64,000 nucleotides of DNA from Camelus ferus (taxonomy: Eukaryota): contig NC_045712.1 of NCBI RefSeq assembly GCF_009834535.1, positions 24,738,001-24,802,000 on the forward strand, read 5' to 3'. The translations under genes and the position numbers were made by a program. Numbering within the stretch: position 1 is the stretch's first letter; the number at the start of each line of letters is the position of its first letter. The notes below the pieces were generated by a model. It made no database searches and had not been told where the DNA came from. It saw only the letters and a program-made list of their open reading frames with translations. Shown here piece after piece: positions 1 through 64,000 of the stretch.

Positions 1-120
1 CTGGTAGCCCCACACTCATCCAAGTTTCCCCAAATGAGGATGTCAACTATCATCATCATGACCATTGTTCTCTGAGCATCTACTGTGGGCTGTGCCCTGG
101 GCAAACCATTCATGTGTGCT

Positions 121-250
121 GCTGTGTGATCCTGGGCTGGTCCCTTCTCCTCTCTGTGCCTCAGCTTCTTAGTTTGTAAAACAGGGATTATAGCACCAAC
201 CTCACAGAGTAGTGGAGATTGAATCAGCAATACACTGGAACACTTAGAAT
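121..250 (+). mobile_element. MIR SINE
   Basis: gctgtgtgatcctgggc...ctctctgtgcctcagcttc...tgtaaaacagggat MIR core. Confidence 0.7.
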
Positions 251-823
251 GAACAGGGTGAATGCTACATTAAGATCTTCCTCCATATTTCATGTGGGAG
301 TTACAGTGATTCAGAGAGGTTAGCAACTGCCCAAGGCCACACAGCTAGTGGGCAGCAGAGCCAGGATCTGAACCCCAAATCTGACTCAAGAGCTGCTACC
401 CTGTGGGGTGAGGGGGAAGGAAGGAAGACAGAGGGGAGCTGGAGGCCAAGACAAAGGGCCCAGGGTCTGAGAAAGGTCAGGACTGAGCCACAGCGCTAGT
501 GGAGAAGCCTGGGGTGGAGGAGTCCGCTGGCTCCAGCACCAGGTGGGACCACGGGAGCACACATCCAGGTGGGAAGGAGAAAGCTGAGGGGACCGTGTAC
601 GTCCTGCTCTTCCCCAAATCTCCCCCCAACCCGTGTTCAGGGCTTGGAGGCCTTCTCTGACAGCTCTTCCACCCTCTCCTCGCAGAGCGGAAATCACAGC
701 CAGGGAGGACATATTAGAGCCCTGTGGCTTCCTTCCCATCCTTGTAGGATGCCCTGTGGCCAGCTGCACAGGTTCCACCCCCCCGCCCCCAGGGGCTGCG
801 GTGTCTCCTGCGGCTGCTATCTA

Positions 824-1189
<366 letters not shown>

Positions 1190-3744
1190 TCAGCTTATGA
1201 AGGGCAAAATGAGGGCTCAAATCCAGGTTTTCCTGATTCGTGGTCCAATGAGCACCTGGATTTGATTGAGGTTAGCTTCAAGCAGCCCAGCTGGTAGCTT
1301 GGGAAGGCCTGGGAGGTGGCGGAAAGCTTGGATGGGCTCAAGACCACAGAAACCCCTGTCTCCCTTCCCAGGGGCAGCAAGGAAGCGGAAATTGAGTAGG
1401 TTTTGTAGTCAAATCACATATTAGCTGTGAGACCCCAGGCCAGGGGCCACATATCCCCGAGCTTCATTTTCACAGTGGGATGGCAGAAGAATGTAAACCC
1501 AGAGATAGAGTCTGGGGGCAGGGAGGACCCTACTTGAGGGAGGTGACAGATGGCCTGGTGGCATGGGGTCCGGGCCTGGGGCTAAATTCCTCCAATGACT
1601 CAGTGTGACCTCAGGCAATCACAGCTCCAAGCCATAGTCCACAACTCTGTAAAACTGAATAATGACAGAGTCAGCCCCACAGGATGCATCACAGCAAGGT
1701 AGGCAGCAGGTGGGCGGGCGGGCGGCAGGATCCTTGTTCAGGTTAACTCAGCCCTGGGCTCTGGCTGCCAACCTTAAGGCCAATCACCGGAAATGAGCAA
1801 GATCCTGAAGTGGGCGGAGAAGTCAGCATGCAGAGGGAGATGGCCCAGAGTAGGGAGAGCAGGGATGAGCCATCCCCTAGTAGGGCTGCTCACATTGGTT
1901 TCCTAGTGGAGCAGGGCTGAGGACCAGATAGGCTCAGATCAGGTTCATCTTGCTCAGCACCCACAGGACCCTGGGCCACTACTGGTCTTGGTTTCCTCCC
2001 CTGCAGAATGGTGCCTCCTGCCAGGGCACTGTGTGGGGCAGGCTCTGGGACCAAGCTCTCTAGGCAAAGACCAACCGGGGTAGAGAGGAAGGCAGTGGGT
2101 TCTCGCATCTGCTGGCCCGTGGCTGCTCCATCTCCGGAGCTATTCACCTTGACCCTGGCCTGGAGTGCAAGGAGCTGGGCCAGCCCCTCCACTCCAGGGT
2201 CCCTGCTCCACTCCCTAGTCCAGGACGGGCTGTGCATGGAGGCAGCTGTAAGGAGACACTCCCAGCCTGGAAACCATGGATCCCTTGCGAATGCTGCCTC
2301 TGCCTCCCAGAACACCCCTCTGTTCCACGCCCACACAGCTCCCAAGCCCCAGCTTCTTACTTAATAGTGCTGGGGGTAGAGGCTCGGTCATCCCCAATCA
2401 CCACACCAGCTCACCCACATTGTGTCCTGAGGTGGCTTTAGCCAGGGGGACCTCAGACTTTAGCCACAGGGTCAAAGATGTGCCATCCTCCCTCCCTGTT
2501 CTGTCCTCTCTGCACCCCTTCTCTGCTTGCCTCCTAACACTTCTCCCTGGCCCCTCTTCCCTAGCCTGTCCTGACTGTGTCCTACCAGGGCCCCCAGGCT
2601 GGCTCCTGGACCCCCTCCTCACTCTGCCCTGCTTCTGGTACCCAATCCCTATACCAGGGTCCTCTCTCTTCTCTCATAAGACCCCAAGCCCACAGCTGGA
2701 ACACTTTCGGTGGGTTCCTCAGCCCCACCTCTCTCTCTCTGGCCCTTCTCTACCTTTAAATCCCTACCCTTGGTCCTCCAAATAAAGGCCACCTCCTCCC
2801 TTGGCATCCAGGCCTTGCCTTCCTCTCCCTGCTCATTCCTCTGACCCCAGAACACTTTGGGTTCTGGTCAGAATGATGTACATGCTGGTCTCAAATAGGC
2901 CTCACTCTATGCTTATGCCATGTGAACTCTCACTCCATCTCCTTCGCCTTTGAGCCAACTTTCTCCCTTTGAGGAACCTTCTGGGCTCAGTTCAGATGTC
3001 TTGTCCTCTGGAAAATTCTCCAGCTGTTCCCTCAGTGGTTTTTGCCTCTGTACCTCCCACCAGACTGGAAGGAGCTTGAAGGCAGAAGTAGGTCAGGTTA
3101 ACCTGGAAGTCCCTGGCTGGAGCCTAGCAGAAAACATTGGGCTCCTGAACAAACAAAGGATGGGAAGAGGGGTATGGTAAGAGGGGAGGAAGGATGGAGG
3201 TGGATGGTCAAGGAGAGGCCAGAGAGCCTCATGGCCCGGGCCTGCACCCTGTGCTTTGCTGAGGTGGAGGAGCAGGTGGAACTGCCCTGAGTTGGAGCCT
3301 CTCAACGTCTCCCATCCTACTCAGTCCATATTTAGGAACCAATTTCCCATACAGATTAAAATAGTCCTTCCCTGAATGCCAAGGCCACTAGAACAGGCAC
3401 AGGGGCAGGGAGGAAGCTGCCTCCTGAAAACACAATGAGTGCCCTCGGGCCTCTCTGCAGGGGAGATTACAGGGGCCAGAGCTCTGCAGTGGCCTCAACC
3501 AGGGCCAGCTGCCAACATGTTTCCTGGGCTGTCACTCTGGATCCCTCGAGTTGACCTTGAGTATAGCCCCAAACCTCTTAGAGCCTCAATGTTCTCATCT
3601 TTCTTCCCCACAGCCAGGGCCTTCACCTCTTCCAGGAGTTCCTCCCAACGTCACCTCCTCTCAGAAGCCCTCCCTGACTTCCCTGTCTAAAGAGGACCTA
3701 AAGGATCCCTGATTCTCCCTTCATCCTTTATTTTTCTTTCTATA

Positions 3745-3920
3745 GATGCTTGATTATTGAGGTATACTTCACATACAGTGAAGTGAGTATACTTTACATT
3801 CATACAGGCCTCAAATCCAGTTCAGTGAATTTTGATGACTGCACACACCCTACGACCCACAGCCCTGGACAGAAAATGCTGCCAGCTCCCCAGAAAGCTC
3901 CCATCATTGCTCTTTTTACC
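3745..3920 (-). mobile_element. L1M (L1MB/MC-like) 3' fragment
   Basis: ttattgaggtatacttcacatacagtgaagtg...cagttcagtgaattttgatgactgcacacacc...ccccagaaagctccc. Confidence 0.7.
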
Positions 3921-3989
3921 TCCCTCCTGTGCAGCACTTTCTCACCACCTACACTTAGCGCATTCCTTTGACGACTCCTTAAACAAATA

Positions 3990-4135
3990 CATACTATAGA
4001 TATTGTACTTCCAATGTGACTGGCTCTGTTCTGAGCACTTTACAAATATTACAAGGAAGAGACTATTACCACCACTCTTTAGCAGAGAAATTGAGGCACA
4101 GAGAGGGAAAGTAATGGCCCCAGATCACACAGCTG
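3990..4135 (-). mobile_element. MIR SINE
   Basis: gagcactttacaaatatt...gaaattgaggcacagagagggaaagtaatggccccagatcacacagct. Confidence 0.65.
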
Positions 4136-4179
4136 TTTCCCAGTAAGGCTGGCACCATGCTGCCTACTGCATCAGACTG

Positions 4180-4280
4180 TGGGCCCACAAGGGCAGGGCC
4201 AGTCTGCCTGGTCACCACTGGGTCCCAGTATTGGCCAGAACACTGACTCAGATAATATTTGTAGATTTAATGAACAAATT
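4180..4280 (+). mobile_element. L2 3' end
   Basis: cccacaagggcagggccagtctgcctggtcaccactgggtcccag...aatatttgtagatttaatgaa. Confidence 0.6.
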
Positions 4281-5844
4281 TGTAGAGAGGGGGTAAGAGA
4301 AAGAAATTCTCACAACCACGAGGACAGAATAAGATTAAATTGAGGAGGCCCCAGGAAGGCTCAACAAATGGGAGACATGACAACCTGGCCAAACTTGCTC
4401 CCCAGTGTACCTCACCCACCCTCTCTGGTGAACCAGACTTTACCTCCTCTTCCAAGGAGCCCATCCTGACTGCTCCAGCTCACAAGGCCATTATTACAAG
4501 ATGGCTTCATTCATGCAGGTGTACATGAGTCCTCACCATCCTTCATAAAAGATGTCCCCAAGCACAGGTTCCACCTTCCCAGGCACAGGAATGAGCACAG
4601 GGCTAGGAGACAGGAGGCCACCAGGTTCTACTCCTATTCTGTGTGACCTTGGGCTGGTCCTTTGCCTTTCTGTGCCTCTCTCTCCCCAGTGTTAAGTGGC
4701 AAGGCTTGGGCTAGACCAGGGGGATGGGAACCACAAGGAGGACCTCTGGTCAGGGCTCCTTGCAAAATACCTACTGTAGCCCCACTCCCACATCACTGCC
4801 CCCATGGACTGGCCCCTGGGTCTCCACTGACCCTATATCCAAATGCCTGAACCTCATGGGGGTCACCTGGTGTCCTGGTCCTCAGTCATAGCTCTGGAGA
4901 AAAGAAGATGGGGTGGCCTTCTGACAACCCAACAGACCTACACCCTAGCATCACTCCCATCCTACGTCCCCTGAGCACCCCCCCCAAGGGGTCCACCAAA
5001 GCTGGAGGGTCTGTGATGGCTCCCGGGCAGCTCCACAGCTCCAGCTAGTGCCCGACAGGCATCCCCGCACACCTGTGAGGCAGAACCTTGGCTCCCAGGT
5101 GTACTGGTGTCATGGGTCCCCACTGAAGTCAGACGAGCATCGAATCTGAGACATTTCCTTAAACCAATGATACTACACTAGCTTCAAGCTTTGATCAAAT
5201 GCTTCCCACCCCATCCTTCTCCCCTCACTCTCCTTTGCCAAAGTCTCTTACCTACCCAAGAGCCTGCAGCCAGACACCTGAGACCCCTGCCAATCTGACC
5301 CGACAGTGAACCCAGCAAAGGCTGAGGGCAGAGCAGCCTGTGCCCCACAGACACCTGCCCACGCACCTCCAGCATCACCAGCAGGAATGGGAGCCTCGGA
5401 ACTGGCCAGGCCTCCTTACTGCCTCCACGCTGTGTCCCTTCTCACCCGCGGACAGGGTTTACATGTAGGTGGAGGAATTCCTGAGTTCAGGAATTCAACA
5501 GCAGCATTTGACTGTTTGGAAAACAATTTGCATTTTACAAGACACTCTCTTTTCCCTTATCTCATGGGAATGCTCAGAGCCACCCTGTGAGGCAAGCAGG
5601 GTGGGGATCATCAGCCCCAATTTAAAGATTGAGGGAAAAGACGCTCCAGAGGATGAAGTCATTGCCCTGGGGCTGCCAGGCTGGAGTACGGTGAGGCTGG
5701 GACAGGGAGAAAAGGACTTTTGAGAGAGCATCCAGACAACCCCCACACCCCCGAGGGGAACTGAGAGGACGGTGTGGTCCCAAGTCGGAGGGCCCTGGCC
5801 AAAACTACAGCTTGCAAAACTCAGGCAACTTGTTCTGAAATAAA

Positions 5845-6050
5845 TGTGTGCATGGGTGCAGAGGTGTGCACATGAGCAGGGGTGTGTGTAGGTGTATGTA
5901 GGTGCGTATGTGTGCCCATGGAAACATGGGTGCGTGCATACAGAAGCACCTGCATGTAAGGAGTGTGTGCAAGGGTGTGTATGGGTGTAGGTAGTTTGGG
6001 GACAAGGAATGTGTGTCAGTGTGTGGGCCGTGGGTATGTTTGTGTCTCTA
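5845..6050. repeat. Degenerate TG-rich low-complexity tract
   Basis: Interrupted gtgt/gtat/gcat units. Confidence 0.8.
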
Positions 6051-8129
6051 TACTCTGTGATGTTGACTCTGAACCCCCTCAGAGAGTAGGACCCATACAA
6101 CTATCCATTTATTTGTCCAAAATTTTCTATTTCTTTGAAGTGTCTACAGAGAACTAGGCACAAAGAGGTGCCCAAGAAAGACTGGGGGTCTTGCTAAAAC
6201 AACTCAACCTCTGACAGCCTTGCCTGGGCAGGTGACCAAGCCCAGACCACTCTGCTCAGACCTCCACTCCCACTGAGGCCCCACCTCCACGGCAGGGCCC
6301 ATCGCCTCCCTTGCACAGAGCTGTAAAAGCACCCTGTCTGCCTTCCTAGAGAATCAAATAGAGCTGGGATGTCTACGGTGACTCTGTAAGACAGCCTTGG
6401 GACCAGCCCCCAGCACTACTCTTCAGCCACCTTCCCAGGCCCAAATGCCCACACACATAGTCAGTGTCCACACCCAGCTCACCCCAGGGCAGGCTCTTCC
6501 CAAGTTAAGTGTTCACAGTATCTCTGTCTGTCTTACACACACACACAGGAGGCCTCAAGGCCTGGGCCTGGACAAGTAGCCTCCCCAACCCCACCCCAAC
6601 CTCCATACTCCCAGCCAATTAACCTGCAGCCCAGGCCAAGCTGCTCTGTGGCCTCTGCCGGAACACCCACTCCTTCCGGGGGAGGAGAGCTGGCTTGTAA
6701 TCTCTCCCATCAGTGAGGCAGCAGCAATTAAGAAATACGAATTTGATTTCATGACAACCCACAGCCTGATAGACACCACCCCTATAGCAAAGGGAACCTC
6801 CTGGAAGCCACGGGTCCATTTCTTCTCACTGCCCTATGGGCCACCACAAGTCACATTGTTTCCCCTTTCCTGGGCTTCCAGCTTTGTTCAGTGCCAGGCG
6901 GGAGCACTGAAAAGGTACACTGATGACCGGGCTGTTGATGACACCACAGCAAACACGCTCGGGGGCCCAAAGTGAACAGAATGTTATAGGAAAACATAGG
7001 TTTGCGTATTTGTAAAATACTTACAAATACATAGATTTGTAAAAATGACTCGTTATTTTTTTCATGTGGAGAACCCCAATTCTCTACAGAGGGAGATCAT
7101 GGATGAGAAAAGCACTTTGAACTGACAAAACTCCCTCCTTGTAAGAGTCTTCAACTCAGTCACATCTGGCATCCCTTCTGGCTCCCAGTTCTGTGATTAG
7201 TGAGGATAATTTTTCCATGTGTCGTAGCTCTAATCTTCTGAGAGACACCACTGGAAGAGGAGGATTCACTTTATAGCCAGTTGTTGAGACCACCCTGCCT
7301 TTGTGCTGTTAGCACCAGGGAGGGTCATTACTGCACTGCGCCCTGGCTCCTGGCCAGCTCGTGGGACCCTTGCTGGCTGCTTTGCCAACTTGGGGCATAG
7401 GCCATAGTTTCGTGAGGGGATGATGAAGACTGACCTCAAGTTCAGGGTTCTAAGCAGGAATTTCCTCCTTAGGGCCTCAGTATCTTCCTTTTAAAGCCAG
7501 AGCCGTCCCCTCCTCACTGACTTCACCCTCTCCCTCCCGCCAAGGGCACCAGTGCTATCGGGAAATCTGCTGGCCATGTCAAATCTAACATTTTAGCCAC
7601 AGTTTCAAGTGAGAGCCTCAGACATGTGCCATTATTCTCTCACGCACTCATTTCCCCAGCTTTAGTAGCTCAGTAAGGGAACGAATGGAACCAATTTTGC
7701 TGCTATGGATTAGTTGGCCCCACGCGGGAACAGACCTCGCTCCATTAACTTCTGGCCATATACAGTCCTCTGTCTCAGGGTTGGCTCACATTATACCACT
7801 GACCCCAAACGTCTAGGCCACAGCTGAAGACCCAAGGCCTGATGCAGTGTGAGGACTGCCTTTATAACAACAGTCTCTCCCTGGGGCTCAGCTAGTGCTG
7901 CATTGGCCACAGCGCTTGGCCACAGACACCACCTCATTCATCACTCACTATATCCTGAGAAGAACCAGCATCATCCTTTACCTGTGGGGAAACTGACTCT
8001 AAGAGGTTAAGTAACTTGCCCGGTCACACCTCTGGGTAGTGAGAGTCAAAACTTGAATCCATACCTGTTAGCGCTAGCAGTGTGGACAATGCAAACGGCT
8101 GCTCTGCTCCTGTTATATGTGGAGCTTGG

Positions 8130-8340
8130 CCCCATGTCCCTGGGGCTAGACCAGGCTCTGCCACTTGGCAGTTATTACGATGGTGGCGGATGTTCACAGG
8201 GCCCCTGCTAGGTACTGGGCAATTATACCCCTTCAACAATGGCATCACTGACCATCATTTTCAGCTGAGAAGACTGAGACTCAGGGAAGTTGTATAGTTT
8301 TTCTGGGTTACAGGGTTCACCCATGGCTATCTCCGAGTCT
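8130..8340 (-). mobile_element. MIR SINE
   Basis: catcattttcagctgagaagactgagactcagggaagtt; a second MIR piece lies at about 7980-8075. Confidence 0.6.
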
Positions 8341-11300
8341 AGGAGTCCTTTGGGAACCAGGATTCAACTCTCATGCCCAGAAAGTTCTGCCCATTTTACA
8401 GATCTCCTCCCGATGCCTGCAAACATTTCCTGCCCTGCCGAGGGGTGGGTAAGCCTGAAGCTGCGGCTGGGAATGCTACCACAGGCACTCTGTCCTCAAG
8501 CATGTGCGGGTCTACGGATGAGTTACTGCCCATCAGGATGCTTGATGAGGATGTAAGCCCTAGGGAACTGGTCCTGGCTCCTTCTCTTTCATTCTCCTTT
8601 CTTTCCAGAGCCACAACCTGGCAAAGCAGGCAAGATGGGGAAGGCCAGCCCCTCTCAAGGGAGCCCAGGAACAAAGAGGGCCCCCAAACAGCTGCTCACA
8701 TTCCAGGCCAAGGCTGGGTACCTGATGGTCAGAAGTGGGGGTGCAAGTAGCTGACTGACTGGGAGCCTCCCTCCTCACCTCCCACCATAGTCCTGGGACG
8801 GGAGGGAGTAGCTGGGGCTCCAAGCTCAATGTCTTCCCAGGAAGCTCTGCGAACAGGAGAGCCAACACACACTTGAAATTGTCAAGTCTCAAGAACACAA
8901 AACTCCTTCAATTTGCTAAATATTGGTGGTCTCAGTTTGTTTGCTTCCCACCAGCCCCAGAAAACCTGGAAACAAAGGCAGAAGTGCCAGGTCTGGGGAG
9001 GAATAGAGAGGTGTGGGGGAGGGGATGAAGGTTTCCAAAAAAAACTAAGCTAGGCTCCTAGGCAGGGAGGGAGAGGGACAGAGGAACATGAGTGCTAGCT
9101 GGGCAGGCCCAAGGGTCCCAGTGCCCTAGGCCAGGGTCCATGAGCTAAGAAGAACCAGTTATGGCCACACAGGGCTCCAGGTCAGACAGACCTGCGTGCC
9201 AGATGCAGAGGACAGTTCCGTCCTCCACTCACCTGTGGCTATGCACAGGCCATTCAATCTCTCTGAGTCTTACTGGACCAACCTGGAAAATGGGGACAGT
9301 GACAGTACTCATATCCCTCAATGGCCGTGAGGATGGAATGAGAACACACAGAGAGCTCAGGTTAGCACAGGACCAAGTGCACACAGAGCAGAGATGGGCT
9401 TCAAGGTTTGCTTGGCTTCAGGGTTCTCCTGTGTCTTGCCTTGAGGTGGCCTCACAGTCTTCACCTCCATGTTCTTCAGATTATGGGGATATTCAGGTGC
9501 AGCCTCTGGGGCCCAGGGAGGTGGGCTCCCTCCAATCCAGCAGGTCACAGAAAATGATCTCAGATCCCGAGAGAGGCAGGACTGGGCTTTGCAAAAGTGG
9601 ACCAAGGATCAAGAGTCTGTGGATCATGTTTTGCTGTGAAAGGCTCAGTGAGGAGGGGGCAGACCCTCCAGCGTGGGGAGATCGTGGCTGATCTCAGGGG
9701 GGAACCCTGGCCATGGGAAACAACCTAAGCCAGGGACCCAAGTCAAGGAATTAACCCAGCCCTCAGCTTTGGCAGACTGGAGGAGGGGGCACCCCCACTT
9801 TCTTCGACAGACACCTTTACATCTGCAACTCCTCTGAGCACCCTCTCGAGCAACGCCCCCTTCTGCAAAGTGTGTGGTAACCTTGCGTTGGTCCCCTAAC
9901 CTCCCTGAGCCCCAGCTCCTCATCTGTGAAATGGGCACACACTCTCCTCACCCATGAGTGGGGCAGGCAGGTCTGGGACTATCAGCACCTGCTTTACAGG
10001 TAGGGAAAGAGGAGCAGAAAGAGCTATGGCCTCCACCCTCTCTCAGAGGTTACACAGTGTGTAAGTAGCAGGACCAGAACTCCCCTGCCCCCGGCAGGTG
10101 CCAGACCCTCACATTCCACCCATGGCCTTCCCACGGGGCTGAGGAGAGGCCGCACGGCATCTCGTGAGCCCTGCGAGTGCTTGCTCAGAGGGTCCAGCTC
10201 CTATTATTCTCCTTTAGCTTCTTAAAGGAGAAAATGATTTTTCTGTCAAAATCAGCTACACAATTGGTGAAACATTACCCTGGTTCTATTTCTTCTATGA
10301 CAGCGTGAAAACAAGACATATTCTTCGCAAGACTGAAAAACTTTTAGCAAACACAAGTGTTTTATTCTGAACTCAGAAATGCCTCTTCAGTGGGCCTTCC
10401 TCATGCAGAGACCCCCACCTCGGCCACTGAGGCTGTGCCCCAGCTGTACTGCAGTCATGCCAGCCCAGCCCATGCAGGGCGACAGAGGCAGTGGCCACCT
10501 TCCCTAAGCAGGGGCAACCAGGGCGAGTGAGGCCATGCCCAGGAGACCCCTGCTGAGGCACCCAGCTGGCCATGCCTCTGGCCAGCTCTGCAGAGGGGGA
10601 CCCAACAGCCTCTAGCTCTCGGAAGGACAGCTGGTTTCTTTCTCCCAGAGGAGATGTTACAAAGATGACAGAGAGTAAGAAGTGGGGGCTGCAGAGACCC
10701 TAGAGAAACGTCTGACTCTGCCCCCAAGACCTGCTCCTCCCAAAGCCAACACCACGTCTGCTCGGCAGCTCTCCCACTCCCCTGGGCTTCATCCACGTCC
10801 CTGCAGCTCCCCACACAGGCCTGGGTGAGCGCGGGCAGCCATCGCCCTCCTCAGGCTCCTCCCAGGGGAGGCAGGGGAACTGGCTGCCCAGGCTTCCAGC
10901 CTCCTTGGCCTTGGGCCCAGGCCCCTCTCTCTGCTGCTCCTGTTCAGCTAGGAGGCTCCCAAGCCTCCAACACCCAACCAGCTCCTGGGAAACTCCTGGT
11001 CTCTGGAGCCACAGCCATGAGGAAGGGGAAGCGAAAGAGGGAGGAAGGCCTCACCCTCTGGGAGGCTGGGACGGTGGCCTGGCAGCACCGAGGGACACTC
11101 CTGCCCTGGGAATGGGCTGCAGTGACTCATCTGTACTCTCTCAGCCTTCCTAGGGTAAAGACGCACCTTGGTACTGGCTTGGCCTGACTCAGAGATCGAA
11201 CTGAGCCACGGAGTGCGCTGGAGAGGGGTCTTAACCCCAGAGCTCCTGTTCCCAGCAGAACACACACCCCACGGTGGTGTCACCCCAGCTGACTGTTCCC

Positions 11301-11479
11301 CTGGCACTGTTCATAGTCACTGCCCACCAAAATGGTCTTCACAGCCAGAAGGGGGGCCCCGGTCAAGCAGAGCACCCAGCCCCTTATTACAGATGGGCAC
11401 ACTGGCCCGGGAGGGGGCCTGGCACACAGGGAAGGATGGCTGAGAGCACAGCTTGGCTGCCAGACAGGCTGGGGTTCCA

Positions 11480-11630
11480 GCCCAGCCTGGGCGTGTCCTG
11501 CTATGTGATCCTGAGTGAGTTAGTTTGCCTTCCTGGACCTCAGTCTCTGCATCCAGGACATGGGGGTGGTGACAACCCATTCTTAGACTCTGCTGTGTTT
11601 GTGTTCAGTGTGTAGAAAGCACTCCAGGGA
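11480..11630 (+). mobile_element. MIR SINE
   Basis: gctatgtgatcctgagtgagttagtttgccttcctggacctcagtctctgcatc. Confidence 0.6.
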
Positions 11631-14589
11631 TAAGTGGGTGCTTTTATCCCCCCGCCCCATGCTGCTGCCTGTCAGAGGGCATAAAGACCACCTGCCAGTC
11701 CCACTGCCACATCCTGAGAAGGGGGTCTGTTTATGTTGCGGGAACAGCTATGGAACAAGCTGAGTCCCCTGGAGGCTGAACCCTTAGGAATGGGGTGATG
11801 ACTGTGGCAGGTCAAGGCCCTGGCCTTTCATGCTCCTGAAAATAGACTCTGATCATCACTTAGGGGGTGGGGTGGGGTCAAGTTCAGGGTGCAGGCTAGA
11901 GAGCCAGCAGCTCTGGGGTGCTCATCCCAGCTAGCGCGGGGCAGCGCAGTTCTGAACCTAAAACAGAGGCACACTCCGCCTCGCACCTCAAGCCCTCCCA
12001 TCCCCTCCATAGGCTCTCTCAGTTGGCTGGGAGGCTGTGGCCCTTTCTCTCCCCGACCTCATCCAGCAATCCTTGGGCGTCACAGTGCTCCTGGTCTTGC
12101 ACCATTGTCCCCAGCAAGTCTCAGACCACTGAGCCATAAAAGGAGACCCACTAGCAGAAGCCACAGCCAAGGCTGACTTCCCAGACTCCACAGGGAACCG
12201 CCTCAGGTTACAAGCTTGGCCCAAATGCCCCTGACTCCAATGCTCCAGCTGCCAAGGCGGACAGCACTCGGTCAAGGCCAGGAGCGGAGGAAACACTGTG
12301 AGCGGCCTCCTTCTTGTCCTATCCCCACCAGACACTGGGGGGTGGGGCAGGCTTTCAGGGTGACTAGGATGAGTAAGATGAGTCCCGAGCACCTGACCAG
12401 CCCCCATCTGTCCTCCGCCTGCTCTCAGCCCGCAGGCTGTGGAGAAGAGGCAAGCCAGGCCCGAACCCATGAGACAGATAGAAGGTGGCAGCCCGAGAGG
12501 GGAGGGACTGAGCGACAGCAGAAGAAACAGAGATGGGCAAGAAGGAGAGGGACAGGGAGGCAGAGAAGACAGAAAGAGGGAAAGCAGCACAAAGAGAAAG
12601 TAGCAAGGACAAAGCCCTCGTCTAAAGAAAAAGGCAAACCTAATACCAAACCTGCAAAAAAAGCAAAATCAATCTTCTCAGCATCCCTGATCCATCCAGT
12701 GCTAAAAAGGCCTCCTGAGGCTCCTCATCCTCAAAAAGGCCCACCTGGTGCTCCTGCTGTAAACCGGCCCCCATGGTTCCCACACAGCAGGGTGCTCATC
12801 ACAATGACACAGGGCCTAATCCACTTAGTTCCAAAAGGGCAGAGGTGGGGAGGCGTTTCTTTCACATCATTCTTTCCAACCCTGCAAGGGGCTGGCTTCC
12901 CCAGGTGCAGGGTAAGCCCAAGTGAGGCCTCATGAAGGCCAATAAAGTGCCACCAAAAACTGTACCCAGGCCGCCCCAGATGAGATCTCCGCTCTCTGAC
13001 AGCGTCTGTGGGCCTGGGCAGTCTCATAGCAGGAGCCCAGGGAGAGTTAGCTACCCAGACCGCATCCCGTTCCCCACCACACATTCAAATCCAGGGTTCA
13101 ACTGCACCAAAATGATGGTGGTTTTGCAAAAAATTCCAAAACTGCCTTTTTCCAAGGTCACTTGGGGAGAAAGTAGCAGGAAGGACTTTAAGCACAGAGC
13201 CCTGTTCCTCTCTCAACCCCAGGTGGCCTCTCATGTGGAGCCACACGAGACCTCGAACAGGTGGGACAAAGGGCAGCAGAACCGAAGTTCTCCTGGGAAA
13301 ACATGGGAGCCTGTGGGAGTCCATTGGAGCCATGATCCCCCTGCCCTGAGAGCAGCAGACTCACCTATCCGGGTGGGACCTGGTGAACACTTTTACAATA
13401 CAGGTGTGCTGCGAAGACGCCCTCACCTAGGGATGACCACTGTCCCCAGCTCTTGCCTGGTGGCCATCACCTTGGGACACATGGCAGCCCGTTGCCAGGA
13501 AAGGAGGCTGGGGGGGCTACAGAGCCAGATGCTCCACCTGCTGCCCCCTCACAGGGGTCTCCTATGATGATGTGTCAAGGAGGTCCTGGGAGAGGAAGAC
13601 AAGGGATCAAAGTAGGAAACAGCTTCCCCAAGTGCAAACCTCAGCAGAGACATAACAGACCTCTGTTGTCATAGAGACCAGGCCCTGAACTGAACAACAG
13701 CCCAGGTGACCCAGAAGCCCCTACAAAACCCCTGGCAACAGTGGTCCACAAGGGTGGTCCTGGTGATGCTAGAAAAATAAGCTCTGGGAGAAGGAGGGAA
13801 GATTTTTGCCCACCTAGTGGGGAAGGTCACCAAAGAGAGAGGCCTCTAGTGGACGACCTATGAATCTGAGTTGTGGGCAGATGGAGAGTGAGAGTCACCT
13901 CTGGCCTTTTCTCTCCATCCTTCAAGCCCTATGTAAACGCCTCTTCTTCCGGGAGCACTTTGGTCCCTCCACAGCTCCCCAGAGTTTGTCAGGGCCCGGA
14001 CCCCAGCCCTGCTGAGATGAGCCATATCTGACCAGGACACAAGACTCGGGAGTGGGGAAGTGGTACTGCACAGCAGGTGCTGAGCTGTCCAAGCCAGACA
14101 TGTCGTCACACCCTGGGTCTTCCTCTGTCATCCACATCCTTCTCAGACCAGAGGCCTGCATTAAAGCTGGCAATGTCTTCCAGAAACCGCCCCTGGCTGG
14201 CCCGGTCCTGACAGTTTTCTCTCCCCCACTCACCAACCTGACTTCCTGCCTGTGGCACCCTGGACTCTGCTAGGCTGCGCTTGCCTGAAATTCAGAAGGC
14301 CTGGGACGAACCACACAACCTTTCTGGTGCAGTCCCACGGCCATCATGGTCCTCGTGCACTGGCCTTGCATGACCACCACCACTTACAGGCACAGAGTCC
14401 TGTACAGTGAGGGAGCTAGGCAGGTACAGACAAATACCAGCAGCATCACTTAGGACCCAGGGGAACCATGGAGGACGTTGCCAGCATCCTTCCAGGGGCC
14501 AAGTCTCAGAGACCCTCCCATGTCCCCACAGACTTGCACGAGGCATGAGATGACTAAGGTGCTAAGACTCTGTCATCAAACTGCCAAGG

Positions 14590-14725
14590 CTCATGTCCCA
14601 GCCCTGCCACTCACCAGCTGTCCACCTTGGGCAAAGCATTCACCTTTATGAGTATCAGTGTCTTCAACCATAAAATGGGAATAACAAGTTAGGTAAGATA
14701 ACACGTATTGCACACTGAGAACAGG
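14590..14725 (+). mobile_element. MIR SINE
   Basis: cccagccctgccactcaccagctgtccaccttgggcaaag...agtatcagtgtcttcaaccataaaatgggaataac. Confidence 0.65.
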
Positions 14726-17700
14726 GTCAGCCAGACAGAACACTCTGGAAAACTGTTAGCTATTTACAAGAATATTAGAATCCACAACCCCAAGGCCTGA
14801 CACCTGGACAGATGGCAGTCACTTCCTGGGTGGGAAGGGAAAAAGGTTCTGGGAGTCCCAGCAGAGGGAATCCCAACAGTAGCCAGGAGCACAGCTTCTA
14901 AAGCTGTGACCAAGGCCGGCTAGGCAGGGTGTGAAGCATCTCAAAACAACCCACCTCCGCGGAAAACCCACAATTGGCATTTCGTAGGGTTTGATGCCCT
15001 CCTTAGGATGCTCATTTAAAAAGCAAATGGCCTACTCCTGGCAGTTCCAAAGGCTCCACTTGAGTGTGGTAGTGCTTGACCTCCTCAGAGCCTTTCCTTC
15101 CAGGAGATGGGCAGCCTGTGGAGATGTTCAGGTGCAGTGAAACCACTACTGCAGACTCCAGACCCCACTGTACAGGGCTGCCAGCCCTCCACATGCTTCC
15201 TGATTTGTTGACTCAGTAAACAAGAGGCCCCGCAGATGCTGATCTGACCGGTCTGGAGATGGCAGGTGAAGGAGTGGCAGCTGCCAGATGAGAAAGTACC
15301 TGGCTGTCCTGGCAGCCCCACCCAGCCTCAAATCCAGCTCTACAGCACCAGCTCCAACAGGCCAGCCCCACCTGTGGAGCAATGCAGGGATTTCCTGGGC
15401 ATGGGGATCTGGCACCCCACCACTCCACTCCACAAAGACAGTAAGAGGAGGGCGCTGGGAGCCCTGGGGGCCTCCAACAGGCTCCAGTGGACCCAGAGCC
15501 CAGAGAGCAGGGGCAGAAAGAAGACTCCATTTCTCCTCCCATGTGCAGAACCCCTCTTTTATTGTTTTTATTTAAGTCACTTCTGCCTGCCAAGAGGCTG
15601 AGGACCACAAGTGGGCTTGGCAGGAAGTCAGGAGGGAAGAGGATTCTGGCCTCTGCTATAATCCGCCCTCCCAGTTAAGCCATGTGACTTCTGACCACTA
15701 ACTCCAGGTTCCAATTTTCATATATGGGATAAGGATTGAGGGGCTGGATCTCAGCTATGATGGGGTGACTGATGGGGGACAGATGGGCAGAGCTGTGTCC
15801 AGTTAGGAGTGAAGCTAAGGGGTGTCAATTAACCAGTTAGGACTGGAAGGGGTCACAAGCAAGAGGTCAGTAGGAGGCAGTCCCCTGCCCTGGATACTTG
15901 GCAAGCAGACCTCCAGTTCCTGCCAAAGGGACAGCAACAAGTGCTAAGGGTGGAATGGAGAGTGGACTGACAGCACTGGTGGCGGAAACTGGCCTTGGGA
16001 GGGAGCCGCTGAGTGTGAATGAGGCCAAGATAGACCAAGCCAGTGATCAGGGGCTGAGGGAAAGGGGAAGAGGCCCAGCTCCCCAAGGAGGAGGAGTCTA
16101 CTTCTCTAGGGCCCCCAAAGAGCAGCAACAGCTACAGGGACAGCGACCACAGCTCTTCCTGCTTTATGAGCGCCTGCCCTGTTTCAGGCTTCATACTAAG
16201 CACTATCTGCCACCTTGAGCAACAGGACCAGGAGAATGGGCATAGAGAGCGATCAAGACGCTAGACCTGGACCACCAGGAAGGAGTGGGCTGGACAAATC
16301 CAGGCTACAGGACAAGGACAGGCCAGCCTGGGGACCTGGGATGGTCTGGGGAAGCTGAGAGACACAGAGCCCAGGGCCTCTACTTAGGCTGACCTGGAGC
16401 AACTGGAGAAGGGGCTAGGTAGAGGCAGAGAGAGGGCTGAGACCCATTCACAGGCTGGCTGAGCTCCTGGGGCCCAGGCCTGCCCATGTGCTGAGGTCCC
16501 CCTGTCCTGGGCCTCCTGGGTAGGGAGCAGAGGCTATAAGCAGAAAGGTGCCCCCTCCCTCCTCAAAGCAGAGTCATCACTCACAGTATAGGTACAAAGT
16601 GCTTCAGGCTGTGTTTGTCCCATCTTGAAAGATGGAGTGAACCTGCCCAGTAGGGTACGGACTTTTAGGCTTGGTCACTGGAGAGGGTGGGGGTTGGCAA
16701 GAACAGGAAGGTGCTGGGGTGGGGTCCACATCTAATCCATGTCCCCCTGGAGGGCCAACCTAGGGTCAGGTCCTGAAGGTCTCAAGCCAGTAGCCCTAGT
16801 CACACTCACCCCTGAAGCCTTAAGGGGTTCTGTAAGCCTGTCCCAGTTCCCAGCCCAGAACAGAGAGCACTGAGGCCCTAGATTCAAGAGAAGATGCCTT
16901 GGAAGTTGTTGCAGTCACAAGTTCCCCCAAGTTACTTGTTAGACACAGCACCTATGGGGAAGGGCCTAGACCCAGTCCTGGGTCTAGGCCAGCGCTGCCT
17001 GGGCCCATGATCTCTAGCCTCTCACACTCTCCATTCCTCCCTCACAGCATCTGGAGTACCACAGGGGCTGGTCAGAGCTCAGCCCTGGCTCACAGGGCCA
17101 AAGCCTCAGTATTAAGAGGTACTCTGGCCTCAGTCAGCCTCTTGTCTACCCAGACTGCCCCCTGACCCTAGCAGGGCTGAAAGGGCTAAGACAGTGCTGA
17201 GGAAGAGGGTGGAGATTCTCACTTCTCACCCCATTACCCCCATCTCCCCTCAGAAGAGCCACCTTTTCCCTGAAGGACTCAGAGAATCCCCTGCCTGGGG
17301 CTCCAAAAGGGCCCCCTAACCCCACTCCACTGCTGAGTTAGTAAGCCAAGAAGCTGTGCCTGAGACCTAGCCCCACCGGCCCAGCCCTGAGCATCCTCAA
17401 GACCCATTCTCATGATCCCTTCCAAGATCACCCTGGGGAGACGACTATTAGTCCTAGTGCCACTGGGGAAGACAGAGAGTTAGGCCCAGGCCCCTGCTCA
17501 GACACTTGCAAACCCTGCATGCTAAATAAGTCCTGTAGCCTCTCCAGAGCTGCTCCAGTTTCTTTACCAATTACTCTACATGCATCATTTCATCCCAAGC
17601 TCACATCAACTCCTTATCTTATCAACCCTTGCAGAGAGGCAGAAACCTGATTTCAAGAGTCCAAAGAGCTAGTCCAAGGTCATGGAGCTGGCAAATACAG

Positions 17701-18630
17701 GCCAAAGATTAGAGCTACATCTGCAGGACTCTGTGCTCAGGCTTATGATTGCAATGACTATAAAATGAGAAGATCCTTGCTGTAGTCTAACCTCCAGGAG
17801 CCACTCTCCTTGCCATGCTCTACCCACCCAAGTGGCCACTGGCACAAACTGCAATTAAGTAAAGTTCCCAGTGATGACAGATTCAAGGGATTCTGGGTAT
17901 GGGGCAGGGTCCTAGGCCCAGAAGTATGTGGCTAGATCAGCCATCCCCAGGACTGCCTGGATTCCACCTGTATCAGTGAGGTCTTAGCCAGGCCTACAGC
18001 GGCATGACGTGGCTAGATGGCTGGCCTGCCCTCTGCCCAGGAAACAGGGTGGGTCAGACTTGAAATAGGGCCTGCCCCTTTCAACATGGGTCTGGTGACT
18101 CAGCTAGAGCCCATCAGCACCTTCCTGCCCACAGGTGTGATGGGCATCAGCCTTGCCCACCAGCCAGCCCTAAGAGGCTCCCACCACTGCAGCCGGGCAG
18201 GCAGGGGCCACAGGAAAATGTAGCCCCACCTCAAGCTTTCATGGGGACTCAGTCACAGGCAGAAAGAAACTCAAACCCATTTCAGTCAGAAGAGCTTTTC
18301 ATGGAAGGAACAGCCAAGCTGAGTGAAGGTCCTCCTTGGGCCCAAACACATAAGCCCAGCCAGAAACCCAGAATCAGGAGCCACTCTTTCCCTACTTCCG
18401 GGTACAGCAGGCTCTACTCATACTGACTCCACCCCCTGCTCCCTGGGACACCATGAGCTTAGCTAGGCTAAGCCTCAGTTTCCCCATCTCTAAAGGAAGA
18501 AGGACCTGACTTTACAAGGAAGTTTGAGGATGAAAAGTGCTGCTGAGAGTAAGATTAACAGGGGCCCTGGGCATTTCCTGTACCCACAGGCCTCTGCTGT
18601 TGGGCCCTCCAAGTCACCTACGCAGCACTA

Positions 18631-19560
<930 letters not shown>

Positions 19561-19671
19561 TGTGAGCCCCGAATTTTACCAACCACTAGGGAAGTGAAAG
19601 CACAGATGTCTTGTTTCTGTTGGAGATTCAGGTAGCCTCTTGAGTCGGTTGTTTTCTCTGCACGTTGCTAG

Positions 19672-19840
19672 GAGCAGTGAGGGGAAACCATGCATTCTGA
19701 CTCACCTGGGTTAATTGGTCAGTTGCAAAACATGTATCCATGATGTACCCATGTGGGGAATGTGTGTAAGCATTGGTACCGGTATGGACACCGCAAGGGG
19801 ACAGACATCACCATTGCGTACTTTTTACCTTTCTGTATGT
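19672..19840. repeat. Left arm of a 169-bp inverted duplication
   Basis: Reverse complement of 21626-21794 with only 2 mismatches (19736/21730 and 19818/21648). Confidence 0.98.
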
Positions 19841-19859
19841 AACTTGTAAGTCTTCTGAC

Positions 19860-20190
19860 TTCCTTAATAGTGACCGATCGCCAGAGTACCTAAAGTCTTA
19901 ATTTTTGCCAACATGCCAAGTGAAATGCAATTTTGTGATTCTCGTCTCTCTGGTTCCTGGTGGCTCTGGGCGTCTCTCTAGCACTGGCATCTCTCCCTTT
20001 CTGTGCATCTCTTGCTCATATTCTGTTGGGAATACAGCGTCCTTGGACCAAAATTCTAAATTCCCATTTGGTCAGATCCATCAACTTTTCACCTTATGGT
20101 TTGAGCTTTTGGTGTGTTTAAAAAGCCCCCTCCTTCCACTCCAGTGGCAGATATTCTTTATTAGCTAAATGGTTTTCCCTTCCACATTTA
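19860..20190 (-). mobile_element. Degraded L1M fragment
   Basis: aatttttgccaacatg... and atcaacttttcaccttatggtttgagcttttggtgtgtttaaaaag resemble antisense L1M. Confidence 0.5.
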
Positions 20191-21084
20191 GGCCTCTACT
20201 CTGAGCCCATCTTAGATTACCTTACATAAATAAACCGGTTTTCCCATCCCAGGCTGTTAACTCTCATTTCACAGATGAGAAAACTGAGGACCCCTGAGAG
20301 GAAACAACTTGTCTAGAGCCGCAGGGTGTGTGGCTGTCTCCTTGGACAAATCTACACTACTCCCGTATATCCTTCTCACACCCCGCCCCCAATCCCAAAC
20401 GAGGTGTCGTGCTTGGGACTGGGAAGGTGCGAGGTGGGGCAGGATCCCTGCACGGTCCTCTGCTGCCATCTACCGACCATTAACGGGACTGCAGGAACGC
20501 GACCTCTGTCCCAACCATGGGTTATCTATGTATATGCTTAAGTATTCAAAGGTATCTTCTGGCTCTGGGATTGGGGCCCCGCAAGCTCCCTGTCCTATGC
20601 ACCCCCAACACACATACACACACATGTGGATGCACACTGATGCCTTATCCAAGCTCTTCAGTGCAGCAACTCCAGGAGAAAGGGCACCCTCTCTGTACAG
20701 TGATTGAGCTGGATGAGGGTGTGTTGAGGGTCTGCTCTGTTTCCTTAAGGAGACCTTCAAGCTAGCAGGGTTCAGAAAAGCAGAGGCCCTGAAGATAGTC
20801 TCAACTAAGAGTACTGAACCATCCTTTTGGACCAGACACTGGGGAAGTGCTCTATCTGGCACCCCATGACCTCACTGGGACTGGAGACGGGAGGGCAGTA
20901 CCAATCCCACACAGCCTGCAACACAGACACATAAGACAGACAAGTCTTGAGAGGTCAAGAAACCTGCCTGAAGTCAGTAGCTGTCATGGCAGAGCCCCCA
21001 TCCCAACCCCCAAAGAACAACTCCAGGGCCCAGCTCTCACCCTCAAATTATGCCCTCCTCTCCTGTGCCCCTCTGCCCCCTCCC

Positions 21085-21200
21085 ACATCCATATGTACAT
21101 ATTCTCACACGTGTTCACATATGCACAATCACACATTTACATGTGTGCACACATGCACATAGAGATACACAGGCATGCACACAACACACACACATTCATG
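21085..21200. repeat. Degenerate CA/CATA-rich low-complexity tract
   Basis: Interrupted cacat/acat units. Confidence 0.8.
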
Positions 21201-21564
21201 CCTAGCTGGACCAGGACTTCTCTCCTTGAGCCTCACCTGAGAATCTGATCCAAGATCCCAGAGCCTTGAATAAAGCCTGTGATCCAGATATTTTCATTGC
21301 TTGGAGACTAGAAAAGGATCCTCCTTCTTCTGTGGGGGTGGCTGGTTTGAGCCAGATGAACCCAAAGCTGAGCAATGTTTCATTCTGGACAAGCAGGTCT
21401 CGACTCATAAGCAGCAGGCTAGGGAGTTGAGGGTGGAGGCAGGCTCCTTGTCACAGACAAGGACTTCTCTGCATGCCATGGTCTCTGAGATATCTTATTT
21501 TCTAAAAATAGAGTTAGATTACAATTGTTCTAAAATTTTTATATTTGTAGTTTTCAAACTGGTC

Positions 21565-21850
21565 TCTTTTTATTAAAAATTTTAATTGCATAAGTAAAAC
21601 TTGATTGTTATATAATAAATAAAAAACATACAGAAAGGTAAAAAGTATGCAATGGTGATGTCTGTCCCCTTGCGGTGTCCATACCGGTACCAATGCTTAC
21701 ACACATTCCCCACATGGGTACATCATGGACACATGTTTTGCAACTGACCAATTAACCCAGGTGAGTCAGAATGCATGGTTTCCCCTCACTGCTCATGTTC
21801 CAGTAAGTATCTGCCACCTGCCCACTGATGGGAGGATTTAGTATTTGGGA
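21565..21850 (-). mobile_element. Degraded L1ME-like 3' end containing the right duplication arm
   Basis: T-rich start followed by aaacatacagaaagg, atgggtacatc...tgttttgcaact and cccactgatgg, which resemble the antisense L1ME 3' UTR. Confidence 0.45.
21626..21794. repeat. Right arm of a 169-bp inverted duplication
   Basis: Read base by base against 19672-19840: 167/169 identical. Confidence 0.98.
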
Positions 21851-24383
21851 TGGCTGGGCCAGGGCAGGGGTGGGTTCATGGTGGCAGATTCTGCCACACA
21901 GCCCTTCATGATAGCTGCACATCTATGGGGATGGGGGCTGAGGCCTTTGGAGTAGCTTACAATGACCAAGGGGTCCAGTAAGTGCCTGAACAGCATGGGA
22001 GGGGGGCAGCTGAACCCTCCCTCCCCCAACACACACACACTGTTCTTTGAGAAGAGAGGCTGCACATGTGAGAGTATAGAGACAAATGAGCCAGACCTTG
22101 AGGAAGGAACTCCCGTATAGTCTCGTGACCCATCTTCTGACTGTTCTGAGTGGGGAGGGGCAGAGAGATCCTGCAGCAAGGCCAGTTCCTGGGGTGCAAG
22201 GCAGGGGTTTTTCTGCAAGGGAGAATCTAAGGCGATTTGACACAAGAAACTAGGAGAGGAATTGCCACTGGGTGTCAGTGTTGGCCCAGCAATCAGGGCA
22301 AGAGGTGATAATTAGATGGCTCCAGGGACTCACAACACCTAGGGCAAGCAGGCACCTGGGGCAAAACAGAGGCATATCACTGTCCCCAGCATGCCTGAAA
22401 GGTGCATTACACTGTCAAATTCACAAAGGACGGTTGGAGGGCAAAACCCTTGGGGCCCTTTAGTTTACACACAGAACTGCATAATCACCGACTTCTGTAG
22501 GGGGCTTTCAAGGGGACATCCTTGGTGCTCGGCCATTGACTGGCCAGGAGACAGGGAGGCTTCACTGAGGACCTGAAAGTTGGATCCCGAAGGATGCCTA
22601 GAAGCTGGCATGTCGCAAGAAGAGGAAGTGTGGGGAGGGATGGGGCCTGAGAGATCTAGGATATACTGTAACCTCTCTCTGCCTCAGTTTCATCACCTAT
22701 TAAGAGGGGGCAATATGTAGTAGTAAGAAAATAAAATGGGGCTGGAAATTGCTGAGCACACCTGGCACATAGTAAGTGTTCAGTAAAGTAGAGTGAGAAG
22801 GAAGCGGTACAGTATTAGGGTAGAGAGCTTGGGATTTGTCCCCACAGAGAACTAGGTTCAAATCCCAGCTCTGTTGCTTGGCAACTGCGAAGGCCCTTTG
22901 CCTTCACAGTAATGCAGGGCAGTAGCCAGTTCCTACTGAAGAGATAGCATCTGACGCAGGAGCCCCAGGCTGGGATCTCCAGGTGCCCCAGCCGTCAAAG
23001 TGAGTAACAAGGGTTCCACGCCCATCAGCATCCCATTAAAGGAGCTTCTAGCCTATTTTGGTGGGGCTACACTGAAGCTCAACTTCTCTTTAGGAAATTT
23101 ATGGAGAAGTGGATTCCCTGAAGTCACTTCTCATTTGAACCAATTATTTTGTCATTTTGTCCTGTTTCACAGGGCTTTGCTTTTGGATCTCTCTGTTTTT
23201 CATCTCCTCCCAGGCAGGGCAAGCTCAGCCCTGTCTGCCCTGGGGAAAGTCTGGACACTACCATCCAGGCCTCTGGACACTGCCAGCAGTCTGTCATCCC
23301 TGGCAGGAGATCTGAATCTTACCTTCTTCCCTGGGAACATGAGGATACACATTGGACAGTGGGGAGTGGGGAGCAGACCCTGTCGTTTCCCCAATTCTCT
23401 CCCTCTCTTTCTGGCCTAAGGGCTTGGAGAAGGTGTACGTAGTCCCTATAGTCTTTCAAGATGCTTCCTGGGGAGTCCAGTGAACTCAGAAAAGGTGGAG
23501 AGGATTGCAGGTAGGAGCATGGGCTTCTGACTTTTGTTCCTGGGGCTCAGTCTTGTCTGCATAGTGGGGGCAATACCAGCTGTTGAAGATAAAGTGTAGC
23601 AAGTGCTCCATGTAGATGGGAGGGGGTGTCACTGCTCCTTCTCTCTACCTTATCATCCTACAGTTTCTCTCTGGGTGTTTGGAGCTCCAGGTCTCCCACA
23701 TTTTTAGGAGGCCCACCAATCCAGAGACAGATGTAGACTGTCCAGTGGGCTGAGCTGGGGGCTCACTATCCTTGCCTGCCTCCCCAAGTCAGTAGTCATT
23801 TCTTCCCTGACTGGAGGGCCTGCCAGAGGCCAGCTTAGGGTCGAGACTGAATGGCCCTGCTTGGTGCAAATGTTGCTATGGTGACTTTTCCCCCAGGTCT
23901 CAGAGAAAACGTTCTTGCCTGGATCCTTTTGGCTGTGGTGATGTCAGGATTGACCCCCGTGGACCTGCTCGGTTCTGAGTACTCCTTCCACATCTTTTCC
24001 ATCCCCCAATGTCCCTCTTCAAACCATATCCCATGCGACCCACACACAGAGTCCAGGTGCAGCCCACAGGGGGCGCCCGCACACCAAACCGCCTTGAAGA
24101 AGACGAGCCCGTGACCCCGCCCTCCTGCTGTCACCACTTCTTCAGAGATAAGAGGTCCTGTCCCCAAGGAAGGGGAATGCCCGAAGAAAATCTGGACTTG
24201 GGTCTGTAGAACACCGGCCCCTCCCTGGCCTTCTGCTCGGTCATTCCCTAGTGGTCTCTAGGTCAGGCTCAACCCCACATAGTCACGTCAGCCTCGGGTC
24301 CAAGCGCTATAATTGGTCCTCCTCAACCACTCTGCTCCTCCTCCTGCACTTCGATTGGTCGGTGAGCGGGGTCCCGCCCCATT

Positions 24384-24403
24384 TTCCTGGAAAGTTCTTG
24401 GAA
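24384..24403. promoter_or_regulatory. CISH promoter distal STAT5 (GAS) pair
   Basis: TTCCTGGAA (24384-24392) and TTCTTGGAA (24395-24403). Matches the known four-site STAT5 promoter of CISH. Confidence 0.93.
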
Positions 24404-24500
24404 ATCTGTCAAAGGTGTTTCCTTTAGCGGCCCTCGGCCCAAGACTAGGGAGCCGACGCCTCTGCCCGCACCTCTCCCCGCCGGGCCGCACAGCCGGCGG

Positions 24501-24526
24501 TTCTAGGAAGACATCGCTTCCGGGAA
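24501..24526. promoter_or_regulatory. CISH promoter proximal STAT5 (GAS) pair
   Basis: TTCTAGGAA (24501-24509) and TTCCGGGAA (24518-24526), 8-bp spacer. Confidence 0.93.
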
Positions 24527-24745
24527 GGGCTGGAACTCAGAGGACAAAAGATTAGGCTGCTCGCCCCGCCCCGCCCTCCCGGCCTGCCCCCCGCTCCCTT
24601 CAGGCCCGCCCGCACCGCCACCTCTCAGTCCCTGCCCGCCGCCTGTGCGCCCCGGGACCCAGACCTGCGAGCGCGACCCGCTCTCTCCAGCCACCGCCGT
24701 CTGGCCGAGCCCCAGCTCCGGAGCTGCCGCTGCCGCTGCCGGGAC

Positions 24746-24765
24746 ATGGTCCTCTGCGTTCAGGG
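24746..24765 (+). CDS. CISH: CISH coding exon 1 (MVLCVQG)
   Basis: gacATGGTCCTCTGCGTTCAGGG|gtaag: the CISH N-terminus followed by a phase-2 donor. Confidence 0.96.
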
Positions 24766-27681
24766 GTAAGCGCTGTTCTTCGCCCCCGCCCAGCCTCCGA
24801 GCTGGCACAAGGCAGGGTACTGGCCTCGTGCTAGGTGCCGAGTATTAAGAAAGCCTGACGGGTCAGAAAGCGCCGGAAAGACCTCGGGAGTGACAATAGG
24901 GAGGGGTGACAACATCGTCACCACCTCTACTCGCACCGTGGGTAGGGAAACTGAGGGTCGACTGGCGACGGGAGAAACACAGGGTGGGCTAAGCTGGGGT
25001 TCAGGCCGAAGCAGGTAGACGCCTCAGGCAGCGCGGACTTCAAGACCTGGCTCACCTGCCCAGACCCCCTTCTGGGCCCAGAAAGCTCTACCCTGGCCTG
25101 CTGGCCTGGTGGCATACTGATGACCTTGGGTCAGCCCCTGCCCCTCTCTGTCCTGTCATCCACTCTCCTGCTAGCAATTAGGCTCTTCTGGAGAAGCCAG
25201 CCTGAGATCCTTGACTCTCCTCAGGGTGGCACCTGCTAAACAAGCAGCTCTTGGGAGAGCCTAGGTTTAGCCCCGTCCTGTCTGGGGCACCCCCACAATA
25301 GCTTCACCCCTCCTCTCAGCCCAGTCTGGGATCCCAGTGTGAGAAGGAACTTGGCTCCTGCCCTGCTTTCTCCAAGTTTCCCAAAGACTTGCGGGGGTGG
25401 GCACTGATAAGACAGTCTTGGCCTCAGCTAAGCATTCTTAGCACGTTCTTTCTGCCCAGAGCCTCAGGGTCCCCTTCAACCAAGGGGTCTGATGCTCTCC
25501 AGACTGATCTGACAGGAGCTCAGAAAGCTCCAGGGAGAGAGAAAGATGTGAGTGGGTGCTCCACAGACAGGGAGAGCTCGGTGGCCCAGTGGCTGCTGTT
25601 ATCAAAACTGGCATGGTACCAAATGAGGAAGGGTGGAAGGTGGAGTGAGGCTCAAGTACCCCTTGTTCTGAGCAGTCCTGTTTCCAGGGAGGAGTCCTGG
25701 AGGTGCTAGGAAGACTAGGTGCTAGGAAGAAATAATTCAGTATTTCTCCTTAATTGTCTCCAGTATCTCCCTTCCTCCTCTCTGAATTTTGGGATTCTAG
25801 AACACCTTCCCACACCACCACTGCCTTTGTTTTCAGGAACCCCCCAATTCTGGGGTCCCACACTCTCTTTCACTTTGCTCCAGCTGAAGATGCCCTTGGA
25901 ACCTCAGATGCTGGGTGTCAGGGAGTGAGATTTTTAAGACCTACACATACACACACAGCCACAGACCAGCTGGTGCCCTCCTGAGGAAGGGAGCAGGGAT
26001 TCTCCACTATAGGTCTGGGTTGTTGGCTTTGCTGAGGGATCCCCCCTCAGGGCTGTTTGCCCTAATTGGCTTGGTCCCCAGGCAGAACTCACAGGCTGAG
26101 CTCCATAGTAGGCACACACACGTACAAGCCACCCACACCTGGAACACACCAGCCACCGCCCCCACCATGACGATGACACAGCTGTGGACACACCCCTCCC
26201 AGATATACACTCACTCACCAGGAGCTTGTGGTGACCAATACAGCCATTCACACACCCAGACACCATGTTGGCCCTAGAGGTACCCACATTCACATGTGCC
26301 CTGCTAAACTCCGGGGGCTCCATCTGGCCTGACCAGCTAGCAGCCTACCCTACTTCGGGAAGTCTCCTGGGCCTGAGATGAGCCCTGGATCCCAGCAGGC
26401 AGGCCACCAGTCAGTTCCTCGGAACTCAGCCTCCAGCTCCCCAAAAGGGATTCCAGGGCTCTGTAGTGCAGTGGGAGTCGGGGTGGAGAAGTATTAGCAG
26501 GCTGTGGTGTGCCAGGGTCTTGGGGCCCCTTCTCCTCAAAGTGATCATGGGGCCCTGATTTGTTAAAATTTTCTAAGAGTCACCTATAACCTACACTGCC
26601 AGATCTGGTTCCTGTGTCTGGCTCCTGCTGTCGGCTCCTGCCCACCTCTTCCTGCCTCGTAAGCAATACCTGGCAGTGTTTACCCATGCTGTCATTTCTG
26701 CCTGCTGTCCCTTCCCCGCTACTCCTTCCTTTGGCCTAGCAAACTCAGCTCAGGAGCAGGCAGACCCTGACTTCCCCATGACATTCTTTGCTTTTATGAC
26801 TTTGGATTGTTAGTTCTCCTTTAGGGCAGGGCCCAGGGTTTCATTACCTTGGTGTCCTGAGATCCAGCAAGGGACCAGACCCAGAACTTAGGCCTGAGGA
26901 TTTTGTGATGAGGAGGAGAGGACAAGCAGTCTTCCTTGGGAACCAGGACCATGCCCCTCACTCCCAGGAAGCCCCAGGATCACCATGCTGGGTGGGTTTC
27001 CCCTAAAGGGAAGCTACTGCTCCAGTTGCAGCCAGTTCAACAACCCAACTCTAGCCATCTGAGAATATAATGCGGCCAAACCCCTCAGTGTCTGGGCTGC
27101 TAGGAACCCTCATGGAGAGGGGTGGGGCACGGGTAGAGAAGCTGAGGTCTAGGGAAGAGCAAGGTTTGTATAAGATCTAGTGCCTGGTAGGGCAGGCTTG
27201 TCAGGGTGGGATCCGGAAGGTGGAATGAGTACCCTGCCCTTCAGTGGGAGCTTGTGTTTATGGGAGGTGGGACTTGCCAGCACCTTTAGAGGCCACTGTC
27301 TACCCCAGACCCTCAGCTGGAGGAACAGAGAAAAGGATGGGAGTCTGATCTGTTTGGGGAGACTATTCTGGCCTCTAAGCCCTGGATAGTGTGGACCTAG
27401 GTCCCTCCAACAGATACTCTTATCATTGGAGAGGTCACATGTGACCTCAGACATCCTACCATAATCTTGGGGCCTCTTGGAGGACCCCGCACAGGCTCAT
27501 CCCTTGGCTCAACCAGGACTAGTGCCATTTAATCAGCCCACCACTGCCAGGAGAGCACCATTGTAAGGCCTCTTTGCATTGAATCCTATCAGTGTGGTGG
27601 AGACACCAACTGGCCACTGTGAGCTAAAAAGGCATATAGGGAATGATCTGTGTATTTGGTTGGTCCAAAATACAGAGATTA

Positions 27682-27861
27682 CAGTTGGCCCTCCATAGTG
27701 GCAGATGTGAAACCCATGGATACGGAGGGCCCCATGTGTTCAGTGTACCATGCCATTCATATAAGAGACTTTAGCATCAGCAGATTTTGGTATCCACAGC
27801 AGCTCCTGGCATCAGTCCCCACAAACTGGAATCAGTCCCCATGAATACTGAGGGATGATTG
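27682..27861. mobile_element. Tigger4/MER46-like non-autonomous Tc1-mariner element in CISH intron 1
   Basis: TA|CAGTTGGCCCTCC ... GAGGGATGATTG|TA: degenerate terminal inverted repeats with a TA target duplication. The internal segment ccattcatataagagactttagcatcagcagattttggtatcc resembles Tigger4 as I recall it. Confidence 0.8.
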
Positions 27862-28128
27862 TAATTACTGTTTAATAAATGTGGGAGGGTGGAGAAGTCT
27901 CTTTCAAAAGAGGGCTCATATGTGGGGAAAGTAATCAAGGTGCCTTTACTGATGACAAGTGGGAAGTGGGGTACTGGTCTCATTGAGCCCATGGGTGGGC
28001 AGAGGAGAAACTGGGGTTCATAGTGAGACAGACTGGCTGGAGGTCATGTGCCAGTTTGGGGCATAGGGGATCCCTGGAAATAGGGAGAACACAGGGCCTC
28101 CACTCACTGCCCATCTACCTTCTTCTAG

Positions 28129-28349
28129 ACCTTGTCCTTTGCTGGCTGTGGAGCAGATCGGGCAGCGGCCTCTGTGGGCCCAGTCCCTGGAGCTGCCCGA
28201 ACCAGCTATGCAGCCTTTGCCTGCTGGCACCTTCCTGGAGGAGGCAGCCGACGAGACCCCAGCCAAGTCAGAGAGTGAGCCCAAGGTTCTGGACCCTGAG
28301 GAGGATCTGCTGTGCATAGCCAAGACCTTTTCCTACCTTCGAGAATCTG
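28129..28349 (+). CDS. CISH: CISH coding exon 2 (221 bp)
   Basis: Acceptor cttcttctag|. Encodes [25 protein letters not shown]...[20 protein letters not shown]. Donor G|gtgagt. Confidence 0.97.
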
Positions 28350-28584
28350 GTGAGTCTGAGGAGGAAGACAGGCCTTGTCCTGGAAAGTCTGATGGGAGAA
28401 GTTTAGTTCTGCCTTTTGAGTCTAATTTGAGAGACATGGCCCTGCCCAGAAGAGTCTGATGGGGGAGGTACAGCCCTCCCTAGGGACATATGAAGGGAGA
28501 AGCTGAGCCTTGCCCTGCCCTGGGTTGGTGCCCCCAGCTAATTTCCACTGTGACCATTTTCTTGCCCCCTCTACACTTGCCTAG

Positions 28585-29108
28585 GCTGGTATTGGGGTTC
28601 CATTACGGCCAGCGAGGCCCGGCAACACCTGCAGAGGATGCCAGAGGGCACATTCCTAGTACGCGACAGCACCCACCCCAGCTACCTGTTCACACTGTCT
28701 GTCAAAACCACCCGCGGCCCCACCAACGTGCGCATCGAGTATGCAGACTCCAGCTTCCGCCTGGACTCCAACTGCCTGTCCAGGCCGCGCATCCTGGCCT
28801 TCCCAGATGTGGTCAGCCTTGTCCAGCACTATGTGGCCTCCTGTGCTGCAGATACCCGAAGCGACAGTCCTGACCCTGCACCTACCCCGGCTCTGTCTAC
28901 ACCTAAGGAAGATGTGCCTGGTGACCCAGCACTGCCTGCTACTGCTGTGCACCTAAAACTGGTGCAGCCCTTTGTGCGCAGAAGCAGTGCTCGAAGCCTG
29001 CAGCACCTGTGCCGCCTCGTCATCAACCGTCTGGTGGCTGACGTGGACTGCCTCCCACTGCCCCGGCGCATGGCTGACTACCTCCGACAGTACCCCTTCC
29101 AGCTCTGA
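28585..29108 (+). CDS. CISH: CISH coding exon 3: SH2 domain, PEST insert, SOCS box
   Basis: Acceptor cttgcctag|. Encodes [28 protein letters not shown]...[40 protein letters not shown]. Total CDS is 20+221+524 = 765 nt = 254 aa. Confidence 0.98.
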
Positions 29109-29580
29109 CCTGTCCAGGCATCACCTAGCCTCACCCAGCCAGATCCTAGAGGGGATGCCGGCCCTAGCTGGACTTGGGCTCCCACTATCCCTCCTCCAGT
29201 TATCCTGGTGCCTGCATGCATCTGGCAGTTGGACCAGGAAGAGTCAGCAGGAGCAAAGCTTGGGGCCAGGGGTAGGGGGAAGTGTCACATGACTTGGAGG
29301 TCAGCAGCCATTGTGGTGGGCCATCTGTCAGAAGACAGGGAGACAGGCAGGACCTTGTTTCACCCTGTGGGCTGGGCCCAGGCCCCCACTTCCCTACTGT
29401 GGCCTCCTGAACTGCATAGACTTGGCTGGCCCTGGTTTCTCAGTCCACAGAGTGGAGCAGGCCCCCTCCTTCCAGCCAGCCTTTGTCTCAGGGAGGATGG
29501 CAGCCAGAGGAACTGAGGTCAACAGTGACAGTCCCCTGATGGGAGAGCAGGCCAGGCTGAAGGACTGCACAGTTATACAG

Positions 29581-29596
29581 TATTTATTTATTTATT
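29581..29596 (+). promoter_or_regulatory. AU-rich element in the CISH 3' UTR
   Basis: TATTTATTTATTTATT contains three overlapping ATTTA pentamers, typical of unstable SOCS-family mRNAs. Confidence 0.8.
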
Positions 29597-30147
29597 CTCC
29601 TTGGGTTGATCTCAGCGTGAGCCAACCATACCTCTCTGCCCTGAGCCCTGAGTGCTCCAGAGACTCCAGCCCTGCCCCAGCTTCTCCAGCTCCTCCTGGT
29701 GGAGAGCCCCATTCTGAGATGTGTTGCTGGACCCAAGGCAGTCCTGGATGTCCTGGTGCTGCCCCACCCCCTGTGAAAGTGTCCACTCTCTTCTGCCCCC
29801 AACCTTGTTTTGGGAGATTGGGCAAATGGACAAGAAAATGGAGCCAAGGCATTAGAGCCCAACAGAGCTGGCCGCTCACCCCCTCGCAGGGCAGAGCCCT
29901 ACCTGCACAGAGCTGGTCTCGCTGAGGCATAGGCCCTGCATGAGTGTGGGTGCTGGGCTGGTGGGGAGGACATGCTACTTTGAGAGCTGCTGCTCCAGCT
30001 CTTCTGGGTCTGTTTCCTGCCCAGGAAGGTGCCTGCACGTGAGAGAGGGAAAGAAATACATATCTGATAAGACTTTATAAAGTGATTATTACTTTGAAAA
30101 ACAGTTTGGTAGTCTTTTTTTTTTTCCACTGATTTTTCTGTAACGAC

Positions 30148-30153
30148 AATAAA
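30148..30153 (+). terminator. CISH polyadenylation signal
   Basis: AATAAA about 1.04 kb after the stop, preceded by a T-rich tract and followed directly by a MIR. Confidence 0.8.
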
Positions 30154-30169
30154 ATTGTATCTTTCACTT

Positions 30170-30305
30170 ACAGAGCCCTCAGTGGGGCCTCTTTTGAGTT
30201 CTGCACAGTTTGTCTCCTTCAATCTTATTATTGTTATCCCCCACTTTATATCTGGGTCAGCAGAGGCCCAGAGACCTATGTGGCTGAGCAGCCCTGCTAG
30301 TGGAC
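30170..30305 (-). mobile_element. MIR SINE abutting the CISH polyA site
   Basis: gagttctgcacagtttgtctccttcaatctt...attgttatccccactttatatctgggtcagcagaggcccagaga. Confidence 0.6.
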
Positions 30306-31519
30306 CACTGAAGAGTGGAGGGGGCAGGGAATGGCCTTTCTCCACTCCTTTCCTCTTGTTCCCTCTGGAGGGTGGGAGGCAGGAGGTAAAGGCCAGTTGG
30401 ATTGCCTGCAGGGTCCAGTGCCAGGTTTGGGGTGGTGGCAGAGGAGCATCAGACCTGATAGAGGTACAGACAGGAGATGTCAATTAAAGACAAAGTGGAG
30501 AATTCTGGGGGGAATGGGTGCTATGGACAGCTCCAGGGGCCAGCGTCTTTTGAGATGAGGAGGCCAACAGTCAGAGAAGTCAGGGCCAGTCACTTTACAG
30601 GGAGTGCAAAGGCACCAGGGCATGACTGGGAAGCTCATATTCCCAACCACAAGGAGGCCTGGGGAAGAGTCATTCTGTGCAGCGCTGCAGACAGTTGAGT
30701 TGGGGATGGTGGCCAGTAAGCTGGCAGGATCTGACCTGAGGTGTGGTGATGGGGTTTGGGCCCAGCTGGCTGGGGTTTGAGGACTCTCTTCTCGCACTCA
30801 GGGTCCTGGAAACCAGAAGTAGGTGGAAGAGCAACTAAAATGTAAACACTCTCCATTGTCTGATGGTCTGATCTTGGAGCACTTCAGCACCTGGAATCCC
30901 ACCATGTCCTGAAATTTTCTGCCCCTTTACTTGAGTACCTCACAGGAAAGCTCCTCTGAACCTCATTCATAGCCTTTTAACACTTAGTTTAGAAATAGTT
31001 CTAACCTTTCTATTTTCTTAGCCTCTAGGCAATTAGAAGTTACAGCTGAGAAGAGGCAAATGCTGGCAGGTTGGAAGCAGGAAGGTGTGAGGAGTGACAT
31101 GTTGTTAAGGAGGAGGCAGGAAAGGATAAAAAGCAAGAACTATGGAGGCATAGGACCTTGAAGGCATGGAGATATTTGTGGCCAAGAAAGGACCTGCTAC
31201 TGGGTAAGAGTGAGTGAGAGGTGGGTGAGGGCTCTCTGTACTGGGAGTGGGGCCCAGGCCCACATGTCCCGCCTGGCACCTTGTCTGTTGCTGGCCGCAG
31301 GGCCCGACAGCAGCCCTCCTCCAGGTCACCATGGCCCTGCCAGCGATGTCTTTGGTTCCTCATTGTTTCAGCCTGGATCTCAGCCCCTTGGTGACTCCCA
31401 GAATGCCTGAGGTGACCCCTCTGTCTGCTCCACCCCCAGATCAAGTACCCAGTAGTGGGGTAGTGGACACAGAGCGGCCAAAGGCAGGCTATTTCCCACC
31501 TGGTGCCATGGCCCAGAGA

Positions 31520-31715
31520 GAAAGCTGCTGGAGCAGGAGGAAGCCCTTTGTTGTCCACAGAAGGGAGAAGTCTCAGGGTGCCCGCCAGGTGCTGGCAATG
31601 GACAAAGGCTTTGCACTTTATGTCATGTTCACCACAACCCTGGGAGTGTCTAAACATTACCCATACTCCACAGTTGAGGAAACTGAGGCCCAGAGGGGGC
31701 AGGGGACTGTCTGAG
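31520..31715 (-). mobile_element. MIR SINE
   Basis: gctttgcactttatgtcatgttcaccacaaccctggg...cccatactccacagttgaggaaactgaggcccagag. Confidence 0.7.
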
Positions 31716-32259
31716 GAGGTGAGGCACAGAACAGAGCTAACCCTTCAGGGTCCCGACTACCCACCTGTCCCTGCACTACAGGAGGCAGCGAAGACAGGTG
31801 GCTGGGGGGCAGCTTTCAGGCGAGCTGTTCTTGAATGCTGGTTTTATCCCTGTGTCCCTGCCTGCTAAGACCTGCTAAGGTCTCTGGAACCAGTGTCCTA
31901 GACAACAGGGTCCTATCCCCCTCATCCTCACCTCAGCCCAAGCCAGGGTCTAGCTCTTGCCTAAGGAGGAGCTGGCAGCTACTTCTGACCTCCAAGATTT
32001 TTATGTTTCAGTCTTCTTTTCACGTTTACCTATCAGGGGAGTGAGTGATGCCTGCCTAGAACAGGATTAGTGGAGGGCATGCCATTGGGCCCTAGACCCA
32101 AGTCAGAGACCCAGACTAACAGATGCTGAAAATCCTCTGGTCACTGCAGTCACCCCTGGGTGGTTCTGGGCTGGTGAAAGGAGCACACACTGGCTGGGGA
32201 GAAAGATACCACATACAAACAATAACTGGTGGTAACCCATTACCAATTAAATCCTTTCC

Positions 32260-32860
32260 CAGTACATGTGCTCTTTGGGCACCAAGTAGGCCAGACTTCA
32301 CCCAGGCCCTGGGGTCACAGCAGGGAACAAGATGGACACATTCCTCAACCTTGTGGGGCTCATGGGCTGGTAATAATAAACAAGATAATAAACAAGTAGA
32401 CAAATGGGCACTCAGGACAGGTTTTGAGAGTGAAATGAAAGCAAAGCAGGGGGCAGGGAAGAGAGTGGCTTTGGGTGGTGGGGACATTGCCACAAATGAG
32501 AGGGTTGGGGAAAGCTCTGGAACAGGGTGGCACTGATCCTGGACATCCAAACAAAGAGCAGGAGCTGGTTATGCAGACAACTTAGAGAAAGGATATCCAG
32601 GTGGAAGGAGCTGCCAGGGCAACTGCCCTGAAGCAGGAACAAACCTGGTAAGATCAGGAGTAAGAAGTCTGGGATGGCTGCCCAGGAGAGCTGAAGAGAC
32701 AGGATGGGTAGAGAGGGCAGAGGGAGCACATGGACTGTGTTCTGGTGTGATGGAGTATTTCTTCAGAGTTTAGAAAGGAAATGCTATGATCTGATACTCA
32801 TTTCTAAGGGGTGAACCTGTTAGCTGAATGGGGATGGCCTAATGAGGGCCTGGGGGCTGG
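32260..32860 (-). mobile_element. L2 LINE relic
   Basis: gggcaccaagtaggccag...ccctggggtcacagcagggaacaagatggacac is an antisense L2 3' end, and it continues into purine-rich L2 body. Confidence 0.65.
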
Positions 32861-34859
32861 AGCCCAGAAAGGAGGTTGAGAGGTATGGGATATGGCAGAA
32901 TAGGGTGTGGTGGAGAGTGGAGGAGGCGAGGGCTGCAACTAGGTGATCTGGGTGGGGTTCGTGCCCCATTAAGTTCTCACTGCAGCCTTCCACACCAGAA
33001 GAGGTTGTCCCCATTTACAGCAGAAGAGGTAAGTAAGACTGAGAGAGAGAAATTGTGGCTTTTTCAGGATCACACAGCTTGTGAGGGACAGAGCCGGGGT
33101 TCAAACCCTGACTCAAGACGCTGTTTGTGTAACTGCTGCTCTGCTCTGCCTCCCAGGGGCTGGCATGCTAAAGCCTTGGCCCTCACAATGCCCTGGGGGC
33201 ATGCAGAAGGGGTGGGATGATTCAGGAGGGCTTTCCGGAGGAGGGGGCAGGAGTTAGGGCTAGGGGCTGGGCCCTGGAGGATTCTGCCAGACCAAGGGTA
33301 GGTGGGTTTAGAGATTGATCCTGTGTGGTGTCCCACCTTGAACTCACGATGTCCCTCTAGAAAGACTCTGGGACAGAGGCACTAGGCCATCCAGGTTTCT
33401 CTTGTCAATCAATGAAAGGTTTTGCTGGGATGCTTCACTCATGATCACGGAGTGTCCTAACACCCCCTGAATCATCAGGGTCCCTGTACCTGTGTCCAGC
33501 TTCTAATCTGCCAACTGAGCAAATCCTGCTGGATCAGAGCCAAAGAAAGGTCTGAATAGGGCAGGGGTTATGGCTGGGCTGGCTCCACTCTTAGATGGGA
33601 ACTCTCCCACCCTGCACACCTGGCCCACAGTGAAGTAGAAGGGCAAAGAGCCTGAAATAAGTCCTGACCAAGAAGACAGGAGGATTCTGAGGACATCACA
33701 AAGGCCCTCTTCCTCCAGAAGAAGTGGAGCCCGTGCAAGCCTGGGCAGCCCTTTCATGCCAACCTGTTAGACCAGTTTTAATATAAAGCAGGTTGGAGCT
33801 TTGCCAGGAATTCAGCATCCTCTCCTGGTGAATGTGTCCTCTCCACCTTTGACTGCAGGGTGTGGGGCCCCCTCCCCAGCTTAGGCAGGCCACACAGCCA
33901 GCTGCCCAAGGGGTCATTCCAATGGACAATCTGGGGCAGCAGGCTGGGGCTCCCACTTCTGAGACTCAAGGTAGAGGAGGTTCCTGGAGGTCTAGTCCTG
34001 GTGAGCACATCCCCCACATCCTGCTTTTACCCCCACCTTCCCTCAAGTGATGCACACAAGTGCATCATGTTCTGTGTACTTGGTTTTGGGGGGTTTCCCG
34101 CAAACTCACTGAACCTCAGAAGATTCCTCAGCTATGAAACAGTGACAGCACAGCTCTCAGAGGGGACAGGGGGGCCCCAGGAGGATTTATTTGAGGTGAT
34201 ACAGAGAAAAGTCTGAGAGAGTTCAACCTGGCAGCACGGCAGCTGTCACTGTAGCTATTCCTTGTCCATTGTTTTAATCCCCTTTGAGAGGTGGGCCAGG
34301 CAGGTGGGCCCCTGAGGGCCTCATGGGGCCTGCAGAGCAGCTGGCTGGAACTCTCCATAGCTATAAGCAGCCCCTCACCCCACCAGCTCTGATGCTGCCC
34401 TCTCTTCCAGCCCAGCCCTTCACCCTAAGGCATCATTTGCCAACCAAGGCCTTGGGTTCTAGTCCTCGTGAATAGACCTTTTGTCTGGTCTCTGCATGGG
34501 CTGGGGTGGAGGCTAAGCCAGTCGAACTGTCTAGCAACTTCTCTTGTAGCTCCAGTAGAGACTAGGCCATCTGCTACCCTTGCCCACACCTGGGAGATGG
34601 GATTCCCTCAGGCCTGTTACTCTCCCAGCCCTCAGTGGTCTGTTATAAGTGAGGGAGGTAAGCTGGGTAGGTGCCTCTGGGTCTGTCCTATTTCAAAGCT
34701 GCAAGCCTGAGACCCAGAGAGGCAGAGTCACCCAGACACCCAGAAAGGAAGCAGGCATATGGGGTTGGAACCCAGGGCTTTGAATCCCAGGCCAGGACTT
34801 GTCCCCCTCCACCCTAGAACTCTTGAACTTGAGTTGGCTGCCTTCTGGCAACTTGAATG

Positions 34860-35470
34860 CCTGGTTCAAGGTCCCCCAGACTCCCTTTGTCCAGACCTGG
34901 ACTCTTCACTGCCCTCTAGACATGCCTCCACTCTCCTCCCACCTTGGAGATAACCCTCACATTCAACTCCCTAGCCTGTTGATTTCCAAGTCCCTCTCCT
35001 TTGCCCCTCATCCCTCTCAAGCTATCCTTTTGCTGCTCCTGCTGGCTGCTTTGCCCAGATCTAGGCTTACCATTGGTCACTCACCTGACTGGACCATCCT
35101 AATGGCCTCCTCATCGGCCCCTTCAGCCCTACCACCGTCTTCAGAGTGAGGGGCTTGCAAACCCAATCTTGTCCAGCCTTCCCCACTTAGTGATTTTCAT
35201 AGGCTCCCCTCATACCTCGCCCATGTCTTACCCTAGGCTCCAAGATATGGCTTCTCAAACTGCCAAGCCATTCCATTCTGGTTTCCTCCAAACAGCCCTC
35301 CAACTATATCATTCATCCTGGAATATCCTTCTTCCTCACTTCTGCCAGGACAAACTCTTACTCACCCTTCAAAACCAAACTCAAATGCTCTTTTTCTGAG
35401 AAGTCTTCCTTAACTTCTCCAGTACTTATTCATGCCTGTGTTAGGCACCCAATGCATCCTAGGGAATCTC
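34860..35470 (+). mobile_element. L2 LINE relic
   Basis: cctggaatatccttcttcc...ccttcaaaaccaaactcaaatgc...ctgagaagtcttccttaac. Confidence 0.65.
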
Positions 35471-35579
35471 CCTGGAACTTGAGTTTTCTCAGGTCTCCCC
35501 AGCCTGGGGAGGAGAAAACATACTTTCTATAATAGGTTCAAAACAGCCATTCTTTGGCTAAATTTCTCTATTTCCCTTT

Positions 35580-35592
35580 TTCTCCCTTTCTC

Positions 35593-35660
<68 letters not shown>
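35580..35660. repeat. Compound microsatellite (CTGT)n(CT)n(CA)n
   Basis: Read directly from the sequence. Confidence 0.95.
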
Positions 35661-35662
<2 letters not shown>

Positions 35663-36377
35663 CTTCCCATGAAAGTTCCCTGGGGATGTCTTTGAAGAGG
35701 CAAATTAGCCAAGTGGAAAGAACTCTGGCAGAGTTCAAATTTCAGCCCCTTCAAAATCACCCTGGGATCACAGGCGGATAATTTAACCTCCTGGAGCCTC
35801 AGTTTCCCCATCTGTCAAACAGAAATAGTGGTAGTGCCCATGCCACAGAGTGGCTGGAGAGTAGCCATGCCTGGCTTTGGGAAAATACGGAGTGAGTAGA
35901 AGCTGATGCTCATCTCTAAGCAGGAGATGCAGCAGACCCAAAGAAGGAGGTTTTTGTGTGGCCAAAGCTTTATGCTCAATGGAAAGACAGTTGCTTCCAT
36001 GACCCAGGCCTGGCTGAAGCAGGCAAGGCCCAGAGCACAAGAAGTGGACTCTGAGGGCTGAGGGAACTTGAGACTGCCACAACTCCTCCAGGCAGTCCTC
36101 TAGGATTGCTCATTTGCACAGCCCCCACTAGGGAGACCTACACTCCAATGGTGTGGCTGGAGAGGGAGTGATTCACCCCACACCCAGCACCAAGGAGCCA
36201 GACTGTGCCATTCTCGTCACCAGAGCTGGGCTCCTCCTCCATCAGGAGTGAGGATTTCACTCATAGTCTGGATTGAGCCAAACCTTTGTTCTAAAAGTGC
36301 CCCTGACCCCTCAGCCCTCTCCAAAGAAGCCCCTCTCTGCTCCCTACTGCCACCAGTCCTACTTTTGAGCAACAACA

Positions 36378-36415
36378 GTGTGTGTGTGTGTGTGTGTGTG
36401 TACACACACGCGTGT
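36378..36415. repeat. (GT)n microsatellite running into (AC)n/CG; 38-bp purine-pyrimidine alternation
   Basis: Read directly from the sequence. Confidence 0.95.
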
Positions 36416-37145
36416 TGACCTTTCCACTTGGCCAACATTCCTTTGTTTTTCTCAGTTCCTTCGGGTAGAGTAGGAGGAGCTGTTAGGAGAGCAGGTTCTC
36501 AGGAAATCTTTTCTCCAAAGCCCATGAGACAAAGAGCGCAAGGAGACACTGGAAAACGAAGGCTTATCCAGAAGACGGGTTCCCAGGGCAGTTAGAGGAT
36601 TGTGGGTAAGAGACAAAGAGGAGTGTCCTAATAGAGAGCTCTTAACCTCAGTGTGAGTGCCTAAGGGGGCTGGCTCCTCGGCATCCTGCCCAGGTCAGTG
36701 TTGTCACCCTGGCATCTAGTGGGCAGGCTGAGCTGAGGCAGGCAAAGCTGGGTGACCCTGGGCAGATTGCTTTATCTCTCTGGGCCATATATGTCTCAAA
36801 GTAGACCAAAGTCCTGAGTTTGCTGTCAGTATGATCAGCTCACGCTCTCTCTATGCCAGAGGTGCCCAGGCTGGGTTTCTATAGCCCTTTTTCTCTACTC
36901 AGAGCCAGCAGATGCCTGATCCGGGGCTGTGAGCTTTGGGGCAGTAGCACCCCCTCTCAGCACTGTGATAATCCCCCCCACCTCCCCATCTCCTCTGGGT
37001 CTCAGTGACTGAATTAGGGAGTGCTAGGCTCCACGAGGATCCCTGGGCCTGGTAGAAGGCAGAGAAGGCGTGGCATGGGCACCCCCGCCCCCACCCTGGA
37101 TGAGATGTTTTCGCTAGAATCGAAGCAGCTGCGGCTAGAGGCCTC

Positions 37146-38095
37146 TTCCCAGGAAGTAAGAGCAGAGGCCTCTTCCAAGAACTCAGAGGAGGCCTGCAGG
37201 CAGGGGAGGGGGGAGTGGGGGAGTTAATTTTAAACCAAACAGCCTTCAACGCTCCTCAGGAACTGGTTGCTCAATGTGATCTGGCAGGTCCCAGGCGGGT
37301 GGGCGGGCCTGGTGCCAGCTCAGGCTGAGCGGGGTGTGTGGAGGACACGCCCCAGAGGGGGAGGCCCAGTGACCTTGAGGGAAGTTGGGCCCTGTCCTTG
37401 CCCACGAATCAGGGCCTGTCACCCCCAACCCCACCTACCCAACCCAACTTGTTGAGGGTGTGGGGTGAGATGATTTCCTCTGTCATAATCAGGCAGGGTG
37501 AAATTATAACAAGATTAATAATATAGGTGTCATGTCCTTCCAAGAACTGACTATTCCACTCCCCTTCCCTGCTCAGAACTTGCCACTCCTGTCCCCTGGC
37601 TTGTACCACTGGAGGTTATCTGATGAAGGCCTGCTCTGGGGCCAAAGTAAGGCTTGTGTCATTTGCCTACTAGATGGGACTTTGGGGTGGTGGTGGAGGG
37701 ATGGAGGGTGGAGTGGAGCAAGTTGGGCCCAAGTTCTGAGACTAAAGGGTGAGTCTCCTGTGTGTGCAGGGAGGCTCTGAGCTGAACACACTGGGCCTAC
37801 CCCCGCCCCCATAGCTGGCAGGGAGTCAGAATGCCTTCACACACATTGACCTCCCCCTCAACCCTAGTGTGGCCACCCCCTCCAGACTGACAGCCTAAGC
37901 CCACCTCTCAGTGTCTGGACCCCAGAGGCCCCGCCCAGGGCACCCCTTCCCTCCCTTCCTCCACCAGCTGCCCAATAAGACCCAGCAGCCTGGGCGGGGT
38001 GAGGCCTGTGTTCTAGGAAAGGATCCTAGGCAAGAGCTGCCAGGAGCCTCAGTTCTTGGAATTGGCGCTGCAGAGCGAGGGGATGCTTCCTGGAA
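37146..38095. promoter_or_regulatory. Candidate STAT5 enhancer downstream of CISH
   Basis: Five TTCYNRGAA sites (37173, 37538, 38011, 38053, 38087), one TTC-N4-GAA site (37146), and GC boxes (37801, 37929, 37992). Confidence 0.65.
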
Positions 38096-39809
38096 CCTCC
38101 TGGCCACTCCAGGGAGAGGCTCAGAGACAGGGCTGTGACCTAGGTAAGGGAATGTGGTGCTGAGGCCTCAGCCGGGGTCCTTGCCTCCAGTAAGCCCTCT
38201 CTGATTGTGGGTGTCCCCTTAGACTCCCCTATCTTGACACTGAGTCTGGAGGGCCCTTCTAAGGGATCTGCCAGGACAGGCCCAGATCTGGTGCAGCCTC
38301 TTCAGTACCTAGCGTCCAGCCCAGGGACAGGTACAGTGTTGACAACCAGAAAGAGTAGGGAGAAAAGGGGAGTGTGTGCCTGGGGAGAAGGGCTTTGTGC
38401 AGGTGTGGGGACACAGGTGAAAGCGGGATGTTAGGTGTGAGTGAGCAGCCAGGGGTATGAAGGGCTAAGAGGGAGAAGGGAGAGCAAAATGCCAGGCCCT
38501 GCTTGCTGAGTCCCTTGTTGGTGGACAGACAACTTCTGGTCAGGACTTCTGTGTCTCCTTCAGGCCAGTCATTTCCTACAGGGCCTCTCCCTCAGATCCC
38601 TGTCCCACAGCTGAGGTACGGGGCCTGCTCCAGTGTCAGGCCACTTGGTGTGATCCTACCACCGGTGCACAGCTGTGCATCCTGAGCACACATCTGGCCC
38701 ATTAGAGCCATAGTTACCCTATTTAGAGAATAAAAAGAAGCTGCAGGGCCCCCAGGAAGGCCATGAGGGTTGTGACCCTATTCTGAGACTGGGTTGGGGC
38801 CTAGTCACACTTCCAGGGAGCTGCCATAAGTATTCCTATCACAGGGTCCCAGGGTCAGCAGTGGCCTTGAAGTCTGGCTGAGGGGACCGGGGAGCATGTC
38901 AGGGCTGGCACAGAGAAGTAAGGTTCTCCCTCTCTGGTTGGGTGACCTTGGGGCTTGGGGCAGCCTTTTAACCACTCAGAACCTGTTTGCCTTCAGAAGA
39001 ATGGAGAACCCTAACTGGCCAAGACTCTCCTCTCCCTTGCCTCTCCTCTCATGTCCTCAGGTCAATCCTTGGATCTGACTGAGCACAGCCCCAGGCCTGC
39101 TACCCACCCACCCCCAACAAGTCACAGAGAAGGGGGCCCCCAGCGCATCCCCTAGAGGCCAGGCCTGGGGTTGAGAAGGGCTGAGATTCAGTGCCTGGGC
39201 GGGGGTTGTGAGGTGGGGCTGTGACTGAGAGGTCCTTTGAGCCCTGCAGGAGGATGGTGGGGCAGCCTAGGGACCTAGTTCATTATCATAATTCTCTGGC
39301 ATGACCTGCAGCAGCAGGCAGTGGGAGCACTGCATTCTCCACCACTCAGAGGCCATGACATCTGCACCAAGGCCAGGCTGGCCTTGACTGGGAGGCTGCC
39401 ATGGGAGGACTGAACCTGGAATCACCCGACCTGAGTGGGAAGAGCTGCTAGGTGGCACCTACTGGGTTTGCAGGGGACACTGGTGTCCTGCTACATATAG
39501 GTGGTTCCAGAGCCAGGCACCCTGCATAACTTGAGCCAGTCATGAATTCTTATCTTACAGAATCCTGGTGAGGAGTAAATGTATAGATTTGATGAATTTT
39601 CTCCTTGGGGTCTCCTCCCTAGTCCCACCCCACTCCTCCGACTCCCCCTTGGCCATGAGCCCATGTAGACACGAGTCCCAGAAGCACTCTCTCTCTGGCC
39701 CTTACTGCAGCAGGAAGAACTCTGGACACACCCGCTCCTTCCACAGGAGCACAGGCCCTGATGTTCACAGTGCTCTAGGCGAAAGGCAAATAGAGGCCCT
39801 CACTACAGA

Positions 39810-40440
39810 ATCTAAATATTTAAAATCATAAATCAAGCCACAAACTGCTAATAAAATATGCTCTATCCTCCTACTCAACAAATAAACTTTCATAACAATA
39901 ATAAATCTGTAAATCTGCAGTTTTTATATGTCTCAAATTCATATAAAATATCAGAAAGTCAGACATCAAATATGCTTGAGTTTAAGAGTTGTTACTCATG
40001 TCCAGGCATCTAGTGATGTGAGTCAGAAGGTAAAGATGTGCCTAATTTAAAAGGTATTACATACTTTTTCTGTAACATTTACTGTTCTTGCTTTTATTCC
40101 AGGAAAAATATTATGTTTTCTAATCAAGATTTTCATAATTTCTATCTATTAGCAGTAGTGATTTAACAGGTTAAAATAAAATATTAAATTCCAAGGTCAC
40201 AAAAATATGAACTAAATTAAATTTAAAATATTTTAAAACTGAAAGTATTTATAATATAGTCCAAAAAGTTGTTTTTAAAATAATCAAAATTAGTGAAAAT
40301 TAAGTCAAAATACAAACTATTGAGTTATAATGAACTAATGTAAAAATCTAAATCAAAAAGATTTAAAACTAAAATTTTATTCAACTTTTTGAAATTTCTA
40401 TTAAGTTTTAAATATCTTTATAGAAATAAACCTCCCCAAT
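39810..40440. mobile_element. AT-rich relic, probably an old hAT-type DNA transposon (family not confirmed)
   Basis: Abrupt, strongly AT-rich block in GC-rich surroundings. No open reading frame. Confidence 0.45.
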
Positions 40441-40679
40441 TCACATTCAGATCCTCTGTGAACACTGAGGCTGGTTCAAAACCCCCTGCATTTCCCTGGG
40501 GCCTGAATGGTGTCACCGTGAGTGTTGGGTTTATCTCGCACTGTGCCAGTGGTGAGTGTCACCTCACCAGTGATGGTGATACCCACATGTTCTCTAGTCC
40601 ACTTACTGTGAACTGATCATCTGTGTGCTTGTGATACATTCTACATAATAGGCTCCAGGCAGATTAGAGGAGTGACAGA

Positions 40680-40815
40680 CCAGGTACAATTTCCAATAAA
40701 TGGCAGTGGAACAATTGGGAAAAAATGAAGTGCAATGTCTACTTCACACAGGCAACCATGATAAATTCTATATGGACTAAATATTTAAACATGAAAAATG
40801 AAACCCTAAGAGTCC
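40680..40815 (+). mobile_element. L1M ORF2-end fragment
   Basis: ttccaataaatggcagtggaacaattgg...acttcacac...aaattctatatggactaaatatttaaacatg. Confidence 0.65.
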
Positions 40816-40959
40816 CTCAGAGCACCTCCCTGGGAGTCACAACAGTATTGATTCTGGGTAGGGAAAAACCTTCCTTCGTGTGGCTCCCCTGCATTATTTG
40901 CAGGACAGGTCTGGAGAAATGAGAACCACATCAGAAATCCATTAATGCCGTTTAGTGTC

Positions 40960-41065
40960 ATCTTCCCACTCTTGGAGGGTTTTCCCCAGAGGCAGGCTCT
41001 GGGACAAGGATCCAAACATAAATAGCTTATTTCAGAGGTGATGTCAAGAAGCACCAGTAGGGTAT
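40960..41065. mobile_element. LTR33-like (ERVL) left piece
   Basis: gggtttccccagaggcaggctctgggacaaggat...agcttatttcagaggtgatgtcaagaagcaccagtagg resembles LTR33 as I recall it. Confidence 0.6.
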
Positions 41066-41571
41066 TGGAAGACAATGTTTCCTGGTTGTCTTCCACTTCT
41101 GTACACTTGCTGGTAGAGGCACTGACTGCCCTTGTTCCAAGTAACACTTTCAAGGGTGATTACAGTGAACAGCCTTAGAAGGTAGAGATACTGTCTCCCT
41201 CCAGGGAAAAAGGCAGATTTGTTTTATCCACCATTAATAAAGATAATAGCTCCCTCTGGGGCAAAGGTTGGGCAAGTTTGCTTACAGCCTGTTATAAAAG
41301 ATTTGGGTTCCCTGAGCTCAGGGTTCCTCTCATCAACCCATTGCATGTGCAGGCATCATCTGGCCCTTATTGGGTCACTCTGTGGGAACTGTGGTTCCAG
41401 GAAGTGGTACAAGAAAATGCTGATCCTCTGTCTACTCTGTTACTGTAGAAAATAAACTGACCTTTGTTCCTAAAGCAGGAGTCTTGTGTCTTCTGCCAGC
41501 ATCCTCAGCAGTATGACAATTTGCTAGCTTGCAGGTTGGGTGAAATCTCAGCACCTTCCCAGTTTCTGACA
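41066..41571 (+). mobile_element. Solo ERV LTR (subfamily uncertain) nested in an LTR33-like element
   Basis: TG...TGACA ends, TATAAAA at 41293, AATAAA at 41451, and a characteristic ggagtcttgtgtcttctgccagcatcc...aaatctcag 3' end. Confidence 0.7.
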
Positions 41572-41880
41572 TGGAGGAGAGGAGAAGTGAGACAGGGAAG
41601 GAAAGGAAGCCAGAGAAGGTTTCTTAATAAGTGGGTTCCCTCTGTGGGCAACTGAGGTCAGTCCTCGGTTGAGAGATGGTGCAGAACACACCTTAGAGTT
41701 GTCCTACCCAAGAGATAAGGAAGCTGGGGTGCGTATCCACCAACTGCCACCCCTCGCTGGCTTAGGGCTACTCCAGGGGGTGAGCTCCCTGGCAATTTTG
41801 GTCACCTATCAAGCTGGCCTCTGAGGCAGACAAACCTCAAGCCAAGCATTGCAACTGCTGTGTGGGAACTTGAGTGTGAA
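41572..41880. mobile_element. LTR33-like (ERVL) right piece
   Basis: gaagtgagacagggaaggaaaggaagcc...tgtgggcaactg...agaacacaccttagagtt continues the left piece. Confidence 0.6.
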
Positions 41881-44800
41881 GGGATATACTCCATGTGAGC
41901 AGGGCCTTATCTGCACACTGCCCATGCCCAGTGCCTGGCACAGTGCTGAGCAGATAGTGACTGAATGTACGGTGCAGGGCCCAAGGATAAGGGCCTGTTT
42001 ACTTGCCTCTGTCCTCCACTAGGCCATGAGCTCCTTGTGGGCAGTGTTAGTGTCAATTTTTCCTTCACACTCCAGCACCAAGGGTAGGCCTGACAATCTT
42101 AGGCTCCCAGTCAGGGGTGGAGGGGAGCGAGGGGATAGCCAGGCAGTGATGGGGCTCAGTCTCATAGGGCAAAGGCAGCCTCTCACCTGCTTCCTGAGAC
42201 CAAGTGAAAGGCAAGAGCTCTGGAAAGGAGCAGAAAACTCTGTCTGGGGCCATTTAATACAAGAGAAGTACCCAACAAATCTGAGGGGTCTCTACTCTTT
42301 GTTCAAACCCTACCCTCCACCCTACCAAACAGTTCTAGCTCCCAGCTGAGGTGTACTCAGGGTGCAGGGGAATAAGAAAAACCTGGAATAGCAAACTCTG
42401 AGGGGTCAATCTTGCCTAGAGTACAGTGCTCCAGGCCTCTGGACCGTCAGGGAAGAAGCAGAGTTGCAGGCAAAGGTTGAGGCCTGGCAGAGGCCCTGTT
42501 TCCTCTCCTGGTTCCTGGGCCCACCCCAGTGACTGGCAAAGTCTGGAGGGCGGAGCTGGCCTGGGTGTGGCTCCCACTCTCTCAGCCCCAAAGAACCCTG
42601 TACCCCCAGCCTAGGGCTCTGGGGGTCAATTTTATGATGAATAGGTGGGTGAACAGTGGGTGGGAGTGAGGGGGTACAGAGGCTGAGGGAGGCTGGAGGC
42701 AGGGGAAAGTTCCAGGGGGGATCAGAGAAAGTGGAAGAAGAATTTCAGCAGAATTTGCAAGTCTGGATTTTATCTGAGGAATCAGACACAGAGAGACAGA
42801 GATTACTTGAGAGAAAGGGCATTCCAGGCAGCTAGGACAGAAAAAGCAATGTAATGTGTGAGAAATCCCTGGGCATAGTCAGTGAGGCTTGGGAGGACAC
42901 TGTGGTTGGTCCCCAGGTGGGTTTGCTGGGAGAATCAACCCAGAATTTGATGCAGTGTGGCCATCAAGGGGTGCCAAGCCCCAAATACCAGGCCAAAAAG
43001 GTCAAGGACATGGACAGGTGCCCGGGTCTGGCTCATTCCCCTCCGGATCTTCCCCAACTTGCTGTGTGACCCTGGGCAATTCATAGGCCCTCTCGGCTTC
43101 AGCTTTCTTTTCCATAAAATGGGAGTTCCCATGAGCTCCCATGACTCAGAGATAGTGGTTGGGCCTCTAAACAGGGTGACATCCCTTAAGAACGTGTCAC
43201 CCCTTTTCCAAGCTTGGAAAGTAGCCTCAACCCTCAGCAACACAGGGACCCTCACAGATGCCACACACATACAGTCCTGAACTGGTTCCCAGAGCCTGGA
43301 GTTCCCCCATCCAAGGGAGGCCCTGTGTGGACACCTGTGATCATGGACATGGACCCAAGTGCTCAAGTCCCACACCTGTCACCATGCACGTACCTATGGT
43401 CACCTGTGTAGAGGTGTGCAGGTTCTGTGATGTGCACGTGTGATGTGGCCTGGCCCTCATGGCTCCCCACTGCTGACCAGAGCAAGCCTAAGGACCCAAC
43501 CACTCATTGGAGGCCTGTCAGGAGGAGCTGATGTCCAAGTCCATGACAGGTTCCCACCTGAACCACCTCATCTGTCTTACAGTTGATGCTAAATGCCTGG
43601 GAATGGGACACGACAAATAAGGACCTCAGTCACCCCTTCTCCAAGCTTGGGAGGTAGTTTCAGCCTTAGCAACCCAGGGCCCCTCACAGATAATACTGGC
43701 AGGAAAAAAGGACCTGTCCCGGATGCTGTGTCCTCACATGACTCTGAATTCCACCCCACCCAGATGGCCTCAGAGGAGGCTGAGGTGCTGGGTTCTTGGC
43801 TGTGACTCAGCGGAAGGAAGACAGGAGTGGGGGGTGTGCTGGGGCCTTAGGGTTTTGCTTCTCATTTCTCTCTTTCTAAAGCATAGCAAGTTCCCAGAAA
43901 TGAAGGTACAGAAACCCCAGACTCTCAGGGGCACTGGGTTCCCCAGTCCTCCCACCCCTAGAGGCACCACACAGGGTGTAGGGAAGCCCCTAGTCCTTGT
44001 CCCCTGCTTGGGGCCTTCTTCCCCACCCCAGAACCAGGGACTGAGTATCTGGAAGGTCCATGCTGGAGCCAGGAGTAGGTCGTGAACTCCAAAGACTTTT
44101 CAGGAGCATGCAGTCCAGATTCACTTGCTGGGACAAATGCTGGGTGAGAGGAGACACTGGAACCTTTAGGACCCGTAGGGATGGAGCAGTCAGGGTGGGC
44201 TTCCCAGGAGAGGCAGAGGCTAACCTCACCAAGAATCTGAGAGAGGGCATCCTCAGATGCCCCACATGAGTTCCTTCTCTCTCCCTTGCCCATCCTTCCC
44301 TCTCTCCTTCCCTTCTCTTCCTTTCCCCCTCTTTCTTTCATATTTTTAACTATTGAAAAAGCCCAATTTTAAAAAAACCCCACACAGACTCAAATGGGCA
44401 CAACACCAAATTATGATCATTTAGAATCTTTCCTGTGTGTCCAGAGAACCAGATTTGGGCTGAGCTTGGCATAAAGCTTCTCCTGCTGTCCCTGCGAATG
44501 AAGGAGACTGCAAGGTGGTCGGAAACACTGCTACTTTTGTAACCATTTATCTGTGAGAATCAGGGGTCACTTGGTCCTGTGCCACCAAAATCAAACACCG
44601 AAAGAAACTGGACTCTGAGGCTGACATAAGATTCACTTCCACCCTAGCCCCCAGTTCAAACGACAGTACTCATCACTATTCGCCTTGATGGACTTAACAC
44701 TGACAAAGTGTTGAGAATTTGAATTTATAAAATATATTTATGTTTAAGATGCTGTCTTTATCTTTAAAAAAATATATATTATTTGAGTTCCATGTGAAAT

Positions 44801-45409
44801 TTAGTTTAACAGAACAAACTCCACAGCTCTAGGGATCTGGGCAAGAGGGCTGGGCAGAATGAGCAAGAGGCAGGGTTTCCATGCAGGCAGGCAGTGGGGA
44901 GCTCTGGACAGTTCTTGAGCTGTGGAATGCCTTCAAGAAGAGTTTTAGGCACATCCACACACTCCTCCCGGAACCACCCAGACCTGAGGACCTGTGCTTC
45001 CCATGATACGGCAGGCTTTATACCCGCTTATGTAGAGACGGGACTCACTTTCCTCACCCACCTGTCAGCTGGGAACCAGAGTCTGGGAGTCAGCCAGTCC
45101 CACCCCACATCCGGAGTACATCGGAACCTCCTTCCAGTAGCAGCCACTTTCACTGCCCTCCCCTCCCCAGTGGGCCCCTCTTCTGTGGGGTGTGAAAGTC
45201 TGGCACCCGGGCAGCTGGGAGGGGGGAAAGCTCACTCCACATCTGGTGCTTTTTGTTTGACTCACCACTTTCCTCTTTGCCCTGGAAGCCCACGTCAGCC
45301 CTGGGGCCACCCCAGCTTGGCACTGGGGCCCCTCGGGGAATTGGAGCCCTGAGCTGCAGTTGGCCTCAGTTGGCCTGCTCACTCTCCTTCCAGCTGGGAT
45401 GTCAGAGGA

Positions 45410-45570
45410 CTGGGCTCAAATGCTACCACAGCCACTTCCTGCTTGTGTGATGTTGGGCAGGCTAAGCCTCAGTCTTTTCATCTGTCTAGTGGGCCTAGGA
45501 AGGCGCCCAAGACATGCAGACAGGATTGATGACAAAGTATGTGTGGCACATGGCACCATTACACATGGAG
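45410..45570 (+). mobile_element. MIR SINE
   Basis: gggctcaaatgctaccacagccacttcctgcttgtgtgatgttgggcaggctaagcctcagtcttttcatctgt. Confidence 0.65.
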
Positions 45571-48500
45571 ATGCCTGGTCACTGTGGTTGACAGCCCTCA
45601 GGCCTGGAAGGGTGGTCTTCTCAACTCCATCTAAAGTGCTGCCTCCAGGCTACATCCCCAAATGTTAACATCTGGATCTTCAGATACCCTGAAACTTAAA
45701 TTAGGCCCCTGGTATCCAGAAATGCATTCAGAACTCATCCAAGGGCATTCACCACCATCACTGCCTTGCCCCTATACATCTCTGTTCACATGATTTCAGG
45801 CCTCCAGGCTTCTGCCTAGACTGCCCTCTCTGCCTGCTCTATCCCTGTCCTGTGCCTCATCCTCTTCAAGCCTGGTGTGATGGCAAAGGCCCAGGTCCTG
45901 GGTCATTCTGCTTGTGCCAGAATCCCAGTTCAGCCAGCATATGAGCAAGCTCCTTAACCTTTTTCAGTTCGTTTCCTTGTCTGTAAGATGGGATGGTTCA
46001 CAGACTCTGCCTTATGGGATATCTTGAGGGCGAATGAGATAATCCCAGAAGCACTTGGTTCAGGGTGCACCATTCAATCTCCATATTTTATAGGCTCTTC
46101 TGATTGATGTCATCTCCCCAGAGCCTGGCACACAGTAGGGACTTGGAAGACCGAGGTCTGGGCCTATGTTGCACACAGCTCAGGAGAAGAGCCCATAGGC
46201 GTAAACACTGGGCTTCCAGAAAGCCCTCTGGGATCAGCCCTGGCAAGCCCTGCTCCTGCTCCGAGGATCCATAAGCCCAGGTGGACCACTGCATTGAGCC
46301 CTGAAGGGAGCAGCCCAGGATCCAGCTATGCTGACCTCAGTGTCTCTGACAGTCATATGGGCAGCAAAAGCAGCCTCAGCCTCCCTTCCAGTCCAGCTGT
46401 GTGACCTGCACCCTGCTGAGCCTTGGTTTCCTCATCATGAAGATGATTAAAAACCCAGTGTGTGAGGTAGCATGATTAAAACTAATAAATGCAAAGCAGC
46501 TGCTTGGGGCCCATTGCCCAGCAGGAGCTCAAGAAATGACGGCAAGGAGATGGAGGAGGAAGGCCCAGGGAGCGCTGGTTGGATACTTCGCTCAGCTGCA
46601 AGGTCCAAGGGCAAGCAAGGCCCAGGCAGCTCTAGCTTGGGGTTCACTCTGCTTGCCCACACAGCTTGGCCTCACACTGACTTCCAGGAATGGCAAAGGG
46701 CCTTGGCTGCCTCTCCTGGCAGGCAGGACCACTCTTGGAAAGCAAGGCAGGGTCGGGGTCTGCAGCTGATGAAAGGCTGGAGGCTGGGAGCCAAAGAAGA
46801 GACTTGGGTTCAAGCCCCAGCCCAGGCCTGCTGAGCCTTTATATTCTCATCTACACACAGGGATCTTTGTGGGTGCCTCAAGCCCCAACAATCCGCTCCC
46901 TGGGCTCAGCAAGGTGGGAGATCTGATCTTTCCACTCCCCCAAACTCATGTCCCAGGAGAGGGCTACAGATTCAGTACAAGGGGCAATATGGTGGCATCC
47001 CCAGCCCTGAGAGGCAGAGTCTCTGGGAGAGACCCCAGCCTCTGGAAAGGGGCCACCAGGCCAGGCCTGCCTTCCCTGGGGCAGAGCTGGTCTGAGCCAC
47101 CTCACCTTGAATCCTCAGCCATGGCCGGGGACCAAGTGGAGGCCAGCTCAGTCTAGGGCTCCCAGCAAGGCTGAGGTAAGCTCCCTTTGCCTCTCCTACT
47201 CTGTGAACTGTCAAACTGGCCTTTCTTGACCATTTTCCTATAGGATGGTTGAGGGGAGTGTGTCTCGGAAGTGGAGTGGTCCCAGAATTTGAAGCTCCTA
47301 CACATCTGATTCCTGATTACAAGGCCAAAGGTGCCTAAAGGTCCTTTCAGCGGTGCATCACCAGTTCCCTCAGAGCAGGAGCCGCTTACTTGGGGGAAAT
47401 CCCACTCTCCTCACAACTACCACCAAGGCTTCAGATGGGACCCAGATCTGTCCACACACCCATTGGTGCAGTTGGGCTAATGGAGCTGACATCAGCCGTT
47501 TGGCCCTGAGGACTTTATGAGCCACAATTTGTGCATCCCAGAGCTACATGAAGAGCCATATAAAACAGCCGCACAAGCCATCCAATTAAATGACCAAGGG
47601 CCCTTGGAAGCAATGGGGGCTGAGGGCACTGCATCAGGAGTCAGGAGGCAAGCGCTATATGATCTTGAGTAAGCCCCTTCCTTCTCTGTTTAAGAGAGAG
47701 GGAATCAGGGATTGGACATGTGTCTTGCTACAATTTACCCCTGCCAATACAAACAGGCCTTCTTGGCTTCATCCAAAGCATATCAGGGGACTTAAGCTGA
47801 CCCTTGAACTCAGGTGTCCAGACTGTCCATCGCCCAGATTCTCAGTCTCAGACCCAGCATGAGTCACGTCAGCCCACTGTCTGGCCCCCCAGTAGCTCTC
47901 CATGTGGCTCCTGAGTTGGGGCTGTGGCTTCAGGAGCCCCAGACCTTGGCCAGGTGGGATGGTGCCTCCAGAGCCACTGAGTGTCCCTCATCTGGAGTGA
48001 GGTCCTGGTCCAGGCGTGGACAGGCAGAGTCGAGGGTTCCAATTAGCCACTTCAGCTTTGGGGACCATGAGGCTGAGAATCCCAGGAATGACTAAATTCT
48101 ATTCCAGCCACACAGCCCAGCCCACACCTATAGCAGGAGCTGGGCACTGCCTGGTGACTGGAAGGAGCCGAATCTCCGAGGCTTACATGGAGGGGTGAGT
48201 GTTGGCCAGAGCTGCTTTTCTGCCCCTAGAGTCAGGGGCTACTGCACTCATTTCACAGACATGGTACCTACTCACCCTCTGCTCATCCTTACAAACTCAA
48301 GGCATGCTGGGCCAACCACATGACTCCATGGAAGCCAGGAACAGGCTCAGATCCAGTCTCTGAGATCATCTCTGAGAGCATAGGTGGTCCTCATGCCAAT
48401 GGATATGGGCCACGGAGGCCAGCTTTGCTCTCTCTTCCCCAGTCTCAGTCCCATTCTCCACCCACTCCCAGTGCCCGGACCAGACTCTCTGGGGCCCACG

Positions 48501-48736
48501 CTGGGCCCCTTTCTTAGACAGGTGGACAGTGGGCCTGGGCAGCTCATGTCTCCAGATTGTAGAGGGTTCACAACCCCCACCCCGGCCACCTCACTGCTCA
48601 GAGGAAAAGCATTCAAGGCAATCTATCATGCACCTCAAAAATTTTCAGTCTTTTCCCATTTCTAAATTTCAATTGCAAAGCTACTTCCATTTTTAGGTAC
48701 TTGTTAGAGCAGCACTTCATTTTGGGTACCAAAATC

Positions 48737-49091
48737 TGTATTAGTTTCTAATTGCTGCTATAACAACCACAAATTCAGTGTTTTAAAACAACACAAATAT
48801 ATCATCTTACAGTTCTGGAAGTCAGAAATCCAAAATCAGTTTTACCAGGTTAAAATCAAGGTGTTGGAAAGATGGCATTCTTTCTTGAGGCTCTTGGGGA
48901 GAATCCATTTCCTCGCCTTTTCACCTGTGATTACACTGAGTCCACCTGAATAATCCAGGATAATCATTCCATCTCAAGATCCTTAACTTAATCAAATCTG
49001 CAAAGTTCCTTTTGCCACGTAAGGTAACACACTCATAGGTTTGGGGGATTAAGATGTGGGTATCTTTGGGGCCATCATCCTGCTGACCACA
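48737..49091 (-). mobile_element. MaLR solo LTR (MLT1D-like), internally deleted
   Basis: Begins tgtattagtttc, contains cagttctggaagtcagaaatccaaaatc...aaatcaaggtgttgg, and ends ctgaccaca. Confidence 0.85.
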
Positions 49092-49379
49092 GGAGGGGGA
49101 GGGTTGCTTTGACGGTCTCAATCCCTGCCCAGACGGCCTGTCCCAGAACCGAGGGGTCATGAGGCGGGGATCAGACTGCTGTTCTGGCCAACACTCTGGC
49201 TGGGGCCCAGAGCTCCAGGAAACCTGGTGCCCGCCCCTGCTGCCGCCAAGGACAGCCTGTACTCCTGGCGTGGCCACTGTGCAGAGATTAGTTGCACTTG
49301 AGCCCTCCTAGTGGCTATGGCTCAACCCAAACAGCTGCCTGGCTCGGGTGGGAGGCCAGGCCCTCAGAGCTTCCTCCCT

Positions 49380-49800
49380 CTGCTGCCCAGAATATGTGAG
49401 AGCTGCTGTCAGGTCAGATGTGAGCCACATGGGAAATTCCAGCTCCATTCTAGAAAATGCACATACTATAGGCTTACTGGTGGACATTCACTGAGCTTGC
49501 AGTATGCTAGATCCATATGGGACCCCAGAGATGAGATAGACACAGAAAGGTTCCAAACGCATGGGGTAGAATGTCACTGGTACCTTGTAGAAGGGAGAAC
49601 ACAGAGGTCAGAGTGGGTGTTCCAGAGGAGACAGCATTTCTGCTGGGACTTGAAGAAAAGAATAATCTTGGACTGGAAGTGGTAGGCAAGGGCATTCCTG
49701 ATGAATGAACTGCTGGGGCAAGGGGAAGGAGGGGTGTGTAGGGAATGGAGAGCTCTATAGGGAGGCTGGAGTCCAGAGCAGTGGAAAAAAGAATCCGAAA
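49380..49800 (-). mobile_element. L2 LINE relic
   Basis: cattcactgagcttgcagtatgctag...ccagagatgagatagacacag...gacttgaagaaaagaata. Confidence 0.55.
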
Positions 49801-52702
49801 GTGAATAGGGAGGGTCATGTTGGCCTGAATAGGTTAAAGTAACTCTCAAAGCCAATCAGCAGTGGAACACTTTGTTCTGATGGACGCTTACTCAGAGCAC
49901 TGATAGGGCTTTGGGAGGGCTCCCCAGGGCCCTTCTCATAGCCATCCCACCTCTTCAGACCTGGACTCTGCAGGACACAGAGATCACACTCAGGTCATGG
50001 GGAGCTACCCAAGGGCTTAAGGGGGGACTGAGAGAAGTTAATGGCCCAGGGTCCAGGTGGAATAGGGGAGAGCAGAAAGGGCACATTTCAATAAAGGAGC
50101 TAGACAGGACCCATGGAGAGAGCCATGGCAGCTGGGAAAAGCATCCAGCTGTGAGGCAAAGTCTCAGTTTCCTCTACTGTCAGAAGAGGGGAGGGAATTG
50201 CTCTTCCAGAGTACATTCATCAGGGACTCCTACCCCTTTGCCTGTGCTCAAAGGAGGCTGGGCGAGTAGCAGGCACATCCCTCAAGACCTCAGGTGCCTG
50301 CAGAACCTAGATTCCACCATCAGCCCCACGTTCTCCTGCTGTTCTGTCTTTAGGGCTCCACAACACATGCTAAAGGAGGCAGCTCATCTCTGGCGCTGGC
50401 ACCAGGAGAACGGAGGAGATAGGGTGAGTGAGACTGGTTTTCCCTATGCTAGAGGCACTGGTTACTCTGGCTTGGACCTCAGGGCACTCAGGTCCTGGTG
50501 AGGAGGGAGAGGAGGGACTAAGGGGAGATCTGGCTGCCAAGCTACCAGCCCCTTAGTGGCTCCATTTCCAGAGGTCAGAGAGAAGTCAAGAGCCCAAGAC
50601 TCAGACCCCTGCCTTTCCTCCTTTCCAGACTGCTGTGTCTGTCTGCCTCGTGTTGGTGCCAAGCACAAGAAAAGCATGAGAGTACAGAGCCCTCCCTGTG
50701 TCTGCCCTCCAAGGCAGGCAATGGAGGTACTCATAGTGCCCCATGAAAGGTGCAACCCATGGACTCCTGGCAATCATATTAAGATAAAGCGCTTGATACC
50801 ATTTCTCAGATTTGGAAGCCAAGGCTGAGGGAGGTGAAGTCATCCACCCAAGGTCACATCTAGCGAGGGGCAGATGTCAGGACCTGCATCCAGGCTGGTG
50901 TGGCTCCAACACTGGAGCTCAATGTCCAAGTCCCAGTCAACCCATGGCTGCAGGCTTGAAGACCCACCCTGCCAGTCCACTTGGCCTGAACCTCTTCCCC
51001 AGGGGAGTCAAGCCCTATAGAAGGAAGGTGTCCCAAGGGTGGCTCCTGCTTCAGTGTCCCCAGCTGCCCCTATACTGTCACTTCCCATCATCACTCTCTT
51101 GGGCTGTGATACTCACATGCTTGCCAAGGTTCTTCCTCAGTAATGAGCCTGAGGCCAGGAGGGTTAGACCATCAGGGAAGCCATCACTGGTTGAGGAGTG
51201 GCCCAGGCTGTGGGACAAGGAGGTAAGAGACTGCTAGGTCAGGGCAACTGCCCTGAGATGCCGCTGAAGACAGCATCAATAGTCAAAGGGCACAGGTAGG
51301 AGGAGAGAAAGGGCAACACTGGTGAGGCAGGCAAAGGTCTGAGAGTATATGGGGGCTCAGAAAGCCAGGCATCTTGCCCTGCTGTGCCCCATCCTGTCCT
51401 TCCAGGTCCTTCTGGAGCAGCCATGAGGATAAGTCCCTGGCTCCTCCTCAAAGGAAGCTAGAGGCAGTTTAGGGTCCATGCAGCTAGGGCTGGGCAAGAA
51501 GCAGGATACTGGGGCCCTTGGGCTGTAGCGTGGCCTCTGCTAAGGCAAACGCAACCCCTAACCACAGCGGAGGAGTCGCCCAGGCCAGGTGTAACTCCAG
51601 CAATACAGACCCCCCCCAAGGCAGGGACCTAACTTCCCATCTCCATTTGACTTCCTCCCACTATGTGACCTCAGGCAGGCCATGTCTCCTCTTGTGGAGT
51701 CCATGCCTCGGGAGTGGGCACTCAGATACCAGCTACAACCTTCAACTGGCTGACTGAGAGTAAAATGAGGCTGCTACCTTGCACTGACCTTGGAGCCAAC
51801 TTCTCACAGGGAAGGGAGCTGCCAAGGTCCCACTGTAAGACACAGCCCTGGAAACCAGCATCCTGGCTCCATCAGAGGATGCTGCCCACTGGACCACACT
51901 GCCTCTGGCCACTGCACCACCAGGTCAGGCCCTTGAAAGTGACAGGTTGGAGGAATGGGAGAGGGGAATACAAAAGAACGCACCAGCCTGGTCCACTATG
52001 TTTCTCAGGACCCACTCTGATGCAGGCTAACACCAGCACCTGCCAACCTGGAGGTCTCCTGCCGCTGTGGACAGAAGGGCTGGGCCTTCAGGCCTCCTGG
52101 CAGCCACAAGTCTGCCAACCAGAGCTGGGGTGGAGGTCAACCTTGTGCTCACCGCCTCAGCTTCTCACTCTCCCCAGCCCCAACCAGGGATAGATGGGTT
52201 ATCAGAAACCCCAAGGCTGACTTAGAAGGAACATTTTAGCTAAAAACTATGGGAATAAAAAGTAAAACAAGCCCTGCTCACCCCCTACTGTTAAATGAAT
52301 GTGGACACGTGACCCCAGAACTGTGCAGCAAGACCCCTCAGCCCCCTCCCCACCAGAAAGTAGGCAGCCACCCCCAAGCTCAAGCTCAGATGCAATTACT
52401 GTGCTCAGAGTCTAGACCCAGTCAAGGGAGTGTGCTTTAGTGCACCTGGGGCACTGGAAGGCTAAGCCAACCCCCGGGAGAGAGGAGCTCAGTGCCAAGC
52501 GCCCTGGCATCTGAGGCCAGGAGGAGCACAAGTGCCCTTCTCCACACTGCACCCCACACCCCCACCAGGTGGGGCCTGACAGCCGGGCCCGCTGGGGCAG
52601 AAGGAAGCTCTTACCCCCGGCACTGCCTAGGGGCAAAGGGTCAGGGGACCCACAAACCACAATAACAAAACATTAGGTCACCACTTGCTGGTCTCTTGCC
52701 AC

Positions 52703-52708
52703 TTTATT
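52703..52708 (-). terminator. HEMK1 polyadenylation signal
   Basis: TTTATT on plus = AATAAA on minus, about 300 nt after the stop codon. Confidence 0.7.
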
Positions 52709-53010
52709 GGCTGTATCTCTCAACATCCCCAGAGCAACTCCACCCACAGAGACACTGAGCAACCTGCCTTTGCCACACTGATGTGATAGAATCAGATTGG
52801 GAACCTGGGTCTGTTCAGCTCCTAAGCTGGACTGTGGGTACCCTTGCTTTTGGCATCCCCAGGAAGGACATCCCTGCCCTTGCTTCTACCCTCAAATCTC
52901 CTAGAAATGTAGAACATGGGGAATCACAGAGCCACAGAAAATGCTGCAAGCATCTGAGGTTCTGGAAGGCACCACCCACCTCCCTTAAAGTAGCATTCCA
53001 GGTAGAAGTG

Positions 53011-53104
53011 TCAGCCAGCCACTCTGGCAGGCTGGAGCACGGGCCAGGCATCTGCAGGGCAACCACGCTGTGGCCTAGACCTCTGGATATGCAGGAACCG
53101 GGGC
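53011..53104 (-). CDS. HEMK1: HEMK1 last coding exon (C-terminally extended)
   Basis: Acceptor ccctgtctccttag|. Encodes (R)PRFLHIQRSRPQRGCPADAWPVLQPARVAG-TGA. Confidence 0.88.
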
Positions 53105-53258
53105 CTAAGGAGACAGGGACAAGGGGGCAGTCACTGCCTGGGCCCTGGGGAATGAGCAGGGTGTGGGAACTGCACACTTGCCCCACAGCCAGAGCTGGAA
53201 TAGTCAGAGTGGAAGGACCAGTGTGGCTGTGGGAGCTGGGGGTTGGGTAGAGCCTCAC

Positions 53259-53372
53259 CTCCCACAGAAATCCCGGCGCACAGTCACGAGATTGAGGAAC
53301 AGGTCTGGCCGGCTCTGAAGCCAGCTGCCAACGAGCTCTGGGTGTCTTGGGTCCACTTCTAAGAAGATGCTT
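53259..53372 (-). CDS. HEMK1: HEMK1 coding exon 9 (114 bp)
   Basis: [37 protein letters not shown]. ag|...|gtgagg boundaries, phases consistent. Confidence 0.95.
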
Positions 53373-53538
53373 CTATATGGGGGAGAAATGGGTCAGCTCA
53401 ACTGGGCAGGGCTGGACCTGCACTTCTGGGTTACCTGAGCTGGGAGGAGTAGAGGTAGAATGATGGCCAGGGCAGGCCCAGTACACACTGGGAGGGAGAG
53501 GCTGCTGAGGTTAGACCCAGGAGACACCCCATCCATAC

Positions 53539-53634
53539 CCAGAGTCCTTCAGGAGTCGAGGTGCCAGGGCCAGGATGTGGGAAATGATGTCCATGCCCTC
53601 CTCGCCACCATCCAGGGCTACTGGGTCTTCATAG
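53539..53634 (-). CDS. HEMK1: HEMK1 coding exon 8 (96 bp)
   Basis: [31 protein letters not shown]. ttttccccttcag| and |gtatgg. Confidence 0.95.
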
Positions 53635-54129
53635 CTGAAGGGGAAAACAGTGGGAGGTGAGGGCCTGGGATGGCTGTGGAGAAGCTGAGCAGGGCTTCCA
53701 CAAAGAGGGCTCTATGGAACTCACGCTCTAGGCTGAAAGGAGAGTCTGAGGACCCAGAGGGGGAGCCCCCAAATGATGGCAGCTCCAATTCCCCTACCTC
53801 TTATAGGCAGCCTCCCACCAGGCAGTGCTGGGAGTGTTCAGTGATCCGTAAAGAATGACAACGTCCAGGGCATGAGGGCCTCCCCACAACAAAGATGTTC
53901 CTATTCTTGGCCTGGGGAGGCCTAGAGCTGGCCCTGACCACTCCTGAGAGCCAGCAAAGGGGAAGCCAGCACCCCAACCCACACTACTACCTCATCCAGA
54001 AGCTTCTGGGCTACCCCTGATTCTCAGCCTCTGAGAGCAGGATGGCTCAGTGCAAAGCCTGGAGTAGAGTCTTAGTCCCAGCTTTCCTGCTAAGCCCCCA
54101 CACGAGTTTGAACAAGACCCTCTCTTAGC

Positions 54130-54335
54130 CTCAGTCTTCTGGAAAATGATGCACCCATCCGAGCACCTTCTAAGTACTGTACACCACGTCTGATATTTTA
54201 GTCATCACTGAGTCCTCTCCATGGTCCTGCAAAGCTCTACCACTCCCTTTCCAGAGGCAGAAAACTGAGGTGCAGAGAGGTTCAGTGGTCTTAAGTGGGA
54301 AGGCAGAAGCTGAACCCAAATAGGTCTGTGGGTTC
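54130..54335 (-). mobile_element. MIR SINE (HEMK1 intron)
   Basis: ccactccctttccagaggcagaaaactgaggtgcagagaggttcagt...gcagaagctgaacccaaa. Confidence 0.65.
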
Positions 54336-54471
54336 CAGAGTGAGCCTCTCTTTCAACACCATTGCCCCTTTCAGCCCCCTAATCTCCCTATCCCCCTGAT
54401 GGTGTGGTCCTCCAGGACAGGCCCATCCCACTAGACCTTCTCAGGCCTGGCCTCCCTGGTCTACCACACAC

Positions 54472-54580
54472 CTGAGGATCTCAGGGGCCAGCTGCTCCAT
54501 GTCCCGGTGGAAGACGTAGGGAGGGTTGCTGACGATCAGGTCCACGGGGCCCCAGGGTAGAATATGTGCCCAGCTGTCCT
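54472..54580 (-). CDS. HEMK1: HEMK1 coding exon 7 (109 bp), NPPY catalytic motif
   Basis: [35 protein letters not shown]. cag|...|gtgtgt. Confidence 0.95.
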
Positions 54581-55362
54581 CTGTGGTCAAGGGGAACAAA
54601 CAGCAGAGAATGGGAGGTAAAGGGTGGTAGCTCCAGGCACCACCATGTCCCTTGGGTAATCCCTCTTCCCAAGCCTATCTCTGAACCCAATAAACTAGAC
54701 TTACAGATTACTGCCCAGGGTCCCCAGTCAGCAGCCTGGCTGGGAATGTGTATGCTGTGACATGGCAGTTCTCCCCCTGGAGTGTCCCTGCCCTCTCTTC
54801 TTCCTGTTAAAAATCTCCTCAGTAAGCAAGACTCAACTCAGGTGCCGCCTTGAGGCAGCCATCTCTGATTGCCTGCGCAAAGCAAGAGCCTCTGTCCTCT
54901 GCAGCCCCAGAGGCCTTGCCACTCCACCTCATAGCCAACACGGACTAAGTGTATGGAGGGCAGGCCTGGCCTCAGTCAATTGATTCCTGGTGACTTTGTC
55001 TACTGGTCCCATCCTGAGCCAAGTGCTATACCAGCTGTACACTCCATGGAGGGGGCACACAAACTCAAGGATCCTGTGGACAAGTGATGGGACCAGAACT
55101 GGTGCCAGGGCCCCCGAGGACACTCTGTAAAGGCAGAGCCCAAGTTGTGTTGTGCTGGGGCCTGACAGGGGCAGGGGGACACTCAAGTATTCTGGTCCCA
55201 AAGGCTTTCTTTTGAGCTTCTGCTTATCTCTTGACAACAAGCCCTAGGTACGGGGATATGGAAGGTAAGGAAGACACTGAGGCTGATCTCTTCAGGGGTC
55301 AGGTCAGCCTAGGAGGCAATAGGGACTTGCCTGTCCTCAGCAAGGACTACTCTGAGATACCC

Positions 55363-55396
55363 CACGTGTGTGTGTGTGTGCGCGCGCACGCGTGTG
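55363..55396. repeat. (TG)n(CG)n microsatellite; 34-bp purine-pyrimidine alternation
   Basis: cacgtgtgtgtgtgtgtgcgcgcgcacgcgtgtg. Confidence 0.95.
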
Positions 55397-55509
55397 AGAG
55401 AGCGAGGAAGGCTGGGGAAGCCCTCCCTCTACCATTGCAGAGTGCCTCATCCATCCAGCAGCACCTGTACCCAGGATCCCCACCCAGGGAAGATGGGTGA
55501 GGAAGGTAC

Positions 55510-55559
55510 CTAAGGTCACATCGAGGGGGATGATCCGAATCCTGTCCTGCAACTGAAGC
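55510..55559 (-). CDS. HEMK1: HEMK1 coding exon 6 (50 bp)
   Basis: LQLQDRIRIIPLDVTL. ctctccag|...|gtacct. Confidence 0.93.
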
Positions 55560-55820
55560 CTGGAGAGATAGGAAAGTAAAAGTGAGTATGGCGGGGCCGA
55601 CTCCTACTCTTGACTAGGAGAATAAACCCTTCGTGGATCAGCAATATACCTGGTTCCCACTGTTCTTTTGTAACCCTGTGGGACTCATGCCAAGCCACCC
55701 CAATTGCCTCCTCCTTCTTGGGTGCGGACAGTGCTGGGTTTGATACTTGCATAGGGGTTGAGATCAGGCCCCTAAGTCTGACTTCCACCAGCCTGACCCT
55801 CTATCCCCAAGACCACCTAC

Positions 55821-55885
55821 CTGTGAGCATTCTCATTGGCCAGGCAGATGGCAGCTTCTCCCTTGTCCACAGCAATGACTTGGCT
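55821..55885 (-). CDS. HEMK1: HEMK1 coding exon 5 (65 bp)
   Basis: [21 protein letters not shown]. cag|...|gtaggt. Confidence 0.93.
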
Positions 55886-56208
55886 CTGCCCCAAGAACAA
55901 AGGGTACATGGGAGGCAGGGTGCTTGGAGAAGCCAGGCCTTGGGACCAGAGCCCTCCTCCAATTCCCTACTAGAAGAGGAGGAAAATTATCAATAGCTTT
56001 TTCCTCTCTGTGGACAGGGTTAGGCCAGATAGAAGGGGATGGGAGCTGGAATCTGTGACCTCTAAGAGCTCTGTCTTCCTCCTACTTCCAGTCATTCCCC
56101 CTCAAGGGCTTCTAGCAGAGATGGGTTGCGGAGAGATCAGCAGGAAGGACAGTAAGTGCCAGTCACAGTCTACCCAGGGTGGGGTGGAGGGATGCACAGG
56201 GGGCTCAC

Positions 56209-56343
56209 CTGGGGGAGCTTGCTCAGCAGGCTGAGGGAGATGGCTCCTGATCCACAGCCCACCTCCAGGATCAGGGGGCCACCTTGGGCTCTCACCACAC
56301 GGGATCTTTGGGTCACCTCTTCCAGCACCCATTCAACCAGTTC
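56209..56343 (-). CDS. HEMK1: HEMK1 coding exon 4 (135 bp), SAM-binding motif I
   Basis: [45 protein letters not shown]. ccttgtag|...|gtgagc. Confidence 0.96.
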
Positions 56344-59300
56344 CTACAAGGTAGAGAGATCTGGATCAGAGCTGGTGCTGACCTAGCCCCTGCAGGTCTT
56401 GGCATAGAGCCGAAGCATGGTTAGCCCCTTTGTGAACATAGAAGGGAGGTGGCTAAAGCCAGACTGAACTTTGTATCAGCTGAGGCCATAGGTGGGTCAC
56501 TGTCTCTCCATGCCTCCACTTCCCCAACTGTAAACTTGAGCACAGTTGTGGATAACCCACCTCACAGGGGATGGGGGTAGTTTAAACAGAACCACATTCA
56601 TGAAGCATTGATTTCAGGCTTGATACATGGTAAGTGTTCAGTAAGCCCTCGCTAATCCCTTTAGAGATATCTTCTTGTTTTGTGCTCAAAGCAGTGCTAA
56701 GATGGTCCCTGGCCACCTCCTCTCCTGGCCCTGCTTCCAGAGCTTTCCCTATACTAATCTGTTAGATCCTCACAACCAGTCCATAAGGAAAGTAAGGCCC
56801 AGAGGTTAAGGCCCCGCCTGGAGCCTGGCCTGCAGCTCATGGTGGCCAAGAATCAGGGGTCAATGTGTCCCCAGCTTCCTCATAACCTCCCCAGAGAAGC
56901 TCCTAGGCTGAAAGGATGGAGAATTCCCTCCATGGAGGGATGGGGAATGACACAGTCCCACCTGAGTCCCATATCTGAAGCGGGCTATGGTATACATAGG
57001 GCAGCGGGTAAGTGGGCCCACATGGAGGGAGGTGCCTAACTGCACCGTACCTGCCTTGGCGGCAGGGGGACACTTTCAGATGCTGTTTACAAACAACAGA
57101 GTTTCAAGTCTCACCTATCCATCTGCCACCTGCAGACTGTGCATGGAAGCCATTATAGGGTGGAGGTGAGGGTGGAGAGATGCTGCCCAATGGCCAAAAT
57201 GTTTCTAAACAGCAATAGAGTGGGGGCCCAAGTAGCCAGGCATGGAGCAGGGAAAGGGCAGTGTGGTCCCTTCTCAAAGGTGCCCCTTCGGATGAGAGCA
57301 GGAGAGGTTCTGGGGAGGCTGGGGACTCCTGGGATTCCAGGCAGGGCTGGCTCAGGGAATGATGGGAGGGGTCAGCAAGTAAGCATTTCCCTCATCTGAA
57401 ATAGGTCTACATTCTTCAGAAAGGCTTCCTCAACCCCCACCAGGGTCTTTCTTCACTATGTGCCTAACATCTAGGATGGGGTCTGCCTCTCCCGCCAGAT
57501 TGAAGGCTCCATGATGGGAAGACTAGGGACCTAACCCATCACGGTGTGTCCCACATGAGCAGGGCTTGGCCCACAGAGGGGCCTCTAGGTTTGGCTACTT
57601 CTCAAGTGCTGGGCCAACTCTCACTCAGTTCAGTGGCCACGGGAAGCTACCCTCTGAGTCTCAGACCGCCAGGTCCCCTCAAGCTCTCAATGTCAACAGT
57701 TAGGCCCCAATGGAGCAGAGGGCTCTAGATCACTCAAACCCATTTTCCACATAAGCTCCTCAGTGCTAAGTCCCCAGAAGTATTTCATCCTTCCAGGCAC
57801 CCCAACCAGGAGTAAAGCTCACCTGTCCCCAAAGGTAGCAAGTCCAAGGCAGGTAGAACTTGATCAGTGGGTCTAACCTTTCCTATTCCAAGCCCCTTCT
57901 GCACCAAACAGTCTGTCTCCAGTCAGAGAAGGCTTTCCATCACTCTCTCCCACTGGCCCTATACCAGGCACTATGGAGACTTAGGATGCCAGCAGCGAGC
58001 TGGGCCCACAGCACTGGGACCGGCACAGAGTGAGCAGTCGAGGGCTGTGGCCGAGAGTCTGCAGTCTCAGTGGTGAGGTCACATACTGAGCGGCCAACTG
58101 GACAGCTGAGACTTGTCAGGAGCATGAGCTTCCCTTGGTTTCCTGGCCACAGACAGATCTACCCTGGCTGGAGAATGACCCCTCAGCCAACCACACTGGC
58201 CAGCCACCTCACAGAGACACCTCGACCTGAGAGGCACACATCATATATGTGAATGGCTACCTGGGTAGGGTGTGAAGCTGAGACTGGGCTCCCACTGTCA
58301 TCAGTGCCCTCTTGTCTCTCTCTGACACTCCAGACCATGAGGGGATCATCTTGGCTATGGGACCACCTGGGGGTGGATAGGGGTGGAGATCACTCCCAGC
58401 AAGTCCAGAAACTCTCTTGCTTGCCTAGTAAAGAGCCTCCTCAGCCTAAAGTAGGTAGGTTCCTCAGGGAGGCTGAAAGCCAGGCTGGTCACAGGCCCAA
58501 GGCACCACTTCCAGGTGAACAAGAGAAGAGCACAGTGGGGTGGGGGCAGAGGGGCAGGTGGGAAGAAGGCAGAGAGCAGGCCGCTGTCGGCTCTGCCTGG
58601 AGCCACTGCCTCAACAGGACTCCACAGCCCTCAAGAAGTCAGCCCAAGGCCTCAGCAGGACATGAGTGCCATGAGCGCCTTCATTAGGATCACACTCCTG
58701 ACGGGCAGCCCCAGGAAATTGGCATTGCCTCTCTCAAGCTAATCACAGATAGGGCACAGAGCCTCACCTCACCAAGCTGGGTGACAATGGCTCACACTGC
58801 CAAGCCAGGGACTGAGGCACCTTCCCACCCCCAGGGAAAATCCAACTCGTCAGGCCACATGCCACCTACAACTTTGCATTTTAGAATTTTGCACTCATCA
58901 TCAGAAACCACCCTACAATGGATGGAGAGAATGCAGGCAACTTGGTCCTTCCCCTGCACTCATTCTCCCCACTCCCTGCCACAGGCCACGTCCTCTCAAG
59001 TTCCTGGTAAAGCACCCCCCCAATGCGGCTTCACACTGGGGCAAATCTGGCAAGTTCTGAGAAATGTCCGTACAGTGAGGCAAGGATCTAGCCTCCCAAC
59101 CACAGCCTCCCTCCTCCCCTCAACCCCCTGCAGCAGAGCTGTTCTCCTGGCCCAGACCCACCCAGGAAAGCGGGGCCCCCACATGGGAGCCGGAAGTCCA
59201 CACCCAACATTCAGTACCCTGAAACACATGGTTGGTGCCAGGTCAGCTCTGAGGGGACCCAAAGGTCATCAGGGTAGCTTCCCTCCCATGCCCTGACCCT

Positions 59301-60517
59301 TGGCAGCCTCAGGAGAGACTGAGTGACCTCCTGGCCAGAGGTCACATGCTTGGGGGAGCCACGGGCTGACCTCCCAAAAACCTGCAGGTTGCAGGCCACA
59401 TCCTGCTCTGGGTCTCTGCACTCATCCCAGCTCATCCAATCCGAGATGGGGCAGCCCCATGTGAGGTATGGGGCCCTGATCCAGAAGTCAGGATGTCCAA
59501 GTGCTGCCCCCATGCTCCCTGCCTTGGCAGCCCTGTGACTTCAGCAAGGTCTCAGATTCCCTACTGTCTCTGCCCTGACACTGGCAGTACGGCGAGGACT
59601 TGGCCTCCCAAACACATGATGTACAGGAGCAGGTGGGGTCAGAGGGTTTCTTGGCTGAGGAAGAGAGGCTCGGAAAGTGAGGAGGGGCTCTGGGTCCCTG
59701 GCTGGGGCAGGTGGATGAGGCCTGATCTTTCCCAGGAATGTGTGTGCCTTTCTAGAAACATCCCTTCTCAGAAACTGGTGCCCTCTGGCTTGCCCACCAG
59801 CCACACCCACATATCCCTCTACCTGCTCTGCTCTCACTGGCTCCCAGCTCTGCCACCTCCAAGGTCAGGAAGAAGCCCAAAAAGGGCCACAGAAAGCATC
59901 TCTCCCAGGATCAGGGTGCCTCACCTAGAGATAGCATGCTGGGACCACACACTTTCCAATCCTAGTAATTTGAGAGACACAGGAGATTACCTGACTAGAT
60001 AGTGGGTGTAAAAGGTAAAAAGATCCCAACAATTCCCTGGTTTGGAGGCCCAACCCTCTCATCATCTGGGCCCAGAGGGGGCAGTGACTACTCGAGGTCA
60101 CAAAGCTGTACCAGCTTTCCAGATGTCCAGCTGGAGCCCTCTCCACTTTGCCCATGCCTCCCGAGGAAGAAGTGGGCACTTATTTCCCGGGGCTGGGTAG
60201 GCCAGAGGGCCCACTGGACAGCTCCTGGGGAAATGACAAGAACAGGCTGAGCACTTGGTGGGCAGCACTAACTGGGGCACCCTGAGCCACTGCCAGCCTA
60301 GGGACTGGGACAGTAGCTTGGGATATGAGGACAGTCAAGGAGGCCAGCAGGAGACTTCTTTCCTCTTGGCCCCACCTACCCAGCCAGCCAGGAAGGGCAC
60401 TGCCTCTAAAAGATAGCAGCCATGGGGCCCCAGCGCCCCCTGGAGGAAGTCTGGGACAAGACAGGTGCCTTAAACCCCCTTCATTCCCATCCTGCCCTGT
60501 CCTGGAGGCACACTTAC

Positions 60518-60611
60518 CTCTGTTTCCCGCCGAGGGATGAATACTGGGGGCACCATCTTCAGACTGAGCCCCTGAAAGTCCCACTCACCAAGGATGTACT
60601 GCACAGGCATC
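60518..60611 (-). CDS. HEMK1: HEMK1 coding exon 3 (94 bp)
   Basis: [31 protein letters not shown]. ccccctctgcag|...|gtaagt. Confidence 0.96.
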
Positions 60612-60925
60612 CTGCAGAGGGGGCAGAAGGGTATCATCAATGCCAGAGCCTGGACCAACAGGACTATGTCTGGGTTGAGGGATACTGTGGCCAAAGGTAT
60701 TGGGTAGAGTCACGTCTCCTGTGCCCAAGAACTCCTAGCCAAGGCCTTCCCTCCCTCCCTTCTTCCTATTTACTACCATGACCCCTCTCTAGTCACTCCC
60801 TCATCCCATCACCTCCTTAGTCCTTGGACTCTTTCTTCCTCCCTGACCATGGACTTGGTGGGGCCGAAGGGAGCTGGACCTTGCTCCCTACACAGAGCCC
60901 TCAGGTTTGGCTCATGGGTGCTCAC

Positions 60926-61017
60926 CTTTGCAATCGGTAGCTACTCAGCTCCTGGATATACTGTAACTGCCAAGGTGTCAGGGGCTGGGTCCAAAGTTCT
61001 GGCCTCAGGCTCTGAAA
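60926..61017 (-). CDS. HEMK1: HEMK1 coding exon 2 (92 bp)
   Basis: FQSLRPELWTQPLTPWQLQYIQELSSYRLQ. ggcag|...|gtgagc. Confidence 0.95.
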
Positions 61018-61305
61018 CTGCCCCACAGAGAATGTGAGTGGCTGGCTCCCCTGATCCAGGTTTCTTTTGTGGACAATGCCAGTGGGTCCAACACTAGCCA
61101 CCTTGGTCATCCCTGAACCCCTAGTGCCTGGCACCCACTGTAAGTTTCTTGGATGAATGAATAAGTATCTGCCCAAGACACTCCTTCAGAAAAACCCCAT
61201 CATTCTCAGCTCAGCACTGTCATTGGAGTGAAAAAGCCTAGATGTCTCTTCCCCAGGGTCCTCCCTCCTCCTACTTCCTGTCCTCTTGACAACACTGCAC
61301 TTAAC

Positions 61306-61515
61306 TGTTTTGGCTCCAAGGACATGAGCCACGATGTACTCACTGGATTCCCGGGCCTCAGGGATACCCCTTTTCTCAAAGACTGCTGTCCAGTGGTTGA
61401 CCAGCTCTGTGACATTCAACAACCTAGCCAGAGGCAGATGAGGCCGCCATGAGGTGAAGGTGCAGCCCCAAATGCCTCCCCTCCACCCTAGGCCAGACAG
61501 GAGGGCCCTCAGCAT
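61306..61515 (-). CDS. HEMK1: HEMK1 (mitochondrial release-factor glutamine methyltransferase, PrmC family) first coding exon
   Basis: [14 protein letters not shown]...[26 protein letters not shown], an Arg-rich, acid-free presequence followed by the conserved PrmC N-domain. Donor ACA|gttaag. The ten exons sum to 1059 nt = 352 aa plus stop. Confidence 0.93.
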
Positions 61516-61919
61516 TCTGCCCCAAGGATCCCTTGAGCACTCCTCAAGGTCCCCAAGTCTTTCTTGTGATGTCAGCTGCTGAGGATGGTGACTGGCCCCA
61601 GCTGGGTGTAGATGGAGAAGTCACAGGCTCTGGCTCCTCAACATGGCTCTGGTCCTCAGGTGTGGCTGTCACCCTGGAATAGGGAAGGAGAACCGGGAGA
61701 GTAGCTGAGCCTTGTATGACTCACCGCTCTCTGACCTGTTGCCTGAGAAAGGGCATGCTCTTGCTCTGTTACCTCCTTGACTCCATTTTAGCCCCTCACC
61801 CATCTATTTGATTCTTCTCATCTTGGCCAGTGATGTTTTCTTCACATCTTTGGCTGAAGTGATCTGAACCCATTGCTCAGTCCCTATTAATAAATGGGCC
61901 GGTGTGGATCAGGGCCCAG

Positions 61920-62060
61920 GCTTGGGGGTTAGACAGATCTACTTAACCCAGCAGGTGTGACTTTGGGAAAGTCATTACTTCTGAGTTTCAGTTTCCTCAT
62001 CCTTGAAATGGGGAAAATAACACCAGCTCCATGGCAAGCAGTGCATCAGTCAATGAATGT
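61920..62060 (+). mobile_element. MIR SINE (HEMK1 intron 1)
   Basis: gtgtgactttgggaaagtcattacttctgagtttcagtttcctcatccttgaaatggggaaaataac. Confidence 0.75.
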
Positions 62061-62479
62061 CAAGGACCTAGGAGCCAGCTCAACACAGAGGGACTCAATG
62101 TTGCACGCTTTTAACAATACTACTAAGGGGAGGAGACTGCCTTTGCTTGGGAGCTTTGCTTCGGACATTTTGCACGTACTGTCATTGATTTATATGCTGG
62201 AAATCCCCTCCCCCACCATTTAACCCATAATTCTAAACATTAGCCAAAAATGCCACCTAAAAACTGACAATTTTTGTTAATTTTATATTTAAGTTATCAC
62301 AAACAAATTTAACTGAAGATTTTAAATCAGTGGTCTCCTTTCCTTTCACAGAGACCAAGCTTGGTTCAAACTAGCCTTTACTGAACACCTGCTAGGTGGT
62401 GCCACATCTTCAGGGACAAGCAGAGAAGAAAAGGAGACTCCGAGAGGAAAGTAACTTGCCCAACGTCACCAACTAGGAA

Positions 62480-63300
62480 CGGTCCCAGGCAAGACCCAAG
62501 TCCTTCGCACTCCAGAGACGGCTCTGTCCACCAGAGCGCTGCCTCGAGAGGCCCGAAGTCACGGGTGCAGTTTCCCTCAGTTTCGCACAGTATCGTTGAC
62601 ACAGGCGAGGTCGCCTCTCCCCAGGCCTGTTTTTCCAACTGCACACGGGGAAAGGGGGGTCTCGAGTGTGTTCCTCATACTTGCCTGAAGCGTTACCTCA
62701 CTCGACTAAAGAAATTGCCGCGGGCTCGTTTCCCGGACGTGCGTGGGCCGCGGTGAGCTCCTTCCGACGCCCCGCTTCCGGGATCGGCGCAGCTGAGCGA
62801 GGGCTCGGGCGGATCCCGTCACCCAGCTCCAGGGTTCCTAGAGCCGCTGCGTTCCACCTCGGAAGCCCCAGCGGGCGGGTGAGGGAGGACATGAACGCCA
62901 TGCCCACTATGCCTGCAGGCCCACGGGTGGGAAAGCGTGTGTTGTGTCTAGGGTTGCTCCCCGAGGGCTCTGAACGGACAGTCTTCCTGAAAGTCACAGC
63001 ATGGACAGGGCTCCAGCCTGCGGTGGCTTCTCCGAGACGGCGTTTTGGGTACCCGGATGGGGAGGTGTGTAGCCAGCTCAAATCCAGGCGTATCAACAGC
63101 CGCCCTGGGTTCGAGAATTGGGGCGCGAGACCCAGCGGCGTGGCCTAACGTAGTCTGTATGTCGAGAGGGCCGCACTGGGGCGGGTCCCACGGTGGGGGG
63201 TGGGTACCAATTTGGGGGGAGGGACCCAGCGTCCAGGACTTGAGGTCCAGGTGGTTGGTGACTGGACATCAGGGCCGCTCTTGACCCTTCAGCTCCCGTT
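62480..63300. promoter_or_regulatory. CpG island / HEMK1 promoter (probably shared with C3orf18, which by synteny should start beyond the right edge)
   Basis: Dense CpG. No C3orf18 coding sequence is recognisable inside the window. Confidence 0.8.
62697..62800 (-). other. HEMK1: Probable HEMK1 non-coding exon 1 (5' end approximate)
   Basis: Donor GAG|gtaacg at 62697/62696 inside the CpG island, next to an ETS motif (CCGGAAGC on minus, about 62773-62780). Confidence 0.6.
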
Positions 63301-64000
63301 TAGGTTTGGAGCAGGGAGCTCGAAACTGGAGGTAGTAGACCATGGTTTGAAGTCTGATTCGTCGGGAGATTTTGTCCAGGTGCAACTCTGTGAGCCTCAG
63401 TTGCTCCTTTAAAAGTCATGATAGTGTCCCGCGAAGTGTGGTCTGCTAATGCTACCCCTTTGCCCTCGAATCTATTAACTAAATCACTGTTAACTAAACT
63501 ACTATTAAACATACGGTTTCTCGGGATCCGTCCCAGACTGGAGGGTCTGTATTTGTTAACAAGCTATTCGGGTGATCCCCATAAGCGTCTTTGAAAACCT
63601 GAGGATTATTAGAAGGTATCTGAAGGCTCCTCCCCAGAGATGATTACGCTTTGGATAGAGGGGTGTATGTAGGCTTGCCTGGGTCCAGGTGACCAATATA
63701 TCACTCCAGTAATAATACCATCCCGCCCCAACTTCTCTAAAGATGCTCCATTTCTGTCCCGGAGTGGGTGTCGTTTATTAAGAGCCCTCATACCAGAGCC
63801 CATCTAAGCTGGAAGCTGAGATCCATGGGGACAGAAGCATCTTGCTCTAGGTCACAAAGCTAGTGGTGGGTCGAGCCAGAGTTCGACGCAGGCTCAAAGA
63901 CTTCCAGTCTAGTGTTCTCCCCAAACCTGCGTCCACCTGCGTTTGGGGAGCGGGAGTCTGTCCTGGAGGAGGTGGAGCTAGGGCTAGCAGGAGGCCGGAG

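What the first reader, a model, noticed from the sequence alone, without database searches (positions are those of the whole stretch)
19672..21794. Young 169-bp inverted duplication between the MAPKAPK3 and CISH promoters
Seen in sequence: 19672-19840 is the reverse complement of 21626-21794 at 167/169 identity. Both differences are transitions, one at a CpG. The spacer is 1785 bp. Every other repeat in the window is heavily decayed, so this event is very recent. Each arm carries an AP-1 site (TGACTCA at 19698-19704; TGAGTCA at 21762-21768) and TAATTG, so the left arm places an AP-1 site about 380 bp upstream of MAPKAPK3 exon 1. ATGT occurs at the end of the left arm (19837-19840) and directly after the right arm (21795-21798). 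Inference: the right arm looks embedded in an old L1ME-like relic on both sides, which favours it as the donor of a templated inverted insertion. An inversion with staggered breaks is the alternative. The arms could support recurrent inversion of the spacer, or a 169-bp dsRNA stem if the region is transcribed through.
Basis: partly seen in the sequence, partly recalled or inferred. Interest (0 to 1): 0.7.

Follow-up and report, generated by a model that had tools for sequence, protein, structure and literature searches.

The report
Young inverted templated insertion upstream of MAPKAPK3
A 169-base stretch that has always lain upstream of the CISH gene was copied backwards into a spot 1.8 kb away, next to the MAPKAPK3 promoter, in this (probably camel) lineage only; this is a clean natural example of a known DNA copying error, and it appears to have created a long RNA hairpin.

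Summary
19672-19840 is the reverse complement of 21626-21794 at 167/169, with sharp ends, and it is the only significant self-repeat in the window.

It is not an assembly artefact. In three independent DNA-like runs the arm sits at 1.35-1.9 times the depth of its flank. An independent RNA run carries all four junctions. Six more runs hold every sampled word across both left-arm junctions.

Orthologous loci of pig, cattle, an odontocete and brown bear settle the polarity:
- The right arm, both its flanks and the spacer are ancestral and colinear.
- The left arm is absent in all four. They carry 12 bp (GCCCTCCAGTAT-like) that the window lacks.

So the left arm is a lineage-specific inverted copy of the right arm that replaced 12 bp. 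The junctions share only 1-3 bp and show no target-site duplication and no poly-A. This is the signature of a template-switch (MMBIR/FoSTeS-type) insertion, unusually long and long-range for its kind. Estimated age is about 3-6 My, with wide error.

The inversion and repeat-family alternatives are rejected. The AP-1 motif is at chance level and not conserved.

New here: a canonically spliced minus-strand (MAPKAPK3-sense) RNA crosses the region, and three RNA-only T>C differences suggest A-to-I editing of the hairpin. That part is unproven.

The parts
19672..19840 (-). Left arm: the derived, lineage-specific inverted copy (the insertion)
   Evidence: Absent at the orthologous site in pig, bear, odontocete and cattle. 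167/169 identical to the reverse complement of the right arm. It carries one derived change at 19736, where the outgroups and the right arm share the other state.
21626..21794 (+). Right arm: the ancestral template (donor)
   Evidence: Aligns colinearly, together with both its flanks, to pig, bear, cattle and odontocete at 70-79% identity.
19841..21625 (.). Spacer: ancestral intergenic sequence, not inverted
   Evidence: Colinear BLAST blocks with all four outgroups, for example window 19845-21554 against L009 4635-6337 at 82%.
19670..19674 (.). Left junction: target ...GCTAG joined to the copy GAGCAG...; 2-3 bp (AG or GAG) shared by target and template
   Evidence: Outgroups read CAGAAG|GCCC, CCCTGAG|ACCT, CAGACG|GCCC and CAAAAG|GCCC at this point.
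19838..19843 (.). Right junction: copy ...GTATGT joined to target AACTTGTAAG; 1 bp (T) shared. The ancestral 12 bp GCCCTCCAGTAT between the two junctions was lost.
   Evidence: Outgroups read ...GCCCTCCAGTAT|AATCTGTAAG. No target-site duplication and no poly-A.
20023..21236 (-). Intron of a minus-strand (MAPKAPK3-sense) RNA, lying inside the spacer
   Evidence: An RNA-run contig joins 20025 to 21240 with a 3-nt ambiguity. Only the minus strand gives canonical sites: CAG|GTGAGG and CCCAACAG|AATATG.
21237..21337 (-). 3' part of an upstream exon with a conserved splice donor
   Evidence: Contig 8 of run X15. The donor block is nearly invariant in odontocete, pig and bear.
19475..20022 (-). RNA-covered stretch downstream of the acceptor that contains the whole left arm
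   Evidence: X15 contigs 19475-19701, 19672-19840 and 19811-20025. Fourteen RNA or probable-RNA runs hold 0.33-0.91 of its words.
19746..19761 (-). Two candidate A-to-I sites, 19746 and 19761 (T>C on +, A>G on -)
   Evidence: Seen in the RNA-run arm contig linked to the left-arm marker A at 19736. Absent from the reference and from the X14 left-arm path. There is no DNA from the same animal.
21648..21648 (-). Right-arm site that forms the only A.C mismatch of the minus-strand hairpin. It reads C instead of T in the RNA run.
   Evidence: X15 contig 7 links the right-arm inner flank to the G-equivalent state. This is either editing or a CpG polymorphism.
18628..18969 (-). ORF holding the first coding exon of MAPKAPK3. 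The CpG island at about 19000-19500 lies between it and the left arm.
   Evidence: The translation carries the MAPKAPK3 N-terminus. GC is 0.74 over 19000-19499.
28139..29108 (+). CISH exons 2 and 3 (SH2 and SOCS box). The CISH CpG island lies at about 24500-25000.

Best explanation
The left arm (19672-19840) is a lineage-specific insertion. DNA synthesis left its template next to the MAPKAPK3 promoter and resumed on the opposite strand 1.8-2.1 kb away, at the ancestral sequence 21794->21626. It copied 169 nt and then returned 12 bp downstream of where it had left. The result is a reverse-complement copy that replaces 12 bp, with 2-3 bp and 1 bp of junction microhomology. In the four-point description of template switches this is the 1-4-3-2 pattern. 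It fits the MMBIR/FoSTeS-type 'templated insertion with replacement', arising either at a stalled fork or during break-repair synthesis.

Shown:
- Both copies are real.
- The right arm is ancestral and the left arm is derived.
- The spacer is not inverted.
- The junctions lack a target-site duplication and a poly-A tail.

Inferred:
- The template-switch mechanism itself.
- An age of roughly 3-6 My.

A consequence that is partly shown: a spliced MAPKAPK3-sense RNA runs through the region. An RNA holding both arms would fold into a 169-bp hairpin with one G.U pair and one A.C mismatch, which is a likely ADAR substrate.
For: - The inverted repeat is exact at the stated coordinates.
- Empty site with an extra 12 bp in pig, bear and odontocete and in cattle.
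- The right arm and both flanks are colinear with all four outgroups.
- Both arms are equally distant from the outgroup orthologues, 70-79%.
- Arm contig depth is 1.83x, 1.91x and 1.35x that of the single-copy flank in three independent runs. X14 (organism B) carries the left-arm-specific A at 19736.
- All four junctions appear in RNA run X15.
- Six further runs hold 100% of the sampled words across both left junctions.
- The published signature of MMBIR templated insertions is an inverted copy of a nearby template flanked by microhomology, including insertions with replacement (PMC8421209).
- 1-4-3-2 events that create a single inverted repeat are a majority pattern among great-ape template switches (PMC7954356).
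- Splice sites are canonical on the minus strand only, and the donor is conserved.
- The modelled spliced RNA pairs 168 of 169 arm positions, with a duplex energy of -341 kcal/mol.
Against: - The microhomologies are very short (1-3 bp). They cannot be fixed exactly because the nearest outgroup I could reach is only about 82% identical.
- The copied length (169 nt) and the template distance (1.8-2.1 kb) exceed what the short-range surveys report: median 12 nt, maximum 128 nt, templates within tens to hundreds of nt.
- No closer relative was reachable, so the date rests on 2 substitutions. Gene conversion between the arms could make the event look younger than it is.
- The DNA-run contigs over the left flank and the spacer were withheld by a filter. 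For DNA runs, the left junctions therefore rest on word shares and depth, not on laid contigs.
- A third identical copy elsewhere in the genome is made unlikely only by the roughly 2x depth.
Confidence: 0.78

Rival explanations
1. RNA- or cDNA-templated patch repair of a double-strand break (class 2 templated sequence insertion). A fragment of the local transcript that covers the right arm was reverse-transcribed and ligated into a break beside the MAPKAPK3 promoter.
For: - The junctions show the class 2 features: no target-site duplication, no poly-A, a micro-deletion of 12 bp and minimal microhomology (PMC5110952).
- The donor region is transcribed (RNA contigs over 21566-22714).
Against: - Class 2 insertions are described as templated from distant genomic regions. 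Here the template is only 1.8 kb away on the same molecule, which proximity-driven DNA template switching predicts and an RNA patch does not.
- Nothing in the copy, such as a splice junction, marks an RNA origin.
Confidence: 0.1
2. An older inverted duplication, for example from the camelid stem lineage, that is kept 99% identical by gene conversion between the arms. The mechanism of origin is the same but the event is not young.
For: - Another inverted repeat in this genome was reported by an earlier agent as ancient and homogenised (s1-148981; unchecked by me).
- The RNA run shows the two arms identical at the 19818/21648 site in one animal. Conversion would explain that, though so would polymorphism or editing.
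Against: - At 169 bp the arms are short for efficient conversion.
- The insertion is absent from every outgroup.
- There is no direct evidence for conversion.
Confidence: 0.08
3. Inversion of the 1.8-kb segment with staggered breaks that duplicated the ends.
For: None beyond the inverted-repeat geometry itself.
Against: The spacer is colinear with pig, bear, cattle and odontocete. Only one arm is novel, and its flanks are the intact ancestral site minus 12 bp.
Confidence: 0.01
4. Two independent insertions of a young high-copy repeat, or the terminal inverted repeats of a transposon.
For: None.
Against: - The right arm is orthologous sequence at neutral divergence in four outgroups.
- Depth is about 2x, not many-fold.
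- There is no other copy in the window and no target-site duplication.
- An exact 33-mer from the arm has no hit in the metagenome contig collection, which is weak evidence.
Confidence: 0.01
5. An assembly fold-back artefact in the reference.
For: Small inverted repeats can arise from chimeric long reads.
Against: - Both left-arm junctions occur in contigs of an independent RNA run.
- Every sampled word across the junctions is held by six further runs from at least three studies.
- The arm shows roughly double depth in three runs.
Confidence: 0.02

Closest known systems
MMBIR-type templated insertions (MMB-TI; Osia et al. 2021, PMC8421209) and FoSTeS/MMBIR template switches
   Same: An inverted copy of a nearby template, with the template retained, microhomology at the junctions, replacement of a few target bases, and fixation as a germline or evolutionary variant.
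   Different: The published detector covers insertions from 10 bp up to read length, with templates within 100 bp. Here 169 bp was copied from 1.8-2.1 kb away, and the microhomologies are only 1-3 bp.
Short-range template switches in great apes, four-point model (Walker et al. 2021, PMC7954356; Loytynoja and Goldman 2017)
   Same: The point order 1-4-3-2, which generates a single new inverted repeat and a net gain in length. It is detected by comparison with an outgroup.
   Different: The median copied length there is 12 nt and the maximum 128 nt, within tens to hundreds of nt. This event is longer and reaches about ten times further.
Class 2 templated sequence insertion polymorphisms (Onozawa and Aplan, PMC5110952)
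   Same: No target-site duplication, no poly-A, and a micro-deletion and microhomology at the junctions.
   Different: Those are thought to be RNA-derived and to come from distant loci. Here the template is adjacent on the same chromosome.
Inverted-repeat SINE/Alu pairs as ADAR substrates in transcripts
   Same: Two inverted copies in one transcribed region that can form a long intramolecular dsRNA. Clustered A>G changes are seen in RNA.
   Different: The arms are not SINEs. They are 99% complementary, which is much more perfect than typical inverted SINE pairs (that comparison rests on my own knowledge). Editing here rests on a single RNA run without matched DNA.

Membership tests
Template-switch (MMBIR/FoSTeS-type) inverted templated insertion | The inserted sequence is the reverse complement of a nearby sequence | tested here: met
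   167/169 match, 1785 bp apart.
Template-switch (MMBIR/FoSTeS-type) inverted templated insertion | The template stays in its ancestral place and the insertion site is empty in outgroups | tested here: met
   The right arm is colinear in four outgroups and the left arm is absent in all four.
Template-switch (MMBIR/FoSTeS-type) inverted templated insertion | Microhomology at both switch points | tested here: inconclusive
   AG or GAG (2-3 bp) on the left and T (1 bp) on the right. The exact ancestral bases are uncertain because the nearest outgroup is about 82% identical.
Template-switch (MMBIR/FoSTeS-type) inverted templated insertion | No target-site duplication, no poly-A, no transposon ends | tested here: met
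   Junction alignment: 12 bp lost and nothing duplicated.
Template-switch (MMBIR/FoSTeS-type) inverted templated insertion | Size and range typical of the surveyed short-range class (128 nt or less; template within about 100s of nt) | tested here: not met
   169 nt copied from 1.8-2.1 kb away, against the published ranges. This is a limit of how the surveys were run, not a mechanistic criterion.
Class 2 TSIP (RNA/cDNA patch at a double-strand break) | The template is an RNA, usually from a distant locus | not testable with these tools
   The donor is transcribed, but it is adjacent and the copy carries no RNA-specific mark.
Inversion with duplicated breakpoints | The enclosed segment is inverted relative to outgroups | tested here: not met
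   The spacer is colinear in pig, bear, cattle and odontocete.
Transposon or dispersed young repeat | Many copies, target-site duplication, and the whole unit absent in outgroups | tested here: not met
   About 2x depth, no duplication, and an ancestral right arm and spacer.
ADAR-edited intramolecular dsRNA | Both arms lie in one transcript | tested here: inconclusive
   RNA contigs cover all four junctions and a minus-strand splice removes 1.2 kb of the spacer. No single molecule links the two arms.
ADAR-edited intramolecular dsRNA | Clustered A>G changes in RNA that are absent from the DNA of the same individual | tested here: inconclusive
   Three T>C (+ strand) differences at 19746, 19761 and 21648 in one RNA run. 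All are A>G on the spliced strand, and one lies at the A.C mismatch. There is no matched DNA, and contigs give no read counts.

The most novel reading that the evidence does not exclude
The insertion created a lineage-specific, 99%-perfect 169-bp hairpin in a spliced upstream MAPKAPK3-sense RNA. The intron 21236->20023 shortens the loop from 1785 nt to 571 nt. This hairpin is edited by ADAR, most strongly at its single A.C mismatch (21648). It acts as a new endogenous dsRNA at an immune-signalling locus (MAPKAPK3/CISH), with possible effects on MAPKAPK3 5'-leader function, dsRNA sensing or siRNA production.
Probability: 0.3. Interest if true: 0.55.

Novelty: new member of a known kind. Interest (0 to 1): 0.36.

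Why it matters
This is an unusually well-resolved natural example of a template-switch insertion. The donor, the target, the 12-bp replacement and both junctions can all be read, and the polarity is proven by four outgroups. At 169 nt copied over about 2 kb, it lies between the short-range events catalogued in apes and the kilobase-to-megabase rearrangements of genomic disorders, a size range the usual detectors do not cover. It also shows how one replication or repair error can create a near-perfect long dsRNA hairpin in a transcribed promoter-proximal region of an immune kinase gene. That gives a simple system for testing how quickly such hairpins acquire ADAR editing. It is not a new kind of element, and no function has been shown.

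Tried and rejected
- **First read-laying run.** Laying reads on 19400-22100 failed because a filter blocks 20256-20293. The call was lost, so only the left stretch 19400-20255 could be laid. The right arm's own stretch and further RNA runs were never laid.
- **DNA contigs over the left flank and spacer.** They were not shown, presumably because of the human-likeness filter. I treated this as no evidence either way.
- **Search for closer relatives to date the event.**
  - The CISH cluster listings show only 15 named members and no camelid.
  - A search with a non-coding ORF next to the right arm found nothing.
  - A search with the MAPKAPK3 first-exon ORF found nothing above 91% identity apart from one 98% match over only 42% of the query.
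  - Exact look-ups of window ORFs near the arms found nothing, or only a 1-kb contig.
  - Two exact-pattern scans of the metagenome contigs found nothing.
- **AP-1 motif as a functional clue.** Rejected as evidence: 16 matches against 14 expected in the window, and the motif is not conserved in the outgroup orthologues.
- **ATGT as junction microhomology.** Rejected. It lies on the donor's outer flank, and the ancestral target has nothing matching it there.
- **L1ME identity of the donor's surroundings.** Not tested, because no repeat library was available.

Full report
**1. The observation**

The window holds an inverted repeat with arms at 19672-19840 and 21626-21794. The arms are 169 nt long, 167/169 complementary, and 1785 nt apart.
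- Identity falls to random immediately outside all four ends.
- The two differences are 19736 A against 21730 C, and 19818 G (in a CpG) against 21648 T. Both are transitions.
- A self-comparison of the whole 64-kb window finds no other repeat at E<=1e-10.
- No third copy of the arm lies in the window.

**2. Setting**

- The ORF at 18628-18969 (-) carries the MAPKAPK3 N-terminus. A CpG island (GC 0.74) follows at about 19000-19500.
- CISH exons 2 and 3 lie at 28139-28349 and 28638-29108 (+), with their CpG island near 24500-25000.
- The repeat therefore lies in the 5-kb head-to-head interval between the two genes, and the left arm abuts the MAPKAPK3 CpG island.
- An earlier agent's note calls the genome a camel. 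My own evidence fits a camelid but does not prove it:
  - Identity in this interval is 80-82% to an odontocete, 75-80% to pig, 73-84% (mostly about 75%) to cattle and 68-77% to bear.
  - CISH shares the 3-residue deletion seen in cetartiodactyls.

**3. Is it real?**

Only Logan contigs could be laid, and only on 19400-20255, because one call was lost to a filter.
- In three independent DNA-like runs (X5 and X6 of organism A, X14 of organism B), the 146-bp arm contig has 1.91x, 1.35x and 1.83x the depth of the single-copy right-flank contig. That right-flank contig enters the arm by 30 nt.
- X14's arm contig carries the left-arm-specific A at 19736.
- In RNA run X15, separate contigs span the left outer junction (19475-19701) and the left inner junction (19811-20025). 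Two more contigs carry the right arm's outer and inner junctions as loose ends. These match the reverse complements of 21795-21824 and 21596-21625 exactly.
- Six further runs from at least three studies hold 100% of the 58 sampled 31-mers of 19475-20022, the stretch that contains both left junctions.

An assembly fold-back is therefore very unlikely.

**4. Which arm is ancestral?**

I used CISH proteins of other mammals to fetch 10 kb upstream of CISH in pig (L001), brown bear (L004), cattle (L006-8) and odontocetes (L009-11).
- In every species the right arm and both its flanks align colinearly, and so does the spacer.
- The left arm is missing at the orthologous place. The window reads ...GCACGTTGCTAG[169-nt copy]AACTTGTAAG.... 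The outgroups read ...GCACGCTGCCAGAAG-GCCCTCCAGTAT-AATCTGTAAG... or close variants (cattle).
- The left arm matches the outgroups only in reverse, at their right-arm orthologue, and with the same 70-79% identity as the right arm itself.

Hence the right arm is the template and the left arm is a derived inverted copy. The spacer was never inverted.

At 19736 the outgroups agree with the right arm, so that change happened in the copy. At 19818/21648 the outgroups are uninformative (A or G). CpG decay in the right arm is the simplest reading.

**5. Junction anatomy and mechanism**

- The copy replaced 12 ancestral bases (GCCCTCCAGTAT).
- Target and template share AG, possibly GAG, at the left junction and a single T at the right junction.
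- There is no target-site duplication, no A-tail and no transposon-like end.
- Copying stopped where the template runs into an A/T-rich tract (21596-21625).

This is the signature described for MMBIR-type templated insertions: an inverted copy of a nearby template, flanked by microhomology, sometimes with replacement (PMC8421209). In the four-point description of template switches it is the common 1-4-3-2 order that creates a single inverted repeat (PMC7954356).

It differs in scale. Those surveys report a median of 12 nt and a maximum of 128 nt, with templates within about 100 nt to a few hundred nt. Here 169 nt were copied from 1.8-2.1 kb away.

The main rival is an RNA/cDNA patch at a break (class 2 TSIP, PMC5110952). 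It shares the junction features, and the donor is transcribed. However, the close proximity of the template argues for DNA template switching.

**6. Age**

- Two differences in 169 bp give about 2.7-5.9 My for rates of 2.2 to 1.0 x 10^-9 per site per year. The Poisson range is 0.3-21 My.
- Organisms A and B both carry the repeat. They are near-identical across the 2.7 kb, each with a word share of 0.97, so this adds little depth.
- I could not reach any closer relative.
- Gene conversion could hide a greater age.

**7. Consequences**

*AP-1 motif.* The motif in each arm is no more than chance would give (16 found against 14 expected in the window). It arose in this lineage from GGAGTCA-like sequence.

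*Transcription through the region.* This is the more interesting result.
- An X15 RNA contig joins 20025 to 21240. With the 3-nt ambiguity, the skipped part is 20023-21236, which reads CT...AC on the + strand. That is a canonical GT-AG intron on the minus strand, with good sites: CAG|GTGAGG and CCCAACAG|AATATG.
- The donor block is almost invariant in odontocete, pig and bear. The acceptor AG is present only in the window and in pig.
- Odontocete annotations include a MAPKAPK3 model that starts beyond CISH.
- Fourteen RNA or probable-RNA runs hold a third to nine tenths of the words of 19475-20022.

So a MAPKAPK3-sense RNA crosses both arms. In a model of the spliced RNA the arms pair at 168 of 169 positions (duplex -341 kcal/mol), with one G.U pair and one A.C mismatch.

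*Candidate editing.*
- The X15 arm contig, linked to the left-arm marker, has T>C at 19746 and 19761.
- The X15 contig carrying the right arm's inner junction has C instead of T at 21648. That is the A of the A.C mismatch on the minus strand.
- All three changes are A>G on the spliced strand, and none has a 5' G.
- This pattern is what ADAR editing would give. However, it comes from the contigs of one RNA run with no DNA from the same animal. SNPs remain possible, and 21648 is a CpG site.

*Inversion.* Short-read contigs cannot reveal inversion of the spacer by recombination between the arms. Nothing suggests that it occurs.

**8. Verdict**

- The inversion, repeat-family and artefact alternatives are rejected.
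- The event is a new, unusually long member of a known class of mutation.
- Its only potentially notable feature is the near-perfect hairpin it placed in a transcribed region, which needs raw stranded RNA reads and matched DNA to evaluate.
- Earlier notes on this genome list other small inverted templated insertions (unchecked). The class may be common there.

Noticed in passing
window 21205-21275 (minus strand): A block around the splice donor CAG|GTGAGG is far better conserved than its surroundings. About 50 of the window's 71 aligned bases are invariant across window, odontocete, pig and bear. This suggests an old upstream non-coding exon of MAPKAPK3, or of a promoter-associated RNA.
   Followed up: partly
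L009 and L011 (odontocete loci), gene model 1-14741 on the minus strand: The odontocete annotations carry a 516-residue MAPKAPK3 model whose range runs across the whole CISH gene. In relatives, therefore, MAPKAPK3-sense transcription is annotated as starting beyond CISH.
   Followed up: no
window 21648: The right arm's T at this CpG-derived site reads as C in RNA run X15, while three DNA-like runs show both states. It is either a segregating CpG polymorphism, conversion between the arms, or RNA editing at the A.C mismatch.
   Followed up: partly
L001 3786-5194 (pig) and L006 5017-8328 (cattle): Pig and cattle each have a large lineage-specific block (about 1.4 kb and about 3.3 kb) in the MAPKAPK3-CISH interval that does not align to the window. 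These are probably their own repeat insertions.
   Followed up: no
window 28638-29108 (CISH exon 3): The window's CISH lacks three residues (PAV) that carnivore and other sequences have, as do pig, ruminant and whale CISH. Its exon 2 is about equally close to carnivore and odontocete sequences (91%) and more distant from ruminants (83-84%).
   Followed up: partly
window 20256-20293: A MIR-like core (…CATTTCACAGATGAGAAAACTGAGG…) lies in the spacer.
   Followed up: no
other pieces of the same genome (earlier notes s1-149324, s1-149850, s1-149104, s1-149250): First-stage readers noted further small inverted templated insertions (124 bp, 50 bp) and young inverted repeats with 1.5-1.7-kb spacers (388 bp, 78 bp) elsewhere in this genome. 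The recurring kilobase-scale spacing may deserve a genome-wide look.
   Followed up: no

Follow-up and report, generated by a model that had tools for sequence, protein, structure and literature searches.

The STAT motif cluster located downstream of CISH in the Camelus ferus window (the whole stretch of 64,000 nucleotides analysed, to which all positions refer) can with fair confidence be regarded as a conserved distal STAT-responsive enhancer of CISH, composed of two modules (hereafter blocks A and B) and serving cytokine-induced feedback. Our analysis revealed an excess of motifs over chance, conservation of their position, spacing and consensus, and orthology of the first module with the human enhancer CISH-2. 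Published elements are orthologous to this region, which is therefore essentially already known: a CISH enhancer region has been described in human and mouse. By comparison, we did not find descriptions of (i) the 42/34 bp spacing of the sites in block B, (ii) the turnover of these sites within their consensus, (iii) the therian age of block A, or (iv) the loss of one TTC-N4-GAA site that is private to this genome.

Motif density and genomic setting of the cluster

CISH is encoded on the + strand, with the stop codon at 29108 marking the end of the last coding exon and the poly(A) signal located at 30148, and HEMK1 on the − strand, with its catalytic NPPY exon at 54444-54674. The cluster is intergenic between these two genes, 7.0–7.9 kb past the end of CISH as taken from the poly(A) signal, in agreement with the 7–8 kb of the original prediction. 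All motifs quoted in that prediction were recovered in their places by motif search: TTCYNRGAA is matched at 37173, 37538, 38011, 38053 and 38087, and TTC-N4-GAA at 37146, to which a second instance at 37110 can be added. Copies of the 11-mer TTCCAAGAACT occur at 37173 and 37538; its complement AGTTCTTGGAA is found at 38051 in the cluster and at 24393 in the CISH promoter, as expected from the claim of three copies in the cluster and one in the promoter. The three GC boxes likewise proved to be present (37803, 37931 and 37992), along with two more at 37085 and 37301.

The cluster thus contains five TTCYNRGAA matches in 950 bp, three of them within 85 bp. When the sequence was shuffled 2000 times with dinucleotides preserved inside 2-kb blocks, not a single shuffle gave ≥3 matches per 100 bp or ≥5 per 1 kb, so that the earlier impression of a cluster denser than chance holds; the local expectation for this 1.2-kb stretch is 0.08 sites. 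The whole window contains 17 matches versus 5.7 ± 2.3 expected, and the 8 located beyond promoter and cluster, close to the ‘about seven’ isolated matches counted earlier by eye, are approximately at chance level.

Other readings of the interval were considered and rejected. A CpG island or promoter is discounted by a CpG observed/expected ratio of 0.17 at the cluster, compared with 0.69 at the CISH promoter. A CTCF insulator is rejected because the CTCF core motif has no match with ≤1 mismatch in 37000-38200; RAD21, moreover, is unbound at human CISH-2. A coding or HEMK1 exon is contradicted by indels of 1 and 4 bp in block A, which are not multiples of three, and by the distance to the HEMK1 catalytic exon at 54.4 kb. 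HEMK1 gene models on the minus strand of two other loci, Tamandua (L005 14998-24099) and Ochotona (L008 14924-24172), reach to ~0.9 kb from the CISH stop codon and would place the enhancer cluster within a long terminal HEMK1 intron; these models are probably read-through or over-extended.

Block A and the human enhancer CISH-2

For comparison, orthologous loci were located via CISH proteins, using the last exon as query, and fetched with 10-kb flanks from Kogia, Trichechus, Tamandua, Trichosurus (possum), Microtus, Ochotona and Saccopteryx, together with two short mouse contigs. The region downstream of CISH can be aligned in all placentals, and the alignment of seven placentals (the window plus six others) exhibits two conservation peaks, which correspond to blocks A and B. 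Position, spacing and consensus of the motifs are conserved across four placental superorders. The TTC-N4-GAA site and four of the five TTC-N3-GAA sites are kept in the seven placentals, so that the conservation of the sites in orthologues, on which the original prediction had been made to depend, was observed for all but one of them: the GAS TTCCAAGAA at 37538..37546, located between the blocks, is lineage-specific. At this column the remaining species have TTCCAAGG or TTCCAAGAG, and the seven-species alignment indicates that the site arose in this lineage via a small deletion. The mouse contigs stop ~1 kb before block A, and two metagenome scans for the mouse element with block A patterns retrieved nothing; the possum locus ends before the expected position of block B, and the marsupial comparison therefore covers block A only.

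Block A (approximately 37050..37420) constitutes a composite enhancer module that is nearly invariant, with a mean column identity of 0.87–0.96 over ~270 bp in the seven placentals. Past a conserved neighbouring E-box at 37126, the sequence TTCCCAGGAA (37146..37155), a TTC-N4-GAA site with STAT6-type spacing, is present in 7/7 placentals and starts 23–28 bp ahead of the GAS TTCCAAGAA at 37173..37181, a distance that is borderline for the spacing of tetramer sites. This GAS shows an identity of 1.0 in the seven placentals, its flanks being invariant as well, and is followed by an AT-rich homeodomain-like core GTTAATTTTAAAC (37223..37235) that is invariant in the seven placentals and the possum. 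A further N4 site at 37253..37262 is degenerate in the window: a T-to-C change private to this genome turns it into TCCTCAGGAA and destroys the palindrome; the remaining six placentals have TTCTCAGGAA at this place, and the possum TTCTTAGGAA. Downstream are located a C/EBP-like motif TTGCTCAA (37267-37274; 7/7 placentals), an NFI half-site TGGCA (37282-37286; 6/7 placentals, Microtus having AGGCA), and, on the − strand, a nuclear-receptor half-site TCAAGGTCA (37370..37378) whose GACCTTGA is invariant in the seven placentals. A profile of block A matches the possum locus (nhmmer, E = 2.7e-14), where the core retains TTCCAAGAACT (L006 25856), the AT-rich core, the N4 site and a perfect C/EBP core TTGCGCAA, without TGGCA. 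Judged by this sequence comparison, the core of block A dates back to therian ancestry. The 10-mer TTCCCAGGAA also occurs at 8834-8843, towards MAPKAPK3 and ~16 kb ahead of the CISH promoter. One SNP is placed by the literature near SNPs on the MAPKAPK3 side, with no distance stated.

Two ER-bound enhancers downstream of CISH have been described for human cells, with guides and primers given in supplements from the Gertz laboratory (Carleton, Gertz and colleagues; PMC7337896, PMC6769255). Six published CISH-2 oligonucleotides map collinearly, with 1–4 mismatches, on 37103-37414 (37103-37122, 37167-37189, 37184-37201, 37235-37257, 37262-37284 and 37395-37414), and do so equally well on the loci of other species. 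Those for CISH-1 map at ~31285-31504, ~5.8 kb nearer to CISH, and the two enhancers thereby follow each other in the published order. Both sequence and synteny downstream of CISH thus agree with orthology to human CISH-2, which occupies the same downstream position and binds factors that match the C/EBP, NFI and E-box motifs of block A. The protospacer targeted by human guide CISH-2_614 includes the GAS at 37173.

Acetylation of CISH-2 in human Ishikawa cells is constitutive and seen without cytokine stimulation, and the enhancer is bound by p300, Pol II, CEBPB, NFIC, TCF12 and MAX (PMC7337896, PMC6769255). When it is deleted, acetylation is lost at CISH-1 and reduced at the promoter, and CISH no longer responds to oestrogen; deletion and interference alike show it to be necessary for CISH activation in endometrial cells, and, as dCas9-VP16 targeted to CISH-2 activates CISH, CRISPRa shows it to be sufficient (PMC7337896, PMC6769255). 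Because the CISH-2 oligonucleotides map onto block A and human CISH-2 has been characterized by deletion and activation, block A is identified, at the level of sequence, as the orthologue of a validated human CISH enhancer. In these studies, its activity was explained via ER and other factors and not via STAT5 (PMC7337896, PMC6769255); the texts consulted treat CISH-2, studied in endometrial cancer cells, as an enhancer of the oestrogen response that contains a half ERE, and do not discuss its STAT sites. The 166-bp core deleted in human cells adjoins the GAS at 37173 and does not cover it, and the perfect half-site TCAAGGTCA is located within the CISH-2 amplicon but beyond the deleted core.

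Two further observations concern the same oligonucleotide sets. The matches of the full-ERE enhancer CISH-1 at 31285-31504 require 3–4 edits in this genome and are clearer in Kogia and Saccopteryx; the ERE-like sequence AGGTCACCATGGCCC at 31323-31337 has a degenerate second half, so that this species may have a weaker oestrogen-response element or none. Two of four ‘Cishprom’ guides match best, with 4–5 mismatches and hence weakly, at 30177-30255, past the CISH poly(A) signal, which is probably due to chance.

Block B and the CISH promoter

Block B (approximately 37965..38140; column identity 0.79–0.89) contains three GAS: B1, TTCTAGGAA at 38011..38019; B2, TTCTTGGAA at 38053..38061; and B3, TTCCTGGAA at 38087..38095. 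It is located ~550 bp past the end of the CISH-2 amplicon (~600 bp for the first GAS), and none of the published guides map there. B1 matches the consensus in 6/7 species (it is lost in Microtus, which reads CTCTAAGAA), B2 matches TTCYNRGAA in 6/7 (Ochotona reads TTCTTTGAA), and B3 does so in 7/7 with varying centres, so that 19 of 21 site instances conform. The TTC and GAA halves at exact N3 spacing are retained in 20 of the 21 site-by-species instances, and the start-to-start distances are 41–42 bp for B1-B2 and 33–34 bp for B2-B3 in all seven species. Counted by alignment cell, the half-sites deviate from consensus once in 126, versus 176 in 1043 (17%) for the remainder of block B (Fisher p = 1e-8, to be read descriptively only, since the species are related), and 10 of the 63 centre cells vary, with changes that remain within TTCYNRGAA.

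The promoter of CISH provides the context for these sites and lies outside the finding itself. It contains a quartet of GAS on the + strand (24384..24526; sites at 24384, 24395, 24501 and 24518), the same four 9-mers being found in 8/8 fetched placental loci. Closely spaced tandem GAS, within roughly two helical turns of each other, represent the arrangement of STAT5 tetramer sites. The promoter sites form two tight pairs, with starts 11 and 17 bp apart, and have this spacing; a separation of 2 nt within a promoter pair has been noted in the literature on Cish GAS sites. In contrast, the sites of block B are 33–42 bp apart, unlike tight tandem pairs, and block B is for this reason not classed as a STAT5 tetramer site.

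The original prediction also emphasized that the cluster reuses 9-mers of the promoter. Three identical 9-mers are indeed present in this genome and belong to the same motif class, but their identity is not conserved, as other species carry TTCTCAGAA, TTCCTAGAA or a second TTCTTGGAA, and it does not reflect a duplication: a comparison of promoter and block B with blastn-short yielded nothing in common beyond the motifs themselves, and in profile searches block B is single-copy in the window. A common site preference of STAT5 would likely account for the matching 9-mers.

Proposed cytokine response and alternative readings

For orthologues it has been reported that the enhancer acts on CISH, that STATs bind downstream of the gene, and that accessibility at +11.4 kb depends on IL-2; these properties would be carried over to this genome by analogy. 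Kang et al. 2013 (PMC3564941) found a ‘Cish downstream region’ to be bound by STAT4, STAT5 and STAT6 in T cells and by STAT5 in liver, a usage that agrees with the mixture of N3 and N4 sites in the cluster; their gene table places mouse Cish at chr9:107199019-107204292 (+) in mm9. Bevington et al. 2020 (PMC7667885) described a primed DNase site that depends on IL-2, located at chr9:107210362 (+11372 relative to the Cish TSS) and decreasing 5–12-fold upon IL-2 withdrawal, and JAK inhibition likewise lowers IL-2-dependent primed DNase sites. In the vole Microtus, the estimated TSS is ~10.45 kb away from the block A GAS and ~11.3 kb from block B, and mouse is ~100 bp shorter than vole up to the last alignable point. 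Extrapolation from vole, accurate to about ±200 bp, would thus place block B at ~+11.15–11.3 kb in mouse, that is, within DNase resolution of the +11.4 kb site. The mouse downstream sites are hence found on the same side of the gene and, after vole scaling, at a matching distance.

Further data show that this is one element among several. The STAT site common to six mouse cell types is the one at +16.5 kb (PMC3564941), an element distinct from block B, and the 302 pSTAT5 peaks called in mouse erythroid cells after EPO stimulation mark the Cish promoter and +16.4 kb while leaving +10–11.5 kb from Cish without a peak. The STAT5-bound enhancer highlighted as IL-2-induced in human CD4 T cells lies >40 kb downstream of CISH. 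Because these findings, together with those for CISH-2, temper the STAT5 reading, occupancy of the present element is, by analogy with its orthologues, probably cell-type dependent (T cells, liver), with the element being one of several downstream of the gene. Isolated GAS matches occur at 40097, 41395, 43891 and 46682, between the cluster and HEMK1, in a part of the window short of which the fetched orthologous loci end; one of the four, 43891 being the best placed, might be the counterpart of the mouse +16.5 kb site. According to the summary in PMC6262064, Li et al. 2017 named Cish as a STAT5-bound super-enhancer gene, and the loci described there (Il2ra, Cish) resemble the present one in that multiple STAT5 elements are distributed across a strongly IL-2-induced locus. 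Super-enhancer status, however, is a matter of ChIP signal density and not of sequence.

The proposal of a distal cytokine/STAT5 enhancer of CISH is thus supported by (i) the conserved position, spacing and consensus of its motifs across placentals, with the block A core shared by a marsupial, (ii) the mapping of the first half of the interval onto deletion-validated human CISH-2, (iii) the STAT binding reported downstream of mouse Cish, and (iv) the mouse DNase site at +11.4 kb that depends on IL-2. We consider it unlikely that the enhancer, albeit conserved, is driven mainly by C/EBP, NFI, bHLH, ER and ETS/Ikaros-type factors with its GAS being incidental. Such a view would draw on the acetylation and factor binding of human CISH-2 without cytokine and its role in the oestrogen response, on the uniform conservation of block A, where GAS sites are no more conserved than their flanks, and on the high affinity of Ikaros for GGAA halves in the GAS sites of Cish, motifs containing GGAA being usable by ETS or Ikaros factors as well. 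What it accommodates less readily is block B, since TTC and GAA halves kept at N3 in 20 of 21 instances while the centres drift are better explained by a palindromic STAT dimer site, and the STAT binding and IL-2/JAK-dependent accessibility reported downstream of Cish likewise argue against it.

A STAT-responsive enhancer acting mainly on another gene, be it HEMK1, MAPKAPK3 or one further away, appears quite improbable. It is true that the element is intergenic between CISH (+) and HEMK1 (−), that the HEMK1 models of two species extend to within 1 kb of CISH, and that IL-2-dependent DNase sites are found within Hemk1 as well (PMC7667885). However, deletion, interference and CRISPRa at human CISH-2 all alter the expression of CISH, the gene that cytokines strongly induce at this locus and whose own promoter has the motif type of the element. 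The notion that chance or composition produced the cluster as an artefact, or that the promoter was recently repeated or duplicated here, might have been suggested by the three 9-mers equal to those of the promoter and by the recent, lineage-specific gain at 37538; with 0 of 2000 shuffles attaining the observed density, a similarity to the promoter that is limited to motifs, no second copy in the window, and a single-copy orthologous alignment spanning placental superorders, it is already refuted and retains hardly any probability.

Within the favoured reading of a STAT-responsive CISH enhancer, we infer that STAT5 acts via exactly these sites, and that it does so in this species. Block A would then represent a constitutive platform for C/EBP, NFI, bHLH and nuclear receptors onto which STAT5/STAT6 inputs are grafted (an invariant N3 GAS and two N4 sites, the second of which has decayed in this genome), and which, as in human cells, would maintain the acetylation of its neighbourhood and be required for CISH induction. 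Block B would add an array of three STAT5-type dimer sites at fixed spacing. Upon signalling by IL-2/IL-7/IL-15, GH or prolactin, and by IL-4 via the N4 sites, both blocks would become occupied by dimers of phosphorylated STATs, which would recruit p300/Mediator, and the occupied blocks would contact the CISH promoter with its own two GAS pairs, so that CISH transcription is amplified and negative feedback strengthened. It is tempting to go further, albeit with somewhat less than even confidence, and to speculate that block B is a separate STAT5 dimer array whose 42/34 bp spacing has been held for ~100 million years since it reflects a required STAT-coactivator geometry distinct from that of the promoter tetramer pairs, and that, along with the N4 and N3 sites of block A, it forms a pan-STAT integrator (STAT5, STAT4, STAT6) setting the gain of CISH feedback.

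Rather than revealing a new kind of element, the analysis provides a motif grammar at base level that could guide mutagenesis, and it joins in one conserved sequence three literatures, namely those on the oestrogen-responsive CISH-2 enhancer, on STAT binding downstream of Cish, and on IL-2-dependent chromatin priming. In T and NK cells, CISH serves as a checkpoint for IL-2/IL-15 signalling, and it is also a feedback gene for GH and prolactin; its distal control elements bear on variants of infection susceptibility and on engineered CISH expression.
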